The notes under the pieces are model-generated. The model was not told where the DNA came from. It did no database searches and was given only the letters and a program-made list of their open reading frames with translations. A DNA stretch of 64,000 nt from Deltaproteobacteria bacterium (lineage in GTDB: Bacteria; Desulfobacterota; Deferrisomatia; Deferrisomatales; BM512). Shown here piece after piece: positions 1 to 64,000 of the stretch. The position numbers were made by a program, and so were the translations under genes. How positions within the stretch are numbered: the stretch's first letter is position 1; the number at the start of each line of letters is the position of its first letter. The DNA lies in contig PKTT01000062.1 in NCBI GenBank assembly GCA_002869015.1, positions 26,257 to 90,256 of the forward strand, read 5' to 3'.

Positions 1-286
1 CGCCAGCGACTCCCGTAAAGAGCCGCATTGCCGCCTGCCCCTTCTTGCCGAGAAGCATATAGAGTATCTCTACGCCAACGTGGGCTCCCTGCCTGTGTGC
101 ATAAGGCAGGGAAAAACCCAGCGCCAGCGCCGCCAAGAGGACGCCCAGCTCGACAGCGCCGAGGATGGGGTGACCGAAGAAACGCCCAATTACATCGGCG
201 CAGGTTATCGACATTGTCCCGCCGATGCAGACTGCGCTTAAAACTTTGAGAATACCAACCATCCGGTCGATAAGCTGGTCTAACAT
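1..286 (-). CDS. TRAP transporter small permease (DctQ family), N-terminal part only; continues past window start
   Basis: Not in the ORF track because it is open at the window edge. Own translation from ATG at 286: MLDQLIDRMVGILKVLSAVCIGGTMSITCADVIGRFFGHPILGAVELGVLLAALALGFSLPYAHRQGAHVGVEILY..., hydrophobic and DctQ-like. RBS AAGAGGA at 294-300. Lies 39 nt downstream of the TRAP binding-protein gene on the same strand. Confidence 0.6.
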   Translation of the reverse strand, partial: MLDQLIDRMVGILKVLSAVCIGGTMSITCADVIGRFFGHPILGAVELGVLLAALALGFSLPYAHRQGAHVGVEILYMLLGKKGQAAMRLFTGVAG

Positions 287-325
287 TTGCGAATCCTCTT
301 ATCTGTTAAATAATCTTAAGTTTCT

Positions 326-1339
326 TTACATGCTGCTGTATTTCTTGATTGCATTGCGGGCGAGATCGACGATCTTCTTGCCGTCAAAACCCTTGGCATC
401 CATATCCTTTATGTACTCGTCAACGACGGGGGCAACCGCTTTTTTCCAACGCGCAATCTCCTCATCGCTAAGAGTAATGGACTCGACGCCTTTCTCCTTG
501 GCGAACTCTCTGCCGATAACGTCGATCTTGTCCCAGGTCTCGGCTGTCATCTCAAACCATTCGTTGTTGATCTCTTCGATGATCTTCTGGTCAGCAGCGT
601 CGATGGAGTTCCAGCGGTCCTTGTTCATAACAACGTAAAAGCCACTTGCATACGCTACAGCCTGACTTTCAGTGGTGTACTTAATTGTATCGAAGAGCCT
701 GAAGCCTTTACCTGCCTCATAGGGGAAGGTGGCGCCGTCGACTACACCCTTGCTTAGCGCCTGATAGGTTTCGGGCATCGGCATAGCGACCGGTGTACCG
801 CCGAGGGCTGAGACGAGCTTTGCGGAGAAACCTGTGGCGCGCAGCTTAAGGCCCTTAAGGTCCTCAAGGGAGCGAACGGGCTTCTCTTTGGTGTGGACAA
901 GGCCGGGGCCGTGGGCGGTGATGTACATTACCTTGACGCCATCAAGCTCTTTTGGCTGTAAAGTATCGAAGACCTCTTTAATCATTTTGGAGGAGACTAC
1001 GCCATTTGGTGAACCGAGGGGCAGGTCTGCTACCTCCATAATCGGGAAACGGCCACGGGTGTAGGCGAAGAGCGACATGCCGATGTCCGTGATACCGTTC
1101 AAGACGCCGTCATACATCTGTGAGCCTTTGACAAGTGTCTGACCGGGGAACATCTGAATCATAATCCTCCCATCGGTACGCTTCTCGACCTCTTGGGCCC
1201 AGTCAGCCATCAGCTTGCTGTGTACATGCGTGGGAGGGAACATGTGGCTGTAAGTAAGTTGAAGAGCCGCGAATGACTGGGCGGCGAAGAAGGTTGTCAC
1301 AAAGAGTGCGAAGGTAATTGTTAAAAAACGTTTTGACAT
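326..1339 (-). CDS. TRAP transporter substrate-binding protein (DctP family)
   Basis: ORF 326..1432. Start moved to ATG 1339 (MSKRFLTITFALFVTTFFAAQSFA signal peptide, AGGAG RBS at 1349-1353). Sequence is typical of DctP-type periplasmic binding proteins. Confidence 0.85.
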   Translation of the reverse strand: MSKRFLTITFALFVTTFFAAQSFAALQLTYSHMFPPTHVHSKLMADWAQEVEKRTDGRIMIQMFPGQTLVKGSQMYDGVLNGITDIGMSLFAYTRGRFPIMEVADLPLGSPNGVVSSKMIKEVFDTLQPKELDGVKVMYITAHGPGLVHTKEKPVRSLEDLKGLKLRATGFSAKLVSALGGTPVAMPMPETYQALSKGVVDGATFPYEAGKGFRLFDTIKYTTESQAVAYASGFYVVMNKDRWNSIDAADQKIIEEINNEWFEMTAETWDKIDVIGREFAKEKGVESITLSDEEIARWKKAVAPVVDEYIKDMDAKGFDGKKIVDLARNAIKKYSSM

Positions 1340-1546
1340 TTCATAATCTCCTTTGGCTATGAATGAACGGGATGAACGTGCCATGGTATAAGCAACTGCA
1401 ACCCTTGTGCCTCCCTTATAATCAAACAGCATATTTTTTCAAAAAGCTTAATTTATGGGGATTCCGGAGCTCTTTGAGCAAAGTCCCTCGCTCGAACGTT
1501 TAAGCTAATAAAAACGAATGTAAAAAAGGCAAAGGACACCCCGAGC

Positions 1547-1569
1547 AAATGTAAAAGTTCTTTACATTT
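1547..1569. promoter_or_regulatory. Perfect 9-bp inverted repeat AAATGTAAA-N5-TTTACATTT, candidate operator in the TRAP/usp divergent intergenic region
   Basis: Read directly from the sequence. A half-site-like copy AATGTAAAA lies at about 1518-1526. The stem is too AT-rich to be a convincing terminator. Confidence 0.3.
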
Positions 1570-1698
1570 TTCCGCCACTCTCCCATGGGGCTGATTTAGC
1601 GCTGATCTATCTTGAGAATTTTTTTACGCCCCTCTCCCATAAGTAGTGTTGGGTGAATCGCAGCAAAAGCTCCTTCTCTTCGCGAACGGCATAATAAT

Positions 1699-1707
1699 TG
1701 CTATAAT
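1699..1707 (+). promoter_or_regulatory. Candidate extended -10 promoter (TGcTATAAT) for the usp gene
   Basis: TGCTATAAT lies 60 nt upstream of ATG 1767. The -35 region is poor (TTCGCG). Confidence 0.4.
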
Positions 1708-1766
1708 TTATCAATTGAGCGCATACTCAAAACCTAAAAACCAAGCTAGACCGACAGGAGTCAGAG

Positions 1767-2171
1767 ATGGACATAATGGCATGCTATGTAGATTCAGAGC
1801 TGGGCAATAAAGTGATTGAGGTGGCTACCTCCTATGCGAAAACTCTTGGAGCAAACCTCCACGTCGTCACCTCTCTTCCACAGAAGATTGAGCGGAACCT
1901 GCACGACCTCTCGGACCGAGAAGCCGCCCAGAAAAAGCTCTTGGAGGTCCAGGAAAAGGTAAAGGCCCAGGGTGTGGATTGCGTTGTCTCGCTACAGACT
2001 GATGACCTGTCAGATGGCGAAAATCTGGTTTCCTACGCTGAGCAGAACCCTATGGAGATGGTGGTTGTAGGCGTCCACCGGGTATCGAAGGTAGGCAAGC
2101 TAATTTTCGGCTCGACCGCTCAGCATGTAATTTTGAGCGCTCCCAGCTACGTGCTCTCCGTTAAGGTATAA
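1767..2171 (+). CDS. Universal stress protein (UspA family)
   Basis: 134 aa with the C-terminal Usp signature ...VVVGVHRVSKVGKLIFGSTAQHVILSAPSYVLSV. Confidence 0.8.
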   Translation: MDIMACYVDSELGNKVIEVATSYAKTLGANLHVVTSLPQKIERNLHDLSDREAAQKKLLEVQEKVKAQGVDCVVSLQTDDLSDGENLVSYAEQNPMEMVVVGVHRVSKVGKLIFGSTAQHVILSAPSYVLSVKV

Positions 2172-2288
2172 CAGGGGCATACTCCCACATCGAACCAAAC
2201 TCGGCTTTGCGGGAAACATTTGGATAAAAGGAGGCGTTCAAGCGCATCCTTTTCATATTCACAATCACATTAAAACTTCACAGGCTAA

Positions 2289-2819
2289 ATGATGCTTATA
2301 GAGTTTGAGGGCCGTAAACCGAAGATAGGGAAAAACGTTTTCATCGCTCCAACGGCGGTACTAATAGGTGACGTTGAGGTAGATGATGATTCATCCATAT
2401 GGTTCGGCGCGGTGCTTAGGGGAGACCTCGGGCCTATTCGGGTGGGTAAAAGATGCTCCATTCAGGATAATGTCTCAATACACGTCTTCGACACATCTCC
2501 CACGATCCTCCACGATGACGTAACAGTTGGTCACAACTGTGTTCTTGAGGGCTGCGAACTGGGCAGGGGCACGCTGATAGGGATGAACTCTACGGTGCTC
2601 CCATTCGCCAAGACCGGAGAAGAGCTTATGCTTGCCGCGGGGAGCGTCATCTCCGAAGGGGCAAACTTCGGCGATCGCCTACTGCTGGCTGGAGCTCCAG
2701 CGCGTGTAAAAAAAGAGCTCACCGGCAACGCGCTTGAGTGGACGAAGAGAGCCGCTAAAGATTATGTCTCTTTAAAGGGGAGATATTTGGCCCAAGGGAT
2801 AGGCAAAAAAGATATCTGA
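2289..2819 (+). CDS. Gamma-carbonic-anhydrase-like / hexapeptide-repeat (YrdA/PaaY-like) protein
   Basis: 176 aa. The left-handed beta-helix pattern (IGKNVFIAPTAVLIGDVEVDDDSSIWFGAVLRGD...IRVGKRCSIQDNVSIH) is typical of the gamma-CA family. Confidence 0.8.
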   Translation: MMLIEFEGRKPKIGKNVFIAPTAVLIGDVEVDDDSSIWFGAVLRGDLGPIRVGKRCSIQDNVSIHVFDTSPTILHDDVTVGHNCVLEGCELGRGTLIGMNSTVLPFAKTGEELMLAAGSVISEGANFGDRLLLAGAPARVKKELTGNALEWTKRAAKDYVSLKGRYLAQGIGKKDI

Positions 2820-2826
2820 TAAAGCT

Positions 2827-3468
2827 TCATCTGCCTACACAAGACAGCTCAAAATTCATTGCGGCAGCTTGATTTCTAGCCTCTGAAAGATCTCCCGGGT
2901 CATTTATATTGGTGAATGAGGTTAGCTCGGGGTCTATCTTGCGAAGCTCATCTAAATCGAGTATTTCAGCCCTTACCTTTTGGAATAGATGCTGTATCTT
3001 GAGGTCACCCAAAGATATCTGCCCAAGCATTGCCTGAAGGCATCCTACTCCGTAGAGGGCACAGAGGGGCTCATACCCCTTTTGCGTCTTTGGAACAACT
3101 ACATCACAACCAACGCGAAGCTCCCACAACCTCATCAAAAGCGCCTCTTTTATAAAGGGCATGTCACAGGCGATGCAGAGGACATGCCCCTCATCCCCCA
3201 ACTTTCTCCGGCAATAATCAAGCGCAGTTGCGATTCCACCCAGCGAGCCAGCGTTAACGTAAGCATCCCCTATGGTTTTAACACCTTTATAATCGAGCTT
3301 GGGGGTGCCTCCGACAACGACAACCTCCTTCGCAATCTTTGAAACTCTACCCCAAACGCGTTCAATAATTGGGATACCGGAGATCAGGAGTTCCGCTTTA
3401 TCCTCCCCCATCCTGCTTGATTTGCCCCCGGCCAGTATGGCTACAAGGGGAATTAATCCGTCACGCAT
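2827..3468 (-). CDS. mobA: Molybdenum cofactor guanylyltransferase
   Basis: 213 aa with the N-terminal nucleotide-binding motif LVAILAGGKSSRMGEDKAEL typical of MobA. Confidence 0.8.
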   Translation of the reverse strand: MRDGLIPLVAILAGGKSSRMGEDKAELLISGIPIIERVWGRVSKIAKEVVVVGGTPKLDYKGVKTIGDAYVNAGSLGGIATALDYCRRKLGDEGHVLCIACDMPFIKEALLMRLWELRVGCDVVVPKTQKGYEPLCALYGVGCLQAMLGQISLGDLKIQHLFQKVRAEILDLDELRKIDPELTSFTNINDPGDLSEARNQAAAMNFELSCVGR

Positions 3469-3609
3469 AAGTTACCCATGGCATAAAAAAGGGGGTGACA
3501 ATAGATAGCGGCATAGATATGGACTGTTGCGCCATGAAGAAGGTTAGCTTTCATGTATTTAGGTTATCTATTTAAATTTCAAGCTAGCCAGGTGTTTTAA
3601 GCCCCAACA

Positions 3610-3639
3610 AAAGAGCCCCCCATTAATGGAGGGCTCTTT
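3610..3639 (-). terminator. Rho-independent terminator after the ligase/molybdoenzyme operon (hairpin usable on both strands)
   Basis: AAAGAGCCC-CCCATTAATGGA-GGGCTCTTT hairpin with flanking A/T runs, 36 nt downstream of the stop at 3675. Confidence 0.55.
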
Positions 3640-3674
3640 TTGATCTTTAGTACTGTATGAACTTTTAAATATTT

Positions 3675-5729
3675 CTAGGCCCTGGCAACGTTGCACATAA
3701 GGGACTTCATGTCAGGGTATCCTAGAATTTTCTCTCGACAATCGGTGTCGGTCAGGAGGTTTGCGTTTTTCTCTCCCTCCCAGCCGTGCGGCACGAAGAC
3801 GATACCCTCACTAACACGCTCATCGATCCGCACCTTCATCTTAACCTGACCGCGATTCGTTGAGATAAGGGCGGTATCTCCGGTGGAGAGTCCATATTTT
3901 GCCCCAGTCTCCACGCCAAGCTCCGCAAAGGGCTCGGGGCTCTCGGTCACCAGCGCGTCTACGGCGCGGAACTGGCTATGTGTATAGTAATAATCCCTGT
4001 GCCCTGTAGAGAGGATAAGGGGGTATTTCTCCAAAAACTCAGGCTTCGAGCTTCTTGGGCTCCGCTCGGGCTCTATGTACTCCGGCAAGGGGTTTGCGCC
4101 GACATCGGCGAGCGCCTGGCTGTAAATTTCGATCTTGCCGGAAGGGGTCTTGAAGTAACGCCCGTTATCGGGGACTTCATACGCCTTATGGTTGTAGTAA
4201 GTGCCCTCGGGGGTCTCTGCCAAGAGCCCCTCGAAGGTCAAACCGGAGGGGTCGAGCTCGAAGCGAATGAGGTCTTCCTCTGTCTCCCAGGGGAAGTCCG
4301 CGCCAATGCCGAGGCGTTTTGCAAGCTCTGTGAAAACCCACCACTCCGAGCGCGACTCACCGATGGGCTCAATGCACTTCTTCCTTAACATGAGGTACGG
4401 CAAGCAGTGGCAGACGTTGTAAGTATAGGCAAGGCCCCACTTTTCAAGGTGTGAACAAGCAGGAAGGACGTAATGCGCTTCCTTCGCCGTTTCAGTAAGG
4501 AACATATCGTGGACGACGAGGAGCTCAAGTCGACGGAACGCCTCGCGGAAGGCGTTTGAGTCCGCCATTGATACAAGGGGGTTGCCGCCGACGACCCAGA
4601 ATGCCTTGATCTTGTCCGGGATTGACTCCGGCACTTTGGTGATGACGCCATACGGGCTCTTCCTGCCCCAAACTTCAATGAATAGGGGGTAATCGTCCAT
4701 GCCGAGGGGCTCGCCCTCCACATTCATGCCGACATTGCCAAAGAATGGGCGCGGGCTTATGACCCAGCCCCCGGGAACGTTGATATTACCCGTAATTATC
4801 TGAAGCACCGAGAAAGCGCGGCTGTTTTGCGTGCCGCCAGCTGTCTGGTCCTGCGTGCATGTACCCTGATAAATGCTTGCGCCCTTGGTTGTGGCGAACA
4901 TGCGGGCAAGCTCACGAATTTTTTCAGCTGGCACCCAGGTAATCTCTTCCGCCCACTCAGGGGTGAAGGGGCCGACGCTTTTGGCAAGCTCATCGTAGCC
5001 AATGGTATGCTTTTCAACGAACTCATGGTCTACGAGATCCTCATTTATAATGACGTTGATCATCGCCATCGCCATCGCGCCGTCGGTGCCGGGCCTTATC
5101 TTGAGATACATCTCGGCGTTGTCCGCCAGCGGTATACGGCGGGGGTCAATTACGACCAGCTTGGAGCCCTTGGCAAGGTTCTCCTCCAGGCGGAGCTTTA
5201 AGGGGAAGTCGCTTGCATCGGGGTTATGGCCCCAGAGGATATAGAGCTTTGAGTCAAGCTCCTCTGTGGGGTACTTGCCGAAGGTGATCTGGCGCGTACG
5301 GATACGCATGCGATAACAGACGCTCTCGACGGAGAAGAAGTTGGGGGAACCGAAGGCCGCCTTAAAGCGCTGGGTAAGCCCGGCCATCTCAAGATTTTCA
5401 ACTCCTATGGAGCCGCTGAAAACGCCCAGGGTCTGGGGGCCGAAGTCAGCTTTTAGCTGGAGAAGCTTTTCGGCGATCTCATCGAGAGCCTGTTCCCACG
5501 AGATCGGCACCAGCTCCCCATCCACCCGCTTCAGCGGTGTTTTCAACCGCTTGGGGCTGTAAATATGTGGCAACATCGCCTCGCCCTTTGGGCAAAGCTC
5601 GCCATTATTGATTGGATGGGCCTCAAGCCCCTCAACTTTTACCGCTACGCCGTCCTCAACGGTTACTCTTGTCCCGCAGCTGTGGTAGCAGAGGGTGCAG
5701 TCGGTGAGGATCTCTTTGACGTTGGACAT
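3675..5729 (-). CDS. Molybdopterin (bis-MGD, DMSO-reductase superfamily) oxidoreductase, cytoplasmic, single subunit
   Basis: 684 aa. N-terminal 4Fe-4S motif DCTLCYHSCGT...CPKG. MopB-type core and a C-terminal MGD-binding barrel (GDTALISTNRGQVKMKVRIDERVSEGIVFVPHGW). No twin-arginine signal peptide. Confidence 0.85.
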   Translation of the reverse strand: MSNVKEILTDCTLCYHSCGTRVTVEDGVAVKVEGLEAHPINNGELCPKGEAMLPHIYSPKRLKTPLKRVDGELVPISWEQALDEIAEKLLQLKADFGPQTLGVFSGSIGVENLEMAGLTQRFKAAFGSPNFFSVESVCYRMRIRTRQITFGKYPTEELDSKLYILWGHNPDASDFPLKLRLEENLAKGSKLVVIDPRRIPLADNAEMYLKIRPGTDGAMAMAMINVIINEDLVDHEFVEKHTIGYDELAKSVGPFTPEWAEEITWVPAEKIRELARMFATTKGASIYQGTCTQDQTAGGTQNSRAFSVLQIITGNINVPGGWVISPRPFFGNVGMNVEGEPLGMDDYPLFIEVWGRKSPYGVITKVPESIPDKIKAFWVVGGNPLVSMADSNAFREAFRRLELLVVHDMFLTETAKEAHYVLPACSHLEKWGLAYTYNVCHCLPYLMLRKKCIEPIGESRSEWWVFTELAKRLGIGADFPWETEEDLIRFELDPSGLTFEGLLAETPEGTYYNHKAYEVPDNGRYFKTPSGKIEIYSQALADVGANPLPEYIEPERSPRSSKPEFLEKYPLILSTGHRDYYYTHSQFRAVDALVTESPEPFAELGVETGAKYGLSTGDTALISTNRGQVKMKVRIDERVSEGIVFVPHGWEGEKNANLLTDTDCREKILGYPDMKSLMCNVARA

Positions 5730-5752
5730 TTCGGTTCTCCGTATACTCTTTT

Positions 5753-7381
5753 TTAATGAAGGCTTTCTTTAGCCGGGTTGTCTGTTGCTATCTCCACGAG
5801 GCCACCCTTACTGAAGCGGTTTATCTTTATTCCGCCGGGCATCCTCGGAAAATCATCAAGTATAAGCAATTCATCAGGCAGCTTGAATTTTGCGACCTTC
5901 CCCTTCATGAACTCACGTACCTCCGCCAGGGTCAACCCCTTATCCTTGTCGCGCAGCTTTGCGCAAACGCAGATTGACTCTCCTAGGACGGGGTTTGGGG
6001 TGCTCACTACGCTTACCTCTGCGATATTGCCCTGATCTACAAGGATAGCTTCAAGCTCGGAGGGAATAATCTTGAAACCGCCGCGGTTAATCCAATCCTT
6101 GAGGCGTCCCAGGATTTTGAAATTGCCGCTGGGTGACTTCACCCCCAGGTCTCCTGTATGGAGCCATCCATTAACCAACTGCTTTGTGGTCTCCTCAGGT
6201 TTATTCCAGTATCCCTTCATAACATGCCAGCCGGAGAGGATAATCTCGCCCTCCTCATTATCTCCCATCTCTTTTCCGGTTACGGGGTCAACTATCTTTA
6301 CGTCCGTACCGGGGATGGGCTTGCCAATGAAGTTCTCCCTAATCTCAAGGGGGGAACCATAGGGAAGTAGAATAGAGTTTCCGGGGCCGACCTCTGATGA
6401 GCCCAGGAAGGATGAGAGATAGACACCCATCTTCTCCTCTACATCTTTTATCAAACCTGCGGGAGCTATCTGACCCGCGATCATACCGGCGCGCAGGGTT
6501 GAGAGGTCATAATCCTCCCTATCCTTAGCGGCAAGCTCCATTAGGTAGTGCGCCGGAGCGCCCGGCTGAAGGGTTATCTTCTCACGCTCGATTAGCTTAA
6601 AAGCTTCGGTTGGGTTAAAGGCGTCCATCATTACCACGGTAGCGCCCAAGACAAGAGGCTGCACGAGCAAGGCGCCGCAGCCGTAGGAGTGGCCCATCGG
6701 CAGAAAACCAAGGAAGATATCTTCCTCGGTGGCGTCAACGCAAAGAGAGTAGGAGAGGCCGGCGCATAGCACCTGCGACTGTCCAATCATCGCGCCCTTG
6801 GGTTTACCCGTCGTACCGGAGGTATAGAGCAGCATCGAGAGATCGTCCGGCTTTACATCCTGCTCCTCATGGGGAACTGAAGCTGCATCTGATGATGCCA
6901 ATTCCCCGAATGACCTTACTCCATCCACACCACCAAAAGTGTCATCGGAGACTACTATCACATGCTCAAGGTCTGGCAGAGAACCTTTTAGGCTAAGGAG
7001 AGAGTCTTTATAATTGAATTTCTGCCAACTTTCGAATGCGAAAACGACCTTGGCCTTGGAGTCGCCCAGGATAAAGGAGGACTCCTTCTCCCTGTAGGCA
7101 GGGTTAATCCACGCCACGGCAACTCCCAGCTTCTGCAAAGCATAGAAGGCCAGGTTGAGCTCCAGCGAGTTAGGCATATAGATCGCCGCCATATCACCTT
7201 TTTTGAAACCGAGAGCATAAAGAGCGTTTGCGAGCTTGCCGGCCCGCTCCTTAAGGTCACTGAAGGTCATACGTTCATCACTCAGGATGAAAACTTCTTT
7301 TTCGGGGAGTCTTTCGGCGGTTTTTGTAACTTGGTCCCAGATGTTTAAGGACGCTAATGGTGCGTATGGTGTGTTATCCAT
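5753..7381 (-). CDS. AMP-forming acyl-CoA (aryl-CoA?) ligase
   Basis: 542 aa. AMP-binding signature LLYTSGTTGKPKGA, and later GWLHTGDLG and GRLKDWINRGGFKI motifs. Confidence 0.85.
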   Translation of the reverse strand: MDNTPYAPLASLNIWDQVTKTAERLPEKEVFILSDERMTFSDLKERAGKLANALYALGFKKGDMAAIYMPNSLELNLAFYALQKLGVAVAWINPAYREKESSFILGDSKAKVVFAFESWQKFNYKDSLLSLKGSLPDLEHVIVVSDDTFGGVDGVRSFGELASSDAASVPHEEQDVKPDDLSMLLYTSGTTGKPKGAMIGQSQVLCAGLSYSLCVDATEEDIFLGFLPMGHSYGCGALLVQPLVLGATVVMMDAFNPTEAFKLIEREKITLQPGAPAHYLMELAAKDREDYDLSTLRAGMIAGQIAPAGLIKDVEEKMGVYLSSFLGSSEVGPGNSILLPYGSPLEIRENFIGKPIPGTDVKIVDPVTGKEMGDNEEGEIILSGWHVMKGYWNKPEETTKQLVNGWLHTGDLGVKSPSGNFKILGRLKDWINRGGFKIIPSELEAILVDQGNIAEVSVVSTPNPVLGESICVCAKLRDKDKGLTLAEVREFMKGKVAKFKLPDELLILDDFPRMPGGIKINRFSKGGLVEIATDNPAKESLH

Positions 7382-7608
7382 TGGGGGCCTCGTCTCATCT
7401 AGTAAAACATTATTTCATTTATGTATTTTCGAATTCTACCATCACCCCCTCCCCTGTCAAGGGAAAAGTATCCTTTCTCATCATGGGCCAAAATTCGATT
7501 GCCTCACAAATTATTTGCTTACAATACGCTTTTTTACTTGTTTTCACATGTGTCGGCCTATGCTGGGGCTGCTCTTTGGCCAATTATCTCTCCACTTACA
7601 CTTACATG

Positions 7609-7637
7609 TTGACAGCTAATAATTGAATGGGTAGTTT
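7609..7637 (+). promoter_or_regulatory. Candidate sigma-70 promoter of the IclR-family gene (TTGACA-17 nt-TAGTTT)
   Basis: TTGACA at 7609-7614, 17-nt spacer, TAGTTT at 7632-7637, 55 nt upstream of ATG 7693. Confidence 0.35.
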
Positions 7638-7646
7638 AGAAATAAA

Positions 7647-7663
7647 GTTTCATTTAATGAAAC
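7647..7663. promoter_or_regulatory. Palindrome GTTTCAT-TTA-ATGAAAC, candidate IclR-type operator (site 1)
   Basis: Perfect 7-bp arms just downstream of the candidate iclR promoter, in the ligase/iclR divergent region. A near-identical site lies at 19149-19163. Confidence 0.45.
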
Positions 7664-7692
7664 GCTCTTCTTCTTAAGGAGCTTATTCATAC

Positions 7693-8505
7693 ATGGATTC
7701 GCAGTCAAAACAACGAAGCGTGACAAACGGTAGGTACAACATAAGGGCGATAGAGCGCGCAATTGCGATACTCAATCTTTTTTCGCGAGAGCGCAGCCTC
7801 ATGACCCTTGACGAGATAACACGCGACACGGGGCTCTCAAAATCCACAGCCTTCAGGGTTCTAGCGACCCTTGAGCAGCACGGCTACGTAGTAATTGATG
7901 AAAGCACGGGCAAGTACCGCCTGGGGGCGATCTTCCTCTCCCTTGGCGCGGCCGTGCTGACCTCAACGAATCTGCGTAAAATAGCAAGTCCTTTTCTAAA
8001 CAGGCTAAAAAACAAATTAAACGTTACGGTCCTACTTGGCGCACCAGTCGATGGCTCCCTTGTCTACATTGACAGGAAGGAAGCGCCGGGCCCCTTGCAC
8101 ATCTCATCGGACATCAGCTGGCGGCGTGACCCGATACATTACGGCATGCTTGGCATGGTGCTCCTCTCCTCCTGGGATGACGAAGAGATATCAGAATATC
8201 TAAAGGAAAATAAGCTAATCGCGTATACCAAAAACAGCCTTACAAAAGTCGATCAGTGGCTTCAAAGGGTAAAGGAGATACGCGAGGCGGGCTACGTAGT
8301 TGAATTTGAAGAGGCGATAGAGGGCGTGTGGGGAGTTGCAGCTCCGGTAAAGAACTCCAACGGTGAAGTGGTAGCCGCAGTTGGTGTTGCACAGCCAATC
8401 TCTGCCAAGAACTCCGTATTGGTATCAGAGACAATCGGCTCCGTCACCCGCTGCGCAGAGGCTATATCATCCGAGCTCGGATACCGCTCCGCTAGCAACT
8501 TCTAA
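7693..8505 (+). CDS. IclR family transcriptional regulator
   Basis: 270 aa. N-terminal wHTH (AIERAIAILNLFSRERSLMTLDEITRDTGLSKSTAFRVLATLEQHGYV) and an IclR effector domain. Confidence 0.85.
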   Translation: MDSQSKQRSVTNGRYNIRAIERAIAILNLFSRERSLMTLDEITRDTGLSKSTAFRVLATLEQHGYVVIDESTGKYRLGAIFLSLGAAVLTSTNLRKIASPFLNRLKNKLNVTVLLGAPVDGSLVYIDRKEAPGPLHISSDISWRRDPIHYGMLGMVLLSSWDDEEISEYLKENKLIAYTKNSLTKVDQWLQRVKEIREAGYVVEFEEAIEGVWGVAAPVKNSNGEVVAAVGVAQPISAKNSVLVSETIGSVTRCAEAISSELGYRSASNF

Positions 8506-8529
8506 AGCCCTTTCCTAAAGCGTAAGTTA

Positions 8530-8572
8530 AAAAAAGCCCCGGATCGCAATTTACGATGGCGGGGCTTTTTTT
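8530..8572. terminator. Bidirectional rho-independent terminator between convergent iclR and bamI
   Basis: AAAAAAGCCCCG...CGGGGCTTTTTTT hairpin with an A-run upstream and a T-run downstream. Confidence 0.7.
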
Positions 8573-8593
8573 ACATTTTTATTCCTGCTGGCT

Positions 8594-9181
8594 TCAGCCG
8601 ACATCCTCAAAGGAGCGGGCAAGCACATAAGCTGCCTGCAGCGCCGAGGTTGGGCAGAGCGGGAAACATTCCTTACAATCCCAGCACTCTTTGGCTGCTA
8701 TCTCAGGGATAAAGCTTATCTCCCGGCTGGCACCCTGATCAACGAAGGTGACCGCATTTTTCCCCTTTATCTCATCGCAGTAGCGCACACAGAGTCCACA
8801 ATGAATACAAAAGGATGACTCTCTGCGATATTTCTCGGGGTCTGCTTTGTACTCCTTTGCCATCTCAGCAAGGTCATGGGAGTCGGGGGCATGTGCCAGC
8901 ATCAACTCCAATATTGTCTTTCTGATCTGGTCAATCTTCTCGGAGCGTGTGCGTACAACAATATCTGCTTCCACCGGGTAAACGCAGCCCACAACGTACT
9001 TGGTGCGGCCCCACGCCTCAACCTCCACCGTGCAGACGCGGCAACCGCCGTAAGGCTCCAGCTTGTCATGGTGACAAAGGGTGGGTATCTCAACCCCCAC
9101 TGTGCGGGCGGCTTCCAGGAGCGTCATGCCTTCTGTGGCTGCGACTTCTTTGCCATCTATCGTTAAGCGGACTTCACTCAT
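8594..9181 (-). CDS. bamI: Class II benzoyl-CoA reductase subunit BamI-like (NuoG N-terminal type 2Fe-2S/4Fe-4S protein)
   Basis: 195 aa. The N-terminus (RLTIDGKEVAATEGMTLLEAARTVGVEIPTLCHHDKLEPYGGCRVCTVEV) is typical of the NuoG/HydC N-terminus. Last gene of the bamB-I syntenic block. Confidence 0.75.
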   Translation of the reverse strand: MSEVRLTIDGKEVAATEGMTLLEAARTVGVEIPTLCHHDKLEPYGGCRVCTVEVEAWGRTKYVVGCVYPVEADIVVRTRSEKIDQIRKTILELMLAHAPDSHDLAEMAKEYKADPEKYRRESSFCIHCGLCVRYCDEIKGKNAVTFVDQGASREISFIPEIAAKECWDCKECFPLCPTSALQAAYVLARSFEDVG

Positions 9182-9217
9182 CTTAAATGCTTTCTCTTGT
9201 CAGGCCCTCTACAGGGC

Positions 9218-10903
9218 TCAGTTTGCCTCAATAGCGCAGTCGCCTGCGGGGCACTTCTTCTCATTGATATGCGCTTCGTACTCGGCTTTGAAATACCTTA
9301 GCGCGCTCCGCAATGGGTCCGGCGCCGTCTTCCCCAAGGAACAGAGAGAAGCCACAGACATGGTGTCTGCAATCTCCTCCAGCCGCTCTATGTCTCCCGG
9401 CCTGCCCTCGCCGCTGCAAATATCATTTAAGATATTCAGCATCTGGCGCATACCCTCTCGGCATGGTGTGCATTTGCCGCAGGACTCCTTGGTGAGGAAT
9501 TCGACGAAGTAGCGGGTAAGGGACACCATGCAAGTCTCATCGTCGATAACGAGCAGTGCGCCTGCGCCCATTGGCGCCCCAAGCTTACCAAGCTCATCGA
9601 AATCGAGGGGGGTGTCTATCATGTCGCCGGGTATAGAGCCGCCCATCGGCCCGCCAAAGTGGACCGCTTTTAACTTCTTACCGTTAGCGACGCCGCCGCC
9701 GATGGTCTCCACCACCGTTTTGAGCGATGTGCCCATCTCAACCTCGACAACGCCTATATTTCGCGCACTGCCTGAGAGGGAGATAAGCTTGCTCCCATTT
9801 GACTTCTCGGTGCCCATGCCGGCGAACCACTCTACGCCGTTATTTATTATGTAGGGTACATTGGCCCAGGTCTCTACGTTGTTTAAATTGCTGGGCATGT
9901 CGTTTACGCCGCTGACCGAGGTGCGCACATACTTGGGGCGCGGCTCCGGCATGTTTCCTTCCAGCGACCGCATCAGCGCGCTCGATTCTCCGGATACGAA
10001 GATGCCGACATCGAAATGCACCTCTACATCAAAGTCAAATCCAGAGCCGAGGATGTCATTGCCAAGCAGCCCCGCCTCACGCGCCTGTTCAAGGGCTCTA
10101 TTGAGGTTAGCCAGAAGCATCGGGCTGTCATGACGGGTATAGATGAAGCCCTTGGTTGCGCCTATAGCGCGAGCTCCGATAATCAGCCCCTCAAGAACGA
10201 GGTGTGGGTTGCCGGTGAAAAGTGCCCTGTCCATGAAAGCACCTGGTTCGCCCTCATGCCCGTTTACTATCACGTACTTCTCTTCGCCGGGGGCATTGCG
10301 TGTTGTCTCCCACTTCCGGCCCGCCGGGAAACCGCCACCCCCCCTGCCCCTCAAATTGGACTCTTTAACTTCATCCAATATAGCTTCAGGGGTCATGGCG
10401 AAGAGCGCCTTTGAAAGAGCAGCGTACCCACCTATAGCCAGATAGTCCTCAAGGCTCGTGGGGTCGATGCGTGCGTTGTCACCTATGAGAATTCTCGATT
10501 GCTCACGGTAGAAGGGAATTTTATCAAGGGCCTCTACGCGCTCACCCGTATCGGGGTCGGCGTAGAGAAGTCGCTCAATTGGTTTTTCGCCATTGGCAAC
10601 CTGAGAGACAATCTCGGCCGCGTCATCAGCGCCTACCTGGACGTAACATATATTTGAGGGGTTTACGATTACCACAGGCCCCATTTCACAAAAGCCGAGG
10701 CAGCCTGTTGCCATAACCCTTACCTTGCCTTCAAGCCCCTGCGCCTTCACCTCTTTTTCAAAGGCGTCAACTACCGCCCCGTTACCCAGAGCGTGGCAGT
10801 TGGGAGCAGCGCATATGGCAATTGAGGACGCTTTGGGGTCGCGAGCCTCTAAAATGGCTTTACGAATCTCTTCAAGTTTCTCGGGCGAGCCGATCCTTTG
10901 CAT
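9218..10903 (-). CDS. bamH: BamH-like NAD(P)H-binding flavoprotein (NuoF/HydB family)
   Basis: 561 aa. NuoF motifs (GRGGGGFPAGRKWE, ESCGKCTPCREG) plus an N-terminal thioredoxin-like Fe-S domain. Confidence 0.85.
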   Translation of the reverse strand: MQRIGSPEKLEEIRKAILEARDPKASSIAICAAPNCHALGNGAVVDAFEKEVKAQGLEGKVRVMATGCLGFCEMGPVVIVNPSNICYVQVGADDAAEIVSQVANGEKPIERLLYADPDTGERVEALDKIPFYREQSRILIGDNARIDPTSLEDYLAIGGYAALSKALFAMTPEAILDEVKESNLRGRGGGGFPAGRKWETTRNAPGEEKYVIVNGHEGEPGAFMDRALFTGNPHLVLEGLIIGARAIGATKGFIYTRHDSPMLLANLNRALEQAREAGLLGNDILGSGFDFDVEVHFDVGIFVSGESSALMRSLEGNMPEPRPKYVRTSVSGVNDMPSNLNNVETWANVPYIINNGVEWFAGMGTEKSNGSKLISLSGSARNIGVVEVEMGTSLKTVVETIGGGVANGKKLKAVHFGGPMGGSIPGDMIDTPLDFDELGKLGAPMGAGALLVIDDETCMVSLTRYFVEFLTKESCGKCTPCREGMRQMLNILNDICSGEGRPGDIERLEEIADTMSVASLCSLGKTAPDPLRSALRYFKAEYEAHINEKKCPAGDCAIEAN

Positions 10904-10912
10904 ATTCTGTCC

Positions 10913-11365
10913 TTACTTGACGTTTTTCAGCACGTCTTCGGTTTTACTCGGAGCAAGCCGTCCATGATATTGGCCGTCCACCATCATCACGGGACCAAGC
11001 GAGCAAGCGCCCATACAGTTGACCGCAGTTAAACTGAATTTTGATTCGCTGTCTGTCTCTCCGGGGCGAATACCGGCAACCTCATACACAGTGTCGAGCA
11101 CCTTCTGCGCGCCGCGAAGGTGGCAGGAAGTTCCGGTGCAGACATGGAGCTCATGGTCACCCTTTGGCACAAGGCTGAAAGTCTTATAAAAAGCGGCTAT
11201 CTGTTGAACTTTGGCCAATGGAACCCCCAGCCGCTCGCTGACCCTCTCCAATGCCTCCTTCGGCAGCCAGCGGTTGTGATGCTGGATGTCCATGAGGATC
11301 ATAATGAGCGCCCTTGGCTTGGCCTCAAATTTATCAATGATCTGGTCGATCTTATCCTGAGTCAT
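10913..11365 (-). CDS. bamG: BamG-like 2Fe-2S protein (NuoE/HoxE family)
   Basis: 150 aa. NuoE pattern HELHVCTGTSCHLRGA...CMGACSLGPVMMVDG. Confidence 0.85.
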   Translation of the reverse strand: MTQDKIDQIIDKFEAKPRALIMILMDIQHHNRWLPKEALERVSERLGVPLAKVQQIAAFYKTFSLVPKGDHELHVCTGTSCHLRGAQKVLDTVYEVAGIRPGETDSESKFSLTAVNCMGACSLGPVMMVDGQYHGRLAPSKTEDVLKNVK

Positions 11366-11382
11366 ATCCTGAACCTCGTCGC

Positions 11383-12159
11383 CTAAACCGCTTTGGCCAA
11401 GCGGAACCGCTTATCGTCTTCGTTGTAACGGACAAGCCCGTGTTTAGCCGAGTTACCTATGTGCCGGGCAACCTCTGAAGTGCTCATACCCAAAGCTTCG
11501 GCCAACTCGGCTGCGTTGCTGGCTGATTTAGCCAACTGAGTGAGGATGAGGCTTACAGCAAGCTTGTCGCCAACCAAATCCTTGAGCAGCCGCTCAACGT
11601 CAGGAGAGTTGAAATACTCGGCATACTTCTCCGCCGTATCGAAGCGCACTCTAAGCCGTTCGCGCTCAACGAGGCGCACATTGGGCAGAAGCCTGTTTAA
11701 AGCCTCGAAACGCTCGGTGAGCTGTTCGGGTGTTATTCCTTCACCCTCCCCGAGGGGGCCAAGCTCTTTAATCTGCGAGCTGAAATCATTTACGGTCTGA
11801 ACAAAGCGGAGTCCCTCACCCGCTGACATCTGCGCTATACGCAAACGCCTTGGGTCAATTCCAACGAAACCTAGCAGCTTTTTGCAAAGCTCGACCATGT
11901 GAGCCGCATGGTAATTGCCGCCGGTGTCGTAATGGCAATCCCCGAGATGGCAACCGCCAATCAGGACGCCGTCCTTGCCGTTTGTAAATGCCCGTATCAC
12001 ATGAGAGAGGTCGACTCTCCCGGTACACATGATGCGGATAAGCTTTATATCTGTTGCATATTGGAGTCTGGACACGCCAGCCAGGTCAGCAGACCCGTAC
12101 GCTCACCAATTGCAGACAAAGCCCAGAATGTCGGGCCGGTGTGAGAAGCTGGTTCCCAT
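11383..12159 (-). CDS. bamF: BamF-like MvhD-type protein, predicted selenoprotein (in-frame TGA at 12103-12105) with a C-terminal wHTH-like extension
   Basis: The ORF track starts at GTG 12075. The same frame continues upstream through one TGA to ATG 12159 (AAGGAG RBS at 12166-12171): MGTSFSHRPDILGFVCNW-TGA-AYGSADLAGVSRLQY.... This aligns with the MvhD N-terminal motif FCCNWC(T/S)YGGADxAG, with the TGA at the second Cys. Confidence 0.75.
12064..12096 (-). promoter_or_regulatory. Candidate SECIS hairpin downstream of the bamF UGA
   Basis: The mRNA from 7 nt after the UGA reads GGGUCUG-CUGACCUGGCUGGCGUGUC-CAGACUC. It forms a 7-bp lower stem (one G-U pair) with further GAC/GUC pairing possible. 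Hand-folded only. Confidence 0.35.
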
Positions 12160-12216
12160 TTTTATCTCCTTAAAAATTAAACTGCACTTACCTGAAACTG
12201 TTACCGGGATGCGCTA

Positions 12217-15200
12217 CTACGCAGCATCTATCTGCGAGGCTATCTCGCACTCGGTATAATGCTTTAGATCTACTGCTCCCGTGGGGCACTTAGTGTTGCA
12301 AAGGCCATCGCCCTTACAGAGGACCGGATTTACCCTCGCCTTCTTGCCTGCCGGGGTATCGTGGAACTCAATGGCGTTGTAGCTGCAAGCTGTTATACAC
12401 GCGCCGCATGAGATGCAGTCTGACTCTGCGACCTGGGCTACCGCGCCGGAGGCGCTCACCGCGTCTTTCGCCAAAACGTTTACCGCACGTCCTGCAGCGC
12501 CGAAGGCCTGGCTTATAGCTTCTGGAATTCGCTTCGGGTAATGGGCGCTGCCACAAAGGAAGACTCCATCGGCGGCAAAATCCACCGGGCGAAGCTTTAC
12601 GTGAGCCTCCTGGAAAAAACCGTCTGGATTGAGCGACACCTTGAACTGGCGCGCAGCCTCCTGGCTTCCCTCTGAGGGGACCACCGCCGCAGCCAGCGTA
12701 ACCAGGTCAACATCAATTTCGAGCATCTTCCCAAGGATCGGGTCCGGCACCCTCAGCTTAAGCGCCGAGCCGCCCTCCTCAACTTGAGGCTTTGCATCGG
12801 GCTCATAGCGGATGAATTTGACGTCCATACCGGCGGCTTCGCGGTACGCCTGCTCCGCCATGCCATAGGTGCGCATATCCCTGTAAATGACATAGACCTC
12901 TCTCTTGGGGTCGGATTTTTTGAGGGCTATTGCGTTTTTAACGGACTGGGTGCAGCAGAGGCGGCTACAGTAATTGCGCTCCTCATTACGACATCCTACG
13001 CACTGGATCATAGCCACGCTCTTAGCGCTATCAACCAGCTCGGAGCCCCCGTCCATCGCAGCTTCCAGCTCAAGGGAAGTTAGCACCCTCTCGCTCTCTC
13101 CGTACAGGTACTCGGTAGGCTTGTGCTCATCTGCGCCTGTAGCGAGAACCGCTACGCCGTGGGCTATGTTTCTAGTCCTGCTGCCTGTACGTACAGTCGT
13201 ATTGAAGTCACCGATGTAGCCTGTGACCTGGGTTATTCTGGAGTCAGTCCATACATGTATTAATGGGTTTTTATAGACCGCATTGATTAGACCATCTATG
13301 TGGGACTGAACATCCATCCCCTCAAGCGTTGTGGGCACCCTTCGCGCCATACCGCCAAGGTCCTTATCCTTTTCAACCAGATAAACCTCAAACCCCTGGC
13401 TCGCCATGCTTAGCGCAGTGGTCATGCCTGAAAGGCCACCGCCCACTACCAGCCCGGCTTTGTTCACAGGCAGCTCATACTCAGGCAATGGCTCCAAAAG
13501 CGCGGCGCGAGAGACAGACATGCGCACTATCTCTTTGGCTTTGGCAGTTGCGGCCTCTTTCTCTCTCGAATGGACCCAGGAGCAATGCTCGCGTATGTTC
13601 GCCATCTCATAGAAGTAGGGGTTTATTCCGCCCTCCCGGCAGGTATCGCGGAAGAGGGGCTCGTGGGTACGAGGAGTGCATGCCGCGACGACGACTCTGT
13701 TAAGGTCCTTATCTCGAATCTGGTCGGAGATATCCTTTGCATTCTCCGTCGAACAGGCAAAGAGGCTCTCCTGCGCATGGACGACATTGCCAAGCGTGGA
13801 TGCATACTCTACGACCGAGGGCACATCGACCACGCGGCCTATGTTCGCGCCGCAATGGCATACGAACACGCCAATCTTTAGCTCCTCGCCTGAGGTATCC
13901 TTCTCTTCAGGATATACTCGCTCACGGGAGAGTTTGCCTCTGCGGTAGGAGAGCAACTGGCTGCAAAGAGCGTCCGCTCCGCTGGCGGCTACAACGGACT
14001 CCGGTATATCGAGAGGGCCGGTGAAAGCGCCGCTGACGAAGATGCCCGGGCGGCTTGTTTCAATGGGGTTCTCCGGCTTGGTCTTGCAAAAACCATATTC
14101 GTTGAGCTCTACTCCAAAGGTATCCGCCAGCTCTTTGACGTTCTCGGTGGGGTTTATACCAACCGAGAGCACTACCAGATCAAACTCCGCCTCTTTGACC
14201 CCATCATCTGGAGTTGAGTAGCGGATGGTAAGATTTTTTGTTTCAGGATCTTCGCCCGCCATTGAAACGTAGCTGCGAATGAACTCGACGTCGGAGAGGT
14301 TCTCTGCGCGCTGGTAGTAGCGCTCGAAGTCCTTGCCGAAGGCGCGGATATCATTGTGAAAGACAGTGGCTTTGATTTCGGCGTCGTGGTCTTTTGCCAA
14401 GATCACCTGCTTTTGAGTGTAAGCACAGCAAACCGCCGAGCAGTAGCTGTTGCCTCCGGGGCGAACTTGGCGGGAGCCAACGCACTGAATCCAACCTATT
14501 TTCTCGGGGTGCTTTCCATCTGAAGGGCGGCGGATGTGTCCGTCATAGGGGCCAGTGGAGCAGAGTATACGCTCAAAGTCGAGGCTCGTTACCACGTTCT
14601 CCATGGTTCCATAGCCATAATCGCCTCGAAGCGAGGGGTCGAACACCTCATACCCCGGCGATAGCAGCACTGCTCCCACGCTAAGCTGCTCCAGCTTGAC
14701 GCTCTGGTGGAGGTCAATGGCGTTGTGTTTGCAAACTCCGCTGCAAATTGTGCACTTCTCCCCCTGGAGATACAGGCATTTATCAGGATCGACGTAAGTG
14801 ACCAGCGGAACAGCCTGGGAGAAGTATATGTGAACAGCCTTGTTTTCAGAGAGGTTCTGGTTGTAGGGGTCCGGCACCTTCGCGGGGCAGTACTCCACGC
14901 AGACACCGCAGCCGGTGCACTTGTTTTCGATTATGTAGCGTGGCTTTCTCGCCAAGGTGATTTTGAAATCACCGGCGTGGCCGCTCACATCGCGCACCTC
15001 TGTGTAGGTCAGAATCTCTATATTTGGGTGACGGCTGCACTCAATGAACTTCGGCGACTCAATGCACATCGAACAGTCATTGGTGGGGAAGGTCTTGTCC
15101 AACTGCGCCATCTTGCCGCCGATGGAGGGGGCCTTGTCCACCAGCACCACCCTGAACCCCGCGTCACCGAGGTCAAGGGCAGCCTGTATGCCGCTGATAC

Positions 15201-15282
15201 CCCCACCGACTATCAACACGTCGGCGTGGTCGCTCTCAAGAGAGTGTTCGAGCCGTAGGTCGTCTAACGGTAAATTTTCCAC
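12217..15282 (-). CDS. bamE: BamE-like HdrA-type FAD/Fe-S oxidoreductase (large fused form)
   Basis: 1021 aa. GTG start with AAGGAAG RBS. HdrA signatures (VLIVGGGISGIQAALDL, KTFPTNDCSMCI), several CxxCxxCxxxCP ferredoxin motifs and a second FAD-binding domain (VVGGGLSGMTTAL). No in-frame stop. Confidence 0.85.
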   Translation of the reverse strand: MENLPLDDLRLEHSLESDHADVLIVGGGISGIQAALDLGDAGFRVVLVDKAPSIGGKMAQLDKTFPTNDCSMCIESPKFIECSRHPNIEILTYTEVRDVSGHAGDFKITLARKPRYIIENKCTGCGVCVEYCPAKVPDPYNQNLSENKAVHIYFSQAVPLVTYVDPDKCLYLQGEKCTICSGVCKHNAIDLHQSVKLEQLSVGAVLLSPGYEVFDPSLRGDYGYGTMENVVTSLDFERILCSTGPYDGHIRRPSDGKHPEKIGWIQCVGSRQVRPGGNSYCSAVCCAYTQKQVILAKDHDAEIKATVFHNDIRAFGKDFERYYQRAENLSDVEFIRSYVSMAGEDPETKNLTIRYSTPDDGVKEAEFDLVVLSVGINPTENVKELADTFGVELNEYGFCKTKPENPIETSRPGIFVSGAFTGPLDIPESVVAASGADALCSQLLSYRRGKLSRERVYPEEKDTSGEELKIGVFVCHCGANIGRVVDVPSVVEYASTLGNVVHAQESLFACSTENAKDISDQIRDKDLNRVVVAACTPRTHEPLFRDTCREGGINPYFYEMANIREHCSWVHSREKEAATAKAKEIVRMSVSRAALLEPLPEYELPVNKAGLVVGGGLSGMTTALSMASQGFEVYLVEKDKDLGGMARRVPTTLEGMDVQSHIDGLINAVYKNPLIHVWTDSRITQVTGYIGDFNTTVRTGSRTRNIAHGVAVLATGADEHKPTEYLYGESERVLTSLELEAAMDGGSELVDSAKSVAMIQCVGCRNEERNYCSRLCCTQSVKNAIALKKSDPKREVYVIYRDMRTYGMAEQAYREAAGMDVKFIRYEPDAKPQVEEGGSALKLRVPDPILGKMLEIDVDLVTLAAAVVPSEGSQEAARQFKVSLNPDGFFQEAHVKLRPVDFAADGVFLCGSAHYPKRIPEAISQAFGAAGRAVNVLAKDAVSASGAVAQVAESDCISCGACITACSYNAIEFHDTPAGKKARVNPVLCKGDGLCNTKCPTGAVDLKHYTECEIASQIDAA

Positions 15283-15343
15283 GTCTATTCTTCCTTTAGC
15301 GGGACGAATCCCTAAGGGTTACTGCTAAAACGCATAGCCTCAT

Positions 15344-16507
15344 CTATAGAGACTCGTACAACAGCTCCATTACATCTTTTATCTGGAGACTTTCGCTATC
15401 CTCAAGCCCCAGCCGGCTATCTTCAAAGTTTGCTATGCAATAAGGGCAGGCGGTGGCGAGCACCGCAGCCCCAGCCTCTGCGGCCTGATTGACTCTGATC
15501 GTAGAGAAGCGCTCCTCCTTGGGGGTATCAACCCAAATGCGCCCTCCGCCCCCTCCGCAGCAGAGGCTCTTCTCCCTTGAATCCGGGAGCTCGACCAAAT
15601 CAACTCCGGGGATGCTTTTCAAAAGGTCGCGCGGCTCCTCGTAGACCCCATTGTGGCGGCCAAGGTAGCAGGGGTCGTGGTAGGCAACAACAGCGGGCAT
15701 CTCCTTTGTCGGGGTGATACGCCCCTCTGCTATAAGCTCTGAGATATACTGGGTTACGTGCACTACCTCGAAGTTGACCATAAATTCAGGGTATTCATTT
15801 TTAAAGGTGTGGTAGCAGTGCGGTGAATTGACCAACACCTTTTTGACCCCATGTTCGATGAAGTTTTTGATGTTCTCTTTGGCAAGCCTGACGAAGGTCT
15901 CCTCATCGCCGGCTTTTCTGATTGACTCACCACAGCAATTTTCCTTGGTCCCGAGAATGCCAAAGGATACGCCGGCCTTGTCCAGCAACTTGGTAGTTGC
16001 GGCAGCCACCTTCCTGAGTCGCCTGTCATAACTTAGGTAGCAGCCGGAGAAGTAGAGCACCTCCATATCATCGGTAAATGGCTTTACCGGCAAATCCTTC
16101 GCCCAATCGGCGCGCTTATCACGTGGCTCTCCCAGCGGGTTGCCCTCTATTGACAGATTGCCGCTGGCAGCTCTCAGCGGTTTGACCTTTTCAGGGAAGA
16201 CATCGTATTCAGTGGCAATTCGCCTGAGCGCTACACCGGAGTCTATCTGGCGAACATCTCTAGGGCACTGAGTAGGGCAAGTGCCGCAGGTGGTGCAACG
16301 CCAAATCTCCTCATTTTCGATTTCAGTCAAACCGAAGACAGCCTGGCGTACTATCTTTCTCATGCTGAAGGGGCGCACCCTGTTCCAGGGGCATACTGTG
16401 TCGCATAGCCCGCACTGGTAGCAGTATTTAAAGGCGTCGCCGCCTTTTTCCTTAATTATTTCAACAATGTCTTCAAAGGGCGCAACTGTTTCCACGGCAA
16501 TCCCCAA
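15344..16507 (-). CDS. bamD: BamD-like HdrD-type Fe-S/CCG-domain protein
   Basis: 387 aa. CYQCGLCDTVCPW and CTTCGTCPTQCPR motifs plus two CCG motifs (ENCCGES, SLCCGGGGG). TTG start, uncertain by a few codons. Confidence 0.8.
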   Translation of the reverse strand: MGIAVETVAPFEDIVEIIKEKGGDAFKYCYQCGLCDTVCPWNRVRPFSMRKIVRQAVFGLTEIENEEIWRCTTCGTCPTQCPRDVRQIDSGVALRRIATEYDVFPEKVKPLRAASGNLSIEGNPLGEPRDKRADWAKDLPVKPFTDDMEVLYFSGCYLSYDRRLRKVAAATTKLLDKAGVSFGILGTKENCCGESIRKAGDEETFVRLAKENIKNFIEHGVKKVLVNSPHCYHTFKNEYPEFMVNFEVVHVTQYISELIAEGRITPTKEMPAVVAYHDPCYLGRHNGVYEEPRDLLKSIPGVDLVELPDSREKSLCCGGGGGRIWVDTPKEERFSTIRVNQAAEAGAAVLATACPYCIANFEDSRLGLEDSESLQIKDVMELLYESL

Positions 16508-16522
16508 TCGTTTCTTAAGTGG

Positions 16523-17074
16523 TTAAGCGGATTTCTTGGCCATGGTGGCGACCGATTTCACCACTTCTTCAAGCCCGTATCGTTTAACCAGATATTCGAG
16601 CCCAATCTCTTTTTCTCCGCGTTCTGGTGTTATGGAGTCCTCGGCCTCAACCTGGTATTCGTGGTAGGTAAGCGCGCCCGGGTGGCAGACCTGTACGCAC
16701 ATCGGCTCACCGATGTCCAGGCTCTCGCACATATCACACTTTAGAGGAAGGCCTGAATCCGGCTCCGTAAAACGGGAGCGTGACGGGCACGAGGCGGGGC
16801 AGAGAAGACAAGACTCATACTCTTTGCCATCTATTGTGTATTTGTTTCGCCCAGCACATTCAGCCTCGGCGTAATCTCCCGCCCTGATGGGTATATAAGC
16901 GTCGGTGGACTCATCAATGACCACGGTGATACGGGAGCGGGCCGGGTTAACGCTTGTATAGGGAGGCATTGCGTGGGCTGCGGAGCAGCTCATCTCGCAG
17001 CTGAGACACCCATTACATTTATTTACGTCGACACGGATCTCTTTGATCGTCTTCATCTTCTTATTTTCTTTCAT
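16523..17074 (-). CDS. bamC: BamC-like 4Fe-4S cluster protein
   Basis: 183 aa. CNGCLSCEMSCSAAH and further Cys clusters. GGAGA RBS. Lies immediately downstream of the AOR-type subunit. Confidence 0.8.
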   Translation of the reverse strand: MKENKKMKTIKEIRVDVNKCNGCLSCEMSCSAAHAMPPYTSVNPARSRITVVIDESTDAYIPIRAGDYAEAECAGRNKYTIDGKEYESCLLCPASCPSRSRFTEPDSGLPLKCDMCESLDIGEPMCVQVCHPGALTYHEYQVEAEDSITPERGEKEIGLEYLVKRYGLEEVVKSVATMAKKSA

Positions 17075-17132
17075 TTAACTTTCTCCATAACCACCGGCGC
17101 TTCTTTGGCGCGCAGCGTCAGGGTGCGAACGA

Positions 17133-19049
17133 TTATTCAGCGGCTGAGTAAATACCACGTTTTTCAAAGTCCTCGCGCACATCGCCAAGAGCCAGCTCTT
17201 CCAGCGTCTCGGGCGTCGGGATACCATCCTGCGTCCAGCCTTTGAATTCGTAATAGGCGCTAAGGAGGCTCTGCTCAAACTCCTCATCTCGAACCGCCCA
17301 ATGGTCTTCCGGCGGACGCTCATCCGCCCTCCTCATGCCGCGCCTGACGTTTATTGCGCGAACGAGATTTCTGTTGCGGCGAAAAACCTTCCACAGGTCT
17401 TCCTTACTGAGGTCGAGGCCGGCCGCCATACGGATAAGGTCTGGTATATTGTGGATGTTGTATTGGGTCTTGCCGCCGAACTGGCCCCTGAATGACGATA
17501 CAAAGGCGCACAGGCCAATGGCGTCGTCGATGTAGTGCATCGCCTCATTCCAATCTACGATGTCACACACTGCGCCTGAAGGCATCTCGTTACGCCTCTC
17601 CCACTCCATGAAATACTTCTTGAATTTCTCATCGGGAACCGCCTCCCAGGCATCGACGAACGCCTGGCGCTCCTCTATGGTAGGTAGCGGATCCTGCGGG
17701 AAGGAGCCCTCGATCTGGGTGATGTTCATCTTCTCGCCGGTGGCGATCATTAAAAAGAACATCGGGTTGACCTTGCCGAGCTTGATCGGCACCTGCTCGA
17801 ATTTCTTCGTGGTGTTGTGGTCAAACTTCTCAGCGCCGTTGCCAATCTGGCGCGCGGCCCAGTAAACGCCGTTCGCCAACTTGTCGCCTATACCTCTGCG
17901 ATTGACTATCATATCGAGGATATAGAAGAAGCGGCCGCGTATATCTTCGGGCATGCCGGGGAAATCATCCAGGGTTAGAATGCCCTCCTCAAGGAGCTCA
18001 AGGGCGAAGGCAATTACCTGCGGAGTTGAGTAGGAGTCGAGTCCATACTCCTGCGCGACGCCGAGAATTTCGTAGGAAAAATCAAGCTCCTGGAAGGAAG
18101 CCATGTGGTAGGTGTCTTTACCAAAGCACTTGTAACTAAAGCGCTTTCGGCCGGGCCATGATATTACGTTGTGGCATTTTTTGGGACAATTATAGCAGCC
18201 TGTCTGGCGGTCCATGTGGTCATACTTGATATCCGTCCAGCGCTGCTGAAGCTCCTCGCTCCAATAATTCTTCTGGCGGACGCGAGCGTTACCCCAGGAG
18301 AAGTTGTCATGGTGGAAGCCGTCATCCTCATCAACCGCCATCCAGTCGCCAGCGCCGGGGTTATCAGCGAGGTCTTTCCTTAAATCCTTACATATATGAA
18401 AGAGCTTCTCCGGCTCCGCCATCTGAAGGTCTTTGGTGCCGCGTACAACTATTGCCTTTACCCGCTTGTCGCCCATCACCGGGCCAACTCCACGAGAAGC
18501 GCTGCAATGGCTGTGCTCGATAGAGGCTGTGTAGACGCGATTCTCACCGGCAAGGCCGATAGCAGCAATTTGAAGTTTGTCGTCGCCCAAGTCTTTTTTC
18601 AGGAAATCCTGGACCTCAGTGGTGCCCATACCCGCCAAATGAGCAGCGTCTCTTATTTCGACGTTGTCATTGTTTATGTAGATGTATACGAGCTTAGGGG
18701 CTTTGCCGCTTAATATTATCTTATCGTACCCGGCGTGCTTCATCTCCACGCCGAAGTAGCCGCCCATCATGGAGTGTGCGTGCAGATTGGTCTGCGGCGA
18801 GAAGGTATTCACAATTGTCCGGTTAGCGCCGGGGACGAAGGTGCCGTTAAGGAGGCCGCTGCTGAAGATAAGCAGGTTCTCCTCGGAGAAGGGCTCTACT
18901 TCAGGCCCAACACGGTCCCAGAGTATTTTGTCCGCCGTACCCTGCCCGCCAAGGTAAAGCTTTGTCAGCTCAGGGTCGGTTGCAACTCTTTCGATATTGC
19001 CGCGCGTGAGGTCGATTTCAAGGTTAAACCCTGTTTCTGCGTACCGCAT
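17133..19049 (-). CDS. bamB: BamB-like tungsten-pterin active-site subunit of class II benzoyl-CoA reductase (AOR family)
   Basis: 638 aa. The N-terminus MRYAETGFNLEIDLTRGNIERVATDPELTKLYLGGQGTADKILWDRVGPEVEPFSEENLLIF closely follows the Geobacter metallireducens BamB N-terminus as I recall it. AOR-family domains throughout. Confidence 0.9.
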   Translation of the reverse strand: MRYAETGFNLEIDLTRGNIERVATDPELTKLYLGGQGTADKILWDRVGPEVEPFSEENLLIFSSGLLNGTFVPGANRTIVNTFSPQTNLHAHSMMGGYFGVEMKHAGYDKIILSGKAPKLVYIYINNDNVEIRDAAHLAGMGTTEVQDFLKKDLGDDKLQIAAIGLAGENRVYTASIEHSHCSASRGVGPVMGDKRVKAIVVRGTKDLQMAEPEKLFHICKDLRKDLADNPGAGDWMAVDEDDGFHHDNFSWGNARVRQKNYWSEELQQRWTDIKYDHMDRQTGCYNCPKKCHNVISWPGRKRFSYKCFGKDTYHMASFQELDFSYEILGVAQEYGLDSYSTPQVIAFALELLEEGILTLDDFPGMPEDIRGRFFYILDMIVNRRGIGDKLANGVYWAARQIGNGAEKFDHNTTKKFEQVPIKLGKVNPMFFLMIATGEKMNITQIEGSFPQDPLPTIEERQAFVDAWEAVPDEKFKKYFMEWERRNEMPSGAVCDIVDWNEAMHYIDDAIGLCAFVSSFRGQFGGKTQYNIHNIPDLIRMAAGLDLSKEDLWKVFRRNRNLVRAINVRRGMRRADERPPEDHWAVRDEEFEQSLLSAYYEFKGWTQDGIPTPETLEELALGDVREDFEKRGIYSAAE

Positions 19050-19148
19050 ATTATTCGCCTTTTTAAAATCTTAACGTCTTTGTGTTTTATTAGCGTTCCA
19101 TAGGTGACCTCTTGAGACAAAAATATGGGCCACCTGAGGCAATCAATA

Positions 19149-19163
19149 TTTCATTCTATGAAA
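19149..19163. promoter_or_regulatory. Palindrome TTTCAT-TCT-ATGAAA, candidate IclR-type operator (site 2) upstream of bamB
   Basis: Lies 100-114 nt upstream of the bamB ATG (19049) and abuts a TTGATT -35-like hexamer on the bam strand. Matches site 1 in 15 of 17 positions. Confidence 0.4.
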
Positions 19164-19441
19164 CTGCATTTCAGCTGTTGGCATAAGATTATCTCGACAA
19201 CACTTTCGCCGCAAGGGTAAAAATCTATTTTTTACTCAATTTTTTTAAGATATCCCCTCAAAAACCTCATCACTGAGCTTTTTCAATGGGGATGCGCGAC
19301 AATTTGTTTATTGGGAAAATTATGCAGCAAAGCACAGGGGGAAGCTTAACTGGCTTTTAAGATGCCTCAGGCGAGGAAAATTGTGGGTACATATTCGTCA
19401 AATGAACTAAGCAGGTTTCCAAGGCAAGCACTAAAAAGACA

Positions 19442-20347
19442 TCATAAAAGACCCTTTCTTGCCGCCAGACATCTCACACGCGCTTCGGTGTTTAATAGAT
19501 AGCCGTCAAGGGGTTGCTTGGGCTCCGATAGTTTCTCCCACTCAGCTACCCTTATCCGCTCGACTACGCGGACCAAATCACCATCCTCTTCGGCAAGAAG
19601 CTCTTCAACCCAAGATTTATAATCCTCTGTGGCACTTATAGAGTCCGAAAAGTGCCGGCCGACATCTTCACCAGTAAATACTTTGTTGTGCCCCTGGCAT
19701 AGGAGATCGACATCCAACTTGCTTAAACGGCGGAGAGAAGTAAGGTATGAGTCATAATCCGCCACGAACTCAACCATCATGTGGTCACTAACCTCGGAAC
19801 AGCCAACCGCCTCCGATGCAATCAGGATTTTTTCATGGGGCAAGTAGTAGCTCAAAAAATCCCTGGTATGACCCGGCGTCTCCATTACCCGTATGAAGCT
19901 CTCTTTACCGAGGTCTATCTCCTCCCCCTCAGACAAAACGATATCTACATTAAAGGGCTTAAAATCATCCTCCAGCACAAGCTCCAAGCCGATTGCTTCC
20001 GCGTGGGGTCTGGCGCTGCGGTTAAGCTTTTTAATAAGATCCAAAGCCTTTGGTTTGGCTAATATCTCCGCCGCCCTTGCCGATGCTGCAACTTTAAGTT
20101 TGGGGAACGCCTCTTTGAGGTGCCCAACGGTGCCGCAGTGGTCGAAATGTGCGTGGGTTAGAAAGAGGATATCCGGCGTGCGTTCCCCCAAAACAGCCAG
20201 AAGGGCCTCAACGTAAGTCTGGCCAAGGAAGGTGAAGCCGGCGTCAAAGAGCACCGATCGTTCACCAACCTTGAGATAAATTGGGGTATTGGGGTGTCCT
20301 AAAACATAAAATCCAGGGGCAACCTCACCCGTTTTTCTGATTACCAA
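19442..20347 (-). CDS. MBL-fold metallo-hydrolase
   Basis: 301 aa with the THAHFDHCG metal-binding motif. TTG start. Confidence 0.8.
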   Translation of the reverse strand: MVIRKTGEVAPGFYVLGHPNTPIYLKVGERSVLFDAGFTFLGQTYVEALLAVLGERTPDILFLTHAHFDHCGTVGHLKEAFPKLKVAASARAAEILAKPKALDLIKKLNRSARPHAEAIGLELVLEDDFKPFNVDIVLSEGEEIDLGKESFIRVMETPGHTRDFLSYYLPHEKILIASEAVGCSEVSDHMMVEFVADYDSYLTSLRRLSKLDVDLLCQGHNKVFTGEDVGRHFSDSISATEDYKSWVEELLAEEDGDLVRVVERIRVAEWEKLSEPKQPLDGYLLNTEARVRCLAARKGLL

Positions 20348-20635
20348 AATCTGACTCCCTTTGCGACCGCTTTACGAATAATCTCTCTAATGGGAACCTG
20401 CCACATCGTCCTGTGTAACAAATCTCCACGCAAAGGCACCAGAGAAACTTTTCCATTTCCAGCGGTTTAAGAATTAATCCCAACTCAAAAGAGCAGGCAA
20501 CATAGCCTTAAGGGCTTATTTTTTTAGGTTAAAATGAAACATACAATGAATGCTGCAACTTTTCTTTAGCACCACACTTGACTTTTATATTTTTAATCAA
20601 TACCTTTTGTGTAAAGTAACTACACAGGAGTTTTC

Positions 20636-21079
20636 ATGAGGCGCAGCAGGTTTCTGCTATTATTTTTAACTGCGTGGCTAGCTTTCGGAGGTGAGGGTTT
20701 TGCTCTTACACTTTGCGAGATAGCGTGCGCCGGGGGTTCACATCACGAATCCGCCCCTTCATGCTCAAATGAAATGGGAAGAGTAATGGGTGGGGTGCAC
20801 TCAACCTCTGAGGACAACTCCAACTCCTTTTCCAATTGCTGTGACAACTCCAATAAAGACAGCGCTGCCTGTCTTATGCAATCGCATACCTCACATGAAA
20901 TGCTGAGCGAAGGGGCAAACCTTGAAAAGCTTGATCTGTCAGCTTTTGCGTCCCTTATACCGATAGGTTTTATAACCTACGAAACCGCCGGCACATATCC
21001 CAATCTTTTACATACTGATGGGCCTATAAGCCCTCATACGCCACCGATCTATCTAAACACCTCCTCATTTCTCTGTTAA
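20636..21079 (+). CDS. Exported Cys/His-rich hypothetical protein at the head of the metal-efflux operon
   Basis: 147 aa. AGGAG RBS. Signal peptide MRRSRFLLLFLTAWLAFGGEGFA. Cys/His-containing segments (CEIACAGGSHHESAPSC, CCDNSNKDSAAC). Confidence 0.55.
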   Translation: MRRSRFLLLFLTAWLAFGGEGFALTLCEIACAGGSHHESAPSCSNEMGRVMGGVHSTSEDNSNSFSNCCDNSNKDSAACLMQSHTSHEMLSEGANLEKLDLSAFASLIPIGFITYETAGTYPNLLHTDGPISPHTPPIYLNTSSFLC

Positions 21080-21206
21080 GCCCCCCTCTTCGGAAGGCGC
21101 ACGAGTAGCGCAATCGGGAATGGGATAGATCCGCCCGATTCGCCAGCCTACCGATCCGGTTGTACCCTTAGCCAATAAACATACAGCCCCTTGCTGGAGA
21201 AATAAC

Positions 21207-22499
21207 ATGAAGAGGACTGCCTTAACGCTGACTCTAGCCCTCATTGCTTTGAATGCAGCTATCGCGTCGGATGACACATATCTTGAAGGTGACCTGAACT
21301 CAGTCATCGAGTACGCCCAAGAGCATAGTCCCGCGATAATTGCAGCTAAAGGCGAGTGGCTGGCGACGCTTGAGTCATACCGCGTGACCACAGCATATCC
21401 AGACCCCGAGATGATGGTCACCTGGTTTCCAGAGCCTATAGAGACAAGGCTTGGGCCTCAGGAGTGGAACGCCACCATATCTCAGCAGATACCCTACCCC
21501 GGTGAGCTTGAAAGCGCAGGCGAGATAGTCGAGGCAAAGAGCGATGTCGCCAAAGCCGGTTTTGAGAAAGTTGCACGCGGCGTTACCACAAACGTCACCA
21601 AATCGTTACACGAGCTTTGGTATATCAGGGGCGCTGAAGAGGTTGTCCGTGAGCAGCTAAAACTCGTTAAACACATACTCCTCATAGCCACAACAACCTA
21701 TGGAGAGGGAGATTCAACCCTCTTGGAGCTAACTAAAGTCAAATCTCAGGAGGCGCAGCTCGGCTATGACCTTACCCTCCTTGAGGAGCTGGAAATTGCA
21801 GAGACTGCTACGCTCAACTCATTGATTGGGCGGGATGCCAACCTCCCCATAGGAGAGACAGTCATACCGCCCATCCCAGAAAATCTGCCGCCGGTGGAAA
21901 AGCTGGTCGATGCAGCAAAGGAGCACCGCGACGAGATAGCTATGGCCCGTGGGGCTGTTGCGGTGGCCGATGCTTCATTTAAAAAGGCCAACTTGGAGAA
22001 CCGCCCTGATTTCAAGGTCGGACTCTTTTACGCAGGGATAGGAGAACCCGACGTCCCCTCCCCTCCGCCAGACGCAGGACGGGATGCTTACGGCATACAG
22101 TTCGGAATAAAGATCCCAATATGGGGTAGCAAGCGTGACGGCCGGGTAGCTTCCGCCACGGCAAAACGTGACGCTGCGTCGGCGCAACTTGACAATGTCA
22201 AAAACTCCACAGCTGCCGCTGTCTACTCAAAATACTTCAACCTCCTCAACTCAAAGAGGCTCGTCAATCTTTATTCGGAAGAGCTTATACCGCAGGGACG
22301 CGCCGCCCTTGAGAACGCTGAAAATTGGCTGAACAACGGCGAGGGGTCACTGGGTGATCTTTTGGAGGCACGGGCGGCTTATCACAATTTTCAACTAAGC
22401 ATGCTGCGCGCCCGCGCAGATTTCGGAAAGAACCGCGCCGACATGGAGAGGCTTACCGGAGTCAGCATCGCAGCAGCGGGAGGTGGTGAGAATGAGTAA
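21207..22499 (+). CDS. TolC/CusC-family outer-membrane efflux protein
   Basis: 430 aa. Signal peptide and the coiled-coil/beta-barrel OEP repeat pattern. First structural gene of the RND operon. Confidence 0.8.
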   Translation: MKRTALTLTLALIALNAAIASDDTYLEGDLNSVIEYAQEHSPAIIAAKGEWLATLESYRVTTAYPDPEMMVTWFPEPIETRLGPQEWNATISQQIPYPGELESAGEIVEAKSDVAKAGFEKVARGVTTNVTKSLHELWYIRGAEEVVREQLKLVKHILLIATTTYGEGDSTLLELTKVKSQEAQLGYDLTLLEELEIAETATLNSLIGRDANLPIGETVIPPIPENLPPVEKLVDAAKEHRDEIAMARGAVAVADASFKKANLENRPDFKVGLFYAGIGEPDVPSPPPDAGRDAYGIQFGIKIPIWGSKRDGRVASATAKRDAASAQLDNVKNSTAAAVYSKYFNLLNSKRLVNLYSEELIPQGRAALENAENWLNNGEGSLGDLLEARAAYHNFQLSMLRARADFGKNRADMERLTGVSIAAAGGGENE

Positions 22500-24006
22500 A
22501 CATTTATTATCCACCATCTTAACGTTACTGGTTTCAACCCATACTTTTGCGGGTTACGAGGAGCTCAAGGCGGATTACGATTCTTTCAGCATTACGCCGC
22601 CCACCCATTTGGAAGAAGGCCTAAAGGAGTTCAGCAGCTCCTCCTGGGGTGATGACAGCACTAGAGGCCTAATAGAGGGACTCAAGGCTGAAAGCATAAA
22701 AGCGCTGGACGATCAAAGCATGGCGCCCAAGTTCGAAGAAAACCTTCTGAAGCGAAGTGAAGCGGAGAGCTTCTTAGCTAAGGGCGGCACAGTTGATGAA
22801 CTCAGGGCCCTTGTTGCATCGAGGAACAGATCCGTAAGGAGCCAAAGAGAGCGGGCGCTAGCGGCCATTGAGTCCATAAGCCAGGTAGCGCTCCTTGATG
22901 AAATTCTAAGCTCCTACTCTGTCCTTACAGAGTCTTTGATGAATAAGGTCGGCCCGATGAAGGGTAGCTCTCCGGTCGAGATGACATACCCGTCACCCTC
23001 AGTTACTTCACTTAAGGTGAGCGTTGCTAAGAACGAAGCCTCCATAGAGAGGGAAAATTACTTCGCGACGTTGAGAGACAAACTCTTCGAGCTTGAAGCT
23101 CTTCATAATGAGCTTACCCTCGTGCGCGAGGATAAAAGGCTGAAGGAGGAGCTCCTTGAGCTCCTTGGCTCTGTTGAAAGCGTCGCTACAGCTCTTTATG
23201 AGACCGGAAAAAGCGACTTTCAGGATGTCATCTCCGTAAGGGTAAAGAGGCTCTCACTCGGGGAGATGGTGAGATCATTGGAGGAACGGGATTTAGCCCT
23301 TACCACCTCAATTCTACAGCTTGTGGACCTTACCGATAGCAGCGTCGCTATAAATACACCCGATAAAGGGGCACTCTCAGCGTCCCCTGACAGCTGGAAA
23401 AATCTCCTCCCTGACGCCCTTATCAGCCGTCAGGAACTACGCCTTATACGCGCGAAGATAGCGAAGATGGAGGCGATGATTGAGATGGGCGAGAGCATGC
23501 TTACCCCATCAATCGACCATGGCTTCTCACGCTTTCAGGACAGGCCGCTCGCACAGGTTGGAAGCGGTGCGATGGCTGAGACCTTCCCGACAAAAGAAAA
23601 CGCCGCGATGGGTTACGCATCACCCAAAAAGCCATGGTACGGCGCTTCCGATTCATACCTGACGGAACTGCGCATAAAGCTCTCTGCGGCTAAAAGCTCC
23701 CTGGCGGAGGCGGAGAGCAAGACTGCGTCAATGCTACATGAAAAGTGGAGCGTTCTGGATGCCGCTAAAAGGGACTTTACACTCTATGACAATGAGGTTG
23801 TAGCACTAAGGCGTAGCGCGCTGGACGCAGGTGGCGCGGCTTACGAGTCGGGCTCACTGCCATTTCCAAAGCTAATAGCGCTTTACGACGCATACCTCGA
23901 CGCCGCTCTTTCACGGGCGAAGAGCTACTCGAAATATGAAACAACCCTAGCGGCGATTGAAAAAATTGTCGGCGCGCCCATATCGGCGATCTCAAGGGAG
24001 AGATAG
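22492..24006 (+). CDS. Second, divergent TolC-like outer-membrane efflux protein
   Basis: ORF 22483..24006. Start moved to ATG 22492 (GGAGG RBS, 8-nt overlap with the upstream gene). Signal peptide MSKHLLSTILTLLVSTHTFAG. Long helical OEP-like repeats. Family call is tentative. Confidence 0.5.
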   Translation: MSKHLLSTILTLLVSTHTFAGYEELKADYDSFSITPPTHLEEGLKEFSSSSWGDDSTRGLIEGLKAESIKALDDQSMAPKFEENLLKRSEAESFLAKGGTVDELRALVASRNRSVRSQRERALAAIESISQVALLDEILSSYSVLTESLMNKVGPMKGSSPVEMTYPSPSVTSLKVSVAKNEASIERENYFATLRDKLFELEALHNELTLVREDKRLKEELLELLGSVESVATALYETGKSDFQDVISVRVKRLSLGEMVRSLEERDLALTTSILQLVDLTDSSVAINTPDKGALSASPDSWKNLLPDALISRQELRLIRAKIAKMEAMIEMGESMLTPSIDHGFSRFQDRPLAQVGSGAMAETFPTKENAAMGYASPKKPWYGASDSYLTELRIKLSAAKSSLAEAESKTASMLHEKWSVLDAAKRDFTLYDNEVVALRRSALDAGGAAYESGSLPFPKLIALYDAYLDAALSRAKSYSKYETTLAAIEKIVGAPISAISRER

Positions 24007-24008
24007 AG

Positions 24009-25508
24009 ATGTCAACGAAGAAGACCGGATTGATATTAACTGTTGTGATTATCACAGCTGCTACAACGATGGCGCTAACCTGGGCCACCATACATACACT
24101 TTATGACAAGCCTGCGAGAACTGTTCTGGACGCCGAAAAGGTGCTAGGCCCGGACCATACAGCCGAAGACCATGAGCCGGGGCAGCTTTACTCCTGCGGG
24201 ATGCACCCATGGATCATCTCCGAGGAGCCGGGAGATTGTCCCATCTGCGGAATGGAGCTGACGCCGAAGCGCGACGACACCACTACATCCTCAGCTCCAA
24301 CAGAGCGGAAAGTTGTCTACTGGCGCGCTCCGATGGACCCGACAGAGATATACGAGGAACCCGGCAAATCAAAGATGGGAATGGACCTCGTGCCGGTCTA
24401 CTCCGATGAGCTGATAGGTGGCGTAGAGGTCTCCATTGACCCGGTAACCCAGCAGAATATGGGTGTCAGGACAGCTATTGCCGAGCGAAACCCCCTTGAG
24501 ATGACATTACGCACCTATGGCCGCGTTACCTACGACGTAACTAAAAATACGAAGGTAAGCCCGCGCTTTGACGGGTGGGTGGAGCGCCTATACGTCGAAT
24601 ATCCAGGCCAAAAGATAAAGCGCGGTGAGCAGCTCTTCGATATCTACTCCCCGGAGCTTGTTGGCGCCCAGGAGGAGTACCTGGCAGCGCTAAGGGGCGG
24701 TGAAGAGAGCCCCCTTGCAATAGCGACTAAGAAAAAGCTACTGAACCTCGGAGTCGCAGAGCGTGAAATCACAGCTATCAAAAAACGGGGCGAAGTTACC
24801 CGCACAATCACTATTCGCGCGCCATCCGCCGGAGTGGTCCTTGACACCCCCCTCGCTGAAGGAGCGTTCGTCAAAAAGGGTCAGGCCGTATACTCACTCG
24901 CCGACCTCTCCGACCTCTGGGTTGAGGCAACCATATATGAGCAGGATATTCCCTGGGTGAGAGAGGGCCAGCGCGCTCTTATTGACTTCCCTTACCTGCC
25001 GGGAGCGCCGGTCGAGGCTACCGTGTCATTTATCTACCCTTACCTCCGTGGCAAAACTCGTGATGTCGTGGCCCGTCTGGAGATCGATAACGGCGGAGGG
25101 AAGCTAAAGCCAGAGATGTTTGGAGAGGTCACGCTAAATAGCACCTTAGGATATGAGGGCACAACGATACCATCCGAAGCGGTGATTCGTACCGGTACGC
25201 GGAACATAGTCTTCGTCACCCGAGGTGAAGGCAAGTTCACCCCCCGCGAGGTCACCCTGGGCCATGCCCTCTCCGGAGGAAATGTAGAAGTGCTCCAAGG
25301 AATCGCACCAGGTGAAGAGGTCGTAACTTCCGGTCAATTTCTGCTGGACTCCGAATCGAACCTCAAAGAGGCGGTTCAGAAGATGCTTGAGGCCCGCAAA
25401 TCGGGTTCGGCAAAGAGTCAGAAGAATGATGACGATTTCTTCGATGATATGGAGTCCGACGACGGCTTCTTTGACGACATGGAAGAGGGTTCACAGGGCG
25501 GGAACTAG
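24009..25508 (+). CDS. cusB: RND efflux periplasmic adaptor (CusB-like) with an N-terminal heavy-metal-binding motif
   Basis: 499 aa. TM anchor, YSCGMHPWIISEEPGDCPICGMEL motif (24189-24260), and HlyD/MFP barrel-sandwich and beta-barrel regions. Confidence 0.8.
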   Translation: MSTKKTGLILTVVIITAATTMALTWATIHTLYDKPARTVLDAEKVLGPDHTAEDHEPGQLYSCGMHPWIISEEPGDCPICGMELTPKRDDTTTSSAPTERKVVYWRAPMDPTEIYEEPGKSKMGMDLVPVYSDELIGGVEVSIDPVTQQNMGVRTAIAERNPLEMTLRTYGRVTYDVTKNTKVSPRFDGWVERLYVEYPGQKIKRGEQLFDIYSPELVGAQEEYLAALRGGEESPLAIATKKKLLNLGVAEREITAIKKRGEVTRTITIRAPSAGVVLDTPLAEGAFVKKGQAVYSLADLSDLWVEATIYEQDIPWVREGQRALIDFPYLPGAPVEATVSFIYPYLRGKTRDVVARLEIDNGGGKLKPEMFGEVTLNSTLGYEGTTIPSEAVIRTGTRNIVFVTRGEGKFTPREVTLGHALSGGNVEVLQGIAPGEEVVTSGQFLLDSESNLKEAVQKMLEARKSGSAKSQKNDDDFFDDMESDDGFFDDMEEGSQGGN

Positions 25509-25532
25509 CCGTCTCAAGAGAGGAAACTCACC

Positions 25533-28500
25533 ATGATTGAAAAAATAATCGAGTGGTCGATTAATAATAAATTGATGATTGTCCTAGCGACTTTACTTGC
25601 CATCATTGGCGGTATCGTCGCAATGAGGTCGACCCCGCTTGACGCTATTCCCGACCTCTCCGACGTGCAGGTCATCGTATACACGGACTACGCCGGACAA
25701 GCGCCGCAGGTTGTAGAGGATCAGGTAACCTACCCACTCACCACCGCGATGCTCTCGGTACCACACGCCAAGGTGGTGCGCGGCTACTCCTTCTTCGGGA
25801 CTAGCTTCGTATACATAATCTTCGAGGACGGCACCGATCTCTACTGGGCTCGTTCGAGGGTCCTTGAATACTTGAACTTCGTCTCCGGGCGTCTACCGGC
25901 AGGGGTTACCCCCTCACTGGGCCCCGATGGAACTGGTGTCGGCTGGATATATGAGTACGTTCTAAAAGACACCACCGGAAACCACGATCTCCAGGAGCTT
26001 CGCTCCATTCAGGATTGGTACCTGCGCTATGAGCTCACCGCAGTCCCGGGAGTCGCTGAAGTTGCCTCCATGGGCGGCTTCGTCAAGCAGTACCAGATTG
26101 AGGTGGACCCGGTAAAGCTACTCGCCTATGGCCTGCCCCTGCAAAAGGTCCGCATGGCTATCGGGCGCTCCAACAACGACGTTGGAGGTAAATTGGTCGA
26201 AATGGGGGAGAGCGAGTTCATGGTGCGTGGGCTTGGCTACCTCTCCTCCATTGAGGATATCGAAAACATCGCAGTTGGTGTCGATGGCGAGGGCACCCCG
26301 TTACTTCTGAAATCAGTAGCTAACGTCACCGTGGGGCCAGAGCTTAGGCGTGGCGTAGCAGAGTGGAATGGTGAGGGCGAAGTAGCCGGCGGAGTTGTTG
26401 TCATGCGCTACGGAGAAAACGCCCTTGAGGTCATCGAAAACGTCAAGGCCAAGCTAAAATCTCTGGAGAGCGGCCTCCCTGAAGGGGTAAAGATTGAGAC
26501 CGGCTACGACCGCTCTCTGCTCATCGAACGTGCTGTGGACACCTTAAAGGGCAAGCTGGTGGAGGAGATGCTTGTCGTAGCCTTTATCTGCATCATCTTT
26601 TTGCTGCACTTTCGCTCTGCCTTTGTTGCAATTTTCACCCTGCCGGTAGGCATAGTCCTCGCAATCCTGGCAATGAGGGCATTAGGGATCAACGCCAACA
26701 TTATGAGCCTAGGGGGCATCGCCATCGCCATCGGGGTAATGGTTGACGCCTCTGTTGTGCTAGTTGAGAACGCGCATAAACATCTGGAGCGGGAGCGCGG
26801 CAAAAAGAGCCACCTTGAGATCATGGTGGCCGCCTCGAAGGAGGTAGGTCCGGCGCTTTTCTACAGCCTCCTCATCATAACTGTATCCTTCCTGCCGGTC
26901 TTCGCCCTTGAGGAGCAGTCAGGGCGGCTCTTTAAGCCGCTGGCCTACACAAAGACCTTCGCCATGGCGGCGAGCTCCATCCTCGCAATAACGATAATCC
27001 CCGTGCTTATGACCTTCTTCGTCAGGGAGCACACCCTGCCGAAAGATATGCCGAAAAACAAGCGCATCCTGAGCTGGGCTCTCTCTATAGCAGGGCCTCC
27101 GGCGCTGGTGATAATCGGTGGCATATCTGGGCTGCCAATCCCCGACTGGGGGCTTGTAGCGGCGCTCGGGGTATCAATATTCGCGGCTGTATGCCTCATC
27201 CCCCAGAAGATGATGAAGGAGGAGAAAAATCCACTATCCCGTTTCTTCGTATGGCTATACCTGCCGCTCATCAGGGTAGTCCTTAAGTGGCGCAAAGTTA
27301 CTGTGCTAGTAGCCCTTATCGCGGTTTGCGTGACTTGGGTTCCACTATCAAGGCTGGGTAGCGAGTTCATGCCCCCACTAAACGAGGGAGACCTCCTCTA
27401 CATGCCGACTACGCTTCCCGGCGTCTCTATAACAAAGGCAAAGGAGCTGCTGCAACAAACGGACAAAATCATACAGTCATTCCCTGAGGTTAAGCATACG
27501 CTAGGCAAGGTGGGCCGCGCCGAAACGGCTACCGACCCCGCGCCCCTCTCCATGCTTGAGACTACAATAGTCCTGCGTGATGTGGTCGAGCGTGAAATCA
27601 TCCCGGCAAAGCGCTTCTTCTCCGGCTGGCCCGGTTGGCTGAAGGAGCCCTTGACCTGGCTTTGGCCCGAGGAGCTTGAGGGCAAAATCACACACGAGTG
27701 GAGAAAAAAACATGTCGACCGATTCTTTTCAGGTTGGCCTGAGATACTTAAAGCACCGCTGGCTGCCATCTGGCCTGAAGAGCGCTATATAACCACGGAT
27801 GAGCTGGTCGACGACCTTGACCGAGCGATCCAATTCCCGGGGCTTACAAACGCTTGGACGATGCCCATCAAGACCCGCATCGACATGCTCTCCACGGGGA
27901 TTAAGACCCCCGTGGGCATAAAGCTCATGGGTCCGGACCTTGAGGTGCTCTCTGACCTTGGGGCCAGGGTCGAGGCGATCATCTCAGAGATCCCCGGCAC
28001 CCTCTCCGCATATTCGGAGCGAGTTACGGGCGGCAACTACCTCGATTTCGATATCAGGCGTGAAGAGATAGCCCGCTATGGCCTCACCGTAGGAGACGTG
28101 CAGGATATAATCATGAGCGCCATCGGCGGTATGAACATATCCCACAGCGTCGAAGGGCTTGAACGCTACCCCATCAACTTGCGCTACGGCAGGGAGCTGA
28201 GAAACGACATAGACTCTCTAAAAAGGGTGCTGGTCCCGACGCCTACCGGGGCACAGGTACCCCTAGGGCAGCTGGCGGACCTTTCGGTACACAAGGGCCC
28301 CGCAGGAATTAAGAGCGAGAACTCTCGCCGAACAGCGTGGGTTTACGTTGACCTCAAAGGCGTTGATGTAGGCTCCTACGTAAAAGACGCGAAGATGGTT
28401 CTTGAGCATGAGCTAGATGTTCCTCCCGGCTACTCTATTGTTTGGTCGGGTCAGTACGAGTATATGGAGCGCGCACGGGCGACCCTCGACATCATAGTAC

Positions 28501-29042
28501 CCCTGACCCTGGCGATGATCTTTATCCTCCTCTTCGTACACTTCGGCTCCGTGATGGAGGCAGGCATAGTCATGGCTTCTTTGCCCTTCGCCTTAGTCGG
28601 CGGGGTCTGGCTCCTCTACATCCTTGGCTACAACATATCCGTGGCGGTAGTAGTCGGCTTCATAGCGCTGGCGGGGCTCGCGGCGGAGACGGGAGTTGTG
28701 ATGCTCGTCTACCTGGATGAGTCTTTTGAACGCCGCCTAAATGACGGACAGATGAATGAAATTTCAGACCTTCACGGTGCAATCATAGAAGGCGCGGCGG
28801 ATAGGGTGAGACCCAAGATTATGACGGTGGCGACCACCCTTATCGGCCTCTTGCCTGTTATGAGCGGCACTGAGACCGGCAGCGAGATCATGAAGAGAAT
28901 CGCCGCTCCTATGGTCGGCGGGCTCATAAGCTCCACGATACTAACCCTGCTCATAATTCCAGCCGTCTATGAGTTGTGGAAACGCTGGCAGTTAAGGGAT
29001 GTTTTTTCTAAAAACGCCAACCCGGAAATCATCGGGGAGTGA
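25533..29042 (+). CDS. cusA: CusA-type heavy-metal RND efflux pump (enlarged, 1169 aa)
   Basis: Strong resemblance to E. coli CusA as recalled (NAWTMPIKTRIDMLSTGIKTPVGIKL; ERYPINLRYGRE; RVRPKIMTVATTLIGLLPV). Contains two extra segments, described in the findings. Confidence 0.9.
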   Translation: MIEKIIEWSINNKLMIVLATLLAIIGGIVAMRSTPLDAIPDLSDVQVIVYTDYAGQAPQVVEDQVTYPLTTAMLSVPHAKVVRGYSFFGTSFVYIIFEDGTDLYWARSRVLEYLNFVSGRLPAGVTPSLGPDGTGVGWIYEYVLKDTTGNHDLQELRSIQDWYLRYELTAVPGVAEVASMGGFVKQYQIEVDPVKLLAYGLPLQKVRMAIGRSNNDVGGKLVEMGESEFMVRGLGYLSSIEDIENIAVGVDGEGTPLLLKSVANVTVGPELRRGVAEWNGEGEVAGGVVVMRYGENALEVIENVKAKLKSLESGLPEGVKIETGYDRSLLIERAVDTLKGKLVEEMLVVAFICIIFLLHFRSAFVAIFTLPVGIVLAILAMRALGINANIMSLGGIAIAIGVMVDASVVLVENAHKHLERERGKKSHLEIMVAASKEVGPALFYSLLIITVSFLPVFALEEQSGRLFKPLAYTKTFAMAASSILAITIIPVLMTFFVREHTLPKDMPKNKRILSWALSIAGPPALVIIGGISGLPIPDWGLVAALGVSIFAAVCLIPQKMMKEEKNPLSRFFVWLYLPLIRVVLKWRKVTVLVALIAVCVTWVPLSRLGSEFMPPLNEGDLLYMPTTLPGVSITKAKELLQQTDKIIQSFPEVKHTLGKVGRAETATDPAPLSMLETTIVLRDVVEREIIPAKRFFSGWPGWLKEPLTWLWPEELEGKITHEWRKKHVDRFFSGWPEILKAPLAAIWPEERYITTDELVDDLDRAIQFPGLTNAWTMPIKTRIDMLSTGIKTPVGIKLMGPDLEVLSDLGARVEAIISEIPGTLSAYSERVTGGNYLDFDIRREEIARYGLTVGDVQDIIMSAIGGMNISHSVEGLERYPINLRYGRELRNDIDSLKRVLVPTPTGAQVPLGQLADLSVHKGPAGIKSENSRRTAWVYVDLKGVDVGSYVKDAKMVLEHELDVPPGYSIVWSGQYEYMERARATLDIIVPLTLAMIFILLFVHFGSVMEAGIVMASLPFALVGGVWLLYILGYNISVAVVVGFIALAGLAAETGVVMLVYLDESFERRLNDGQMNEISDLHGAIIEGAADRVRPKIMTVATTLIGLLPVMSGTETGSEIMKRIAAPMVGGLISSTILTLLIIPAVYELWKRWQLRDVFSKNANPEIIGE

Positions 29043-29047
29043 TGAAA

Positions 29048-29380
29048 ATGAAAAAAATAACCGCAGTAATTAGAGAGGAAGCTGCGCAGACGATTTTGGA
29101 CCTCCTAGCGCAAATCGGCATGCAAAATGCGACTGTAAGTGAGGTAACCGCCGTCGGCCCGCAAGCTAACGACCCCGATTCGTCCAAATTGGACATAACC
29201 CTTGGCAGGCTTTCAAAGAAGATGCTTAAGCTGGAGTTCTTCACCCCTGAAGAATACCTGCAACGCGTAGTGGCAATCGTCCTCTCCGGTGCGGATACAA
29301 ACCGTGCCGGAGACGGAGTTCTCTCCGTCACAGAGGTGACGGACCTATACAGAATAAATAAACGTCAAAAACTGACCTGA
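29048..29380 (+). CDS. P-II-like protein, translationally coupled to cusA
   Basis: ORF 29039..29380. Likely start is ATG 29048 (GGGGAG RBS; MKKITAVIREE... like GlnB MKKIEAIIRP; C-terminal GDGVLSVTEVTDLYRI like GDGKIFVxxVxxxxRI). Alternative starts at 29039 and 29042 overlap the cusA stop. Confidence 0.65.
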   Translation: MKKITAVIREEAAQTILDLLAQIGMQNATVSEVTAVGPQANDPDSSKLDITLGRLSKKMLKLEFFTPEEYLQRVVAIVLSGADTNRAGDGVLSVTEVTDLYRINKRQKLT

Positions 29381-29426
29381 TAAGCAGGCAAAAGCTGCCC
29401 TTTAAGAGGGCTAAAGGAGAAGGAAA

Positions 29427-30017
29427 ATGAATAGATTTTTCAAAGTAGCAATGATTGGCGCAATAGCTCTGATGCTGGCTGGCACCGGATTCGCTAAAGG
29501 CGGCAGCGGCGGAGGTGATATGGGCGGCTCAAGTATGGGCGGCGGCATGTCCCATGGGGAACAGTCCATGGACATGGCTAAAGACCACGCGATGGAGATG
29601 GATCGGGACATGAAGATGGACCACGATATGGATCACTCCGACCACAAGGGTGAGATGATCCACCAATCTATGGCTAACCACCACCAGCTTGCCTACCACC
29701 TAATCAACAATAAGGAGCAGATGGAGGCAATGAAGGATATGAAGGGGATGAGCATGTCTGGGGGAGCGGCTCAGATGAAGTCTCATCACCTCATGGTGTA
29801 TCCGGTTGACGATGCAGGGAATCCGCTTACCGGAAGCAAAACCGGATACCTAGTAACCTCTCCCTCCGGGGCCAAACAGAAGGCCATGGCTATGGAGATG
29901 AAAGGCGGCTATGGTGCCGACGTAGACTTCTCAGAGAAGGGCACCTACAAAGTCACCGTTAAGATCGTAAAAGGCGACACGCAGATAGTGGACAACTTCG
30001 ATTACGATGTTAAGTAA
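29427..30017 (+). CDS. Periplasmic Met/His-rich metal-binding protein (Cu/Ag-type motifs) with a C-terminal beta-rich domain
   Basis: 196 aa. AGGAGAAGG RBS and a signal peptide. Low-complexity region MGGSSMGGGMSHGEQSMDMAKDHAMEMDRDMKMDHDMDHSDHKGEM. Confidence 0.65.
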   Translation: MNRFFKVAMIGAIALMLAGTGFAKGGSGGGDMGGSSMGGGMSHGEQSMDMAKDHAMEMDRDMKMDHDMDHSDHKGEMIHQSMANHHQLAYHLINNKEQMEAMKDMKGMSMSGGAAQMKSHHLMVYPVDDAGNPLTGSKTGYLVTSPSGAKQKAMAMEMKGGYGADVDFSEKGTYKVTVKIVKGDTQIVDNFDYDVK

Positions 30018-30039
30018 TAGGTAACTTTGGCTTAGCCAA

Positions 30040-30070
30040 AAGCCCCGGAATAAATCCGGGGCTTTTTCTT
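30040..30070 (+). terminator. Rho-independent terminator of the cus-type operon
   Basis: AGCCCCGGA-ATAAA-TCCGGGGCT hairpin followed by TTTTTCTTTTCTT. Confidence 0.75.
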
Positions 30071-30238
30071 TTCTTCGGTATTAAGCGGTGAACTTTTCTC
30101 CTGCCGCGAATCTACTTACCAAGACAACGCTAAGCCCCCTTCATTTCCTGAGGGGCAGGGTATATGATGTGGCTTTACAAAACTGCCTCCATTTTCGGAG
30201 GCTCTTCTTTTATAAAAGTTTTCCCTGCAGAGATTCCA

Positions 30239-31927
30239 ATGAGCAAAATAACAATAATGCCCATCGGCAAAGAAATTGAAGTAGCCGAGGGCGAAAACCT
30301 TTTAAGCGCTGTAAGAAGGGCGGGTGCAGCGATCCAGAGCCCTTGCAATGGGGAGGGCAGCTGCGGCAAATGCCTGGTCAGAGTCGAGGGCGACAAAGCC
30401 CCGGAAACACCCCACAAAAATCTGTCACGCAAGAAATCCGAGGAGGGCTGGCGCCTTGCTTGTAGGGTCGCACCGGATTTGGATATGACTATTCATCTGG
30501 CGGAAGATTTTTCACTTGATGCCAGGATTCTGGAGGGCGACAGGATTTCAGGGATTCCCCTGACTCCAGCACCAAAGGTTACGCAGGAGGGGGGCCGCTT
30601 CAAGCTCTCTTACGGTAAGGAGCCAGAGCGTGTCGTACTGACCGATTGGGAGGAGGGCTATTCACCAAAGGGGCTCGCCATCGACATAGGCACAACCACC
30701 CTCGTAGCTACCCTCTTCTCTCTAGAGACAGGCGATGAGCTTGGGACGGCATCCGCGATAAATCCTCAAGTTGATTTCGGTCATGATGTTCTCACCCGCA
30801 TACAAAAAGGTTCGACCCCCGAGGGGCTCGCCGAGCTCATGGATGTTCTATCAAAGGGTTTTGAGAAAATGATTGAGGAGCTTTTGTCGGAGTCCGGGGC
30901 AAAGCGCGGGGAAATTCTGGATGTTGTCATAGGCGGCAATACGACGATGCTTCAGATAGCCGGTGGATTCGACCCTGCGCCACTTGGCAGGTTCCCCTTC
31001 ACAGTCGGCATAAGCGGCGGTCAGACCTACCCCGCCACACGCTTCGGCCTAAAACTCAACTCTTTAGCGCGCGTATATATACCGCCGGTTGCCCACGCTT
31101 TTGTAGGGTCGGATATTACAGTCGGCCTAATCGCAACCAATTTTTTCCACAGAGATGGAAATATCCTATTTGTAGATATTGGGACAAATGGTGAGATGGG
31201 ACTTAGCACAGCTGGAAAAAAGCTTGTCACCTCGGCTGCTGCGGGTCCCGCTTTTGAGGGGATGGGCATAGCGGCGGGAATGCGCGCAGCTAAGGGCGCC
31301 ATTGAGGAGGTTTCCGCAAAGGGTGGCGAGCTTTCGATTAAGGTGATTGGCGGCGGCGAGGCCAAGGGGATATGCGGCAGCGGGATAATAGACGCTACCG
31401 CTGCGCTTCTCTCGCTGGGCGTAATTGACGCGACCGGGAAGATGCGGGCCCCTGAGGAGGCGGAGGATGTTGCCCCCAAAGTAAGGGACCGCCTTGAGGT
31501 AATTGAGGGTAAGCCGGTCTTCCGGCTCGCAGAGGGGGTATATTTTACACAAAATGATGTGCGCCAGATCCAGCTGGCAAAATCGGCGGTGAGAACGGCG
31601 ATCGAGTCAATGCTAAGTGAGGGTGGTGTCAGGCCTGAGGAGCTTGACGCTCTTATACTGGCGGGAGCTTTTGGCTACCATCTTAAGCCGGAGAGCCTTG
31701 AAACTATAGGGCTAATACCCTCTGGTCTCATCAAGAGGATAACCTTCGCTGGAAACACAAGCCGTACGGGAAGCGCTATGCTGCTCCTAGATCTGAATCT
31801 AAGGGCTGAGCTTGAGGAGAAGATGTCAACGGTAAAGCACATAGGACTCGCCGAGGGCAAGGAGTTTCAAAAACGTTTCATTGAGCATATAGGCTTCACA
31901 GACCTAACGGCGGGAAAAGAAAGCTAG
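30239..31927 (+). CDS. RACo-like reductive activator (2Fe-2S ferredoxin domain + ASKHA ATPase, DUF4445 family)
   Basis: ORF 30164..31927. Start moved to ATG 30239 (MSKITIMPIGKEIEV...). Plant-type ferredoxin motif CNGEGSCGKCLVRV. ASKHA phosphate-1 motif GLAIDIGTTTLVATL. Confidence 0.75.
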   Translation: MSKITIMPIGKEIEVAEGENLLSAVRRAGAAIQSPCNGEGSCGKCLVRVEGDKAPETPHKNLSRKKSEEGWRLACRVAPDLDMTIHLAEDFSLDARILEGDRISGIPLTPAPKVTQEGGRFKLSYGKEPERVVLTDWEEGYSPKGLAIDIGTTTLVATLFSLETGDELGTASAINPQVDFGHDVLTRIQKGSTPEGLAELMDVLSKGFEKMIEELLSESGAKRGEILDVVIGGNTTMLQIAGGFDPAPLGRFPFTVGISGGQTYPATRFGLKLNSLARVYIPPVAHAFVGSDITVGLIATNFFHRDGNILFVDIGTNGEMGLSTAGKKLVTSAAAGPAFEGMGIAAGMRAAKGAIEEVSAKGGELSIKVIGGGEAKGICGSGIIDATAALLSLGVIDATGKMRAPEEAEDVAPKVRDRLEVIEGKPVFRLAEGVYFTQNDVRQIQLAKSAVRTAIESMLSEGGVRPEELDALILAGAFGYHLKPESLETIGLIPSGLIKRITFAGNTSRTGSAMLLLDLNLRAELEEKMSTVKHIGLAEGKEFQKRFIEHIGFTDLTAGKES

Positions 31928-31941
31928 CAAGAGATATTGTT

Positions 31942-32631
31942 ATGACAAAATCATCCAAAGCAAAAAGAGCTGTAATCGCCTGTGGAATTTTCGAGGTGGA
32001 AGTTGAGAGGCTCCTTAAAGGCCACGATTATATCTCAGTGACCTATTTGGAGCAGGGGCTACATGTAAAACCTGAGAAAATAGCTCCGCACATTCAGGAG
32101 ATAGTGGATGAAGCTGCCAAGTGGGCTGATGAAATAGTCCTCGGCTACGGCCTCTGCTCCAACGGTGTTGCAGGTGTAGTAGCGCCGGCGCAGGGGCTCA
32201 TAGTGCCTAAGGCACACGACTGCATCCCCCTCTTCTTAGGCTCTCTTGAGAAATACAAGGAGTCATCAACCGCCCACCCCGGCACTTACTACCTCAACTC
32301 TGGGTGGATAAAGGGCGAATTGGACCCCTTGGGAACCCTGGAAAAATATAAAGAGAGGCTCGACCCGGAGATAGCGGAGTGGGGCATTCAGGAGGAGATG
32401 AAACACTATACTCGTATAGCTTACATAGACGGCAACAATGGCAAAAGCGCCAAGGAGATCGAGCGCGCAAAGGAGAACGCTGAGTTTCTAGGCAAAGAGT
32501 TTCAGATCATAGAGGGTAGCGGCGACTACCTTGAAAAGCTGCTTTTCGGCCCCTACGATAGCGAGGAGTTTTTCCACATCGCACCGGGCGAGACTATAAC
32601 TCAGGATATCTATCTGGCTCAGCCTGATTAA
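31942..32631 (+). CDS. DUF1638 domain protein
   Basis: 229 aa. AVIACGIFEVEVE...VLGYGLCSNG...PKAHDCIPLFLGS pattern characteristic of DUF1638. Confidence 0.7.
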   Translation: MTKSSKAKRAVIACGIFEVEVERLLKGHDYISVTYLEQGLHVKPEKIAPHIQEIVDEAAKWADEIVLGYGLCSNGVAGVVAPAQGLIVPKAHDCIPLFLGSLEKYKESSTAHPGTYYLNSGWIKGELDPLGTLEKYKERLDPEIAEWGIQEEMKHYTRIAYIDGNNGKSAKEIERAKENAEFLGKEFQIIEGSGDYLEKLLFGPYDSEEFFHIAPGETITQDIYLAQPD

Positions 32632-32993
32632 GCCTTTACACTCTTTCGAGCCTTATACTTTGTTGCCTTGGATACCTTCTCCTCATCAAAATCATCATCC
32701 GATGAAGGGAGCGCCCCCTGGACTATTGAGCTAAGCGAATCAAATAATCTAGAGTTCTCGCCAAAAAGCCTCTTGAGGGAATGCAATGCCCTGCCAAGGG
32801 TGCGGTTTATTGCCGGCTGAAGAGCCTCTTTAAGGTCAGGCGAAAGGTCATCATATTGAGCCCGTAAATTGCTCACCCAATCTTCAAGGTACCTTTCCTC
32901 CACCCCATCTCGCTTGTATATAAAACCTTCCAGCGCTCCAGCAGCGGAAGCAAACTCATAGATGGCACCTTCTGAACCTTCATTTTTCATCAT
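32628..32993 (-). CDS. Hypothetical protein (121 aa), last gene of the sigma-54 regulator operon
   Basis: ORF in an operon context, 20 nt after the HAD gene. No recognised family. Basic C-terminal tail. Confidence 0.45.
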   Translation of the reverse strand: MMKNEGSEGAIYEFASAAGALEGFIYKRDGVEERYLEDWVSNLRAQYDDLSPDLKEALQPAINRTLGRALHSLKRLFGENSRLFDSLSSIVQGALPSSDDDFDEEKVSKATKYKARKSVKA

Positions 32994-33013
32994 CCAGCCT
33001 CCCCGGCGACATG

Positions 33014-33682
33014 TTAATTAAAATGTTTTGTAAGTTCTGAAATACTCTCAACGATGAGGTTTGCTCCCTCTTTTTCCAGCGTTCCCCTGGAATCTATCCC
33101 AGTCAGTACTCCAATAGTTTTCATACCGGCGGCATGACCCGCGCGAATATCGACATGCGAATCGCCAACGTAAACGCATACACTTGGTGGCATCCCAATC
33201 CTCCTGGCACCCTCAAGCAAAGGGTCCGGCGCCGGTTTCACGCGTGGCGCATCTTCGGTTGCCACCATAACCTTGAAGAAATCCGCCAACCCTTCACGCC
33301 TTAAGGCAAATAATTTTTTCTCCAAATATTTTCGCTGCGTCGTTGTGACAATGCCAAGCGCGATACCCAAATCGCGCAGATGCTTCAGGGATTTATCCGC
33401 CCCTGGTACCACCTTCACTTCATCCTTAAAGATATCGAGGGACTTGGCCCTTCCTACAGAGAGCAGCTCCTTAATCAACTCATCCTTACGGTACATTTCC
33501 CTTTCGGGGATCATCTTTTCCAGTATGGATGTGCCGGAGGCCATGAACTCGGCAACCTTCTCCCGTGGCGCCTGCGGAAGCCCGACAGCATCAAGCATTG
33601 AAGCCATCAGATCAAAGTAAGCCGGTATAGAATCAAGGAGGGTGCCGTCAAGGTCAAAGAGGACTGCGCGCACACCATCCAT
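33014..33682 (-). CDS. HAD-superfamily phosphatase (phosphoglycolate-phosphatase-like)
   Basis: 222 aa. Motif I VLFDLDGTLLDS, motif III K...., motif IV YVGDSHVDIRAG. Confidence 0.85.
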   Translation of the reverse strand: MDGVRAVLFDLDGTLLDSIPAYFDLMASMLDAVGLPQAPREKVAEFMASGTSILEKMIPEREMYRKDELIKELLSVGRAKSLDIFKDEVKVVPGADKSLKHLRDLGIALGIVTTTQRKYLEKKLFALRREGLADFFKVMVATEDAPRVKPAPDPLLEGARRIGMPPSVCVYVGDSHVDIRAGHAAGMKTIGVLTGIDSRGTLEKEGANLIVESISELTKHFN

Positions 33683-33687
33683 CTCCC

Positions 33688-34290
33688 CTACCCCTCAGCC
33701 TCATCGATCAAAGCCGCCGCCATCTCCTTTGCCCGCTCAGTAAAAAACCAGGGCTCGATTTTACCCTTTAACCATTTAAGGCAGGTTGAAGGCTCCATCC
33801 CTGCCCATCTGCGCATGAAATCGACGCCTGTGGAAGTGAAACGGTAAAGCTTGTCAGCATCCTTTACTATCTCATCCTCACTTGAGATTGAAGTCATCCG
33901 GCTATCATGGCCATTAATTATCTTTGAGACATGCTTGACCTCTTGGTCGCCAAAACCAAGCTCATCAAGGATTTTAGCGGCGATGCGTGCCCCCTCCTCT
34001 TCATGCTTTATCCTGAAAACATTGCCCTCAGGGTCGGCCATGAGAGATTGGGACATCTCTTCTGCTGTAAGCTCACTATAGCCTGTATCATGGAGAATCA
34101 CCGCAGCAAGGACTACACGCTCATCAACTTTAGCCCCCTCCAGCAGTTTAACTGCCAATGAGTATGCGATGAGCGTATGGACATCATTTTCGCGAACCAT
34201 AAGGTAGGGTTTTGCCCGTTCAAAAATATCTTTGAATACCCCCTTCGGGAGTGAAAGGGAGTTGCAACCATCTATTCTTTGCGTCGTCAT
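33688..34290 (-). CDS. HD-domain phosphohydrolase
   Basis: 200 aa. H...HD signature (HTLIAY...AVILHDTGY) and later DADKL. Paralog of 55554..56153. Confidence 0.75.
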   Translation of the reverse strand: MTTQRIDGCNSLSLPKGVFKDIFERAKPYLMVRENDVHTLIAYSLAVKLLEGAKVDERVVLAAVILHDTGYSELTAEEMSQSLMADPEGNVFRIKHEEEGARIAAKILDELGFGDQEVKHVSKIINGHDSRMTSISSEDEIVKDADKLYRFTSTGVDFMRRWAGMEPSTCLKWLKGKIEPWFFTERAKEMAAALIDEAEG

Positions 34291-34323
34291 AATATTTCCA
34301 AAAATAAAATTCAGATATACACG

Positions 34324-35718
34324 CTATCTGAAATCAGACCTTTCAAAGCCGTATTTCTTCATCTTCCGCTCAATGGTGCGACGTGACATCTGCATGGATT
34401 TAGCTACTTCTTTAATCTTTCCGTTGTGGCGCTCAAGCATGCGCAGGAGATAGCGTTGTTCATACTTCTCAACCACCCGCTCCAGCCCAAATCCGAAGGG
34501 CTCATCGGGCTCATCCACCTGCGTAATGACATTCTCAAAGATATTTTCACCAAGGGCCTCTTTTAAATGTGCAGGGCGTATCGTCCTACCCCTGCCCGTC
34601 GCGATAACGCTTTCAATGATATTCTCAAGTTCCCTGACGTTTCCTGGAAAATCGTGAAGCTGGAGGATTCGGGCCGCCTTCGGGCCTATTTTGGTGAAAT
34701 TTTTCCCATACTTCTCTGAGTACCGCCGCATAAACAGGTGCGCCAAAAGAGGAATATCGCTCTTTCTCTCACGCAATGGCGGCAAAACCACATGAACGAC
34801 TTTCAATCTGTAATAAAGGTCATTTCTGAAATTGCCTTTATTGACCTCTTCAAGGAGGTTCATGTTGGTCGCGGCGACAAACCTGACGTCGATCTCTCTT
34901 TCGACGGTCTCGCCTACACGCGTAACGCGTCTTTCCTGTAAAACTCTGAGAAGTTTTACTTGAAGGTGCAGCTCAAGCTCACCAATCTCATCTAGAAAAA
35001 GAGTCCCCCCATTTGCCGCTTCAAAATACCCTACGTGTTCACGCTCCGCCCCGGTAAAGGCCCCTTTAACGTGGCCAAAAAGCTCACTCTCTATAAGGTT
35101 TGGGGGAATTGCACCTAGATTTACAGCGATGAAGGGGCCTTTACTTCTAGGAGACTCGTCATGAAGTGCGTGAGCTAGAAGCTCCTTGCCCGTACCGGAC
35201 TCCCCCTCAATAAGCACTATTGCCTGCGTCTGGGCGGCGCGTGAGACTCTCTTTAAGAGCTTTGTCATTGAGGGGCTTCGGCCAAAGATACGGTGGCTAG
35301 AGTTGCCTACACGTTCGCGAAGCGCCTTTACCTCATCTCTTAGCTCCTTCATCTCCAAAGCTTTTTTTACCGCGTGGATTATCTCTTCAGGGAGCAAGGG
35401 CTTTCTCAGATAGTCAAAGGCCCCTATCTTCATAAGCTCAATTGCCGACTCAACAGATGCATGGGCCGTTATAACAATGACCTCTGTATCTGTATGGTCC
35501 TCCTTGACCTTACGCACCACATGCTCTCCGCCTATAGCGCCCAGCACCAAGTCAGTTACCACCAGGCCGAAGCTCTCCTTTTCAAGCTTTGTCATAGCAG
35601 CTTCAGCGGAGTCCACTGCCGTTACCTCGTAGCCCTCCGCAGAGAGGAGACGCTCCATAAGCGCGGACATTCCCGAATCATCTTCAACTATCAGAATTTT
35701 ATTGATATTACTCAGCAT
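34324..35718 (-). CDS. Sigma-54-dependent response regulator (NtrC family: REC + AAA+ + Fis HTH)
   Basis: 464 aa. REC domain (ILIVEDDSG...VVTDLVLG), Walker [15 protein letters not shown] motif and a C-terminal HTH. Confidence 0.9.
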
Positions 35719-35736
35719 CTCACTTCCATCTCATTG

Positions 35737-36894
35737 CTAATCCCACCAAGCCTCGTGCTGGTAATTTACGGGAACGCCATCAAGGCGCACTCTTACCCCG
35801 GTATTGTCCACTGGCAACATGTGCAGCTGACTGCTCAGACCCTTTTCTTCAATCCACTCTTTTAGAGGTTCCGGTTTCGAGCATATTGCAAATGTACCGG
35901 GACCAATTGAACTCATCGAAACAATCTCAGCGCCCAATCCACGGAAGCCATCAAGAATACCCGCTATATCCACTCCATCGCTCTCATGAAAATTGCATTC
36001 GGCTAACTTTGAACCCATTTTGGAGAGCCGGTAAATGCTCTCGCCAACAGCTTTGTAGTCGCCTCTTTTCATCGCCGGGAGCAGGTCCATCAAAACTATA
36101 TATGCCTTCTCTTTTCTAGTCTCGAGGTCAAGCTCCCTTGCCTGTCCAAGGAGTTTTTCAGCCTCATTCTCACCAGAGAAAAAACTTTTTGCGGTTTTTG
36201 GCACTACCAACAGCACCTTCATATTGTTTGGCAGTGGGGACCTCATAACTATATTGCAATCATCGGAGGCAACGACCATCCCGCCGTGTATTCCAACCAT
36301 TGCGCCGACGTTAGTCTCAAAACCTGGCACCAGGAGATTGTCGCCGTATGTGGCCTCCTCGCAGTAGTTGTAGGCTATGGACTTTCTTAGGTCGCTTAAA
36401 GTTAAAGGCCTACCGAAAAGTTCGTTCAAAGCCACCATAGTAGCGGTTATCACGCTTATGGAGGAACCTAGGCCAATGTGTTTATAGCCATGGTCCTCAA
36501 TCACCACTTTCATACCGACGTACTCCCCCACCATCGTTTGGAACATCTCGACCAGATGGCACCCGATGGATGCCCTCGAACCTGTGGCTGAGACTCCGAG
36601 GGCTTGGGTGAAGGCAATCTTTGCGCGGCTGTAGGTACCGACAGCAAAGCCGATACCTCCGCCACCCGGTATCCCAACATCGAACCGGTTCATGTCTATT
36701 ACGGAGGCATGGAGGCGCGCTGGCACCTCCACTTCGCAAACTGTGCCGACTCCATATGGCACCGTCTTCCTGACTGCGCCGCCCCAATGAGATGGGAATA
36801 TGAATTTTGATGGATCACCCGGCTTGAAGTGGGATACCCCTTGCGATTTTCGAGAGCCAGCGTCAGTCATGTTCCGCCCTTTTAAAGCACCCAT
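35737..36894 (-). CDS. GHMP-kinase-superfamily protein resembling beta-ribofuranosylaminobenzene-5'-phosphate synthase (COG1907-like)
   Basis: 385 aa. GHMP motif HIGLGSSISVITA. The N-terminal RLHASVIDMNRFDVGIPGGGGIGFAV resembles the beta-RFAP synthase signature. Family call is from motif memory only, and the start is uncertain (M1 or M9). Confidence 0.5.
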   Translation of the reverse strand: MGALKGRNMTDAGSRKSQGVSHFKPGDPSKFIFPSHWGGAVRKTVPYGVGTVCEVEVPARLHASVIDMNRFDVGIPGGGGIGFAVGTYSRAKIAFTQALGVSATGSRASIGCHLVEMFQTMVGEYVGMKVVIEDHGYKHIGLGSSISVITATMVALNELFGRPLTLSDLRKSIAYNYCEEATYGDNLLVPGFETNVGAMVGIHGGMVVASDDCNIVMRSPLPNNMKVLLVVPKTAKSFFSGENEAEKLLGQARELDLETRKEKAYIVLMDLLPAMKRGDYKAVGESIYRLSKMGSKLAECNFHESDGVDIAGILDGFRGLGAEIVSMSSIGPGTFAICSKPEPLKEWIEEKGLSSQLHMLPVDNTGVRVRLDGVPVNYQHEAWWD

Positions 36895-36977
36895 CGATTC
36901 ACATAAACCGTTAATAAGCCTAGCATATTTCTCTGTATTGTTTTAGGATTAATCGAACCCCTCCCACGGAAACAACC

Positions 36978-38132
36978 ATGGAAAAAAACACTCAGGGGAG
37001 TGCCTCATGTTCACTCTCCGACATAATCAACAATGACATTTTCAATGCCATTTTAGAGGGAAGCGCAGAGGGAATTTGCATTACCGATTCCCAAGACAAT
37101 GTCATAGCGTTTAACAAAGCCGCCGAAATTTTAACAGGTAGAAACGCCGGCGAAGTTTTGGGGTCAAGCTGCGAAAACGCCTTTCAGTGCTCTTCAACCG
37201 CCGGATGCTGCCTAAAACCTGGCGCACGCTCAGGGTTGTGGCCGGAACTTTCATGTAATGCGCTGCGCGCCGATGGCAAAGCGGTAACCTTTAGGCGCAG
37301 GTCACGGGTGATTCGCGACTCTGTTGGAAGGTTTATCGGCAACATCTCCTATTTCGCCGACATGTCCCTCAAAGAAACCCTCCAGAAGAAGATGGTTGTA
37401 TATGAAAGGATGGCGAGCCTCGGAGAGCTCTCCGCATCCATGGTCCATGAAATTGGCAACCCGGTATCCGTGATTCTCGGCTTTAGCAGAATCCTCGTCC
37501 AACAAGAGGGTGAAGACCCCGGCGGCGATATCCGCTCCAGAATTTTCAAAGAGGCAGAGCGTTGCAGGGAGGTCGTTGACCATTTATTGGATTATGCCCG
37601 CTCTGCATCAAGAGAACCCCAGAGGACGCCACTAGTATTAAAGTCAGTGGTTGACGAAACCCTGGATTTGCTTAGCTACAGGATGAAGCGCCAAGCCGTA
37701 AGCTGGGAAGTTCTCTGGGATGTCGAAAACGCAATCGTTAGCGCCGACAGGGGTGAGCTAAAGCAAGTCTTCCTCAACGTCCTTTTGAATGCTCTTAACG
37801 CCATGGATGAGGGGGGGGTCATCAGCATAAAGGGTGAAACCAAACGCAACCTGATAACGGTGGGGGGAGACTCCTTATCAAACCCACGGCGCAAAACAAA
37901 AGTTATCGAGAGCATAGCCGTATTCATAGAAGACGAGGGAAGCGGGTTGGGTGGTCTTGACCCTGAACGTTTTTTTGCGCCCTTCTTTTCCACAAAGGAG
38001 ACCGGCGGTGGCCTTGGGCTGCCCACATGCCGCAAGCTCCTTGACAAATTCGGCGGCACCATCCGCCTTGAGGAGAGGGCCAGCGGTGGCGCAAGGGTTA
38101 TAATCGAAATACCCGCTTGTCTGGATGGATAG
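36978..38132 (+). CDS. Cytoplasmic PAS-domain sensor histidine kinase
   Basis: 384 aa. PAS domain (ICITDSQDNVIAFNKAAEILTGRNAGEVLG), H-box SASMVHEIGNP and HATPase_c G-boxes (DEGSGLG, GGGLGL). Confidence 0.85.
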   Translation: MEKNTQGSASCSLSDIINNDIFNAILEGSAEGICITDSQDNVIAFNKAAEILTGRNAGEVLGSSCENAFQCSSTAGCCLKPGARSGLWPELSCNALRADGKAVTFRRRSRVIRDSVGRFIGNISYFADMSLKETLQKKMVVYERMASLGELSASMVHEIGNPVSVILGFSRILVQQEGEDPGGDIRSRIFKEAERCREVVDHLLDYARSASREPQRTPLVLKSVVDETLDLLSYRMKRQAVSWEVLWDVENAIVSADRGELKQVFLNVLLNALNAMDEGGVISIKGETKRNLITVGGDSLSNPRRKTKVIESIAVFIEDEGSGLGGLDPERFFAPFFSTKETGGGLGLPTCRKLLDKFGGTIRLEERASGGARVIIEIPACLDG

Positions 38133-38140
38133 AATCTCCA

Positions 38141-38686
38141 TCAGGCCCTGAAAAGGCTTTTGCGAAGGGACCTTTTTACATCATTTACTATCTCTGGGTT
38201 GATGATTGGGGAGTCTTCACACCAACCCTGCCATGGGCCTAGCAGCTGCTCATAAGGTATTCCGCAACCTCTTGAATAAACCGCCCCAACGCCTGGAAAG
38301 TTCTCTTCGTTGACTCTCTTGGCGAGTGCCATAAGCTCGTCGCGCCTAGCTTTTGACTCAGTGTGGAAGATTACCGCAAATGTTTTATGCCCCCCGGCGC
38401 CCTTGCCGAATTTTCCGTAGACCTCCTCCCCGGGGAAGGTCTTGCTAAATAGGGTCAGCCAATCATAGCAATCGTTATAACTCTCAAGCGCAACCGTAAC
38501 TTTCCAACATTCAAGGGCTTCTTTTAGATGTATTCTCTTCACATCACCCCTGAGCTGCTCCCAAAGCCCCGTCATACAGGGGAGGCACCTTTTATTTAGC
38601 CTATCTTTTGTGCGCCGCATCAGGGGGTCGCTTTCAAAGCTGGTCCACCCCTCAAGTGAAGCGCGCCTTCCTAAATGGATTTCCAC
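38141..38686 (-). CDS. Hypothetical protein (start uncertain)
   Basis: 181-aa ORF from GTG. Internal ATG alternatives exist (MRRTKDRL, MTGLWEQL). No recognised family. Confidence 0.4.
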   Translation of the reverse strand: MEIHLGRRASLEGWTSFESDPLMRRTKDRLNKRCLPCMTGLWEQLRGDVKRIHLKEALECWKVTVALESYNDCYDWLTLFSKTFPGEEVYGKFGKGAGGHKTFAVIFHTESKARRDELMALAKRVNEENFPGVGAVYSRGCGIPYEQLLGPWQGWCEDSPIINPEIVNDVKRSLRKSLFRA

Positions 38687-38901
38687 TTGATTGAGTTAAT
38701 CCTACTTAACGAAGTTGAACTGAACTTTGAGCGCGTTAAGGGTTCCCTTCATCCTTATCATATTTTTCTCAATCGCGGGGTTCCCTCTGCCTACCTCAGC
38801 TAACGCGTCTATTTTGGCTGACACTTCGGCAATTGCTTCCCTTATCTTCTCTGCCTGCTCCTGAACCTTCATTTTATCAGCTCCGCATTAGTTCAAATTT
38901 T

Positions 38902-40236
38902 TTATTTTTTCCTAAGGTCTTTGAACCTCTTTGACTTGACCTCATATCGCGGGAGGGACCCATAGGGAACGACCTCTATCCCTATATTCAGCTGAGTCTT
39001 CAGCCTTAAAGTGGAGGAGAGCTTCCGCAAGAGCTCGTCACGCCCCTTACCTGTAAGCTCATCTTTCAATTCAACCCTCAGATCGATTCTGTCAAGGTCC
39101 CCCTTCTTGTCTATGGTCAGTTCAAATTCGCCGTCAATTTCATTGAAAGAGCGCACTACCTCTTCCACCGTCACCGGGGAGAAAAGAACCCCCTTGACCT
39201 TTGTAATATGATCTACGCGCCCGTGAACTCCCTTTTCAAGGACTCTCCAGGTACGTCCGCATCCACACTTCTCCTCGGACCATGCGGATACGTCTTTCGT
39301 GTCGAACCGTATGCACGGCTGTGCCCTCCGGTCAAAAGCACTGATCACTATGCGGCCAGGCACGCCGCTTTCAGTAACTGGCTTGTCGGAATCAAGCTCA
39401 AGAAGCTCGACAAGGAACATGGACTCAATTACGTGTAGTCCTTCCGGCTTATGGCGGCATTCAAATGACCATGCGCCAACTTCGGTCGCGCCTACATGGT
39501 CATGAACCGGGCAATTCCAGGCCTCCTCCATCCGCTTCTTCGTGGAAGGCACCAAGGCTCCAGGCTCACCGGCACAGAGAATTTTCTTTATGCCCCAGTC
39601 ATGGGGGTCTCCCTCAAGCTCTTTTTTTACCGTCTCCGCCATGCCAAGGACATAAGTAGGGGTCGCCATAAAGGCAGTAGCCTTAAGCTCTTTCATTTTG
39701 AGCAAGCGCTCCCTTGTAGCCAGCACGCCGCCAGGGACTACCTCACACCCTATCTTCTCACAGGCATAATGGCCCGCCCAATAAGCGACGAAGATATTGT
39801 AGCCAAATGGTATGAAAACCCGGTCCTCCGGCCTGAAGCCTTGCGCCCAGAGCACCGTCGCCCAACACTCGCTCCACCATTCCCAATCAGCCCATGTATC
39901 CGGCTGATATACAGGAGTGCCGGTAGTTCCGCTGGTTTGGTGAAATACCGTAACCTCATCTAACGGAACGCATAGGGTGTCGCCATAGGGGAAGGGCTCC
40001 ACATTCTGGCAGCGGTAGTCATCTTTTGTAAGCAGCGGAACTTTTGAGATATCCTCCCAGCTCTTCAGGTCCTCCGGGTGAAATGATGCCTCTTCAAATT
40101 TTCTCCGATAGAGGGGGCTTTTCTCATAGCCCCATTTTACAAGCTCCTTCATCTTTTCGAGCTGCATTTGACGGATAGCCCCCATATCCATCACTTCTAC
40201 CAGTGGGTTCCAATACTCGTCCGTTGATATTTTCAC
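38902..40236 (-). CDS. PaaK-type (phenylacetate-CoA ligase / F390 synthetase family) aryl-CoA ligase
   Basis: 444 aa. The FHQTSGTTGTPV motif and overall layout are those of the PaaK family. Last enzyme gene of the ppc/ubiDX operon. Confidence 0.8.
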   Translation of the reverse strand: MKISTDEYWNPLVEVMDMGAIRQMQLEKMKELVKWGYEKSPLYRRKFEEASFHPEDLKSWEDISKVPLLTKDDYRCQNVEPFPYGDTLCVPLDEVTVFHQTSGTTGTPVYQPDTWADWEWWSECWATVLWAQGFRPEDRVFIPFGYNIFVAYWAGHYACEKIGCEVVPGGVLATRERLLKMKELKATAFMATPTYVLGMAETVKKELEGDPHDWGIKKILCAGEPGALVPSTKKRMEEAWNCPVHDHVGATEVGAWSFECRHKPEGLHVIESMFLVELLELDSDKPVTESGVPGRIVISAFDRRAQPCIRFDTKDVSAWSEEKCGCGRTWRVLEKGVHGRVDHITKVKGVLFSPVTVEEVVRSFNEIDGEFELTIDKKGDLDRIDLRVELKDELTGKGRDELLRKLSSTLRLKTQLNIGIEVVPYGSLPRYEVKSKRFKDLRKK

Positions 40237-40282
40237 TAGATACTCCTGTCATGAAAAATTCCACACGGTTTTGCCGGGGTCT

Positions 40283-40879
40283 TTACCGCGCCTCGGCAGC
40301 AACGGATATATCGCTTCCCACCCAGCGACGGAAAAGGTTGTGCTCGATCTTCAGCGCGTCCAAAGCTTTGCCGACACTCTGATCGATTATGTCTTGCACC
40401 GTCTTTGGACGGTGATACATAGAGATCATAGGGGGCATGAGAATCGCGCCGTTGTCTGCGCAGCGGTTTAGTATCTCAAGGTGTCCTTTGTGCAGCGGCG
40501 TCTCCCTGAACATTATGACCAGATTTCTTCGCTCTTTCAGGGTCACGTCAGCAGCGCGCACGAGGAGGTTCTCATTGTAACAGTGAGCTATAGCTGAAGC
40601 GGTCTTCACCGAGCAGGGTGCGATAACCATCCCCTCAGTTATAAATGAACCGCTGGCGATCGAAGCCCCGACGTCATTAAAATCGTATGTGACGTCTGCC
40701 AAATCCATTACATCATCGACCTTCCAATCGGTCTCAAGGACTATGTTGCGCTTACTGGAATCTGAGATGACGAGGTGGGTCTCTACATCTTCTACGTCTT
40801 TTAACACCTCAAGAATTCTAATCCCGTATTGGGGACCTGTTGCGCCTGAGATGCCTACTACTATTCGTTTCTTTTTCAT
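40283..40879 (-). CDS. ubiX: UbiX-family flavin prenyltransferase
   Basis: 198 aa. MKKKRIVVGISGATGPQYGIRILEVL... is typical of UbiX/Pad1. ATGA overlap with the upstream UbiD gene. Confidence 0.9.
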   Translation of the reverse strand: MKKKRIVVGISGATGPQYGIRILEVLKDVEDVETHLVISDSSKRNIVLETDWKVDDVMDLADVTYDFNDVGASIASGSFITEGMVIAPCSVKTASAIAHCYNENLLVRAADVTLKERRNLVIMFRETPLHKGHLEILNRCADNGAILMPPMISMYHRPKTVQDIIDQSVGKALDALKIEHNLFRRWVGSDISVAAEAR

Positions 40880-42240
40880 GACCGGCCTCCAGAAATGATT
40901 GCGGCAGCCAAGTCAGCTGCATCGGGCTGGATTTTCACCCTTAGATGTTCATGGTTGTGTCCGTAGCCGGTTGCATCAATGCCCAGCTTGGAAGATGTAA
41001 AATCTTCCCCGGTAGATGGGTCTATCGGCGAACCTTTAAGCCCGGATAGTATGATAGTGTCTTCATCGGGACGATATCGCGTTGCCATAGACCATTCAAC
41101 TTCACGCGTCCTTGTGGGGTCTATATCTGAAGCAACCGCGACAGCTTTTTTTACCACTCCGGTATTTAGGAGCCGCTCTAGGAGAGCTCGTATCTGACTA
41201 CTCTCAGCCTTCGACAAGCTAACGACAACCGAGGAGCCAAAAGTGCCTCGTATTAAATGGAGGGTTTCGAAGAATTCAAACTCTCCCTCTACCTGAGAGG
41301 CGATAAATGTCTGCGCCACCTCCCTCAGGAGCACATCTCCCTCCGGGCCATCTGGAAGAAGTGCGTGGTAGATAGGGTTTTTGCGGTGGGTTATACGTGT
41401 AACAAATAAGCTCGGCGTGGTGGTAAAAAGCTGGCTGTAGCCACCTATCTCGCCAAGCGGCCCATCCTGCCTTTCGGTAGCGGGGTCTACATATCCTTCG
41501 AGCAAAAATTCAGCCTCTGCGGGCACCAATATCCCAGTCTCTTTAGCTCTGCCGACCTCTACCGCTTCCCCCCTTAAGCCGCCGGCTACTGAAAGTTTGT
41601 CTGCTCCGGCGGCCCCCTTGAAGGCGAAGGAGGCGAATATGAGCGGGGTCATGCCTATGACGACCGCCACTGGCATCCGCTCCCCACGCTCCTTGTATTT
41701 TGCGTATATCGACGAAAGCGGCGGGTTCAGGAGGGCGGCGCCAAGCTCTCGATCCCCCCTGAGTTCCATCCTGTGTATACCGCGCGCGGTCTCTCCCGTG
41801 TCAGGGTCGATTGTCTGGAGCAGCCCGGTGGTCACGAAGGGACCAGAGTCACCCTCGTAGTAGGTGAAAATTGGCATAACCTCCGAGAGGCTGGCCTCCG
41901 GCTCCAGCACTTCCTCCACGGGCATATTCTCAACTTCTTTTGGTTTAACAGGGCTCTTTAGGCGCTCCCTTAAAGCCCTGGTATATTCGCCACCCGGTGA
42001 TACCCCCATCTCCAAGGCTAGAACATCTTCGGAATAGACAAGGTTGCCCACCGCTGATACTTCATGCCCTTTGAGCGAGGTAAAGAGGACTGCTCCCTTA
42101 TCGAGAGCAGCCGCCCTTGAGAGGCACGCCGCGCATTCGAAGCGGGGGGCGAGAGTTTGTTCAATCTCGACCAACCGCTCCGTTAGCCGAAGTGCCTTTA
42201 ATGCCTCATTCAGGTTGCGAAAGGCCACCCCTACCTCCAC
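40876..42240 (-). CDS. UbiD-family (prFMN-dependent) decarboxylase/carboxylase, short type
   Basis: 454 aa with a UbiD core (ARGIHRMELRG..., EAEFLLEGYVDPATERQDGPLGEIGGY). The GTG start overlaps the ppcD-like stop by 10 nt. Confidence 0.85.
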   Translation of the reverse strand: MEVGVAFRNLNEALKALRLTERLVEIEQTLAPRFECAACLSRAAALDKGAVLFTSLKGHEVSAVGNLVYSEDVLALEMGVSPGGEYTRALRERLKSPVKPKEVENMPVEEVLEPEASLSEVMPIFTYYEGDSGPFVTTGLLQTIDPDTGETARGIHRMELRGDRELGAALLNPPLSSIYAKYKERGERMPVAVVIGMTPLIFASFAFKGAAGADKLSVAGGLRGEAVEVGRAKETGILVPAEAEFLLEGYVDPATERQDGPLGEIGGYSQLFTTTPSLFVTRITHRKNPIYHALLPDGPEGDVLLREVAQTFIASQVEGEFEFFETLHLIRGTFGSSVVVSLSKAESSQIRALLERLLNTGVVKKAVAVASDIDPTRTREVEWSMATRYRPDEDTIILSGLKGSPIDPSTGEDFTSSKLGIDATGYGHNHEHLRVKIQPDAADLAAAIISGGRS

Positions 42241-42488
42241 TCTTCGGGTATGGGATTAATCCACTCAATTATCTCTATAGACCACGGCTTGCCAACCCAC
42301 TGCCCGCGACCTAAACGGGGCCAGAGGCGATCGCCATACTTGTCCGGGTCGGAGGATGCGCGGGCCTTAACAACCTTGCAGCAGTACTTGGCCTTGGTTG
42401 AAGCCAGATCGCGAATTATCATGTCCTGCGCCTGGTCCTGAGTGAATTCATTCAAATCGGTTAAGATAAAAGTGTCGTATTCAGCCAT
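42231..42488 (-). CDS. ppcD: Small (about 10 kDa) subunit, PpcD-like by size and position
   Basis: 85 aa with no recognisable domain. Occupies the position of the 10-kDa delta subunit of phenylphosphate carboxylase between UbiD-like genes. Confidence 0.55.
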   Translation of the reverse strand: MAEYDTFILTDLNEFTQDQAQDMIIRDLASTKAKYCCKVVKARASSDPDKYGDRLWPRLGRGQWVGKPWSIEIIEWINPIPEEWR

Positions 42489-42511
42489 CTTTGGCCTCCA
42501 TTTCCTTTTAA

Positions 42512-43960
42512 TTAGTCCTTAAAGCCGTAGTTGGTCCAGTTACTGAGGACCTTCTCCTTCACGTCCTCGGGATAGACCTTGTTGAAGGAGACCATGATCG
42601 GCTTGTCGGACTCCTTCCAATGGCGCGGGAAGAGGCAATCGAAGAGCACCTTCGAGCCCTTTGACTTTTTCCGCTCCTCCGGGGATGCGAATGGGTTGAG
42701 CGGTGTACCAAGGTGGTTTTCGTAAAGATGAATACCATCAATTGGGTGGCACCTTGTTGAAATGGCGTGAATGACCTCATCCTTGTTGTAGATATCGGTC
42801 TCCTCATCGACGACCACCGCCATGTGGAACCAGGGCCCCAGCTTTGAGCCGAAGATAAGGTTTGCGATCTGCTGCGCTATGCCTGTGTAAACATGCGCCG
42901 TTCCAATTACCACCAAATGATGAGTTGATTCGGGCCACATGTAGACGCCGGTAATCGGAATGCCCTGGCTCTTTAAGAGCTTCTCCATCTCAAGACCAAG
43001 GGAGAAGGACCTGAGGAGCTGCCCCTCATCTGTAGGTACACCCATATTAGAGAGCGGCATGATGGGCTTTTTGCGGTAAGTTATGCAGCGAACCCTGTAG
43101 ACCGTGCGGGGCTCTCTCGGGGAGGTGCGGTAACCTGTGTACTCACCAAAGGGAGCTTCCTCAAGCTCGATCCCTGGGAGGATATCGCCTTCGATGATAA
43201 TCTCTGCGTGGGCAGGCACATAGAGGTCGCTGGTCTCGCACTTGACCATCTCGACGCCCTCACCCATAAGCATTCCGCAGAACTCGTCTTCGGGGATTGA
43301 CGCAGGCGCGCAAGCCGCGATGCCCGCGAGCGGGTCCATTCCGATAACCGTCGCAAAGGGCATCGGCTCGTTCCTCGGCACATGCTTGTAGTGGAACATT
43401 TTGCCCATATCGGAGAATGGCAGCACGGGGCCGACCATCGTCTTCTCGTCAAAGACCATTTGGCGGTACATACCCCAATTTATGTCCTGGGTATCGGGGT
43501 CTTTACCGACTATCATATGCCAGGTGCTTAGATAGCGGCCGCCGTCACCGCCATGAACCATGGGGGCGGGCAGGTCGAAGAGATTGACGTCATCGCCGGT
43601 GATTACTACCTCTTTACAGGGAGCATCTGCGCGGTCAACGATGACGGGAGGATAGGATTTGCCGCTCTCTGTACGCTCAAGGTAAGCAGCGCATATTTCC
43701 GGAATAGGCGTATCGGGGGGAAGCCCGAGTGAAATGGCAAGCTTACGATAGGTTGCCAGTGGCGCGCCAAAAGCCTCGAAGCCTTCGTAATCCTTGATAT
43801 TCTTAAAGTAGGGCGAGGGGCCCTTTATCTCGCATACGCGGCGCACGATGGCGCCCATCTCCATGTCCCAGTCGACCTCCTGCTCCACGGTGACCAGGTC
43901 ACCAGCTTCGTCAAGTGCTTTAATGAACTCTCGGTTGTCTTTGTAATATTTGTAAGGCAT
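42512..43960 (-). CDS. ppcA: UbiD-family large subunit of phenylphosphate-carboxylase-type enzyme (alpha/beta assignment tentative)
   Basis: 482 aa with a UbiD fold (GGRYLSTWHMIVGKDPDT..., AEIIIEGDILPGIELEEAPFGEYTGY). Synteny matches ppcBCAD. Confidence 0.75.
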   Translation of the reverse strand: MPYKYYKDNREFIKALDEAGDLVTVEQEVDWDMEMGAIVRRVCEIKGPSPYFKNIKDYEGFEAFGAPLATYRKLAISLGLPPDTPIPEICAAYLERTESGKSYPPVIVDRADAPCKEVVITGDDVNLFDLPAPMVHGGDGGRYLSTWHMIVGKDPDTQDINWGMYRQMVFDEKTMVGPVLPFSDMGKMFHYKHVPRNEPMPFATVIGMDPLAGIAACAPASIPEDEFCGMLMGEGVEMVKCETSDLYVPAHAEIIIEGDILPGIELEEAPFGEYTGYRTSPREPRTVYRVRCITYRKKPIMPLSNMGVPTDEGQLLRSFSLGLEMEKLLKSQGIPITGVYMWPESTHHLVVIGTAHVYTGIAQQIANLIFGSKLGPWFHMAVVVDEETDIYNKDEVIHAISTRCHPIDGIHLYENHLGTPLNPFASPEERKKSKGSKVLFDCLFPRHWKESDKPIMVSFNKVYPEDVKEKVLSNWTNYGFKD

Positions 43961-43978
43961 TCGTCGCTCCTTTTTCCT

Positions 43979-44521
43979 CTAGCCCCAGCCCTTGTTTCCG
44001 ACCTTGTCTACCAGCGGTTTCCATTTGCCCTGCGCGCGCAAGATAAACTCGCCAAGCTCTCGCAGGACGCCCTCTCCACCCTTACGGGTAGTCACGTAAT
44101 GGGATATCTCTTTGACCTCGGGGACTGCGTTGGCGGGAGCAACCGCAAAACCGACAAGCCGCATCACTCCCATATCGATAATTTCGTCGCCAACAAAGCA
44201 GACCTCTTCGGCGGTTATTCCCATCTCTTCCATAATCTCTTTACACTTCGCGGCTTTGTCCTTGGCCTGGTAAAAGCGCTTTACGCCTATCTCCTCACAA
44301 CGAACCGCGACTGTCTTGGATTTACGGGTGATCATCGAGACCTCTATACCCATCATCATGAGCATGTTGGCTCCGAAACCGTCGTCGTGGCTGAAGGTCT
44401 GGAACTTTACGCCTTCGTCGTTGTAGAGGATGTGTCCGCTTGTCAAGACGCCGTGCACATCCAGGATGACAATTTTTATTTTTGATGCCTTTTCAATCGC
44501 TTCATTCTGGTCGTAAACCAT
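43979..44521 (-). CDS. ppcC: KdsC-like HAD phosphatase subunit (PpcC-like, gamma)
   Basis: 180 aa with close KdsC-type layout (IKIVILDVHGVLTSG..., VCFVGDEIIDMGVMRLVGFAVAPANA, GGEGVLRELGEFILRAQGK). Motif I reads DVH rather than DVD. Confidence 0.75.
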   Translation of the reverse strand: MVYDQNEAIEKASKIKIVILDVHGVLTSGHILYNDEGVKFQTFSHDDGFGANMLMMMGIEVSMITRKSKTVAVRCEEIGVKRFYQAKDKAAKCKEIMEEMGITAEEVCFVGDEIIDMGVMRLVGFAVAPANAVPEVKEISHYVTTRKGGEGVLRELGEFILRAQGKWKPLVDKVGNKGWG

Positions 44522-44544
44522 CTTTATCTCCTCTTGCCGGCGGC

Positions 44545-45957
44545 TTAATCCAGGCCAAGCTCTTCCCAGCGGCTTTTTATGTTCTCAAGAACCTCTTGGC
44601 TCATCTCAACCTTGACCGGCTTGTCCTCCCACTCGAAGGGGATCGTTGCGTCCATGATGATTCTAGAGGTGATGAATTTGTTCTCTTTATCGTGCAGGGC
44701 TGGGTCAAGAGGTGTAGAACGGCCCCTGTTGATTATCTGGGTGGAGCGCTCTGGGTCATAACGCGTTGCCAACGCCCACCAGACGCGCGGCAGGTCATCG
44801 GCGGCGATGTCATCATCGACGATGATGAGACCTTTGAGACCATAAGTGCAGGTATTTGAGGCTATAACCGCAGCGGCAACTTGGTTGGAGTGGCCCGGAT
44901 ACATCTGCTTAAGTGAAACAATCGCCCAGAAGCGTCCGCAAGCTTCGGGGGGCATGTAAACTGACTGTATGCCCTTGATCCCCATGCGAGTGAGTTCCGT
45001 CCACAGAGTTGCGTTGCGAACGAATGCAAGCATCATGTGGTTGTCGTTGACGGGGCGGCCGACCGAGGCGGCGAGCAGGATAGGGTCATTTCGGTGGTAA
45101 ATGCGCTTAACCTCAATGGCTGGCTTATCTACCTGCTTATAAATCTCCTCGGTGTAGTAACCGGTGTATTCGCCGAAGGGACCTTCGCTGCGGAGGTTGT
45201 CGCCGTCAATGTATCCCTCGAGGACGAATTCCGCGGTGGCGGGTATCGGCAATCCGGTAAGAGGGGCTGTGACTACTTCGACCGGCTCGCCGCGCAAAGT
45301 ACCGACGACATCGTACTCATCGGCGTTCTCAACCATTGCGCTGCCTGCGAGCATAAGGAGAGGATCACACCCGACTACCAGGCAGATGGGCATCTTCTCG
45401 CCTTTTTTCCGATACTTCTGAAGGATGCGGTCTCCGCGCTTGCCCTTCAGTATCTGGGCGCCAACGGTCTTTGCGTCGAGGACCTGGCTTCTGTAGGTGC
45501 CCAGGTTGATCTCACCGGTTTCAGGATCCTTGACCACCATGAAGCAAGCAGTACCGATATACCTTCCGCCATCCTTCTCATAGAACTTGGGGGCGGGGAG
45601 CTTATAGATATCAATATCCTGCTCTTCAATCACATTCTCAAAAATGGGGCCGGTCTCGACCTGTTTTTTGGGGATAATCTCGCCAATGGAAAGCTTCATC
45701 CATTCGTAGCTTATCTCAGTCATGGTCATGTCGGCGGGTTTACCGAGACACATGGCAAGGCGCTTAGTGTTTGAATACGCGCCAAACATCACGCTGCCGA
45801 TACAGCCCTTTACATTCTCAAAGAGCATGGATGGGCCATCTCGCTCCTCAACCAACTTGGCTATGTGGGACATCTCGAGGTCCCAATCGACCTCTGCCGT
45901 CACCCTCTTCAAGTCACCTTTCGATTCACACAAACCGATAAAATCCCTAAGGTCCAT
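44545..45957 (-). CDS. ppcB: UbiD-family large subunit of phenylphosphate-carboxylase-type enzyme (alpha/beta assignment tentative)
   Basis: 470 aa with a UbiD fold (GGRYIGTACFMVVKDPETGEINLGTYR, AEFVLEGYIDGDNLRSEGPFGEYTGYY). First gene of the operon. Confidence 0.75.
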   Translation of the reverse strand: MDLRDFIGLCESKGDLKRVTAEVDWDLEMSHIAKLVEERDGPSMLFENVKGCIGSVMFGAYSNTKRLAMCLGKPADMTMTEISYEWMKLSIGEIIPKKQVETGPIFENVIEEQDIDIYKLPAPKFYEKDGGRYIGTACFMVVKDPETGEINLGTYRSQVLDAKTVGAQILKGKRGDRILQKYRKKGEKMPICLVVGCDPLLMLAGSAMVENADEYDVVGTLRGEPVEVVTAPLTGLPIPATAEFVLEGYIDGDNLRSEGPFGEYTGYYTEEIYKQVDKPAIEVKRIYHRNDPILLAASVGRPVNDNHMMLAFVRNATLWTELTRMGIKGIQSVYMPPEACGRFWAIVSLKQMYPGHSNQVAAAVIASNTCTYGLKGLIIVDDDIAADDLPRVWWALATRYDPERSTQIINRGRSTPLDPALHDKENKFITSRIIMDATIPFEWEDKPVKVEMSQEVLENIKSRWEELGLD

Positions 45958-45997
45958 TGATTCCTCCTAACACCACTTCGGGTTTATGAAATAACGT

Positions 45998-46033
45998 TAT
46001 AGAAACTATAAATAAGGATTCATATATAGACAA
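45998..46033 (-). promoter_or_regulatory. Candidate sigma-70 promoter of the ppc operon (TTGTCT-17 nt-TATAGT) overlapping a LysR-type T-N11-A box
   Basis: On the minus strand the -35 TTGTCT is at 46033-46028 and the -10 TATAGT at 46010-46005. Palindromes TATAGAAACTATA (45998-46010) and ATAACGTTAT (45991-46000) lie in the ppc/lysR divergent region. Confidence 0.4.
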
Positions 46034-46092
46034 TTCAGAAGATTTAATGCTATATATAAGTATATCTTTGGTTTTGAAACACTGTTTGGAGA

Positions 46093-46992
46093 TTGCTTAT
46101 GATAAACCTCAACCAACTGCGAGTCTTCCACGAAGCAGCCAAGTGCCAGAACTTCTCTGAGGCTGCCAGGAATCTATGCGTAACCCAGCCCGCCGTCACA
46201 GGCCAGATACGCTCTTTGGAAGAATCTTTGGAGATAAGGTTATTCAAAAAACGCGGGAGAAAGATGCTCCTCTCCGAAGCAGGAGCGGTTCTCTTTAGCC
46301 TTGCAACAAAAGTTTTCGACCTTGAGCAGGAGATGGAGCAGGTTATCGCAGAGATGCACGAGTTAAAACGAGGCATCCTAAAGGTTGGAACCACAAAGAC
46401 CTACGCCCGCTACCTTATGCCCTCTTTGATCTCAAAGTTCAGAAAAAAACACCCGGATATTAAAGTTATCCTGGATGAAGGCAGCTCGATGGAGATAACG
46501 TCCAGTCTCTTGGACCTTCGTAATGAGCTGGCGGTGGTAGCGGCGCACGAGGAGATTCCCGGCATATCGACCATACCCTTTCGAGAGGAGCCGGTAAGGT
46601 TGGTTGTAGCCAATGAGCACCCTTTCGCAAAGAAGGGTACTATCGAGTTTAGCGAGCTGGCTGGGCAATTCATAATTCTAAAAGAGCAGCAATCGAGTAC
46701 GCACCAAATTGTTCAGGAAGCTTTTACCGAGCATGGCTTGACCCCTAACGTGCTGGTTGAGACCAGTAACGTCGAGTTTATCAAGGAGACAGTTGAACGC
46801 GGAGAGGGGGTTGCCTTTCTGGTCTGGTCATCCATAGAGAAAGAGATCAACGCGCAGAAGCTGAAGGCCATAGAGATAAAGGGGTGTCACCTTTCGCTCC
46901 AGGTCGTAATATGCTTTCTGGAGGAGGGCGGACTCTCACCGGCGGCCAAGGCCTTCCTCAATATTTTGAAGGAGGCTTGCGAGACCGCTTAG
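46093..46992 (+). CDS. LysR family transcriptional regulator
   Basis: 299 aa. N-terminal HTH (LNQLRVFHEAAKCQNFSEAARNLCVTQPAVTGQIRSLEESL). Divergent from the ppc operon. Confidence 0.9.
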   Translation: MLMINLNQLRVFHEAAKCQNFSEAARNLCVTQPAVTGQIRSLEESLEIRLFKKRGRKMLLSEAGAVLFSLATKVFDLEQEMEQVIAEMHELKRGILKVGTTKTYARYLMPSLISKFRKKHPDIKVILDEGSSMEITSSLLDLRNELAVVAAHEEIPGISTIPFREEPVRLVVANEHPFAKKGTIEFSELAGQFIILKEQQSSTHQIVQEAFTEHGLTPNVLVETSNVEFIKETVERGEGVAFLVWSSIEKEINAQKLKAIEIKGCHLSLQVVICFLEEGGLSPAAKAFLNILKEACETA

Positions 46993-48041
46993 GGCGAAAT
47001 AAACATCCCTTCAAGGTCCAGCAGGCTTTCAAGGTAGAGGTCTGGCTTCTCGCCTTTGAGCGGCCTGTGCTCCTTCTCTCCACCTTTTATTATCGCGCAC
47101 TTAACTGATGAAGCGCGGGCGGCCTTCAAGTCGCTCATCGAATCCCCAACCATAATGGCCTTATCCGGAGATAGTGACATCAGCTCCAAAGCCTTTTGGA
47201 TACCCTCCCCATCCGGCTTCATCAGAGCTACATCGTTTCTAGTTATAATTACATCAAAGAGGCCCCGCCACTGGAAGCGGTCCAAAATTTTATCACCGAC
47301 CTCTCTGCCTATATTACTCACCATAGCGATAGGGAATTTATTTTCCTTGAGCTTCCTCAACAGCTCTTCTGCTCCGCTGCTTTCGCTCCATCTATCCAGA
47401 GCGTCATGGTCATATTTGTCATAGATGGGGCCTAAAGCAGCATCAATCCTTGATATTGCTTCACGGTCGAAACCCTCTTTAACGTAGGCGGCTTTACGGA
47501 TACCTGCGTAATCCACGTCTTTTAAGATTGCTTCATCGAAACCAAGCCCAAGGAGCGCACCTTTAAGCTCAGCCTCGGCCTCAAGAAGGTTCCATTGAAA
47601 ATCGACCAGCGTCCCTTCGAGGTCAAATATTACACCTTCAAGGTGACGATCACCCCCCCTCATCTCTAGTGAAACGGAGATCTCATCGCCATTTGAGAGC
47701 GATAGAAGATCGCGGAGGCGGTAGGGTGAGACAAGTTCAATTTTATCTGCGGGGTAATCATCGACCTCAGGTAAAACTATAACCGCCGGAACCAATCCAT
47801 TGACCCTGACCGGATAGCAGATTGCACTGCAAAAACCCGGCGCTGGTTTTACGGTGCTTGAAGAAGATACTTTGTCCCAATGATCTTTTATTGAGAGGCG
47901 ATCTTTCGAGAGAGTGAGGTTGAGAGTTCCCGGATAGGGCTCCCTTCCCAGCGCGGAAGTAAGCTGCGGCTTGACCCAGTCAAGTTCAGTAAAAAAATTC
48001 GCTTCGTTTAGCCCCTCCGACACTCTCGCCCTGAATTCCAT
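46989..48041 (-). CDS. Fusion protein: archaeal-type CTP-dependent riboflavin kinase domain (DUF120) + HAD hydrolase domain
   Basis: ORF 46989..48104. Start moved to ATG 48041 (GGGAG RBS). The N-terminal ...LGREPYPGTLNLTL... and ...KIELVSPYRLRDLLSLSNGDEISV match MJ0056-type RibK as recalled. The C-terminal HAD has motifs VIFDLEGTLVDF and MVGDSMSDLKAA. Confidence 0.7.
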   Translation of the reverse strand: MEFRARVSEGLNEANFFTELDWVKPQLTSALGREPYPGTLNLTLSKDRLSIKDHWDKVSSSSTVKPAPGFCSAICYPVRVNGLVPAVIVLPEVDDYPADKIELVSPYRLRDLLSLSNGDEISVSLEMRGGDRHLEGVIFDLEGTLVDFQWNLLEAEAELKGALLGLGFDEAILKDVDYAGIRKAAYVKEGFDREAISRIDAALGPIYDKYDHDALDRWSESSGAEELLRKLKENKFPIAMVSNIGREVGDKILDRFQWRGLFDVIITRNDVALMKPDGEGIQKALELMSLSPDKAIMVGDSMSDLKAARASSVKCAIIKGGEKEHRPLKGEKPDLYLESLLDLEGMFISP

Positions 48042-48066
48042 ATCTTTTTTCTCCCGAGAAAAACAA

Positions 48067-48090
48067 TCGGGCCCTCCAAAGAGGGCCCGA
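48067..48090 (-). terminator. Rho-independent terminator after the pps operon (hairpin usable on both strands)
   Basis: TCGGGCCCTC-CAAA-GAGGGCCCGA. On the minus strand it is followed by TTGTTTTTCT and then directly by the RBS of the ribK-HAD gene. Confidence 0.6.
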
Positions 48091-48122
48091 CTTTTTACGT
48101 GCAAACTAACGCATCAAAAACA

Positions 48123-48623
48123 TTACTCTTTCATCTCCGAGAAGACGGCATTCTCCATAGCCGCCATCTCCTCTTTCTCTCCTTCGAGCCACTCATAGGT
48201 AAAGGGCTTGGCGGTAACTCCAGGAAAGGATTGGTCCCTTGCACCCAAAAGCTCCATCTCGTAGACCATCATTTCACTTGGCTTTACAGCCTCAAGGCTA
48301 TCCTTGACTTTCTTGGCCTTGCCTTTTACCAGATAAGCAAGGTTACCATTGCCGATTATATGAACCCCTGCGAGGCCCGAGGCATTGATGTTGACAGCCG
48401 CGGTGCCTTTGGAGTCAACGGCAAACCTCAGACGCTTAGAGTCCATAGCAACTGCCCATGTATATGCTGAACTTGGGTAACCATCTGCGCCAGCAGTCAG
48501 AAGCAAGGCGGGTGCTCCAGGCTGAAGAAAACTGACTAAATTTTCGGGCATCTCTTTTAACACACCGCTCATTTCCTTACTCCTTCTATGCTTATCTATG
48601 CATTCATCGCTTAACCATCTCAT
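48123..48623 (-). CDS. Pyridoxamine-5'-phosphate-oxidase-like (FMN-binding split-barrel) protein in the ppsC position
   Basis: 166 aa. ATGA overlap with ppsB (alternative start MSGVLK at 48572). ...PALLLTAGADGYPSSAYTWAVAMDSKRLRFAVDSKGTAAVNINASGLAGVHIIG... looks like the PNPOx-like family. No CBS-domain pattern. Confidence 0.5.
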   Translation of the reverse strand: MRWLSDECIDKHRRSKEMSGVLKEMPENLVSFLQPGAPALLLTAGADGYPSSAYTWAVAMDSKRLRFAVDSKGTAAVNINASGLAGVHIIGNGNLAYLVKGKAKKVKDSLEAVKPSEMMVYEMELLGARDQSFPGVTAKPFTYEWLEGEKEEMAAMENAVFSEMKE

Positions 48624-49750
48624 TTAAAGCGTACCCCTGTGATGAGCTGGCCTACGATCCTGTCCATAGCATCCTTCTTCTTCTCCGTCTTGGCCTGGGC
48701 CTCTTTCTTGGACCAGACTGATTCAGGCCTGACCTGAAGGATAATTATGTTGGATGGGAAGGAGAGATCCCTGTCAATGCCAAACTCAATATCATAGGGC
48801 TTGCCATAATAACGATCGATGGTTTTAGAGACCTTGCACAGCTCAACGAGTTCGTCACGCTGGAGGCAGAAACGGTTGCGGTCTTCTTCGCAAACCGCCA
48901 CCTCTTTGATATCGCTACCGCCCTCGTTGTAGACGCACTGGATCTCCTTTGCCCCTTTAGTTGAGCTGATGACATCCAAGGTAACCTTGTCCAGGAGGTA
49001 GTTGTCCGGGGTCACAAGCCCGCTGACCACTGCCTCACCGAGCCCGTAGCTGACATCCACCGAGATCTTTGAGCGGTCGCCATTTAAGGGATTAAGGGTG
49101 AAGATGACACCGGATACCCTTGAATTAACCATTTTGGGCACGCCAACTCCGATGTTCAGGAGGAAGCCCATGTCTTTGTTCATCCGGTAGGTGATCGCCT
49201 CAACGTGGTATGCGCTGGCCCAGGTCTTTTTAACGTAATCGACCAGGTCTTTTTCGCCCATAATGTTGAGGTACGTTTCCATCTGACCCGGCATTGACAC
49301 TGCACCTGAAGAACGAACCGCCACCCTTAAATTCGGGACACCGGCCAAATCGCAGAGCTTTCCATACTGTGAACATATCTCGTCCACCAACACCTGCGGG
49401 ACGGTAGCGTCATTTATAAGGTCTAGGGTAAAGTCACTTGCAGCTTGACATTTTTCCACTGAAACCTCACCCAGGGAGTTTATATATTTCCCCAGCTCAT
49501 CAAGAATTCCAGTTTCACGGATAAAAATGTCATTCGCCTTAAGCGTGAGAGCGAAACCGGGGCTAATCGGAATACCAGCCTTTCGCATTTCGCCCAGATT
49601 GGCGTTTTTCTTACCAACCAGCGGGAAGTCGGAACCTTCAAGCTCCTCATACCAGAATGACAGGCTATTTTCTTTCTCAGACATGGCCATTCCCTGACTA
49701 TTTTGAAATTCATCTTCCATCATAAAAAATTTAACTTGAGCCGCTTCCAT
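48620..49750 (-). CDS. ppsB: Phenylphosphate synthase beta-like subunit (PEP synthase N-terminal ATP-binding part)
   Basis: 376 aa. DFPLVGKKNANLGEMRKAGIPISPGFALT is typical of the PEP/pyruvate-binding (PPDK_N) domain. Adjacent to ppsA. Confidence 0.8.
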   Translation of the reverse strand: MEAAQVKFFMMEDEFQNSQGMAMSEKENSLSFWYEELEGSDFPLVGKKNANLGEMRKAGIPISPGFALTLKANDIFIRETGILDELGKYINSLGEVSVEKCQAASDFTLDLINDATVPQVLVDEICSQYGKLCDLAGVPNLRVAVRSSGAVSMPGQMETYLNIMGEKDLVDYVKKTWASAYHVEAITYRMNKDMGFLLNIGVGVPKMVNSRVSGVIFTLNPLNGDRSKISVDVSYGLGEAVVSGLVTPDNYLLDKVTLDVISSTKGAKEIQCVYNEGGSDIKEVAVCEEDRNRFCLQRDELVELCKVSKTIDRYYGKPYDIEFGIDRDLSFPSNIIILQVRPESVWSKKEAQAKTEKKKDAMDRIVGQLITGVRFK

Positions 49751-49753
49751 TTC

Positions 49754-51610
49754 TTATGCCCTCTCTACGATGACTACGCTGCCCTGATCGCCATCAATCC
49801 TTATGGTGTCACCGGTCTTGATTACTGATGTTCCGTTGCCTGTGCCAACAACAGTGGGCAGGCCATACTCACGGCAAACAATAGCCGCATGGCACATTGC
49901 GCCGCCCACGTCGGTTATGCAGCCGGCAATCTTGGTGAAGGCAGGTGCCCAACTCGGCGAAGTAGTGGTTGCGACAAGTATCTCTCCTTCTTTGAGATCG
50001 GCGAGGCCCTCTACGGTCTTGATGACGCGAGCCTTACCCTCGACCAGCCCTGAGGAGCCGGGTGAGCCCATAAGCTCGTCGGATGGGGCGCCTACGGCTG
50101 CTTCCATGCCCTTAAGCCAGTTCTTCAACGTACCTGTGGTGACGCCCCAGAGCATAATGCTGAAGGGCTCTGTTACGACATCCGGGGGGGTACCAAGGGC
50201 TGGCGGGGGAGTCCACTCCTGGAATTTAGCGATAACGCCCTTGCGCCACTCCAACTCCTTGCCCCAATAGGAGGGACCAAGGGATTTCACGCCGGTAGCC
50301 CAAGCTGTTACGTAATCCCAAAGGGCTTCTTTGATCTCGCCGCGCTTCATAAGCCAAATCTCTTCACGGTCTTTAATGAAGCCGGCAGAAACGAGTATGT
50401 CTGCGACCTGGCGCATCTTGTTCCAGAAGACGGAGTGGAACCAGTTCTCTACGTAAAAGCAGTGGTCCTCGACGTAGGGGAAGACTTTTTTAGCCATGCC
50501 AAGGGCCTGCTCGAAGGCAACGCGATCCTCGTCGTTGTCGATAAGAGCCATGTACTCTTCAACGATCTTTTCGCTCTCTGCCAGCAGTTTCTCAGTGGGG
50601 CGACCGACCTCTTTGCCAGCATTGATCGCGTCAATGTGCATGCGAATGGAGGAGAAGGGAATGTTCAGGTCGTCATTCCAGGACTTATGGTGGTGATACC
50701 ACCCAGTGCCTGTTGAGACCCAGAACCAGGGATAGCGGGATTTTTCAAGCTCATCCAGCCAGTATTTTCCGGCGCTGCTTTTTTCAAGCGCCGCCATCAT
50801 TTCCGTTGCATCCCTCTCTATAAGGATCTCATCAGCAAGGTTCTCCTCAATTGCGAGCTTTGCCAGCCTGATTAGCTCAGCATCAGGACGGTAAAGAACG
50901 ACATCAATGCCGGAGACCATCTTTGTCAGTGTAGAAATCGGAATATCGGGGAAAATTGAGTTTGCCGTGTTGATGAAGGTAAGGTAAGCGGCATAGCCCA
51001 GATTCAAGAATTCAAAGTGGTACTGCCAAATAGTCAGCCCCATGTTGATGAGCTCGTCGTACTCGGTCAGCAGATGATATCCGCTGCCGGTGCCCTTATT
51101 CTCAAAGACAACGCTCTCATCCTCAACCTCGGGAAGAGGCTTGAAGGAGACTGCTTCAAGGTCCGAAAGGAGCTTGTTTACCTTCACCTTCCATTCGGCA
51201 TAAAGGGAATCCCAGTTTTCATAATAGTAACCTGCGCGCTTCATGAATACGGGGACACGCTCGCCGATCTCTTCAGGATCGGCCACGCCAACTGGAGTTA
51301 TGTAGACATAACCGTTAACGACTCTGTGGTCTATTCCATTTGCCGGGGGCATAAGAAACGTACGAGTGTTATTCTGCGAAAGCGCCAGGTACCATGCTTC
51401 ATCCCAAATAAGGTCGAAGGGATAATGGGGCTCCGGGTAATGGAGGCCATCATAGAACCAAAGCTGTTCATCCTCATACTTACCCCTTTCGGGGTCTTCT
51501 TTTGAGAATTGGTAGTTGTAGGGATACATGCGCTCCCAACCCTCGGTGCCAGGAATCGTCGGAATGTCATGGGGGCTCTTGAATTTTCCGCTCACTGTGT
51601 TCCTCCTCAT
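49754..51610 (-). CDS. ppsA: Phenylphosphate synthase alpha-like subunit (central/His-domain part of PEP synthase)
   Basis: 618 aa. C-terminal PEP-utilising mobile domain GEILVATTTSPSWAPAFTKIAGCITDVGGAMCHAAIVCREYGLPTVVG. Size is about 70 kDa, as for PpsA. Confidence 0.8.
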   Translation of the reverse strand: MRRNTVSGKFKSPHDIPTIPGTEGWERMYPYNYQFSKEDPERGKYEDEQLWFYDGLHYPEPHYPFDLIWDEAWYLALSQNNTRTFLMPPANGIDHRVVNGYVYITPVGVADPEEIGERVPVFMKRAGYYYENWDSLYAEWKVKVNKLLSDLEAVSFKPLPEVEDESVVFENKGTGSGYHLLTEYDELINMGLTIWQYHFEFLNLGYAAYLTFINTANSIFPDIPISTLTKMVSGIDVVLYRPDAELIRLAKLAIEENLADEILIERDATEMMAALEKSSAGKYWLDELEKSRYPWFWVSTGTGWYHHHKSWNDDLNIPFSSIRMHIDAINAGKEVGRPTEKLLAESEKIVEEYMALIDNDEDRVAFEQALGMAKKVFPYVEDHCFYVENWFHSVFWNKMRQVADILVSAGFIKDREEIWLMKRGEIKEALWDYVTAWATGVKSLGPSYWGKELEWRKGVIAKFQEWTPPPALGTPPDVVTEPFSIMLWGVTTGTLKNWLKGMEAAVGAPSDELMGSPGSSGLVEGKARVIKTVEGLADLKEGEILVATTTSPSWAPAFTKIAGCITDVGGAMCHAAIVCREYGLPTVVGTGNGTSVIKTGDTIRIDGDQGSVVIVERA

Positions 51611-51675
51611 AGGTTTTTAAGACTTAGTATGATTTAGCGTTTGGTAATGGTTTTAAAAAATAAGTATTAATAACG

Positions 51676-52323
51676 CTAAAGCCTGAACCAGCGAGGCTTA
51701 TCAAAGCGCTCGGTGGTCTTGAGTATTTTGCTGTTGAAGTTCTCTCCGCAGCTCTGGTTCATTTCATGGGTGAGTTCCTTGAAGACCTCGCTCCCGAGAA
51801 ACATCCCGATATCCACAGGATCCTTGAAGGTGAGCTCCAAGAGGACTTCGCTGAAACCGCCGATTAAGATGTTCCACTCTCTTGTGAAATCAACGTAATC
51901 GAGCTTGTCAATTGCAGGTATAAACTCGTTTTCCATGAAATCGTCGTAGCACTTTTCCTTACCTGGGCGGATATCGAAGTACTGGTTGAATTTCCAAACG
52001 CCCTCTTGGATTGAATACTTTTCAGGACCAAACTTGCGCTTTTGGACAAGCACTCTGGAGGTGTACTGGGAGACTAAAGCTTTGAGGTCTGACTTTATCT
52101 CCTCGAATTCCTTGGAAGCGAGGATGGTAAAAAGCTGCTGTATGGTATCGACGCTTTTTACGGAAATGATTCTTGGTCCCTGGCCTGACATGACATAAAA
52201 ACCGCCAACCGAGTTAAACCCCAACTCGTTGCTCCTCGGGATGTATGATTTTGAGATAAAATGCTCGTATTCATCCTCTGAACCTGGCAATACGTTCCAG
52301 CTCTGGGTGAACAACAGCGACAT
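51676..52323 (-). CDS. Hypothetical protein made of two homologous ~100-aa halves; first gene of the pps operon
   Basis: ORF 51676..52356. Start moved to ATG 52323 (AGGAG RBS). Internal duplication is visible by eye. No recognised family. Confidence 0.55.
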   Translation of the reverse strand: MSLLFTQSWNVLPGSEDEYEHFISKSYIPRSNELGFNSVGGFYVMSGQGPRIISVKSVDTIQQLFTILASKEFEEIKSDLKALVSQYTSRVLVQKRKFGPEKYSIQEGVWKFNQYFDIRPGKEKCYDDFMENEFIPAIDKLDYVDFTREWNILIGGFSEVLLELTFKDPVDIGMFLGSEVFKELTHEMNQSCGENFNSKILKTTERFDKPRWFRL

Positions 52324-52454
52324 CTCGTTCTCCTTTCGACCTTGGTGGCTTCTCAAAAGACCGGCTTAGCCTGATATAGAGAGCCAGTTAAACACTTTTC
52401 ATATCTCCCGCCTGAGCCACAAAGGTGCACTCAAGGGAATGGGAGTTTTCTAAA

Positions 52455-52469
52455 GCAAAAGGTGTGCCC
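52455..52469 (-). promoter_or_regulatory. Sigma-54-type promoter candidate for the pps operon (GGGCAC-N5-TTGCT)
   Basis: The minus strand reads gGGCACaccttTTGCTt, matching TGGCAC-N5-TTGCW except for the first T. Lies about 130 nt upstream of ATG 52323 and downstream of the OMP-gene terminator. Confidence 0.5.
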
Positions 52470-52585
52470 CTCTAGTGATAACAACGTTTGCGCAATAGTT
52501 TTTCCTATCCAGACAAGGTTTTTACGCATAAATGCGTCACCGGTGTCGCAGGTCGGCCTTTTATTTTAGAATGCTGTTTTATATT

Positions 52586-52617
52586 GAGAAAAACAGTGCG
52601 ACAGGGTTGTCGCACTG
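52586..52617 (-). terminator. Rho-independent terminator of the outer-membrane channel gene
   Basis: Perfect 10-bp stem CAGTGCGACA-GGGT-TGTCGCACTG, followed on the minus strand by TTTTTCTC. Confidence 0.65.
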
Positions 52618-52722
52618 CCATTTTGGGCAAAAAAAGAGCGCCGACAAGGACGGAAGACTATCCCTGTCGACGCTCCTGGCCAAAAACCACTATGTATTTA
52701 TGGCCCGCAGCTAATTAGTTTT

Positions 52723-53673
52723 TTAGAACGCTACTATGGCCTTAAGCCATGTCTGGCTACCTTCAGGCATATTCTCGGCGCCATATTCCTGCATATGCTT
52801 TAACACTACCGAGTAGCGCCCCTTATTGGGCCACCACTTGATAGCAGGGCCTATGCCGGCGATTTTGCACTTGGAGTCGTCAAGCTCCTGGCCCTCAAAC
52901 TCGTCGTCAGTTACCTGCTCATAGTAAAAGCCGTTGACGCCAAATTCCCAGTCGCCGTACATGTAGCCGATCGCGTAGTCGAAATGGAACTCATCGCCCG
53001 GATCTAGGGTGCCCTTCTCGCCGCCCATGACGTAGTCGTCGTTGTCAGTGTTGATGTCATACATAAGCTTTAAAGAGAAGTCCCAATTGCCGGCCAGGTA
53101 GGTCATTGCGACTACAGGCTCAAAGGTCCAGTGGTTGCGGCTGAGAAGCTGCGTTGACGGGTCATCCTCGTCATAATTTCCGGTTGGAACGTAGGTGTCG
53201 ACTGTCGCTACAAGATGAAACTGGGGGCTGAAATGCCAACCCAGGATAAATGGGCTGATTATGATATCCCCGAGTCCGGCTGAGTCTTCATTGACCAGGG
53301 TGTCACCGCCGGCCTTGACCTCGACATCGGCGCTATAGAGGGGCACAAAGATGTGCGCCGCCCATGAGGCGCCAAGGATCTCCTTGTCGCTGACGTAGAT
53401 GAAACGTGGAACCTCAGCGATTACGCCTGCGTCGAAATCGACCGGGACCTTGTCGCCATCGGCATCCCTAAGCTCGTCCTTACTAATGTATCCAAGGTAG
53501 TTGATAAAATAATTTCCCGGCGGAGGGAGGATGCCAACGACGAAGTCCTCTGCCCCATTGGGGTAGTGCTGCCCACCTATGGCGAACGCCTGCCCGGAGG
53601 CTATAAATGATACGACAACAAAGATTATTGCTCCCATCGTGGTACTAAAATTAAATGATAATTTTTTCCGCAT
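52723..53673 (-). CDS. Outer-membrane beta-barrel channel of the 'MetA-pathway of phenol degradation' transporter family
   Basis: ORF 52723..54078. Start moved to ATG 53673 (AAGGA RBS, signal peptide MRKKLSFNFSTTMGAIIFVVVSFIASGQAFA). N-terminal HYPNGAEDF...PPPGNY pattern, alternating beta-strand sequence and a C-terminal Phe. Confidence 0.7.
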   Translation of the reverse strand: MRKKLSFNFSTTMGAIIFVVVSFIASGQAFAIGGQHYPNGAEDFVVGILPPPGNYFINYLGYISKDELRDADGDKVPVDFDAGVIAEVPRFIYVSDKEILGASWAAHIFVPLYSADVEVKAGGDTLVNEDSAGLGDIIISPFILGWHFSPQFHLVATVDTYVPTGNYDEDDPSTQLLSRNHWTFEPVVAMTYLAGNWDFSLKLMYDINTDNDDYVMGGEKGTLDPGDEFHFDYAIGYMYGDWEFGVNGFYYEQVTDDEFEGQELDDSKCKIAGIGPAIKWWPNKGRYSVVLKHMQEYGAENMPEGSQTWLKAIVAF

Positions 53674-53765
53674 AACTCTGTCCTTTCGCTTGAAGAGTCT
53701 CGGCCGCAGCGGCCAAAATAATGAATGAAGATATAAATGCTTCTTGCGTATTTGATAATTAGTGA

Positions 53766-53780
53766 GCAAAAAGCAGGCCA
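53766..53780 (-). promoter_or_regulatory. Sigma-54-type promoter candidate for the outer-membrane channel gene (TGGCCT-N5-TTGCT)
   Basis: The minus strand reads TGGCCTgctttTTGCT with correct GG/GC spacing, about 93 nt upstream of ATG 53673. Confidence 0.4.
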
Positions 53781-54147
53781 ACACAGATAAAACATGATTT
53801 TCCGGGGATGTTATCTCTTTTGAATTATGCTTGGAGGGATTTACTGACAAAAACACGTCACTCTTGTCGCATAAAATCATCCGCCCTCCTCTGTGTGCGC
53901 AAAAAAATCCTTCTGCCAGGAAAAAGAAATTCTTAGCCCAGACAAAAAATTTCCAAAAAATAAAAGTAGCTAGCTTAAAAAAAGCGCCAGAGGCTACCTG
54001 CCCATGGCGCAAATTTTTTCGGCGGGAAAATGCTACCGAATTGGTAAAAGTCAAAAACAGCCCGCTAAGACCCATCAATGGTCCATATCAGGTCTTTCGA
54101 CCAGAGAGGATACTTGACATTAGTTCGCGTGCCTTTCCGCTGGCTGG

Positions 54148-55449
54148 CTATGGCGACTTTATCTTTTCAAATGCACTTCCGCCTCCTGATGTTGCGTCAA
54201 ACCCAACCTTTGAGCCCTCAGCGCTACCTGCCGACGACGTATCGATGACATACCCCTCAAGGCCAGTCATCATTACCATGTCTCTTTCAGGGTTAAAACG
54301 GGTTGCAAGGGCCCACGACACCTCACGGGCATCCCGCGGGTTCACATCGTCATCCACAACAGTGAGAACCTTTAAGCGGCGGTCGATACTTAGCGCGTGG
54401 TATATCAGACGGCGCACCTCAGTTGATTTCATACCTGAAACCGAACAAATTGCCTTGAAACCACAAGTTCCGGGCTCCATTTCGAGATCCACAACACCAT
54501 GGAATAGCGCCTGGAGTTGACTAAGGAGCTCCGTGCCCGCAGCAAGGGAGAGCAGATTGTCAACCTCGCGGGTCCACGGGCAGAGGCCGGGGTAGAGAAT
54601 CTCTTCACGGCGGGTTAACAGCCCAATCTCTATAACAGGGCTCACATTCGTGAAGTAATTGCCGCTGTTTTCACCAAAGGGGCCCTCACTTTCACGTATC
54701 CCGGGCAATATCCGTCCCTCCAGGATGACTTCGGCAAAAGCGGGCACTTTGAGATCAACGCTCTTACAGCGGCAAAGCTCCAGAGGAAGCCCCCTTAACG
54801 CGCCGGCAGTTTCAAACTTCTCCGGCCCACCGGGACCGACCTTCACAACGGAGGCCAAAATAGTCGCGGGGTCTGCGCCCAAAATAACCGCCACTTCAAG
54901 CGGGCGTTTTTCACGCTCTGCATTTGCAATAAAATGAGTCATCGGTGGAGTGGCCGCGAGCATTCCCAACCGGTTTGGCCCGTGCACCATCATTCTGTGA
55001 ATGCCCAGCGCACCCTTTGTACCATCAGGGTCTTTAGCTACAACCAACCCTGAAGTTATATAGGGGGCTGCATCACGCTCGTGGTGGGTAAGGATTGGGA
55101 GCTCTTTCAAAAGGTCTATATCCTCGCCAATTACAACCTGCTGCACCGGCGGGGCGCCCTTAAAGTCAACCGGTGGCAGCCCTTGGACCTTTCTCTCTAT
55201 ATACGTCTTTGCCAGATCCTTTTCAGTCGTCTCAAGGGCAACTGCTGCCAACTTACGGCTACCAAAAAGATTACCGGCGATCTTTGCACGGTCATAGCCC
55301 TTTACGTTCTCAAAGAGAACTGCACATCCGGTGTCCTGCGCTTCCCTGAGGAGGGCGGCTACCTCAAATTGCGGGTCTAACGGCTCTTCGACCCTTATGA
55401 GGTCATCATCAATCTTTTGGAGGTACCCGCGTAAATCCCTGTATGACAT
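54148..55449 (-). CDS. UbiD-family decarboxylase/carboxylase, short type (fourth paralog in the window)
   Basis: 433 aa with a UbiD core (GALGIHRMMVHGPNRLG, AEVILEGRILPGIRESEGPFGENSGNY). Confidence 0.85.
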   Translation of the reverse strand: MSYRDLRGYLQKIDDDLIRVEEPLDPQFEVAALLREAQDTGCAVLFENVKGYDRAKIAGNLFGSRKLAAVALETTEKDLAKTYIERKVQGLPPVDFKGAPPVQQVVIGEDIDLLKELPILTHHERDAAPYITSGLVVAKDPDGTKGALGIHRMMVHGPNRLGMLAATPPMTHFIANAEREKRPLEVAVILGADPATILASVVKVGPGGPEKFETAGALRGLPLELCRCKSVDLKVPAFAEVILEGRILPGIRESEGPFGENSGNYFTNVSPVIEIGLLTRREEILYPGLCPWTREVDNLLSLAAGTELLSQLQALFHGVVDLEMEPGTCGFKAICSVSGMKSTEVRRLIYHALSIDRRLKVLTVVDDDVNPRDAREVSWALATRFNPERDMVMMTGLEGYVIDTSSAGSAEGSKVGFDATSGGGSAFEKIKSP

Positions 55450-55553
55450 CTAAAAACCTTTCACCTGAAGCTGTAGAACTCCGGGCTTAAAATCAATTGA
55501 ACCAAATATTTTTTTGTCATCACATTAAGCAGTAAAATAATTCTATGTATAAA

Positions 55554-56153
55554 TCACCCGGCAGAAACTTTAAGAGCAGCCTTTCTTGCCTCAAGCTCAT
55601 CAAGCGCCAATCTTTTACCGGAGGCCGTGAGAAACCAGCCCTTCAGCTCCTCGCTCAGCCTGGTGATATTTTCCTCAACGGAAATTGAAAAACGTTTTGG
55701 GTCTACCTCTTGCGCATCAGCGGAATATCGCCAAAGCTTATCAGCATCTTTAATTACAGCCTCCTCGATGGATTCGGCAAAGGCACCCGAATCGTGCCTG
55801 GAGATGATTTTCACAATTGCCGCTGTCTTTGCTTCGGGATAACCCAAATTCGAGAGTATAAGCTTCGCTATCTTTGCGCCTTCTTCTTCATGCAGGTCCC
55901 TCAGCTCGGGCCTCGTTGCCTTGGGGCCGAAGGCCGATGTTTGCAGATCCTCTGGCACAGCACTCCATCCGGTATCATGCAAAATAACCCCGGGAATTAT
56001 TACTTCTTCATCGCCACCCTCAAGCTTAATTAGCTTAAAAGAAAACTCCAATGCTATCTTGGTGTGTATTTCATTGTGCCTCGTCATCAAATATGGCTGG
56101 GCAACACGGTAAATGTTTTTGTAGATATCTTTAACAAACAAATTGTTATCCAC
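55554..56153 (-). CDS. HD-domain phosphohydrolase (paralog of 33688..34290)
   Basis: 199 aa. H...HD (HTKIALE...GVILHDTGW) and DADKL motifs. Collinear similarity to the other HD protein. Confidence 0.75.
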   Translation of the reverse strand: MDNNLFVKDIYKNIYRVAQPYLMTRHNEIHTKIALEFSFKLIKLEGGDEEVIIPGVILHDTGWSAVPEDLQTSAFGPKATRPELRDLHEEEGAKIAKLILSNLGYPEAKTAAIVKIISRHDSGAFAESIEEAVIKDADKLWRYSADAQEVDPKRFSISVEENITRLSEELKGWFLTASGKRLALDELEARKAALKVSAG

Positions 56154-56319
56154 TTTCTAAATTTTATCTAAACAGCTTTAGCTAAGATATTCGCACCAGA
56201 AATGAACAGGCAACTATGATGGCTTTAATGTGGAGGAAAGGAGGTCATTCTCCTACACAGTTAAAACCACCACAGTTGCCTTTGTTAAACTACTTCAATA
56301 AACGCCGGATGTATATCGG

Positions 56320-56940
56320 TTATTTAAAAAGCGGCGCCCCCAATGGTAAAACAGGCTTCTGGAAGTGTTCGCCAAGCAGAATCGCCGAACCGGCATAAGC
56401 GCAAAAGAAGGCAAACCCTAACTCCAGATACCCGGCAACGTTGGCGAGCTGTAGAGTTATGAAACCATTGGGTCCAATGGGGGCACCCTGCAAGGAGTAA
56501 AGTCCTTCAAGCAAAAAAACCACCCCTACCTCCGCAATACCAAGCAACAAAAACCAGCTTAACCGCCCAAATCCAATAGCTAAAACCATCGTAAGGACTG
56601 CCATGGTAATCCAGAAAAAACCCATGAGTTCAGGCGTAAAGGCTCCTGGTGCAGGGGCCTCGAAAACTTGAATCCAGAGTGTGAGGGCTGCGCCCAACGT
56701 TACAGTGGTACCAAAGAGACAAGAGATGGTGCCAAGCAGGATCTCTTCCCGGCGGTAAGCGATTATGCCACCGACAATTTGAGGAAGAGAGCATGCGACG
56801 AGCACTCCAACCATCAAGGGGGCAGAACTTATCGGGACGAATCCCGCCCTGAAACCTCCCAGGCAAGCAACTAGGACTGCCACCGAGAACATTACCAACG
56901 GCCCACCATTTGCCCAGCTCTGACTACTTCTGTTTTCCAT
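56320..56940 (-). CDS. GPR1/FUN34/YaaH (SatP-like) carboxylate channel family membrane protein
   Basis: 206 aa with six hydrophobic segments. The C-terminus ...AILLGEHFQKPVLPLGAP resembles the E. coli SatP ...AMGEVLNEQFGRTVLPIGE as recalled. Confidence 0.6.
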   Translation of the reverse strand: MENRSSQSWANGGPLVMFSVAVLVACLGGFRAGFVPISSAPLMVGVLVACSLPQIVGGIIAYRREEILLGTISCLFGTTVTLGAALTLWIQVFEAPAPGAFTPELMGFFWITMAVLTMVLAIGFGRLSWFLLLGIAEVGVVFLLEGLYSLQGAPIGPNGFITLQLANVAGYLELGFAFFCAYAGSAILLGEHFQKPVLPLGAPLFK

Positions 56941-57321
56941 AGCTTTTGCCTCCGCTTCTGATTCACCTCTCTTTTAGAGCAATTTCTAAAAGAATGTCGC
57001 TGAATCAAGGTTGTTAAAGCATGGCCGGCAAATAGCGCAAAACCATACTTTAAGTTATGACAGGTATAATTTATTGTTATTGATATTTATTTATTGACAT
57101 CTCTAAATATCTTCATGTTAGCCTTCTATTACTTGGTGAAATTTATTCCCATATTAAACATGACGATGCGTCAACAGTGTCCAACGCTCAAGATATTTAT
57201 TTTTATGGTTTTCATAAATTATTTTATTTTTACAATTTTACTTGCAATTAAAAGCACTTAGCATATCTACACTTGAGTTAAATTATTATTCACCGAAAGA
57301 TTATTCCTACGAACTGGTAAA

Positions 57322-58206
57322 ATGAATTTTCATCAGCTCAAAGTATTTTATGAAGCGGCTAAACTTCTAAGCTTTACTAAAGCGGCAGAAGTCCTTTGCG
57401 TCTCCCAGCCAGCGGTAACCGCCCAGATTCGTGCTCTTGAAGAAGCATCCGGAACTAAATTATTCAACAAAAGAGGGTCGCGATTAACCCTGTCCGAGGC
57501 GGGGGTGATTTTGATTCAATATGCCCACAAAGTATTTGAGCTCGAGTTTGAGATGGAGATGGCATTAGATGACTTTCTAAGCCTTAAGCGCGGTCTGCTA
57601 AGGGTTGCGTCGACAAAAACTTATGCACGGTACGTTATGCCCTCGGTCATCTCAAAATTTCGCGAGCGCTATCCCTCAATCAAGGTTGTCTTAGACGAGG
57701 GAAGCTCACGCTACGTTTGCCGCACACTTTTAGAGATGTTCAATGAAATTGGGGTATTGGGAGTTTCTGGTGAGGTCGAAGGCCTTCAATTTACGCCCTT
57801 TAAAGAGGAAGAGGTATGCCTCTTTGCATCGCCTTGTCATCCCCTTTGCAGAGATGAGCCCATCCACCTTGAAGAGCTGACAGATGAGCTGATTATAATG
57901 CGCGAGGAGGGCTCTACCCTACACTCTATAGTCATGGACTGCTTCAAAAAGAGCGGCCTCTCGCCGACGGTTTTGCTCCAAACAAGCAACTCCGACCTCA
58001 TAAAGGAGATGGTGGCAAAAGGTGAAAGCGTCGCCTTCCTTGTAAAAAGCGCCCTTGAGGAAGAGCTGTCCTCTGGAAAACTCGTACTTATTCCAATTAA
58101 AGATCAAACCATGAAGATAAAGGTGTGTAGCGCAAATCTTTCGGAGGCCAACTTATCACCAGCAGCTCAAGCATTTTTGGAAATTCTACATTTAGAAGCC
58201 AACTGA
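57322..58206 (+). CDS. LysR family transcriptional regulator (paralog of 46093..46992)
   Basis: 294 aa. HTH FHQLKVFYEAAKLLSFTKAAEVLCVSQPAVTAQIRALEEA. Divergent from the SatP-like/HD/UbiD genes across a 380-nt AT-rich spacer. Confidence 0.9.
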   Translation: MNFHQLKVFYEAAKLLSFTKAAEVLCVSQPAVTAQIRALEEASGTKLFNKRGSRLTLSEAGVILIQYAHKVFELEFEMEMALDDFLSLKRGLLRVASTKTYARYVMPSVISKFRERYPSIKVVLDEGSSRYVCRTLLEMFNEIGVLGVSGEVEGLQFTPFKEEEVCLFASPCHPLCRDEPIHLEELTDELIIMREEGSTLHSIVMDCFKKSGLSPTVLLQTSNSDLIKEMVAKGESVAFLVKSALEEELSSGKLVLIPIKDQTMKIKVCSANLSEANLSPAAQAFLEILHLEAN

Positions 58207-58385
58207 CGGAGCCTAACTCCTAACCACCCTAAATCAAAGACTCAGCAAATAGCACCACTGCCCGCACGGAAAAGAATCCAACTTGACGTTACCTTAGCCT
58301 TCCTTTACTGCCGACACACCCTGTGCGTAATGATTAGTTCATGAACTATAATTTAAAAAAGCCAAAGGCAAAAAATAACTGCTTG

Positions 58386-58426
58386 GACAAAATAAAAAAC
58401 GCCTCGGACAAACTGTCCAAGGCGTT
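58386..58426 (-). terminator. Rho-independent terminator immediately 3' of the tRNA-Ala fragment
   Basis: AACGCCT-C-GGACA-AAC-TGTCC-A-AGGCGTT hairpin, followed on the minus strand by GTTTTTTATTTT. Confidence 0.65.
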
Positions 58427-58434
58427 GATTTTAT

Positions 58435-58484
58435 TGGTGGAGCTGATCGGGATCGAACCGACGACCTCTTGAATGCCATTCAAG
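58435..58484 (-). pseudogene. Truncated tRNA-Ala(GGC): 3' 50 nt only (anticodon arm, variable loop, T-arm, acceptor 3' strand, CCA)
   Basis: The minus strand reads CTTGAATGGCATTCAAGAGGTCGTCGGTTCGATCCCGATCAGCTCCACCA, nearly collinear with the 3' half of E. coli tRNA-Ala(GGC) as recalled. No D-arm or 5' acceptor strand lies upstream. Confidence 0.7.
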
Positions 58485-58691
58485 AATGCCAATTGTTATT
58501 TATTAATCTTTTCATTTACTTACAGAAACTATACCTTACTAGCCAAGCAAATAGCCAAGCAAAATCACACCGCCATTTACCTTAAGAGCATGGGTTATCC
58601 ATCCCACCAACCCAACTGAACTAAACTCACCTAACTCAATGATTCTAAATTTTTCTGAGATATGATCTGAAAAAGTTTTTTCATGCCCGTT

Positions 58692-58725
58692 AAAAAAAGG
58701 GGCCCGGCAGATATGCTGCCGGGCC
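58692..58725 (-). terminator. Rho-independent terminator of the giant repeat-protein gene
   Basis: GGCCCGGCAG-ATATG-CTGCCGGGCC hairpin, followed on the minus strand by CCTTTTTTTAAC, 25 nt after the stop at 58750. Confidence 0.65.
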
Positions 58726-58749
58726 ATATTTTAGATATTAGTTGTAATA

Positions 58750-61700
58750 TTAAGGTGTTGAGAGGTCATCTATTGTGTAATAGAGGGTCAAGTAACTATA
58801 TTTGCTGTTGTTACCCTGCCAAATGGTAAAGTCATGAGACTGCTGCCCCAAATCCCATCCAACTACCGAGTTCCAAGTCTCAGATATAGTTAATAATGCG
58901 ATGTCGTCATCGTTAGTCGGCTCACTGTCCCTGTCACTTATACTCAGCTCTAACTCCAGATTTGAGCTTACTGTCTGCCCAACCCAAAAATCTCTCGTCC
59001 ATGAAGGGCTTGGATACCACGAGTTACCGTTCTCCACGTTTACGTCGTCCCACGTATTCACGTAACCCACAGCCAGGTCAGCTTGCACATCGCACCACCC
59101 GAAAAACTCGATGCTGTTATCATCACCCCAAGCATCATCGTTTGCCGTACTTAGATAGACACGGTCCACGGTTATCCTAACCTGGGCAAAGCGGAATGGA
59201 ACCTTTACAAACTCGCAGAAGACTAGCTTCTCATCACCGTAAAAATCAACCTGGACGTAAGCGTAGTAGACGTAGTCAATGTCCGACATGGCCGGGTTGT
59301 CGGTGAAAGTCGTCGCCGTCGGCGCTACTGTTTGGGCAACCCTCGTCCACCCCGATCCGGGACCGGTCCAAGAGGGAAAGTCCGACACATCGGTGGGAGG
59401 CATCGGCGCCGGGGGCACCTCTCCCGCCGATTGTTGGTACCTCAGGAGTACAATATTGGTCACGTTAGCTGGGTCCACGATGCTCCAGGTCAGGTCGACG
59501 TCGTATATCTGAGAGCCTGTGGTATTGTCAACCGAGGTAGTGGCTGCCAGCCCGGTGATCAGGTAATCCGCGTCAGGAATCGTCGGATCTGGGTCAACGT
59601 CATCCTGAAGGAAGTCTAGGTCAGTGTCGAAGTGATAGGGGTCCGCTGCCTCCCTCTCCAAAGTGTCGCTTCTTACGTTGGCGTACTCGAAGTAATCAAA
59701 GAGGCCGTCGCCCTCGGAATCTGCGACGAGGGGGTTGGAGAAGTAGATGAACTTAAGCTCCTGCGGAGTGCCCGCAGGGTAGTCGTAGCGATCCCATCCA
59801 CGTACTTCGTCGAAATCGGAGAGTCCATCCGCATCGGTGTCAGGGTTAAAGGGATCCGTGCCCCAGAGGTACTCCTCACGTTCACCAAGGCCGTCGAGGT
59901 CGGTGTCAGCGCAGTATACCAGGGTTAAGACATCCCCCGCCCGGAGCTTAATCTGGTCGACAGTAAGCCCTTCAAAATCCGCCGAGGTGGAGAATCGCCA
60001 CGCCCCGTCGGTGGGAACGGGATTGCTTGCCCTACCGTCAACCAGTTCCACTGGGTAGTCGGGAGCCGGAACACCGTCAGTGACGGTGAAGGGAGTCGCA
60101 GTGGCGGTGAAGGGTATTTTAAGGAAATGCCCTGCAGTGTCGAAGACCTCGCCCACCGTCACACCGTAGAGGGAAGGGTCGACATAGTAGTCGAGGTTGG
60201 TGGCGACCCTGTAGCTCTCCATGGGCCTGTCAAAGCCGTAGTCGATAGAGACGAGCGCCGTCTTCGCCATTACGTCGGTGAGGTTGTGGTTGAAGGCGCG
60301 ACCCAGCGCGTCGGTGAGCTCGTAGCTCGATGGCTGGACTATGAGACTCCGCGAATCGGAGAGAAGGTCCAGGGTCGTACCTAGGTCAAGCTCTGCTGCG
60401 AAGACCCAGCCCTCTATCCTTTGGCCAGGGCCAAGGGTCGTTTGGGGAAAATCGCCTACACTAACGTCCAGTTCTAGGTTCGCCACCGGGAGGAACTCGC
60501 CCGGCGAGTTCTGCGAAGGTACGAAGGCAGATAGAATTAGGTTGTCAATGGTAAAGGCGATGTCCCCCCGATTCTCCACGTTCAACGTCACCTGTATCAG
60601 TCCACCGGAGTAGTCTTCCTGGTTTGCCCTGGCATTTTCGTACGCCTCGCGGTGTTCGTTTGTTTGCTCGTCGGTCCAGCTGTGGGATACGGAGCCCGTA
60701 ACTGAGCCGCCACTGGGGATATACCCTTCGAATTCGACCTCTACCTCCACCCCGACCTCGGTTGTCTCGGAATGTGTGTCGGAGGACGAGTCCTCAATGG
60801 TGGTACTTGTAGACTCTGTTGTCCCTGTGGTGTAGACGAGTAAGATCTGCGGAGAGCAGCCAAACTCGATCCCAATCTCCGGGAGGTCGGCTATGAGGGG
60901 ATTGAAGCGGTAGTTGTCCTGAAGAGGGTTGAAGCCCAACTCTATGATCTCCCGCCCGTCTGAAAGGCCGTCACCGTCAGTGTCCATGTGAGAGGGCGAT
61001 GTTGAGTAGTGGTTGACCTCCATGAAGTCGGTGAGGCCGTCACCGTCGCTGTCGACGTCAGCGGCGGCGTTTACGCTTATAGAGACCAGCGGGGTAGCGA
61101 CGCCCCCGCGCCCGTCCTCCACCGTCACGGTGAAGTAGTCCGGCCCAACGAAGTCAACATCGGGCTGGTAGGTGAAGGTGCCTTCTCCATGGTTTAAAAT
61201 CGAGCCGCCCTCCAGCGAGGCCAGCGGCGAGTTGAAGAGTAGGACGTCACCGTCACCATCGGTGGCGTAGACCTCGAAGGTTATTGAATCACCCTGCTCG
61301 ATGGAGAGGTTCACGTCGAGGGCCACCGGCACGTCGTTGACCGGAGATACGTAGACCGTAACCTCGCCGATGGCCTGTGCGCCGCCAGCGTCCTGAAGCG
61401 TGTATCCGAAGGTGTCGGTCCCGTAGAAATTTAGCGGCGGCGTATAGGTGACAAGTCCAGTGGCACCGTCCAGGGTCAGCACCGCCCCGGCCTCAGAGAT
61501 AAAGTCGACGTCTACCACACCAAAGATGTCGCCCTCCGGGTCGCTGTCGTTTGCAGCGAGGTTAAGGCCCGCCGCCGGGGTGTCTTCATTGGTTGATACC
61601 ATATCGGGGTTAGCGCTGGGCGCATCGTTCACCGGTGTTACCGTCACAGTGACGGTGGTGGTGGCGAAGCCGAGCCGCCCGTCGGTTATCGTGTAGGTGA

Positions 61701-64000
61701 AGGTGTCGACGCCGTTGAAGTCAGCGAGGGGAGCGTAGGTGAAGGTGCCGTCACCATTGTTTATTACCATAGCACCCACCGCGGAGTACGGGTCGGAGGT
61801 GAGGACGGAGACGAGGTCGCCGTCGGCGTCGGTGTCGTTAATGAGTACGTAGGGCACCAGGAGGGGGTTGTCCTCCGGCCCGGAGGTTGAATCGGGGTTG
61901 GCGACCGGCGGATCATTGACCTCGTTGACGGTGATGGTCACCGTCGCCGAGTCCGTGTTCCCGCCCGCATCCTCAATAGTGTAGGTGAAGGTGTCGATGC
62001 CAAAAAAGTTGCCCGCAGGCGTGTAGAGGAAGACACCCCCCAACTCCGTGACCGTTCCTCCACCCGCGCTGATTGGGTCGTGGGTGAGAAGGGAGACTGG
62101 GTCAATGTCGGGGTCGTAGTCATTGGAGAGTGCGGCAATGAGGACGGAGGTGTCCTCTGAGGCGAGGGCGGCGTCATCCACCGCCACCGGGTCGTCATCC
62201 ACGGGGGCAACATCTATAGTTACCTCCACCGAAGAGCTGAGCGCCCCGGTCTCGTCCACCAGGGTGTATCTGAAGAGGTCCGCGCCGAAAAAGTCATCCC
62301 CGGGGGTGTAGGTGAAGACCCCCGCACCGTGGTAAGTCAGGACCCCGCCGCCGAGGGTTGACGTGGGGAAGCCCACGACGGTGAGGGTGTCGCCATCAAC
62401 GTCGTAGTCGTTGGTGAGTACGGAGAAGACCACCGCCGTTTCCTCGTCGGTTGCAAAGACATCCGCTATTCCGACGGGCGCGTCGTTTGCAGGTGTCACC
62501 GTTACTGTAACAGTCCCGGAGGAGGAGCCTGTAGTACCGCCGTCCTCGCTGACGGTATAGGTAAAGGTGACCACGCCGCTGAAGTCAGCGTCGGGGACAA
62601 AGCTAAGGGAGTTGCCGCTCTGGCTCACCGTACCGCCCGCGGGGGCCGCGTCGAAGTAGTAGATGGTAAGTACGTCGCCGTCGCCGTCGAGATCGTTGGC
62701 GAGCACGTCAATGGTCACCCCTACTCCATCCTCGGCGACGCTCCCAAAGTCAGGGTTTGCTATTGCCGTGTCGGCCACCGGGAGGACTTCCACCGTGACA
62801 ATGGCGGAGCTCGTCCCCCCGTTGCCGTCTGTGATGATGTAAGAGAAGGTGTCTATGCCGTTCCAGTTCGCGGCAGGGGTATAGAGGAAAGAACCCCCAC
62901 CGCTGTGGGCCACTTTGCCGCCACCGAGGGTGAAGTTGTCGTAACCCCCGATGGTCAACGTGTCGCCATCGGCGTCGGAGTCGTTCATGAGGACGCTGGA
63001 AGTAACGACCGCCATGTCCTCATAAGTTGCCGACGCGTCAGGTGCCGCCACTGGGGCGTCGTTCACAGGGAGGACCGTCATAGTGACCAGTCCGTAGGCT
63101 GCAGCCCCGTGGGGGTCGGTCACCGTGGTGGTGAAGTAGTCTGTGCCGTGAAAGTTCTCCGCCGGAGTGTAGATATAGGTGCCGGCAGGAGACTCCACCA
63201 CCGAGCCGCCTGTGGCGGTCACCACGTCGGCTGCGAGGGTGAGGGTGGCGTAATCGTCGTCAACATCGCCTGCCCTTGGGAAGAGCTCTCCCTCAGTGAG
63301 GGTTATCGCGATGTCCTCGGGGGTGCGCCGGGATAGATCGCCGACTACAGGTGCGTCATTTACCGGGTTGACCGTAACGTGGGCCACCGCGTCGTCGAAG
63401 CCCCCGTTGCCGTCGCTCACCGTGTAGGCAAAGCTATCCGGACCGAAGAAGTCGACCGGCGGAGTATAGGTGAAAGTGCCGTCGCCCAGCCCCTCCACAA
63501 AGCCGCCCGCCGCGGAGACGCCGGAACAGCTCGAGACCGTGAGAGTGTCGCCGTCGATGTCAGTGTCATTGGCGAGGACGTTGCCGGTTACGGTGGGTTG
63601 TTCCTCCATCGTAACTGCTATCGCCAGATCGTCGGTCGCCACCGGCGAATCGTTCGCAGAAGTCACCGTAAGGTGGACCTCTACCTCCACAGAGCCACCC
63701 TGACCGTCGATGACGGTTACGGCGAACATATCCTCACCGTTGTAGTCGCCGAGAGAAGTGTAAAAGAGGTCAGGGCTTGCGATAGAGTACGCGCCGCCGA
63801 AAGCTGTGGTCCCCACCTTGTCCACCAACTCCAGGGTGCCGCCATCAAGGTCGGTGACATGGTCAAGGACATCATCTATCAGGTAGTCGACGGAGTCCTC
63901 TGGGAGCGTTACGTAGAGGGGGTCTGCGGTGGGCACGTCGTTGACGGAGATTACGTCGATGGTAACCGTCGCCATGTCAGTGAGCCCCGCGCCGTCGGAG
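58750..64000 (-). CDS. Giant extracellular repeat protein (tandem ~95-aa cadherin/Ig-like domains + thrombospondin-type-3 Ca-binding repeats), C-terminal 1749 codons; N-terminus beyond the window
   Basis: The ORF is open to the window edge, and the frame upstream of the annotated M at 63975 continues without a stop (..SDGAGLTDMATVTIDV). At least 10 units are delimited by (V/A)xD(A/V/S/P)P motifs. DxDxDGxxDxxE repeats (DSDGDGLTDFME, DTDGDGLSDGRE, DTDADGLSDFDE) are present. Confidence 0.85.
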   Translation of the reverse strand, partial: SDGAGLTDMATVTIDVISVNDVPTADPLYVTLPEDSVDYLIDDVLDHVTDLDGGTLELVDKVGTTAFGGAYSIASPDLFYTSLGDYNGEDMFAVTVIDGQGGSVEVEVHLTVTSANDSPVATDDLAIAVTMEEQPTVTGNVLANDTDIDGDTLTVSSCSGVSAAGGFVEGLGDGTFTYTPPVDFFGPDSFAYTVSDGNGGFDDAVAHVTVNPVNDAPVVGDLSRRTPEDIAITLTEGELFPRAGDVDDDYATLTLAADVVTATGGSVVESPAGTYIYTPAENFHGTDYFTTTVTDPHGAAAYGLVTMTVLPVNDAPVAAPDASATYEDMAVVTSSVLMNDSDADGDTLTIGGYDNFTLGGGKVAHSGGGSFLYTPAANWNGIDTFSYIITDGNGGTSSAIVTVEVLPVADTAIANPDFGSVAEDGVGVTIDVLANDLDGDGDVLTIYYFDAAPAGGTVSQSGNSLSFVPDADFSGVVTFTYTVSEDGGTTGSSSGTVTVTVTPANDAPVGIADVFATDEETAVVFSVLTNDYDVDGDTLTVVGFPTSTLGGGVLTYHGAGVFTYTPGDDFFGADLFRYTLVDETGALSSSVEVTIDVAPVDDDPVAVDDAALASEDTSVLIAALSNDYDPDIDPVSLLTHDPISAGGGTVTELGGVFLYTPAGNFFGIDTFTYTIEDAGGNTDSATVTITVNEVNDPPVANPDSTSGPEDNPLLVPYVLINDTDADGDLVSVLTSDPYSAVGAMVINNGDGTFTYAPLADFNGVDTFTYTITDGRLGFATTTVTVTVTPVNDAPSANPDMVSTNEDTPAAGLNLAANDSDPEGDIFGVVDVDFISEAGAVLTLDGATGLVTYTPPLNFYGTDTFGYTLQDAGGAQAIGEVTVYVSPVNDVPVALDVNLSIEQGDSITFEVYATDGDGDVLLFNSPLASLEGGSILNHGEGTFTYQPDVDFVGPDYFTVTVEDGRGGVATPLVSISVNAAADVDSDGDGLTDFMEVNHYSTSPSHMDTDGDGLSDGREIIELGFNPLQDNYRFNPLIADLPEIGIEFGCSPQILLVYTTGTTESTSTTIEDSSSDTHSETTEVGVEVEVEFEGYIPSGGSVTGSVSHSWTDEQTNEHREAYENARANQEDYSGGLIQVTLNVENRGDIAFTIDNLILSAFVPSQNSPGEFLPVANLELDVSVGDFPQTTLGPGQRIEGWVFAAELDLGTTLDLLSDSRSLIVQPSSYELTDALGRAFNHNLTDVMAKTALVSIDYGFDRPMESYRVATNLDYYVDPSLYGVTVGEVFDTAGHFLKIPFTATATPFTVTDGVPAPDYPVELVDGRASNPVPTDGAWRFSTSADFEGLTVDQIKLRAGDVLTLVYCADTDLDGLGEREEYLWGTDPFNPDTDADGLSDFDEVRGWDRYDYPAGTPQELKFIYFSNPLVADSEGDGLFDYFEYANVRSDTLEREAADPYHFDTDLDFLQDDVDPDPTIPDADYLITGLAATTSVDNTTGSQIYDVDLTWSIVDPANVTNIVLLRYQQSAGEVPPAPMPPTDVSDFPSWTGPGSGWTRVAQTVAPTATTFTDNPAMSDIDYVYYAYVQVDFYGDEKLVFCEFVKVPFRFAQVRITVDRVYLSTANDDAWGDDNSIEFFGWCDVQADLAVGYVNTWDDVNVENGNSWYPSPSWTRDFWVGQTVSSNLELELSISDRDSEPTNDDDIALLTISETWNSVVGWDLGQQSHDFTIWQGNNSKYSYLTLYYTIDDLSTP
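61070..64000 (-). repeat. Array of at least 10 tandem ~95-aa domain repeats within the giant gene
   Basis: Boundaries fall at VNDVP, ANDSP, VNDAP, VNDAP, VADTA, ANDAP, VDDDP, VNDPP, VNDAP and VNDVP. Each unit contains a D-x-D-G-D Ca-like motif and an F-x-Y-T-(V/I)-x-D core. The repeats are diverged at the DNA level. Confidence 0.7.

Follow-up and report, generated by a model that had tools for sequence, protein, structure and literature searches.

The closest characterised relatives of the GHMP-fold protein described here act on aromatic carboxylic acids, 4-hydroxybenzoate included; the archaeal enzyme uses 4-hydroxybenzoate, as the preliminary description of this locus had stated, and was named RHP synthase (PMC8183095). 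Anaerobic phenol catabolism in Aromatoleum aromaticum is under sigma-54-dependent control by PheR, a one-component activator (PMC10715001). The locus reported here lies within a 64-kb stretch of DNA (the window). Its GHMP enzyme is a fixed component of a PAS kinase/regulator/U181 module in one lineage of its family (clade A).

Gene content of the locus

Six open reading frames, the GHMP gene among them, were confirmed in position and strand, and Pfam/NCBIfam matches agree with the domains claimed for them (Table 1). The public gene call starts the GHMP gene at 36870, 8 codons later than 36894. The five minus-strand genes from GHMP to U121 are separated by gaps of 18, 33, 5 and 20 bp, and no terminator-like sites above chance were found between them. 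The short gaps and the lack of such sites fit a single transcription unit, in which the response regulator gene is co-transcribed with the GHMP gene. HAD1 is phosphoglycolate-phosphatase/PpaX-like, though under the cut-offs of those models, and HD1 has a paralogue, HD2 (55554-56153, 35% identity). No family was detected for U121 in the Pfam/NCBIfam profile search, and neither a family nor a significant fold match was found for U181. The carboxylation genes said to lie next door are indeed present, with PpcA and PpcB above their cut-offs and the gamma subunit, delta-like HAD, UbiX and PpsA/B-like genes beside them. The PaaK-type ligase is presumed to be a 4-hydroxybenzoate-CoA ligase. No methanopterin genes were found within the 64-kb window.

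Table 1. Features of the window discussed in the text
Feature	Position	Strand	Remarks
U121, 121-aa protein	32628-32993	minus	no family match
HAD1, HAD-IA phosphatase	33014-33682	minus	HAD_2 124 bits; DLDGT motif
HD1, HD-domain phosphohydrolase	33688-34290	minus	two HD dyads
NtrC-type sigma-54-dependent response regulator	34324-35718	minus	Response_reg (receiver), Sigma54_activat (AAA+, with GAFTGA), HTH_8 (Fis-type HTH)
GHMP-fold enzyme, clade A	35737-36894	minus	sister to beta-RFAP/RHP synthase and ForT
Soluble PAS histidine kinase	36978-38132	plus	PAS, HisKA, HATPase_c; H-box H157
U181, conserved 181-aa protein	38141-38686	minus	contains Cys
Conserved 56-aa ORF	38702-38872	minus	between CoA ligase and U181
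PaaK-type aryl-CoA ligase	38902-40236	minus	
Phenylphosphate carboxylase cluster	40283-45957	minus	
UbiX	40283-40879	minus	
Third UbiD paralogue	40876-42240	minus	
Ppc gamma	42231-42488	minus	
PpcA alpha	42512-43960	minus	704 bits, cut-off 565
Delta-like HAD	43979-44521	minus	
PpcB beta	44545-45957	minus	637 bits, cut-off 469
pps-like operon	46989-52356	minus	presumed regulator target
CTP-type riboflavin kinase fused to HAD (RFK/HAD)	46989-48104	minus	
PNPOx-like	48123-48623	minus	
PpsB-like	48620-49750	minus	
PpsA-like	49754-51610	minus	
U226	51676-52356	minus	
Sigma-54 -24/-12 element GGGCACACCTTTTGCT	52454-52469	minus	~100 bp before the pps-like operon (U226-PpsA-PpsB-PNPOx-RFK/HAD)
Two palindromes, TGCGTCACCGGTGTCGCA and TGCGACAGGGTTGTCGCA	52533-52614		64 bp apart; presumed enhancer sites of the regulator

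Family placement of the GHMP-fold protein

The 385-aa protein matches GHMP_kinases_N (29.5 bits, cut-off 22.3; Pfam/NCBIfam profile search) and contains G141-L-G-S-S145. Its best NCBIfam matches are beta-RFAP synthase models (the family is covered by TIGR00144 and NF040726); scores of 66 and 55 bits stand against curated cut-offs of 328 and 113.5 bits, and both fall short. The homoserine kinase and mevalonate kinase models gave 34 and 20 bits. Comparison with a bona fide Azospirillum MptG by hhalign gave a probability of 98.9% (E 1.4e-17, 301 columns). The top structural match is ForT (Foldseek E 1e-18, TM 0.63/0.73), and structures of homoserine kinase and mevalonate-PP decarboxylase score nearly as high. 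The beta-RFAP-like N-terminal signature proposed earlier was recovered, PARLHASVIDMN of the window aligning with PARLHLGFLDMN of the genuine Azospirillum MptG. Residues P58, R60, H62, D67, H139-G-L-G-S144, E244, S329, G331 and P332 are invariant across an alignment with MptG among its members. Since beta-RFAP synthase and ForT are closest by score and structure, an ordinary kinase of sugars or amino acids does not describe the protein; it is a member of an undescribed sister family of MptG/RHP synthase and ForT. The suggested identity as beta-RFAP synthase is supported as regards the closest family (by NCBIfam, hhalign and Foldseek), but not for the enzyme itself, which scores below both cut-offs and departs from MptG/ForT at the very place where ForT holds the 5'-phosphate of PRPP.

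Over 31 diverse members of the family 24 columns are invariant, and clade A and the Firmicute clade are identical at 34 key positions. A degenerate clade (P0069-P0071) has lost the P-loop and exemplifies what a relic looks like, unlike clade A. The protein is best read from its conserved residues as a catalytically competent enzyme, not a relic. A non-catalytic sensor, binding an aromatic inducer (and a nucleotide) and modulating the kinase by protein-protein contact, would suit the invariant place between kinase and regulator, and a GHMP-fold sensor has a precedent in yeast Gal3p acting on Gal80p. Such a role is nevertheless very improbable, because every presumed catalytic residue, like every residue of the P-loop, is strictly kept and is the same as in clades of non-regulatory context, and the truly degenerate clade is found elsewhere.

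Members of the family are set apart from MptG, which has neither, by an insertion, N-Y-C-E-E, and by the motif E-T-N. E179/E180 align with the Mg-binding Glu of homoserine kinase, and E193-T194-N195 with its H-A-D-N substrate motif, which favours ATP chemistry. The essential 5'-phosphate ligands of ForT (R135, T106, S139, S142) have no clear counterparts in the family. PRPP may be the co-substrate, at a little under even chances, and ATP could be, at chances only slightly lower; PRPP-dependent aryl ribosylation is a possible reaction.

Relatives occur in other contexts. TrpF-like genes adjoin them in 11 loci, PfkB neighbours were also seen, and some relatives are fused to adenylate-kinase-like and PrnB-like domains; a HisA/HisF-like gene adjoins a genuine MptG. 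These neighbours and fusions share a ribose-phosphate/aryl theme, and the TrpF-like and NMP-kinase-like partners are no less suited to phosphoribosyl products than to kinase products. The Firmicute cassette (kinase-like protein, isomerase, dehydrogenase, LsrF-like aldolase) looks like a route for breaking down a phosphosugar. As the active-site residues are near-identical in Methanomicrobiales and Firmicutes, whose gene contexts are quite different, the substrate may not be phenol-specific.

The enzyme could instead be an ATP-dependent small-molecule kinase that retains ancestral GHMP kinase chemistry, phosphorylating a phenolic or sugar-like hydroxyl as an ordinary member of the regulon, with no part in signalling. 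The homoserine kinase-like motifs, the kinase-type GLGSS P-loop, the nearly equal structural scores and the Firmicute cassette fit this, as does the archaeal clade, whose best solved relative by sequence is the IspE kinase. The odds of this reading are only a little below those of the one preferred below. Against it, in all clades kinase family models reach just 20-37 bits against 45-85 for beta-RFAP synthase, the PpsA/B-like genes already cover phenol phosphorylation, and the partners in relatives fit phosphoribosyl products at least equally.

A conserved module and its putative promoters

The comparison took in 13 other clade-A loci (L005-L016 and L168), each to the limits of its contig. Within these limits the unit of CoA ligase, 56-aa ORF and U181, the PAS kinase, and GHMP, in places a porin, and sigma-54 regulator is conserved in all 13. 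The regulator adjoins the GHMP gene wherever the contig extends that far, with an aromatic-compound porin between the two in three loci, and phenylphosphate carboxylase (ppc) or synthase (pps) genes adjoin the module in every case. The PAS kinase, soluble and with a single PAS domain, is divergent from the GHMP gene and convergent with U181, the last gene of the carboxylase/ligase operon. Identity of the aryl-CoA ligase across the loci is 71-75%. Homologues of the 56-aa ORF were found in L005, L009, L013, L014, L015 and L168, and U181 shares the rarity of clade A (10 clusters). The regulator between enzymes, which had seemed unusual, is explained by the GHMP gene belonging to this kinase/regulator module.

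The HD, HAD and U121 genes are missing from all 13 other clade-A loci, so the five-gene neighbourhood is confined to the window, and HD and HAD are lineage-specific additions to its operon. This bears on the route first proposed, in which PRPP and 4-hydroxy- or 4-aminobenzoate are condensed with loss of CO2 and the C-riboside is dephosphorylated by HD/HAD, for salvage, detoxification or a secondary product. The nearest characterised relatives catalyse exactly such a condensation (PMC8183095), a 4-hydroxybenzoate-forming carboxylase adjoins, and the catalytic motifs of HAD1 and HD1 are intact. Ribosylation followed by dephosphorylation is, however, no conserved unit, and the missing genes exclude a conserved synthase-phosphatase pathway; the invariant partners are regulators rather than hydrolases, the PRPP 5'-phosphate cradle is not kept, and an energetically costly carboxylation would be undone. 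The route is unlikely.

Supply of a cofactor has even lower odds. The GHMP, HD and HAD proteins would here give dimethylallyl monophosphate, or otherwise help to make or mature prFMN, for the needs of UbiX and the four UbiD-type carboxylase subunits. To our knowledge, the source of dimethylallyl monophosphate in most bacteria is unsettled, and flavin and cofactor genes abound in the island (UbiX, the riboflavin kinase-HAD fusion, the PNPOx-like protein, two HD proteins). Against this, the module of L168 and L013 comes after pps and CoA ligase genes, with neither UbiX nor UbiD in the stretch examined, and Firmicute and archaeal family members never adjoin either gene. Conservation of the GHMP gene does not extend to HD and HAD, and isoprenoid kinases gave nothing above 20 bits.

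Two copies of a palindrome of the form TGCGACA-N4-TGTCGCA accompany the sigma-54 promoter upstream of the pps-like operon, a count matched by none of 100 shuffles. L013 and L168 have the same palindrome pair and a homologous sigma-54 element (GGCACA-N4-CTTGCT) upstream of the CoA ligase gene. The spacer between kinase and GHMP genes carries palindromes in L007, L009, L013 and L168; in the 83-bp spacer of the window neither palindrome nor sigma-54 element was found. Most likely the sigma-54 regulator binds these palindromes, and the sensor kinase and regulator flanking the GHMP gene appear to switch on the anaerobic phenol-degradation genes.

Proposed role and comparison with known systems

The preferred reading, with a probability of about 0.3, is that the GHMP enzyme acts on a phenolic intermediate and that its product, phosphorylated or phosphoribosylated, serves as a cue or an intermediate in the regulatory module. 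The substrate would be 4-hydroxybenzoate or phenol, and the charged derivative may signal to the PAS kinase from within the cytoplasm or be an early pathway intermediate. The regulator, bound to the palindromes, would activate the sigma-54 promoter of the pps-like operon in the window and, in relatives, the aryl-CoA ligase-U181 operon and possibly also the GHMP-regulator operon itself. In the window only, the HD and HAD phosphohydrolases might hydrolyse the phosphoester made. Direct ligand binding is common in PAS kinases for aromatic compounds; co-transcription with a regulator is no proof of signalling, and the enzyme could be a plain regulated pathway enzyme. Its constant place between sensor kinase and sigma-54 regulator makes it a good candidate for biochemical study.

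With MptG of methanopterin biosynthesis (MJ1427, MTH0830) the protein shares the GHMP fold, full-length profile homology, the N-terminal motif P-A-R-L-H-x4-D-M-N, the phosphate loop H-x-G-L-G-S and motif III, S-x-G-P. The natural substrates of known MptG/RHP synthases are 4-hydroxy- and 4-aminobenzoate, and the neighbouring carboxylase makes 4-hydroxybenzoate. It differs in being only ~23% identical, in the N-Y-C-E-E insertion (~12 residues), in E-T-N where MptG has R-S-G, in an N-terminal extension of ~50 residues, and in its setting, with no H4MPT genes around it and a place in a two-component module inside an island for phenol degradation. In the C-nucleotide synthases ForT/PyfQ (PDB 6YQQ, 8AOZ, 8AP0), the best structural match, ForT residues R19, H99, K263 and E210/E211 correspond to R60, H139, K296 and E244, whereas no recognisable equivalents of R135, S139, S142 and T106 are present, the protein's middle third fails to align with ForT, and the gene lies outside any natural-product cluster. 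GHMP kinases (homoserine, mevalonate, IspE, galacto-kinase) share the fold, the GLGSS loop, an acidic pair at the Mg2+ site and a further acidic residue where kinases have the catalytic base or substrate motif; all kinase family models nevertheless remain far under their cut-offs, and the N- and C-terminal thirds are closer to MptG/ForT than to any kinase. As with PheR, phenylphosphate synthase/carboxylase genes would be under sigma-54-dependent activation in response to phenol. PheR is a single ligand-binding activator, whereas the window has a soluble PAS kinase and an NtrC-type response regulator, to which the GHMP-like enzyme and U181 are added as two further invariant members of the module.

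Conserved regulatory module in an aromatic-degradation island

The window is an anaerobic aromatic-degradation island (Table). It contains a PpcABCD neighbourhood in which the alpha and beta subunits of phenylphosphate carboxylase exceed their equivalog cut-offs (704 bits against 565, and 637 against 469), the gamma subunit is recognised by Pfam (46.6 bits against 25), and a delta-like HAD protein has delta as its best match but lies below the cut-off (162 against 282). Third and fourth UbiD paralogues, UbiX, a PaaK-type aryl-CoA ligase, PpsA/PpsB-like dikinase subunits, a Phenol_MetA_deg porin and two LysR regulators are also encoded, as is a Bam-type class II benzoyl-CoA reductase cluster. 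None of the window proteins that were scanned was recognised as a 4-hydroxybenzoyl-CoA reductase of the xanthine-oxidase family. The pps-like operon ends with genes for a PNPOx-like flavin-binding protein and a riboflavin kinase-HAD fusion. Together with UbiX, these suggest that the island of this strict anaerobe itself provides FMN, and perhaps also DMAP or prFMN maturation, to the UbiD-type carboxylase.

Features of the window, with positions and distinguishing marks
Feature	Position	Strand	Remarks
Bam-type class II benzoyl-CoA reductase cluster	3675-19049	-	AFOR-type BamB; HdrD-, HdrA- and NuoF-like subunits; molybdopterin oxidoreductase; also aryl-CoA ligase, IclR regulator, TRAP binding protein
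Cus-type heavy-metal efflux system	22483-29380	+	OEP, HlyD/HMBD, 1169-aa RND pump
RACo-type corrinoid reductive activase, then DUF1638 protein	30164-32631	+	2Fe-2S and ASKHA; convergent with the end of the GHMP operon
U121 (121-aa orphan)	32628-32993	-	no family match (Pfam/NCBIfam)
HAD-IA phosphatase (HAD1)	33014-33682	-	DLDGT motif
HD phosphohydrolase (HD1)	33688-34290	-	Pfam/NCBIfam
NtrC-type sigma-54 response regulator	34324-35718	-	receiver, AAA+ with GAFTGA at residue 219, HTH_8
GHMP-superfamily protein	35737-36894	-	Pfam/NCBIfam
Soluble PAS histidine kinase, divergent	36978-38132	+	HisKA and HATPase_c, H-box at H157
U181 (181-aa orphan)	38141-38686	-
56-aa ORF, unannotated	38702-38872	-	directly after PaaK-type CoA ligase; motif PA[IV]E[KR]N..RM.GTL
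Riboflavin kinase-HAD fusion	46989-48104	-	archaeal-type, CTP-dependent (DUF120), fused to HAD_2; best HAD model pyrophosphatase PpaX
PNPOx-like flavin-binding protein	48123-48623	-
-24/-12 element GGGCACACCTTTTGCT	52454-52469	-	about 100 bp upstream of the operon U226 (its first gene)-PpsA-PpsB-PNPOx-RFK/HAD
Fourth UbiD gene	54148-55449	-
HD2	55554-56153	-	35% identical paralogue of HD1, upstream of the fourth UbiD gene
1741-aa protein	58750-63975	-	about 10 cadherin/Big_9 repeats; right window end

The RACo-type activase and the DUF1638 protein have no obvious tie to phenol metabolism. The gene with the cadherin/Big_9 repeats lies in a region whose G+C content is raised to 0.60-0.62, against about 0.51.

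The six open reading frames of the preliminary description agree in coordinates, strands and domains with the ORF check and with the Pfam and NCBIfam searches. The minus-strand genes are separated by gaps of 18, 33, 5 and 20 bp, with no terminator-like sites above chance between them. The conservation that had been looked for in these five genes as a unit lies elsewhere. HD1, HAD1 and U121 have no homologues after the regulator in the 13 other loci of clade A (the window GHMP protein and its closest relatives), and a conserved five-gene pathway is therefore ruled out; an HD protein occurs near the module in one other locus only, L007. The conserved unit is a regulatory module. Its order in all 13 loci, read as far as each contig extends, is (aryl-CoA ligase) - (56-62-aa ORF) - U181, facing the PAS kinase gene, which in turn diverges from GHMP - (porin) - sigma-54 regulator. 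Twelve of these loci (L005-L016) are from Deferrisomatales and Thermodesulfobacteriota genomes and one (L168) from a vent metagenome. Immediately upstream of the module are ppc/UbiX genes or pps genes. An aromatic-compound porin gene separates the GHMP and regulator genes in three loci, which fits an uptake-and-sensing operon. Since the cultured Deferrisoma palaeochoriense carries the module, it is open to experiment.

U181 always lies between CoA ligase and PAS kinase genes and is as rare as clade A, with 10 clusters among 5.8 billion proteins. It has conserved cysteines (CLPC, C60, C141), and its confident AlphaFold model (pLDDT 90) has no significant match in the PDB (best E 0.026, with a faint ferredoxin/PII-like resemblance). 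The 56-aa ORF is kept in six other clade-A loci.

The presence in the island of UbiX, the riboflavin kinase-HAD fusion, the PNPOx-like gene and the HD genes would agree with a supply of DMAP or prFMN by the GHMP enzyme. This role is held to be highly improbable because in the stretches covered of L013 and L168 the module persists beside pps and ligase genes without UbiX/UbiD, and because the GHMP family never adjoins UbiX elsewhere.

Family placement of the GHMP protein

The best family models for the GHMP protein are those of beta-RFAP synthase (MptG, of methanopterin biosynthesis), with 66.3 bits on NF040726 and 54.8 bits on TIGR00144. Both scores are below the curated cut-offs (328 and 113.5 bits, respectively), by which the protein is not a member; a genuine MptG of Azospirillum reaches 162.5 bits on TIGR00144. 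All clades of the GHMP family score 45-85 bits on these models. The Pfam domain GHMP_kinases_N (PF00288) is recognised with 29.5 bits against a gathering score of 22.3. Two homoserine kinase equivalogs (34 against a cut-off of 194, and 30.6 against 168) and the mevalonate kinase equivalog (20.4 bits against 403) are all missed. Because kinase models yield 20-37 bits, far under their cut-offs and under the beta-RFAP scores, an ordinary sugar or amino-acid kinase is ruled out. A genuine MptG explained by a methanopterin pathway is ruled out for the window and the related loci: the cut-offs are failed, and no methanopterin or H4MPT-dependent C1 genes were found in the 64-kb window or in the clade-A loci.

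Among solved structures the best sequence match is ForT, a PRPP-dependent C-nucleotide synthase (family profile 48 bits, E 5e-12), followed by homoserine kinase (40 bits). The AlphaFold model of the GHMP protein is confident (pLDDT 89.6, pTM 0.90). A structure search with it gave 204 PDB matches at E <= 0.001, those listed being all GHMP-family enzymes; ForT is the top match (E 1e-18, TM 0.63/0.73), with homoserine kinase and mevalonate-PP decarboxylase structures close behind. Genuine MptG of Azospirillum, whose genes were recovered by a tblastn search of plasmids, was compared with the GHMP family profile to profile (98.9% probability, E 1.4e-17, 301 columns, 23% identity).

The MptG-like N-terminal motif noted in the preliminary description was borne out by alignment: P-A-R-L-H-A-S-V-I-D-M-N in the window protein corresponds to P-A-R-L-H-L-G-F-L-D-M-N in Azospirillum MptG, and with MptG included in the alignment P58, R60, H62 and D67 do not vary. 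The N-terminal region has the essential Asp (D19 of MTH0830) and the strand-1 Arg (R19 of ForT), residues whose roles are described in PMC6787355 and PMC8183095. The R26 equivalent is displaced, R70 lying 3 residues past the Asp and not 7. The phosphate loop H139-I-G-L-G-S144, which includes the GLGSS motif (G141-L-G-S-S145), is invariant, and H-x-G-L-G-S is common to MptG. In MptG the H-x-G-x-G-S loop holds the pyrophosphate of PRPP; it also occurs in ATP-dependent kinases and therefore does not discriminate between use of PRPP and ATP.

The middle third differs from MptG. The GHMP family has an insertion of about 12 residues with a nearly invariant N176-x-x-E179-E180, which MptG lacks, and G-F-E193-T194-N195-V-G in place of G-A-R-S-G-I-G. 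By sequence alignment only, N-Y-C-E179-E180 and F-E193-T-N-V-G correspond to E-G-E and H-A-D-N-V-A of homoserine kinase 4P52, which are taken to be its Mg2+ and substrate motifs. The segment from N-Y-C-E-E to E-T-N does not align with ForT, and for that reason the cradle of the PRPP 5'-phosphate in ForT (R135, S139, S142 and T106, essential by mutagenesis; PMC8183095) has no clear counterparts in the family, with an alignment uncertainty of about one residue. In clade A, Ile or Val stands where ForT has T106. Counterparts of ForT R19 (R60), H99 (H139), K263 (K296) and E210/E211 (E244) are present.

From the middle-third differences and the lack of clear counterparts to the 5'-phosphate ligands, the GHMP protein is judged to be homologous to MptG and ForT yet outside that family, and its co-substrate is not readable from sequence. 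The reaction that defines MptG, in which PRPP and an aryl carboxylate are joined by a C-C bond and CO2 and PPi are set free, may be possible for it. For the co-substrate our estimates are roughly 45% for PRPP, 40% for ATP and 15% for neither. An ordinary ATP-dependent kinase within the regulon is conceivable though doubtful; the acidic residues that align with homoserine kinase motifs are kinase-like, and the gene partners of relatives (below) give circumstantial support to phosphoribosyl chemistry. The active site is intact and strongly conserved, and clade A appears unlike the degenerate relatives P0069-P0071 that lost the P-loop; a non-catalytic sensor of the Gal3p type is very unlikely.

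Relatives and their gene contexts

A word-indexed search linked only 71 clusters to the window protein; an exhaustive profile search gave 2,398 relatives at E <= 0.001 (150 below 1e-30). The group counts about 2,400 representatives at 50% identity, among them a clade present across the methanogen order Methanomicrobiales. Ten of ten diverse representatives fall below the beta-RFAP cut-offs, and the group is a large uncharacterised one beside MptG. Identity to the window protein is 47-55% in clade A and about 39% in a Firmicute clade; 34 key positions are identical between the two, most of them retained also in a Methanomicrobiales clade. The JGI metagenome collection contained no further clade-A members, only relatives at 35-41% identity.

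The Methanomicrobiales clade (676 clusters, genera across the whole order) is named 'GHMP kinase' by NCBI and 'beta-RFAP synthase' by JGI. A DUF2148 Fe-S protein is encoded upstream of the GHMP gene in 67 loci (among L017-L084 and L095-L164); in Methanospirillum (L039, 9309-10927) the two genes overlap by 4 nt. Nothing relevant on DUF2148 was found in the literature. In a homologue search for canonical MptG in Methanomicrobiales, the matches listed belong to the paralogue clade only, and second matches in the loci are gene fragments. If these organisms lack canonical MptG, the clade would be their RFAP/RHP synthase.

In Firmicutes and some metagenomic loci (L001, L003, L090-L092, including Desulfoscipio and Syntrophothermus; e.g., L001 10001-13773) the GHMP gene heads a cassette with a TrpF-like isomerase, a Zn-dependent dehydrogenase and a DhnA-type (LsrF/ADH-synthase-like) aldolase. 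The aldolase scores 258 bits against a cut-off of 297 for LsrF and 237 against 241 for the ADH-synthase subfamily. The cassette resembles a pathway not yet characterised. Eleven loci have a TrpF-like neighbour, and genuine MptG lies near a HisA/HisF-like barrel gene. In another clade (L165, L167) the neighbours are PfkB kinases and CHAT/NACHT proteins. Of 10 distant relatives sampled, 5 carry a fused adenylate-kinase-like domain and 2 a PrnB-like domain; fusion to a methyltransferase also occurs. Those with adenylate-kinase-like or with PrnB-like and HEPN/Toprim domains are P0089, P0116, P0120, P0126, P0156, P0171 and P0187. These fusions and neighbours hint at nucleotide-like products, and possibly at conflict or defence systems. 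Partners that act on phosphoribosyl, nucleotide-like or aromatic substrates are circumstantial evidence for phosphoribosyl chemistry, as against the kinase-like acidic residues. A Desulfobacterales clade (L074, 10001-11011; P0069-P0071, P0088, P0099) has V-P-F-D-C-T-P-E instead of the GLGS phosphate loop, with PGGGG kept, and is probably a pseudo-enzyme.

Regulation, proposed role and known systems

All features of an NtrC-type sigma-54 two-component system are present: receiver, AAA+/GAFTGA and HTH in the regulator, HisKA and HATPase_c in the kinase, and a -24/-12 promoter with upstream sites. The -24/-12 element is preceded by the palindromes TGCGTCACCGGTGTCGCA and TGCGACAGGGTTGTCGCA, 64 bp apart. 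The palindrome pattern (<=3 mismatches) occurs 7 times against 1.9 expected, and none of 100 shuffles reached 7. A scan of the whole window with the sigma-54 consensus alone gave no enrichment (30 matches, 29 expected); the sigma-54 evidence is limited to the site that is paired with palindromes and conserved in relatives. The palindrome recurs in L013 and L168, where GGCACA-N4-CTTGCT comes about 80 bp after it, ahead of the operon of CoA ligase, small ORF and U181. Palindromes are also present in the kinase-GHMP spacer of L007, L009, L013 and L168, with a weaker -24/-12-like element facing the GHMP gene in the last two; the 83-bp spacer of the window has neither. The palindromes are putative enhancer sites, presumably bound by the regulator. 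Given this placement on pathway operons, the genes under control of the module are very probably those for phenol activation and for thioesterification of 4-hydroxybenzoate, and in some genomes the module's own.

The GHMP enzyme is obligately linked with the soluble PAS kinase, the sigma-54 regulator and U181; the formation and use of 4-hydroxybenzoate are encoded alongside. Our combined reading, tentative and with a probability of about 0.3, is that the enzyme would act on a phenolic metabolite of the pathway, either phenol or 4-hydroxybenzoate, the type of substrate on which its nearest relatives act. The charged product, phosphoribosylated or phosphorylated, would be a cytoplasmic cue for the PAS kinase or an early pathway intermediate; in the window it would be hydrolysed by the HD and HAD enzymes.

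A bolder and unlikely version has PRPP-dependent C- or O-ribosylation of 4-hydroxybenzoate or phenol, the ribosyl-phenol 5'-phosphate being a dedicated second messenger read by the PAS kinase (with U181). A toxic substrate that permeates membranes would then be sensed by the sigma-54 circuit in the form of a nucleotide-like derivative trapped by the enzyme, and the Methanomicrobiales clade would by extension be an unrecognised RHP/RFAP-type synthase. The side route first suggested, aryl C-ribosylation of 4-hydroxy- or 4-aminobenzoate with PRPP followed by HD/HAD dephosphorylation, is partly supported, by the homology to aryl C-glycoside synthases; with the curated cut-offs failed and HD/HAD not conserved with the GHMP gene, it is improbable.

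Anaerobic phenol degradation is regarded as biochemically well mapped. If the enzyme of the combined reading does act on phenol or 4-hydroxybenzoate, a step or signal so far undescribed would be added to it, and the chemistry of the large GHMP group would be defined. Since the family keeps MptG-like and kinase-like features, it may show the origin of PRPP-dependent C-glycoside synthases from ATP-dependent kinases, and it could give new biocatalysts for C-nucleoside-type chemistry. The module of kinase, enzyme, regulator and U181 is a candidate sensor of a new type for aromatic compounds. It is a well-defined, testable lead, in which the role of the enzyme is a proposal only.

No relevant description was found in the literature of a GHMP protein, sugar kinase or beta-RFAP synthase together with phenylphosphate carboxylase or phenol, nor of a gene of GHMP or RFAP-synthase-like type within clusters for anaerobic phenol degradation; the word 'kinase' is absent from the paper on the D. 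anilini phenol cluster. Azospirillum MptG genes sit within an fhc/mtdB/mch/fae H4MPT cluster, whereas clade-A GHMP genes have no H4MPT genes nearby. In Aromatoleum aromaticum phenol control is exerted by the one-component sigma-54 activator PheR (PMC10715001). Compared with these systems, the GHMP proteins of clade A are best described as an undescribed sister family of MptG and ForT, embedded in a two-component sigma-54 module with an orphan protein.

Follow-up and report, generated by a model that had tools for sequence, protein, structure and literature searches.

The phenol cluster of Thauera aromatica, Aromatoleum and Azoarcus is arranged as ppsABC-ppcBDAC-ORF7(UbiD)-ORF8(UbiX)-...-ORF14. 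In Thauera, four subunits are enough for phenylphosphate carboxylase activity, and ORF8 and ORF14 are the counterparts of UbiX and PaaK-like ligase genes (PMC6114531). The ORF14 homologue of Desulfatiglans anilini, the PaaK-like protein 02049, is induced by phenol and has been proposed as a 4-hydroxybenzoyl-CoA ligase (PMC6114531). Similarly, in Syntrophorhabdus aromaticivorans UI and related syntrophs, a UbiD (PpcX) and a UbiX (PpcY) are present downstream of the Pps-Ppc operons (PMC5946492). UbiD systems are also known to need dedicated cofactor-handling proteins, such as the maturase PhdC and the prFMNH2 chaperone LpdD (PMC13040415, PMC10865409). AnFdc1 coordinates Mn with N168, H191 and E233 and has R173, E277 and E282 as catalytic residues (PMC4947166).

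Here, a stretch of 64,000 nucleotides (the window) from an uncultured Deferrisomatales-like deltaproteobacterium is compared with these systems. Judged from its genes, the region very probably represents the carboxylation half of the canonical anaerobic phenol pathway. The cluster is an ordinary one, of the type described previously for the conversion of phenol to 4-hydroxybenzoyl-CoA, and its only unusual feature is a third UbiD protein, in which none of the three usual metal ligands is left.

The phenylphosphate carboxylase operon and its relatives

An ORF check of the window recovered all seven minus-strand genes of the preliminary description, and their domain content (three UbiD-family proteins, a KdsC-like HAD, Phenyl_P_gamma, UbiX and a PaaK-like ligase) bears out the products proposed there. 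The genes are tightly spaced, with gaps of 23, 18, 23 and 46 nt, and good ribosome-binding sites are present (GGAGG upstream of the ppcB ATG; AGGAG for the ligase). The third UbiD gene and ubiX overlap by 4 nt (ATGA), as described. The 10-nt overlap at the start of the third UbiD, on the other hand, is an artefact of taking the first possible start (mechanical ORF 40876-42240, 454 aa). The GTG at 42228 is the likelier start; it sits 2 nt past the ppcC stop with GGAGG 5 nt upstream, the homologues start at this position, and the JGI gene call P0001 uses it as well.

Features of the window, with coordinates, strand and basis of assignment
Feature	Coordinates	Strand	Basis
Class II benzoyl-CoA reductase cluster, BamB-I	3675-19049		same window
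Conserved protein, 181 aa, downstream of ligase; operon membership uncertain	38141..38686	-	
PaaK-like aryl-CoA ligase, 444 aa	38902..40236	-	AMP-binding domains
ubiX, 'PpcY', flavin prenyltransferase, 198 aa	40283..40879	-	NF004685
Third UbiD, 'PpcX', syntroph/Deferrisomatales subtype, 450 aa	40876..42228	-	UbiD Pfam domains
ppcC, gamma subunit, 85 aa	42231..42488	-	PF09662
ppcA, alpha subunit, UbiD family, 482 aa	42512..43960	-	TIGR02723, Azoarcus identity
ppcD, delta subunit, KdsC-like HAD phosphatase, 180 aa	43979..44521	-	identity, position
ppcB, beta subunit, UbiD family, 470 aa	44545..45957	-	TIGR02724, Azoarcus identity, tree
Divergent promoter region, ppcB/LysR gene	45958..46092	.	promoter-like sites on both strands
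LysR-family regulator, divergent from ppcB	46093..46992	+	HTH_1, LysR_substrate
CTP-dependent riboflavin kinase (DUF120)-HAD phosphatase fusion	46989..48041	-	PF01982, HAD_2
PNPOx-fold flavoprotein, candidate PhdC-like prFMN maturase, 149 aa	48123..48572	-	PF01243
ppsB, phenylphosphate synthase	48620-49750	-	PPDK_N/PEP-utilizers domains for ppsAB
ppsA, phenylphosphate synthase	49754-51610	-	PPDK_N/PEP-utilizers domains for ppsAB
Outer-membrane channel, Phenol_MetA_deg family	52723..54078	-	PF13557, 195.6 bits
Fourth UbiD, denitrifier-subtype PpcX, 433 aa	54148..55449	-	identity, tree

By its predicted products, this is a canonical beta-delta-alpha-gamma phenylphosphate carboxylase operon. Both large subunits pass their NCBIfam equivalog cut-offs, PpcB with 637 bits on TIGR02724 (cut-off 469) and PpcA with 704 bits on TIGR02723 (cut-off 565). 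They are 57.5% and 60.5% identical, respectively, to the annotated proteins of the Azoarcus sp. KH32C plasmid pAZKH (NC_020548.1), through which the Thauera/Aromatoleum/Azoarcus cluster was compared. In the tree, they group with the annotated Azoarcus PpcA and PpcB (bootstrap 100% for the PpcB clade), so the objection foreseen in the preliminary description, that they might fall elsewhere, does not hold, and its assignment of a four-subunit phenylphosphate carboxylase followed by the UbiD/UbiX-like ORFs of a phenol cluster is upheld. For PpcD, the best NCBIfam match is TIGR02726 (162 bits, below the cut-off of 282), while the KdsC subfamily model is passed; the protein shares 46% identity with PpcD of Azoarcus (E 2e-52), and its slot between ppcB and ppcA is conserved across loci. 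PpcC matches PF09662 (Phenyl_P_gamma) with 46.6 bits (cut-off 25) and TIGR02725 with 44 bits, below the cut-off of 135.6, and shares 32.5% identity with the Azoarcus gamma subunit (E 1e-13). The key residues of PpcB are N168, R173, K/R at position 191, E233, E277 and E282. In PpcA, the pattern N168, R173, D191, E233, E277, E282 and K391 is present in 35/35 orthologues, and among the paralogs PpcA alone has a near-canonical Mn/prFMN site.

Such an arrangement far exceeds what chance would give. The same neighbours recur across public loci: the third-UbiD orthologue has ppcC immediately upstream in 41/41 genome loci in which the sequence extends far enough, and the complete B-D-A-C set upstream in 31 of 32; UbiX follows it immediately in 43 of 46. 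The gene order is kept in 49 genome loci and 80 metagenome loci, one of the former belonging to S. aromaticivorans UI, a phenol degrader in culture, and the B-D-A-C-UbiD-UbiX order is seen in more than 100 public loci. The LysR gene is in the same divergent position in 29/48 genome loci.

The Azoarcus KH32C cluster has the same subunit set, the same beta-delta-alpha-gamma-UbiD-UbiX order and adjacent ppsAB. It also shares the PaaK-like ligase, a DUF120 riboflavin kinase, a PNPOx-fold protein and a MetA-like channel, with protein identities of 32% to 60%. The operon had earlier been regarded as extended; phenol clusters, however, routinely contain UbiD and UbiX together with a PaaK-like ligase, as in Azoarcus KH32C and dozens of metagenome loci. 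Certain differences were also observed. Unlike Azoarcus, the window has neither a PpsC (CBS) gene within its 64,000 nt nor a NUDIX gene, its riboflavin kinase and a HAD phosphatase form one fusion protein, its pps genes form a separate upstream operon, and its regulator is of the LysR type, whereas a sigma-54-type regulator is found beside pps in Azoarcus.

The Syntrophorhabdus loci resemble the window in having the third UbiD directly after ppcC and before UbiX, along with the divergent LysR gene. Their third UbiD is of the same subtype (40-44% identity; clade bootstrap 95.5%). In contrast to the window, these operons have two PpcD copies rather than one (26/32 loci), mostly lack an adjacent ligase (8/48 have one within 10 kb), and carry G or A at the E233 position of PpcB, where the window protein has E233.

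Cofactor supply, the ligase and the proposed route

The cluster appears to hold a prenylated-flavin supply set, which is new and consists of UbiX, the riboflavin kinase-HAD fusion and the PhdC-like maturase candidate. UbiX scores 252.8 bits on NF004685 (cut-off 188) and is 60% identical to the UbiX of the Azoarcus cluster. The kinase domain shares 35% identity with the DUF120 gene after UbiX in Azoarcus, and an identical type of fusion is located after the ligase at another locus (L121). The fusion likely starts at ATG 48041, with a hairpin (48065-48092) upstream, although the mechanical ORF runs to 48104. The 149-aa flavoprotein (100% identical to P0276) has a counterpart in denitrifier-type phenol clusters, encoded between NUDIX and the ligase, with which it shares 45-56% identity. 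Its AF2 model (pLDDT 90.5) resembles PhdC in fold, and in a Foldseek search PhdC prFMN maturase occupied ranks 2-7, 9 and 10 (TM 0.66-0.69). Another candidate neighbour, the 181-aa protein, gave no Pfam or NCBIfam match, and its AF2 model (pLDDT 90) matched no solved fold with E < 0.01; its homologues adjoin UbiX in several related loci.

The ligase is a candidate 4-hydroxybenzoate-CoA ligase. It has AMP-binding and AMP-binding_C_2 domains, scores 237 bits on the PaaK model TIGR02155 (below the cut-off of 646), and has 2-hydroxyisobutyryl-CoA synthetase and PaaK as its best solved structures. It is 35.6% identical to the Azoarcus phenol-cluster ligase (E 1e-99) and 62-64% identical to the same-position ligases of loci L115 and L121. 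The benzoate-CoA ligase family was matched with 23.7 bits only (cut-off 375), and the comparison with benzene-carboxylase clusters made in the preliminary description is thus not needed.

The preliminary description also held that the substrate could not be fixed. A phenylphosphate route, however, is indicated by PpcD and by ppsAB next to the operon, and this narrows the substrate to phenol-type compounds. Phenol is the likely one, since the operon is closely preceded by the genes for phenylphosphate synthase and the window also contains a gene cluster for a class II benzoyl-CoA reductase. PpsA scores 887 bits on NF006152 (cut-off 723), PpsA and PpsB are 58% and 39% identical to their Azoarcus counterparts, and the MetA-family channel is 37% identical to the 'transporter' that ends the Azoarcus cluster.

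We infer the route, and all the activities in it, from the Thauera model and from homologies. Phenol would enter via the MetA-family channel and be converted to phenylphosphate by PpsAB. PpcD, with its HAD phosphatase fold, would remove the phosphate, and the PpcA/PpcB/PpcC core would add CO2 at the para position to give 4-hydroxybenzoate, which the PaaK-like ligase would turn into 4-hydroxybenzoyl-CoA. After dehydroxylation, benzoyl-CoA would be dearomatised by the BamB-I reductase. The prenylated flavin would be made by UbiX and probably supplied and matured by the kinase-HAD fusion together with the PhdC-like protein, and the divergent LysR protein probably controls the operon. Certain observations do not sit easily with this assignment: the delta and gamma subunits fall below their equivalog cut-offs, and besides PpsC, no 4-hydroxybenzoyl-CoA reductase genes are present within the 64,000-nt window.

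The third and fourth UbiD proteins

The third UbiD has three UbiD Pfam domains, and the generic TIGR00148 is the only model that it passes. Its best solved relative is the 2,5-furandicarboxylate decarboxylase HmfF (6h6x, E 4e-52, about 30% identity; also 6h6v), with which it shares the three-domain architecture, the catalytic R and the E-x4-E. The metal ligands N, H and E, which HmfF retains, correspond to A, P and K in the third UbiD. No furan catabolic genes are present near it, and the 'furandicarboxylate decarboxylase' labels in JGI records are transferred names.

At the Mn-ligand positions, the third UbiD carries A152, P173-P174 and K215, while the catalytic R157, D259 and E264 are kept. 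This combination was observed in 32/32 syntenic orthologues and in all 116 of 116 close homologues. From these alignments, a new clade of UbiD proteins is recognised, here termed K-type, in which G/A, P and an invariant K stand in place of N168, H191 and E233 and the catalytic R-D/E-E is retained; the bootstrap for monophyly of the group is weak (0.37). A K-type UbiD lies directly before UbiX in 43/46 and 46/56 loci. In the denitrifier-type clusters, its gene is the first of a block that continues with UbiX, riboflavin kinase, NUDIX and PhdC-like genes, and in a naphthalene-carboxylase-like multi-UbiD cluster (L128) it occurs with UbiX and riboflavin kinase.

The third UbiD had been equated with the UbiD ORF of the Thauera cluster. 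This is correct for its position after ppcC, but the sequences belong to different subtypes, the third UbiD being only 36% identical to the UbiD of the Azoarcus KH32C cluster. It was found that a fourth UbiD of the window is 56.5% identical to that protein, which lies after ppcG in Azoarcus KH32C, and groups with it at a bootstrap of 100%. Thus, in sequence, the UbiD of the denitrifier cluster is closer to the fourth UbiD than to the third, which is a new observation. The fourth UbiD has also lost the Mn ligands (key residues A, R, PP, K, E and E), with K at the E233 position in 75/75 metagenome homologues.

Possible roles of the third UbiD and of the operon

Biochemically, the third UbiD does not count as a subunit of the phenylphosphate carboxylase, and, in agreement with the preliminary description, no role is assigned to it. 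Tentatively, it may be an accessory protein linked to the cofactor rather than an independent catabolic decarboxylase. Such a protein might bind the prenylated flavin through its Lys in a Mn2+-independent manner and act as a carrier, an activator or a loosely bound extra module of the carboxylase. Against this, a PhdC-like maturase candidate is already present in the cluster, and therefore there is less need for a second cofactor helper. No precedent for a UbiD paralog as a cofactor helper was found in the literature, and neither PhdC nor LpdD has the UbiD fold. The invariant catalytic triad is equally consistent with a real (de)carboxylase. Indeed, it is possible, though rather unlikely, that the third UbiD and UbiX form an independent prFMN-dependent 4-hydroxybenzoate decarboxylase or phenol carboxylase, either bypassing the phenylphosphate route without ATP or acting on a side substrate. 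Such a role has been speculated for PpcX/PpcY in Syntrophorhabdus (PMC5946492). The catalytic R-D/E-E is invariant in all members examined, and the nearest solved relatives, HmfF and VdcC, are true decarboxylases; yet all three Mn ligands required for canonical prFMN binding are replaced, at all the loci seen the protein accompanies an operon for a multi-subunit carboxylase, and a VdcD-like small partner was not identified beside it. Direct phenol carboxylation is, moreover, thermodynamically poor. It is still less probable that the third UbiD is a catalytically dead fifth scaffold subunit, loosely bound and lost in the Thauera purification. The loss of the metal site, the tight coupling to ppcC and the degenerate paralogs in other multi-UbiD clusters (such as L128 proteins with R173A or E282G) would fit such a subunit, but neither the substitutions nor the catalytic triad are drifting; both are strongly conserved, which argues for a working site.

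Two further readings concern the substrate. An operon acting on aniline via phenylphosphoamidate, as in D. anilini, appears very improbable, even though sequence does not give the substrate range with certainty and the D. anilini system has Pps-like kinases and PpcB-like UbiD proteins (PMC7500099). Between the aniline kinase alpha and the Pps alpha of that organism, identity is only 26.7%, whereas the PpsA of the window shares 58% with that of the denitrifier phenol cluster; further, the aniline carboxylase consists of two beta-type subunits without gamma or delta (PMC7500099), while the window has all four. It is likewise very improbable that ppcC, the third UbiD, UbiX and the ligase are a module for the carboxylation of benzene or another arene (abcD-abcA-bzlA-ubiX type) attached to a phenol operon. 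The order of a small gamma-like gene, UbiD, UbiX and CoA ligase is similar, AbcD carries the gene label ppcC in a transcript table (PMC5852087), and K-type UbiDs are present in the naphthalene-carboxylase-like cluster. However, the tree places the third UbiD among the HmfF-like/K-type proteins and not with PpcA-like ones; naphthalene carboxylase subunits are reported to be up to 48% identical to AbcA and up to 46% to PpcA (PMC12016498), which points to a place for AbcA near PpcA. The ligase is of the PaaK type, and the identical block is standard in phenol clusters.

The phenylphosphate carboxylase operon and its relatives

All seven minus-strand ORFs claimed in the preliminary description were found where it had placed them, and the gene types assigned to them were upheld by Pfam and NCBIfam. 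When read from the first possible start codons, the three UbiD-family proteins are 470, 482 and 454 aa long; the operon also encodes a KdsC-like HAD protein (180 aa), a protein matching Phenyl_P_gamma (85 aa), UbiX and a PaaK-like adenylating ligase. The intergenic gaps are 23, 18, 23 and 46 nt. The third UbiD gene and ubiX share a 4-nt ATGA overlap, as had been described; the 10-nt overlap reported for the third UbiD gene and the gamma gene is an artefact of the first-possible start codon. The GTG at 42228, preceded by GGAGG at 5 nt and situated 2 nt past the gamma stop codon, is the start that JGI chose for P0001 (450 aa) and agrees with the N-termini of the homologues. Good Shine-Dalgarno sequences were also seen before ppcB and the ligase gene.

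Features of the window and their coordinates
Feature	Coordinates	Strand	Remark
BamB-I-like class II benzoyl-CoA reductase cluster	3675-19049	-	complete; ATP-independent, tungsten-type
AMP-binding ligase of that cluster	5753-7381
Heavy-metal-type RND efflux system, then RACo and DUF1638 genes	21207-32631	+
Four-gene block beside the ppc operon	33688-38132
181-aa protein	38141-38686	-	no family match
56-aa ORF	38702-38872	-	unannotated
ppc operon	38902-45957	-
Third UbiD	40876-42228	-	450 aa
Riboflavin kinase-HAD fusion	46989-48041	-	upstream, same strand
PNPOx-fold protein	48123-48572	-	149 aa; upstream, same strand
ppsB and ppsA	48620-51610	-	upstream, same strand
Conserved ORF	51676-52356	-	226 aa; no family match
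Phenol_MetA_deg outer-membrane channel			upstream, same strand as the operon
Fourth UbiD	54148-55449	-	in the pps operon, between the HD protein and the MetA channel
HD protein and YaaH-family channel			upstream, same strand as the operon
Large repeat ORF	58750-63975	-	at least 1741 aa

The reading of the core as a four-subunit phenylphosphate carboxylase is right, as supported by the equivalog scores, the identities to a reference cluster and the tree. PpcA passed TIGR02723 with 704.3 bits (cut-off 564.6), and PpcB passed TIGR02724 with 637.2 bits (cut-off 468.95). The gamma subunit passed PF09662 (46.6 bits, cut-off 25) and, with 44 bits, lies under the cut-off of 135.6 for the stricter equivalog TIGR02725. 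The delta protein passed the KdsC subfamily model, and its best match is TIGR02726, at 162.4 bits against a cut-off of 281.95; its gene keeps its place between ppcB and ppcA across the loci, and it is counted as PpcD by synteny, not by model score. The subunit genes follow the order beta-delta-alpha-gamma in one operon, with gaps of 18-23 nt and with ppsB and ppsA close by. Two tandem PpcD paralogs were observed in 26 of the 32 syntroph-type ppc operons (L008-L049), whereas the window, the Deferrisomatales type and the Azoarcus type carry a single one. In a PDB search, no solved structure of any phenylphosphate carboxylase subunit was found. The Thauera-type activity is described, in the summary of Schuhle & Fuchs 2004 given in PMC6114531, as a Mn2+/K+-dependent, O2-sensitive carboxylation of phenylphosphate, with 14CO2 exchange with 4-hydroxybenzoate.

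The denitrifier reference for the phylogeny and the identities was the phenol cluster on plasmid pAZKH of Azoarcus sp. KH32C, which was found by tblastn of plasmid records. The carboxylase subunits of the window are 57.5% (PpcB), 46% (PpcD), 60.5% (PpcA) and 32.5% (gamma, E 1e-13) identical to their counterparts there. The corresponding values are 60% for UbiX, 35.6% for the ligase, 58% for PpsA, 39% for PpsB, 35% for the riboflavin kinase domain and 37% for the MetA-family channel. In a neighbour-joining tree, PpcA and PpcB group with the Azoarcus proteins and with orthologues of other anaerobes (the PpcB clade has a bootstrap of 100%, and the exact PpcA set one of 74%); thus, the large subunits do not cluster away from PpcA/PpcB, the outcome that would have spoken against the preliminary interpretation.

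The novelty of the cluster had been overstated; it is of a known kind. A genome scan seeded with third-UbiD homologues returned 49 loci, among them L036 of Syntrophorhabdus aromaticivorans UI, a syntroph in culture that degrades phenol. Where the sequence extends far enough, ppcC lies immediately upstream of the third UbiD (41/41 loci); 31/32 loci carry the complete B-D-A-C set, and UbiX follows the third UbiD directly in 43/46. A divergent LysR gene was seen in 29 loci, and a ligase within 10 kb in only 8/48. Among the syntenic loci, those of Deferrisomatales MAGs stand closest to the window, their PpcB being 82-88% identical. When metagenomes were scanned with the fourth UbiD and the UbiD of Azoarcus as seeds, 80 loci emerged, most of which run ppsA-ppsB-ppsC-ppcB-D-A-C-UbiD-UbiX-riboflavin kinase-NUDIX-PNPOx-PaaK-like ligase. 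Several of them (L115, L118, L121, L123) show B-D-A-C-UbiD-UbiX in the layout of the window; in L115 and L121 the ligase, 62-64% identical to that of the window, comes next after UbiX, and in L121 the riboflavin kinase-HAD fusion follows as well.

The Azoarcus cluster is ordered ppsA, ppsB, ppsC, ppcB, ppcD, ppcA, ppcG, UbiD family decarboxylase and UbiX, followed by a DUF120 protein, a NUDIX protein, an AMP-binding protein and a transporter, with a PNPOx-family gene and a sigma-54 regulator upstream. The UbiD- and UbiX-like genes downstream of ppc have already been named PpcX and PpcY (PMC5946492), beyond which a search of the literature on 'ppcBCAD' and ppcX/ppcY found nothing. As summarised in PMC6114531, ORF8 of Thauera resembles UbiX and ORF14 resembles phenylacetate-CoA ligase; in D. 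anilini, phenol induces the homologue of ORF14, which has been proposed to be a 4-hydroxybenzoyl-CoA ligase (PMC6114531). Since the UbiD, UbiX and ligase parts recur in these loci and are described in these papers, the operon is not 'extended' by them, as had been suggested; they belong to the standard design.

Substrate and ligase

The preliminary description held that the substrate (phenol, aniline or another arene) could not be fixed. It can be narrowed: on sequence grounds, phenol-type substrates are strongly favoured, and substituted phenols may still be among them. This preference is based on PpsA, which is 58% identical to the protein of the denitrifier phenol cluster, on the presence of the delta and gamma subunits, both of which are absent from the aniline system, and on the ligase, which is of PaaK type and not of BzlA type. 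The aniline reading is rejected on the PpsA similarity and the two small subunits; in D. anilini, the alpha subunit of the aniline kinase is only 26.7% identical to the Pps alpha of the same organism (PMC7500099).

The ligase is a member of the PaaK-like superfamily only. It does not qualify as the PaaK phenylacetate-CoA ligase (TIGR02155, 236.9 bits against a cut-off of 646.3), and its nearest solved chains are 6hdw and 4r1l. The likeness to the anaerobic benzene-carboxylase clusters (abcD-abcA-bzlA-ubiX) does not hold either: the ligase scores 23.7 bits on TIGR02262 (cut-off 375), and both the delta subunit and ppsAB are present. UbiX passed NF004685 (252.8 bits, cut-off 188) and TIGR00421 (231.8 bits, cut-off 108.9).

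The genes of the window would outline a route from phenol via phenylphosphate, 4-hydroxybenzoate and 4-hydroxybenzoyl-CoA to benzoyl-CoA and its dearomatisation; 4-hydroxybenzoyl-CoA reductase genes are absent from the window. The phenylphosphate-route genes lie on the same contig as a class II benzoyl-CoA reductase cluster, which comprises the AFOR-family BamB, an HdrD-like protein, a 1021-aa BamE-like protein, FlpD, a Nuo51-like protein, molybdopterin subunits, an AMP-binding ligase and an IclR regulator. The operon is one more case, from an uncultured deltaproteobacterium, of a well-known way to degrade phenol anaerobically via phenylphosphate, and by itself it is of little significance.

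UbiD paralogs with replaced metal ligands and the probable flavin-supply genes

In the third UbiD, the domains PF20695 (UbiD_N), PF01977 (UbiD) and PF20696 (UbiD_C) are all above their cut-offs, and the generic UbiD model is the only one passed. The nearest solved relative is HmfF, the 2,5-furandicarboxylate decarboxylase whose name the JGI labels carry over; that identity is rejected in view of about 30% identity and altered metal ligands, and no hmf genes of a furan catabolic context occur in the window. The Mn ligands of AnFdc1 are N168, H191 and E233, while R173, E277 and E282 are catalytic (PMC4947166). These positions were mapped by alignment with the HmfF, VdcC and AnFdc1 sequences obtained from PDB searches.

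Residues at the metal and catalytic positions (AnFdc1 numbering)
Protein	N168	R173	H191 (or 190-191)	E233	E277	E282
PpcA (35/35 orthologues)	N	R	D	E	E	E
PpcB	N	R	K or R	variable	E	E
Third UbiD	A152	R157	P173-P174	K215	D259	E264
Fourth UbiD	A	R	PP	K	E	E

As only PpcA keeps N, D and E together with K391, it is likely the Mn/prFMN-binding catalytic subunit of the carboxylase. The metal site of PpcB is itself remodelled in the window and in the orthologues of the genome loci (L001-L049), the E233 position being E in the window, D in Azoarcus and G or A in the Syntrophorhabdus type.

The third UbiD is without the canonical Mn2+ ligands (A152, P174 and K215 in their stead), and it keeps the catalytic Arg and the E-x4-E positions, with R157, D259 and E264 invariant. 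Paralogs with such replacements are here termed K-type. G/A/S, P and K stand at the ligand positions in 32/32 syntenic orthologues, 116/116 close homologues and 75/75 fourth-UbiD homologues. An exhaustive search of 1.84 billion representative proteins found the G/A/S-R-PP-K-D/E-E pattern in about 45 of the first ~60 full-length representatives, beyond which canonical N-R-xH-E-E-E (HmfF-like) sequences predominate. Such concerted and conserved replacements point to a site that is remodelled, not decaying. Strict monophyly of all K-type sequences is unsupported (neighbour-joining bootstrap 0.0, or 0.37 with one outlier omitted), so the grouping rests on the residue pattern and not on the tree.

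Within the K type, the UbiD encoded after the gamma gene in Azoarcus shares 56.5% identity with the fourth UbiD and only 36% with the third. The fourth UbiD joins the Azoarcus protein with 100% bootstrap, and the third joins the Syntrophorhabdus-type proteins with 95.5%. Thus, two K-type subtypes fill the same slot in different lineages; both are present in the window, and likewise in two of the genome loci (L043 and L044). Every phenol cluster examined has a UbiD paralog with all three metal ligands replaced, beside UbiX and flavin-supply genes. A K-type UbiD was also found in a multi-UbiD cluster on metagenome contig Ga0153915_10002229 (1-14710; L128), so these proteins are not limited to phenol clusters. 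That cluster resembles published naphthalene carboxylase clusters (PMC12016498) or benzene carboxylase clusters; it carries two ParA-like genes, UbiX, a ligase of BzlA type, a riboflavin kinase and an HdrD-like protein, and of its three other UbiD paralogs one has a fully canonical site and two are degenerate (R173A; E282G).

In the denitrifier-type clusters, the K-type UbiD is followed by UbiX, a DUF120 CTP-dependent riboflavin kinase, a NUDIX protein and a PNPOx-fold protein. In the window, a HAD phosphatase is joined to a CTP-dependent riboflavin kinase of archaeal type (DUF120) in one fusion protein (mechanical ORF 46989-48104), whereas separate DUF120 and NUDIX genes follow UbiX in Azoarcus. 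By this analogy, dimethylallyl phosphate might be made by the HAD part in place of NUDIX. A scan for promoters and terminators gave nothing above shuffled controls, one strong hairpin (48065-48092) excepted; this hairpin of 12 bp, GC-rich and with a T-run, falls within the mechanical ORF but ahead of ATG 48041, the likelier start.

The 149-aa PNPOx-fold protein has a 100% identical counterpart (P0276) in an NCBI MAG and is 45-56% identical to the gene product encoded between NUDIX and the ligase in denitrifier-type clusters. Its AF2 model (pLDDT 90.5) matches the prFMN maturase PhdC over the full length, with TM 0.66-0.69. In the Foldseek ranking PhdC takes places 2-7, 9 and 10, with an uncharacterised Exiguobacterium protein alone above it; the link to PhdC comes from this fold search only, as a sequence search of the PDB gave no match. 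The protein is therefore put forward, from the model, as a candidate anaerobic prFMN maturase. PhdC is established as an oxidative maturase of prFMN; which physiological oxidant serves strict anaerobes is left open in PMC13040415. LpdD is a prFMNH2 chaperone (PMC10865409).

With the cofactor-supply genes in view, the role of the third UbiD can be weighed. As an ORF, the K-type UbiD was recognised about 25 years ago, and no function for it is established in the accessible literature. In the summary of earlier work given in PMC6114531, four subunits suffice for the Thauera phenylphosphate carboxylase activity in vitro, so the assembled enzyme does not need a K-type UbiD as a catalytic subunit. 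The explanation towards which we lean, tentatively, is that the third UbiD may be an accessory protein tied to the prFMN cofactor. The strict confinement of K-type UbiDs to multi-subunit carboxylase operons, their position next to UbiX and other flavin-supply genes, and their remodelled phosphate/metal site argue for such a role. The main rival, a published speculation that the protein is a 4-hydroxybenzoate decarboxylase or phenol carboxylase, draws on the invariance of the catalytic triad and is judged somewhat less likely. A structural pseudo-enzyme, to be set against the same invariant triad and the conserved replacements, appears quite improbable.

A wider proposal, to be regarded as doubtful, is that the K-type UbiDs (the third, the fourth, ORF7/PpcX of denitrifiers and the member found in the naphthalene-carboxylase-like cluster) would form a functional class of their own among UbiD-fold proteins. 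They would bind prFMN without Mn2+, with a conserved Lys instead of the metal-binding Glu, and would be dedicated to carrying the cofactor for, or activating, the multi-subunit aromatic carboxylases of anoxic cells. If true, it would help explain prFMN loading and maturation without O2 in strict anaerobes. Heterologous production of active phenylphosphate, benzene and naphthalene carboxylases is difficult, and the K-type UbiD, the riboflavin kinase and the PhdC-like protein are candidate helper genes for co-expression. How strict anaerobes load and oxidise prFMN is acknowledged to be an open question (PMC13040415), and this side result on the K-type UbiD could matter more than the phenol operon itself. 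Three points deserve to be noted: the K-type residue pattern, the occurrence of both subtypes in a single genome and the candidate resembling PhdC.

Neighbouring genes

Two LysR genes are divergently oriented, one relative to ppcB and the other relative to the upstream operon. The CBS-domain PpsC is absent from the window, and the 226-aa ORF, whose homologues (42-46% identity) immediately precede ppsA in many Syntrophorhabdales loci, could be its functional substitute.

The 181-aa protein is conserved beside UbiX in Deferrisomatales-type loci; its AF2 model is confident (pLDDT 90), yet no significant fold match to solved structures was found. Between its gene and that of the ligase lies the 56-aa ORF, which has GGAG upstream, is helical-looking by sequence and may or may not be a real gene. 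The four-gene block is kept beside the ppc operon in the closest relatives and encodes an HD protein, a sigma-54 response regulator, a GHMP-fold protein and a divergent PAS histidine kinase. The GHMP-fold protein has weak similarity to beta-ribofuranosylaminobenzene 5'-phosphate synthase, to which 4-amino- or 4-hydroxybenzoate binds. The block may be a sensing module.

The efflux system, seemingly unrelated to the phenol genes, consists of two OEP proteins, a CusB-like protein with an HMBD domain and a 1169-aa AcrB-family pump, after which come a RACo corrinoid-activation protein and a DUF1638 protein. The large ORF near the end of the window has about ten Big_9/cadherin-like repeats, and its region has 60-62% GC against about 50% in the rest of the window.

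Follow-up and report, generated by a model that had tools for sequence, protein, structure and literature searches.

PpsC of Thauera aromatica, the 24-kDa gamma subunit of phenylphosphate synthase, contains two CBS domains and is encoded together with ppsA and ppsB, 3' of ppsB. For this protein, only the stimulation of the reaction is known and not its mechanism, and a CBS-type PpsC has also been proposed for Desulfatiglans anilini (PMC6114531). Here we analysed a 64-kb stretch of a contig (the window), in which a pps operon sits in an anaerobic phenol cluster together with ppcBDAC, UbiD-like genes, UbiX, a riboflavin kinase–HAD fusion and a MetA-type outer-membrane channel. The four open reading frames of the operon given in a preliminary description were confirmed at their coordinates, all on the minus strand; these and the neighbouring features are as follows.

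52634..52677, minus strand: intrinsic terminator, 18-bp stem with 9 G-C pairs and then a T run; ends the upstream channel gene and forms the operon's upstream boundary
52454..52469, minus strand: sigma-54-type -24/-12 promoter-like site GGGCACaccttTTGCT, ~130 nt 5' of the 215-aa gene
51676..52323, minus strand: gene for the 215-aa, predicted tandem ferredoxin-like protein, candidate third Pps component; AAGGAG precedes the ATG
49754..51610, minus strand: ppsA, His-domain subunit of phenylphosphate synthase; NF006152 887 bits (cut-off 723), PEP-utilizers domain at residues 540-610
48620..49750, minus strand: ppsB, ATP-binding subunit; PPDK_N, E 2.5e-84
48123..48572, minus strand: gene for the 149-aa PNPOx-like split-barrel protein, a candidate accessory protein for flavin/prFMN
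48065..48092, minus strand: intrinsic terminator, 12-bp stem with 8 G-C pairs and then a T run; directly 3' of the barrel gene, the operon's downstream boundary
46989..48041, minus strand: CTP-dependent riboflavin kinase/HAD phosphatase fusion; PF01982 98 bits, HAD_2 91 bits
44545..45957, minus strand: ppcB, phenylphosphate carboxylase beta subunit, UbiD family; TIGR02724 637 bits (cut-off 469)
43979..44521, minus strand: ppcD-like HAD/KDO-8-P phosphatase-type subunit, homologous to Azoarcus sp. DN11 ppcD
42512..43960, minus strand: ppcA, phenylphosphate carboxylase alpha subunit, UbiD family; TIGR02723 704 bits (cut-off 565)
42231..42488, minus strand: ppcC, phenylphosphate carboxylase gamma subunit; PF09662 46.6 bits
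40876..42240, minus strand: additional UbiD-family protein; TIGR00148 244.9 bits
40283..40879, minus strand: UbiX flavin prenyltransferase; NF004685 252.8 bits (cut-off 188)

Because the two strong intrinsic terminators (52677-52634 and 48092-48065) enclose exactly the 215-aa gene, ppsA, ppsB and the barrel gene, we regard these four genes as one transcription unit. The GGGCACaccttTTGCT site has one mismatch to TGGCAC-N5-TTGCW; given three such matches in the window and two expected by chance, only its position is suggestive. An NtrC-type sigma-54 activator gene is present at 34324-35718. Two gene starts were revised: ppsA probably begins at GTG 51595, which has AGGAGG in front of it, and for the riboflavin kinase–HAD fusion ATG 48041 is more likely than TTG 48104, because the latter start overlaps the terminator.

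We built a neighbour-joining tree of 81 ppsA sequences, using ppsA loci from other genomes, and obtained a 29-leaf clade, to which the window belongs, and a 52-leaf clade. Within the former, the 215-aa gene lies directly 5' of ppsA, at a distance of ~40-80 nt, in 27 of 29 loci; in the other two the contig ends at that point, so that all untruncated loci (27/27) have the gene. This adjacency spans phyla, including Thermodesulfobacteriota, an actinobacterial MAG (L009) and Campylobacterota (L027 and L028), and look-ups begun from the 215-aa protein found ppsA–ppsB directly downstream in four of four cases. The 52-leaf clade carries a CBS gene in 40 loci, and at none of its 52 loci does the 215-aa gene adjoin ppsA. 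Consistent with the earlier observation that a CBS-type PpsC is missing here, 41 CBS PpsC queries from other pps loci gave a best E value of 0.96 in the 64-kb window, and nothing in the other 28 loci of its ppsA clade. A CBS PpsC could nevertheless be encoded elsewhere in the genome, outside the window. The 215-aa gene is strictly adjacent to ppsAB and mutually exclusive with CBS PpsC. The preliminary description had offered the 215-aa protein as a possible PpsC replacement and named co-occurrence with ppsAB across genomes as a check; comparative genomics supports that proposal, as the gene tracks one ppsA clade.

The 215-aa protein resembles Thauera PpsC in size (both ~24 kDa), in its internal duplication (a pseudo-dimer) and in being encoded with ppsA–ppsB, in exactly the clade that has no linked CBS gene. 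It differs in gene position, 5' of ppsA rather than 3' of ppsB, and in fold, with tandem ferredoxin-like barrels instead of a CBS pair. Its construction from two homologous halves, as first noticed from the sequence alone, was confirmed by profile comparison (99% probability, E 7.8e-18) and by BLASTP between the halves (E 3e-6, 18% identity). The structural model contains two beta-alpha-beta-beta-alpha-beta domains, making the protein a predicted pseudo-dimeric, tandem ferredoxin-like (dimeric alpha/beta-barrel) protein. Its lack of a recognisable family also held, with no Pfam or NCBIfam match; no Pfam model exceeded its threshold (DUF4286, 18.2 bits against a cut-off of 25.8). The two-domain architecture is common to tandem ABM or dimeric alpha-beta-barrel proteins (PDB 3f44, 3mcs and 2pgc; E 2.5e-9 to 1e-7), although TM is only ~0.6 and identity 7-15%, and these are structural-genomics proteins of unknown function. 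The fold is generic: HemQ, chalcone isomerase and tandem ABM-like proteins all match it at TM ~0.6. Many proteins with a generic fold of this type are enzymes or small-molecule binders. The C-terminal tail, TERFDxPRWFRL (TERFDEPRWFRL), is nearly invariant and has pLDDT <50 in the model; a 96-aa deletion derivative of the protein (L010) still keeps it.

Alternatively, the tandem barrel could be a separate pathway enzyme or small-molecule binder and no physical component of the synthase, which we consider possible but rather unlikely; as such it might be a phenol or phenolate carrier, or a tautomerase- or ABM-like catalyst. The nearest folds are those of putative monooxygenases of the ABM type, an anthrone-oxidase-like protein, HemQ and chalcone isomerase, each of which binds an aromatic or tetrapyrrole ligand, and domain 2 contains conserved polar residues (K111, D117, Y126, Y143, E159, E163 and D171), as such a role would suggest. 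However, the gene stays beside ppsAB even at a locus with no ppc or downstream pathway genes nearby (L004), distant tandem relatives are located beside other split PEP-utilizer/PPDK_N pairs of kinase genes, whose neighbours and gene order differ, and converting phenol into phenylphosphate needs no extra reaction. The presence of the gene also tracks the sequence divergence of PpsB, which argues against a separate enzyme. PpsB identity is 0.39 between the ppsA clades and 0.62-0.66 within them; among the 87 columns conserved to 90% or more in each clade, 20 are not the same in the two, and a clade-specific indel of 6 residues separates them. The corresponding values for PpsA are 0.58 between clades and 0.70 within, with 8 of 217 conserved columns differing and no indel. 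The accessory switch is thus accompanied by far more divergence in PpsB than in PpsA.

On the comparative sequence evidence, we interpret the 215-aa protein as, most likely, a non-orthologous third component of Pps. It would be dedicated to a distinct clade of two-subunit phenylphosphate synthase, holding the slot that the two-CBS-domain PpsC has in Thauera and Aromatoleum. We infer that it binds the enzyme, most likely at PpsB, whose sequence diverges along with the accessory switch. Docking probably occurs through the invariant C-terminal tail, a segment of predicted disorder, and the bound protein may then stimulate or modulate the step in which the histidine of PpsA is diphosphorylated at the expense of ATP. 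Replacement here refers to occupation of the slot of PpsC and not to a demonstrated equivalence in activity.

The barrel gene had been described as a 166-aa frame coupled to ppsB through an ATGA overlap. Although the overlap exists at the DNA level, translation probably does not begin there. The true start is almost certainly ATG 48572, which has an AGGAG 7 nt upstream and gives a product of 149 aa; the frame from ATG 48623 is probably too long. Homologues are 149-155 aa long in ~90 of 97 cases, and the public annotation of the contig also gives 149 aa. The assignment of the product to the PNPOx type was upheld by a match to PNPOx_N (PF01243; 30.0 bits, cut-off 28.1) and by an AlphaFold model (pLDDT 92) that is a split barrel. 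In a Foldseek search of the PDB, the best match was the uncharacterised 2q9k (E 7e-8, TM 0.81), followed by entries for the prFMN maturase PhdC (E 1.6e-6 to 1e-5, TM 0.64-0.68); proteins that bind F420 or haem were also among the matches of similar fold, and the activity of the barrel protein is therefore not determined by its fold. The 2q9k protein, from Exiguobacterium sibiricum, belongs to the hypothetical-protein family NF005232 (PRK06733), and full-length alignments to the model of this family score 28-50 bits, under its cut-off of 93 bits. The family is uncharacterised, and a Bacillus member lies in a typA–phoH neighbourhood and not beside UbiD or UbiX.

The preliminary description had also considered the barrel protein as the PpsC replacement, and its place at the end of the pps transcription unit, between ppsB and the strong terminator, and the same ppsB–barrel order in L005 would be compatible with a subunit or stimulator of the synthase. 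We nevertheless regard this as very improbable. CBS PpsC accompanies the barrel gene in about ten Rhodocyclales-type clusters besides that of Azoarcus sp. DN11, and L086-L089 and several Rhodocyclaceae MAGs show the same coexistence. There the barrel gene is found ~10.8 kb downstream of ppsA, with riboflavin kinase, NUDIX and UbiX genes as its neighbours, and the coexistence argues that it is not a PpsC substitute. Moreover, 27 of the 29 loci in the ppsA clade of the window lack it, and the genes most closely related to it (63-70% identity) stand alone, without a UbiX, UbiD or pps gene within 8 kb. Barrel relatives occur in unrelated contexts, as would suit passenger genes that contribute neither to the activation of phenol nor to the supply of cofactor; for the pair of accessory genes, this is extremely improbable, because the 215-aa gene is beside ppsA in 27/27 untruncated loci across phyla and both genes lie inside the operon's terminators.

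The barrel gene has a recurrent neighbourhood of riboflavin kinase, NUDIX or HAD, and UbiX genes: in Azoarcus sp. DN11 and other CBS PpsC clusters it adjoins genes for UbiX and riboflavin kinase and, in some of them, NUDIX. UbiD genes, like UbiX, are often close to it. In L009 its slot is occupied by another protein of the PNPOx family, after which come riboflavin kinase and type 2 IPP isomerase genes. In the window it is co-transcribed with pps, and a terminator stands between it and the riboflavin kinase gene. The suggestion that the protein handles FMN or prFMN for the UbiD enzymes agrees with fold and context, whereas the lack of significant sequence similarity to PhdC and the stand-alone closest relatives count against it; on our analysis, this is the better-supported reading relative to PpsC replacement. 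Jointly, we lean, with modest confidence, towards the 215-aa protein as the third Pps component and the 149-aa barrel protein as a flavin- or prFMN-handling accessory of the UbiD-type phenylphosphate carboxylase and not a Pps subunit.

PhdC (Mycolicibacterium fortuitum) and YclD (Priestia megaterium) oxidise or deliver prFMN made by UbiX, and the barrel protein would be analogous to them, with putative flavin or prFMN binding and maturase activity. All three have a split barrel plus a C-terminal helix, and GYPxSA and ANLxRxG motifs in the flavin-binding strand and helix are common to the barrel protein and PhdC. The barrel family has an invariant Y-E-W-P in the loop ahead of the C-terminal helix, so that YEW stands at the site of the PhdC ExW motif (PMC13040415), whereas, on our reading of the alignment, PhdC Glu47 aligns to Ala or Gly (residue numbering of PMC13040415). 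Identity is 16-18%, and neither hmmsearch (E 0.24) nor hhalign (probability 0.3%) gives significant similarity to PhdC; as far as the alignment indicates, the PhdC catalytic motifs are kept only in part. Barrel-bearing organisms are anaerobes, unlike the hosts of PhdC and YclD, and the known PhdC-like sequences are all from Actinomycetota (PMC13040415). PhdC itself belongs, distantly, to the HpaC-like flavin reductases (PMC13040415), and the barrel protein could instead, as a small flavin reductase or a carrier of FMN, provide UbiX with the reduced FMN it requires, and not be a prFMN oxidative maturase. This alternative fits the riboflavin kinase gene that adjoins the barrel gene in most clusters and a Deferrisomatales homologue located beside a nitroreductase gene. 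We consider it unlikely, however, as no NAD(P)H-binding motif was identified in the barrel protein and the conserved Glu-Trp ahead of its C-terminal helix is similar to the catalytic loop proposed for PhdC. LpdD, a prFMNH2-binding chaperone with no catalytic role (PMC10865409), has a fold unrelated to that of the barrel protein. In L095, a locus of the window's ppsA clade, the gene beside UbiX encodes an LpdD homologue, indicating that phenol clusters do recruit prFMN accessory proteins.

Anaerobic phenol degradation begins with the activation of phenol by phenylphosphate synthase. An anaerobic phenol cluster spans about 38.9 to 55.5 kb on the minus strand of the window, with the following features in order of transcription.

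54148-55449 (-), UbiD-like protein, first gene of the cluster
52723-54078 (-), Phenol_MetA_deg outer-membrane channel
51676-52323 (-), 215-aa protein, between the channel gene and ppsA
49754-51610 (-), ppsA (NF006152, 887 bits; cut-off 723)
48620-49750 (-), ppsB (PPDK_N, 283.8 bits), a separate gene adjacent to ppsA
48123-48572 (-), PNPOx-like barrel gene, likely start ATG 48572, between ppsB and the riboflavin kinase–HAD fusion
46989-48041 (-), fusion of a CTP-dependent riboflavin kinase and a HAD phosphatase
between that fusion and ppcB (divergent), LysR-type regulator
before UbiX (-), ppcB, ppcD, ppcA, ppcC and a further UbiD-like gene, in this order
40283-40879 (-), UbiX, in the downstream part of the cluster
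after UbiX (-), PaaK-type ligase, the last gene of the cluster listed here

The four genes of the pps operon and their adjacency proved to be as the preliminary description had them. Exactly these four are enclosed by two strong intrinsic terminators (52677-52634 and 48092-48065), so that the 215-aa gene and the barrel gene both lie inside the ppsAB transcription unit; the barrel gene is co-transcribed with pps and cut off from the riboflavin kinase gene by a terminator. The first gene of the operon is preceded, at a distance of 130 nt, by a -24/-12 (sigma-54-type) site (52454-52469, -), which is not statistically significant by match count alone; the gene for an NtrC-type sigma-54 activator (34324-35718, -) lies 16 kb from this site. 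The start of the barrel gene had to be revised. It had been placed in an ATGA overlap with ppsB, but an internal Shine–Dalgarno sequence (AGGAG) precedes ATG 48572 and nearly all of the 97 barrel homologues are 149–155 aa long; the overlap is therefore probably unused, and ATG 48572 is most likely the true start. For ppsA, GTG 51595 is the likely start, and ATG 48041 is a likelier start for the kinase–HAD fusion than the listed TTG (48104), because the latter overlaps the terminator.

No CBS-type PpsC is encoded alongside these genes, as had been noted: 41 CBS PpsC queries from other pps loci reached a best E value of 0.96 across the 64 kb, and Pfam placed a CBS domain (PF00571) in neither the 215-aa protein nor the barrel protein. 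The gamma subunit has been reported as missing or unlinked in strict anaerobes, which was suggested as a possible cause of low turnover (PMC6114531, PMC7500099). The Thauera enzyme is the only phenylphosphate synthase known to have been dissected biochemically, and its third subunit is known only to stimulate the reaction (as summarised in PMC6114531). Either of the two accessory proteins had been put forward as a replacement for PpsC. In Azoarcus sp. DN11, a barrel homologue with 55% identity occurs in the order ppsA-ppsB-CBS ppsC-ppcBDAC-UbiD-UbiX-riboflavin kinase-NUDIX-barrel-metallophosphoesterase-channel, and other Rhodocyclales-type clusters have equivalent arrangements. Because the barrel gene coexists with a CBS PpsC in these clusters, we rejected the idea that its product substitutes for PpsC.

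Comparative genomics provided the decisive evidence on the 215-aa protein. Relatives of ppsA were sought in one genome per species, the 10 kb flanking each of them on either side were extracted, and every locus was scored for its neighbouring genes; the tree built from 81 ppsA sequences divides in two. The first clade (29 leaves) contains the window, Syntrophorhabdus, Desulfatiglandales, an actinobacterial MAG and Campylobacterota MAGs; here the 215-aa gene lies immediately upstream of ppsA in 27 of 29 loci, and in the remaining two the contigs end at the position of this gene. The second clade (52 leaves) contains Thauera, Aromatoleum, Desulfomonilaceae, Desulfobacterales and Rhodospirillaceae. 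Its loci carry a CBS gene in 40 of 52 cases, directly after ppsB or 6–9 kb downstream, and a 215-aa gene adjacent to ppsA in none of the 52. The co-occurrence with ppsAB that had been suggested as a check is thus complete among untruncated clade-one loci (27/27), and look-ups begun from the 215-aa protein agree with the ppsA-based survey. Linkage of the barrel gene is not kept across genomes: 27 of the 29 loci in the window's own ppsA clade lack this gene. One locus that encodes the 215-aa protein (L004) has no ppc genes nearby.

The kinase subunits differ between the clades to unequal degrees. Identity between the two clades is 0.39 for PpsB and 0.58 for PpsA; fixed differences that discriminate the clades occupy 20 of 87 conserved columns in PpsB and 8 of 217 in PpsA, and PpsB also has a 6-residue clade-specific indel. 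Judged from these alignments, PpsB has diverged with the accessory switch far more than PpsA. From the comparative evidence we conclude that the 215-aa protein is functionally tied to the two-subunit kinase, and that it is most likely a third Pps component, occupying the position of the CBS PpsC of other clusters.

The internal duplication reported for the 215-aa protein is well supported (half against half, hhalign probability 99%, E = 7.8e-18), and its model (pLDDT 89.7) shows two beta-alpha-beta-beta-alpha-beta domains, predicted to form a tandem ferredoxin-like barrel. It was rightly said to belong to no recognised family: there is no Pfam or NCBIfam match, DUF4286 scores 18.2 bits (below the cut-off of 25.8), no named Pfam family is reached, and ten relatives give sub-threshold or borderline Pfam matches at most. 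Against the PDB, the model matched tandem ABM-like proteins of unknown function (E = 2.5e-9) as well as HemQ, chalcone isomerase and an anthrone-oxidase-like protein, all with TM scores of about 0.6. The predicted fold thus has the architecture of the dimeric alpha/beta-barrel superfamily (ferredoxin-like, ABM/NIPSNAP/DUF4286). A PDB sequence search with the family profile returned only spurious matches, among them Rad50 and a designed protein. Syntrophorhabdales, Deferrisomatales and related MAGs supply the close homologues, almost all of which are exactly 215 aa long. When 1.84 billion cluster representatives were searched with the profile, just 216 relatives reached E ≤ 1e-3 and 12 reached E ≤ 1e-30, and many of the weaker relatives are single-domain proteins of about 100 aa. 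In the literature searched, we found no description of this family in phenol clusters.

Conservation within the family is among the highest in the last twelve residues (TERFDxPRWFRL), although these are predicted to lack order. This tail is retained in a 96-aa derivative from one MAG (L010, 9595-9885), which appears to have arisen by a deletion that left the first part of domain 1 joined to the last part of domain 2. In the mechanism that we propose, the 215-aa protein would bind PpsB through this C-terminal tail. Distant tandem relatives (207–220 aa) adjoin other split PEP-utilizer/PPDK_N pairs, which have a different gene order from pps and neighbours that include aldehyde dehydrogenase and aldehyde:ferredoxin oxidoreductase. 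Examples are the loci L099/L100 (3200-6663) and L097 (6001-10940), in which PEP-utilizer(+Rph_4th)/PPDK_N kinases stand beside such relatives, with aldehyde dehydrogenase, short-chain dehydrogenase or aldehyde:ferredoxin oxidoreductase genes as neighbours; these other neighbours suggest kinases for other substrates.

The split-barrel assignment of the second accessory protein holds, marginally by sequence (PF01243, PNPOx_N, 30.0 bits against a gathering threshold of 28.1) and with a model of pLDDT 92.4. In Foldseek searches of the PDB, the best match was 2q9k, an uncharacterised NF005232 member (TM 0.81), followed by all deposited structures of PhdC (E = 1.6e-6 to 1e-5; TM 0.64–0.68 over about 155 columns). 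PhdC was described recently as an oxidative maturase of prFMN; in cells, both PhdC and YclD activate E. coli UbiD, and the authors call the oxidant that serves strict anaerobes unknown (PMC13040415). The predicted barrel structure shares with PhdC and YclD an HpaC/PNPOx-like split barrel with a C-terminal helix packed on it, and GYPxSA and ANLxRxG motifs are common to the barrel family and PhdC. PhdC has a C-terminal ExW motif (Glu136, Trp138) in the loop before its last helix; the barrel family has, in the loop directly preceding helix 133-148 of the model, an invariant Y126-E127-W128-P129, in which the acid and Trp are adjacent (YEW) rather than separated by one residue. Another difference lies at the isoalloxazine site, where PhdC Glu47 aligns with Ala or Gly in the barrel family, a residue mapping inferred from published numbering; the best-scoring PhdC chain in the alignment is an E-to-A mutant. 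Sequence similarity between the barrel family and PhdC is not significant (hmmsearch E = 0.24, residues 25-76 only). A metagenome scan yielded a single PhdC-like ORF, which adjoins a UbiX gene (L090), and hhalign gave it a probability of 0.3% against the barrel family. A 55-aa PhdC fragment read off a PDB alignment had no match in the protein collection or plasmids, and the C-terminal consensus of the barrel family, searched against the PDB, retrieved nothing but noise. Four barrel-family members reach just 28–50 bits on NF005232 (PRK06733; cut-off 93 bits), on which a fragment of 2q9k scores 127 bits. We claim no link to YclD, because NF005232 could not be established as the YclD family; the only homologue found in an annotated collection has a typA-phoH neighbourhood.

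In about 12 phenol clusters the barrel gene accompanies UbiX and UbiD genes, and in three other contexts it stands alone; its closest relatives (63–70% identity) are stand-alone genes, none of UbiX, UbiD or pps lying closer than 8 kb. Against a maturase role count these stand-alone relatives, the non-significant similarity to PhdC, the Ala or Gly at the Glu47 position and, in the window, transcription with pps and separation from the riboflavin kinase gene by a terminator. A serious rival to this role is that the barrel protein is a flavin reductase that supplies FMNH2 to UbiX. In Deferrisomatales (L084/L085, 7337-8991), a barrel homologue lies apart from pps/ppc, with a nitroreductase gene before it and two small unannotated ORFs after it.

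In a Dermatophilaceae (actinobacterial) MAG (L009, 13001-15005), a different PNPOx-family (YhbP-like) protein occupies the slot after ppsB, followed by riboflavin kinase and type 2 isopentenyl-diphosphate isomerase genes, and in a Syntrophorhabdus-type cluster (L095, 12986-13935) a homologue of the prFMN chaperone LpdD is encoded directly upstream of UbiX. Phenol clusters thus appear to carry a variable cofactor-supply set. Judging from family assignments, UbiX would be the prenyltransferase of this set, riboflavin kinase would make FMN, and a NUDIX, HAD or metallophosphoesterase hydrolase would possibly make DMAP from DMAPP for UbiX; a flavin or prFMN accessory protein would complete it. The CTP-dependent (archaeal-type) riboflavin kinase is fused to HAD in the window and stand-alone in Rhodocyclales clusters, where NUDIX and metallophosphoesterase genes follow. 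Around ppsAB, the Syntrophorhabdus-type cluster also has three UPF0261 genes and a ThiF/ThiS pair.

The picture that emerges is a clade of phenylphosphate synthases whose probable third partner is not homologous to PpsC, together with a candidate accessory protein of anaerobes that resembles PhdC; whatever goes further than fold, homology and gene neighbourhood we infer. A strictly linked third protein in a clade of syntrophs and other strict anaerobes is a concrete candidate for reconstituting their Pps enzymes, and it offers a comparative handle on what the third Pps subunit does. Another testable candidate is the PhdC-like barrel protein that anaerobic phenol clusters carry next to UbiX, riboflavin kinase and a hydrolase that would handle prenyl phosphates. 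A broader proposal, which we advance tentatively and consider rather unlikely to be correct in both its parts, is that the 215-aa protein founds a new class of accessory subunits for the split ATP-dependent PEP-utilizer/PPDK_N kinases of anaerobes (phenylphosphate synthase and paralogues for other substrates), docking through the conserved C-terminal peptide, and that the barrel protein is an oxygen-independent counterpart of PhdC that matures prFMN for the UbiD-type carboxylases of strict anaerobes.

The surroundings of the cluster gave several minor observations. A histidine kinase gene (36978-38132) adjoins the NtrC-type activator gene. Flanking the cluster (33014-36894 and 55554-56153, -) are genes for a GHMP-family kinase, two HD-domain proteins and a further HAD hydrolase, and an HD protein resembling the 55554-56153 product also follows a pps-like cluster at another locus (L039). 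At the downstream end of the cluster, a 181-aa ORF (38141-38686, -) has no Pfam or NCBIfam match. Finally, 58750-63975 (-) encodes a 1741-aa protein of about ten cadherin-like/Big_9 repeats, in a region of raised GC content (about 0.60).
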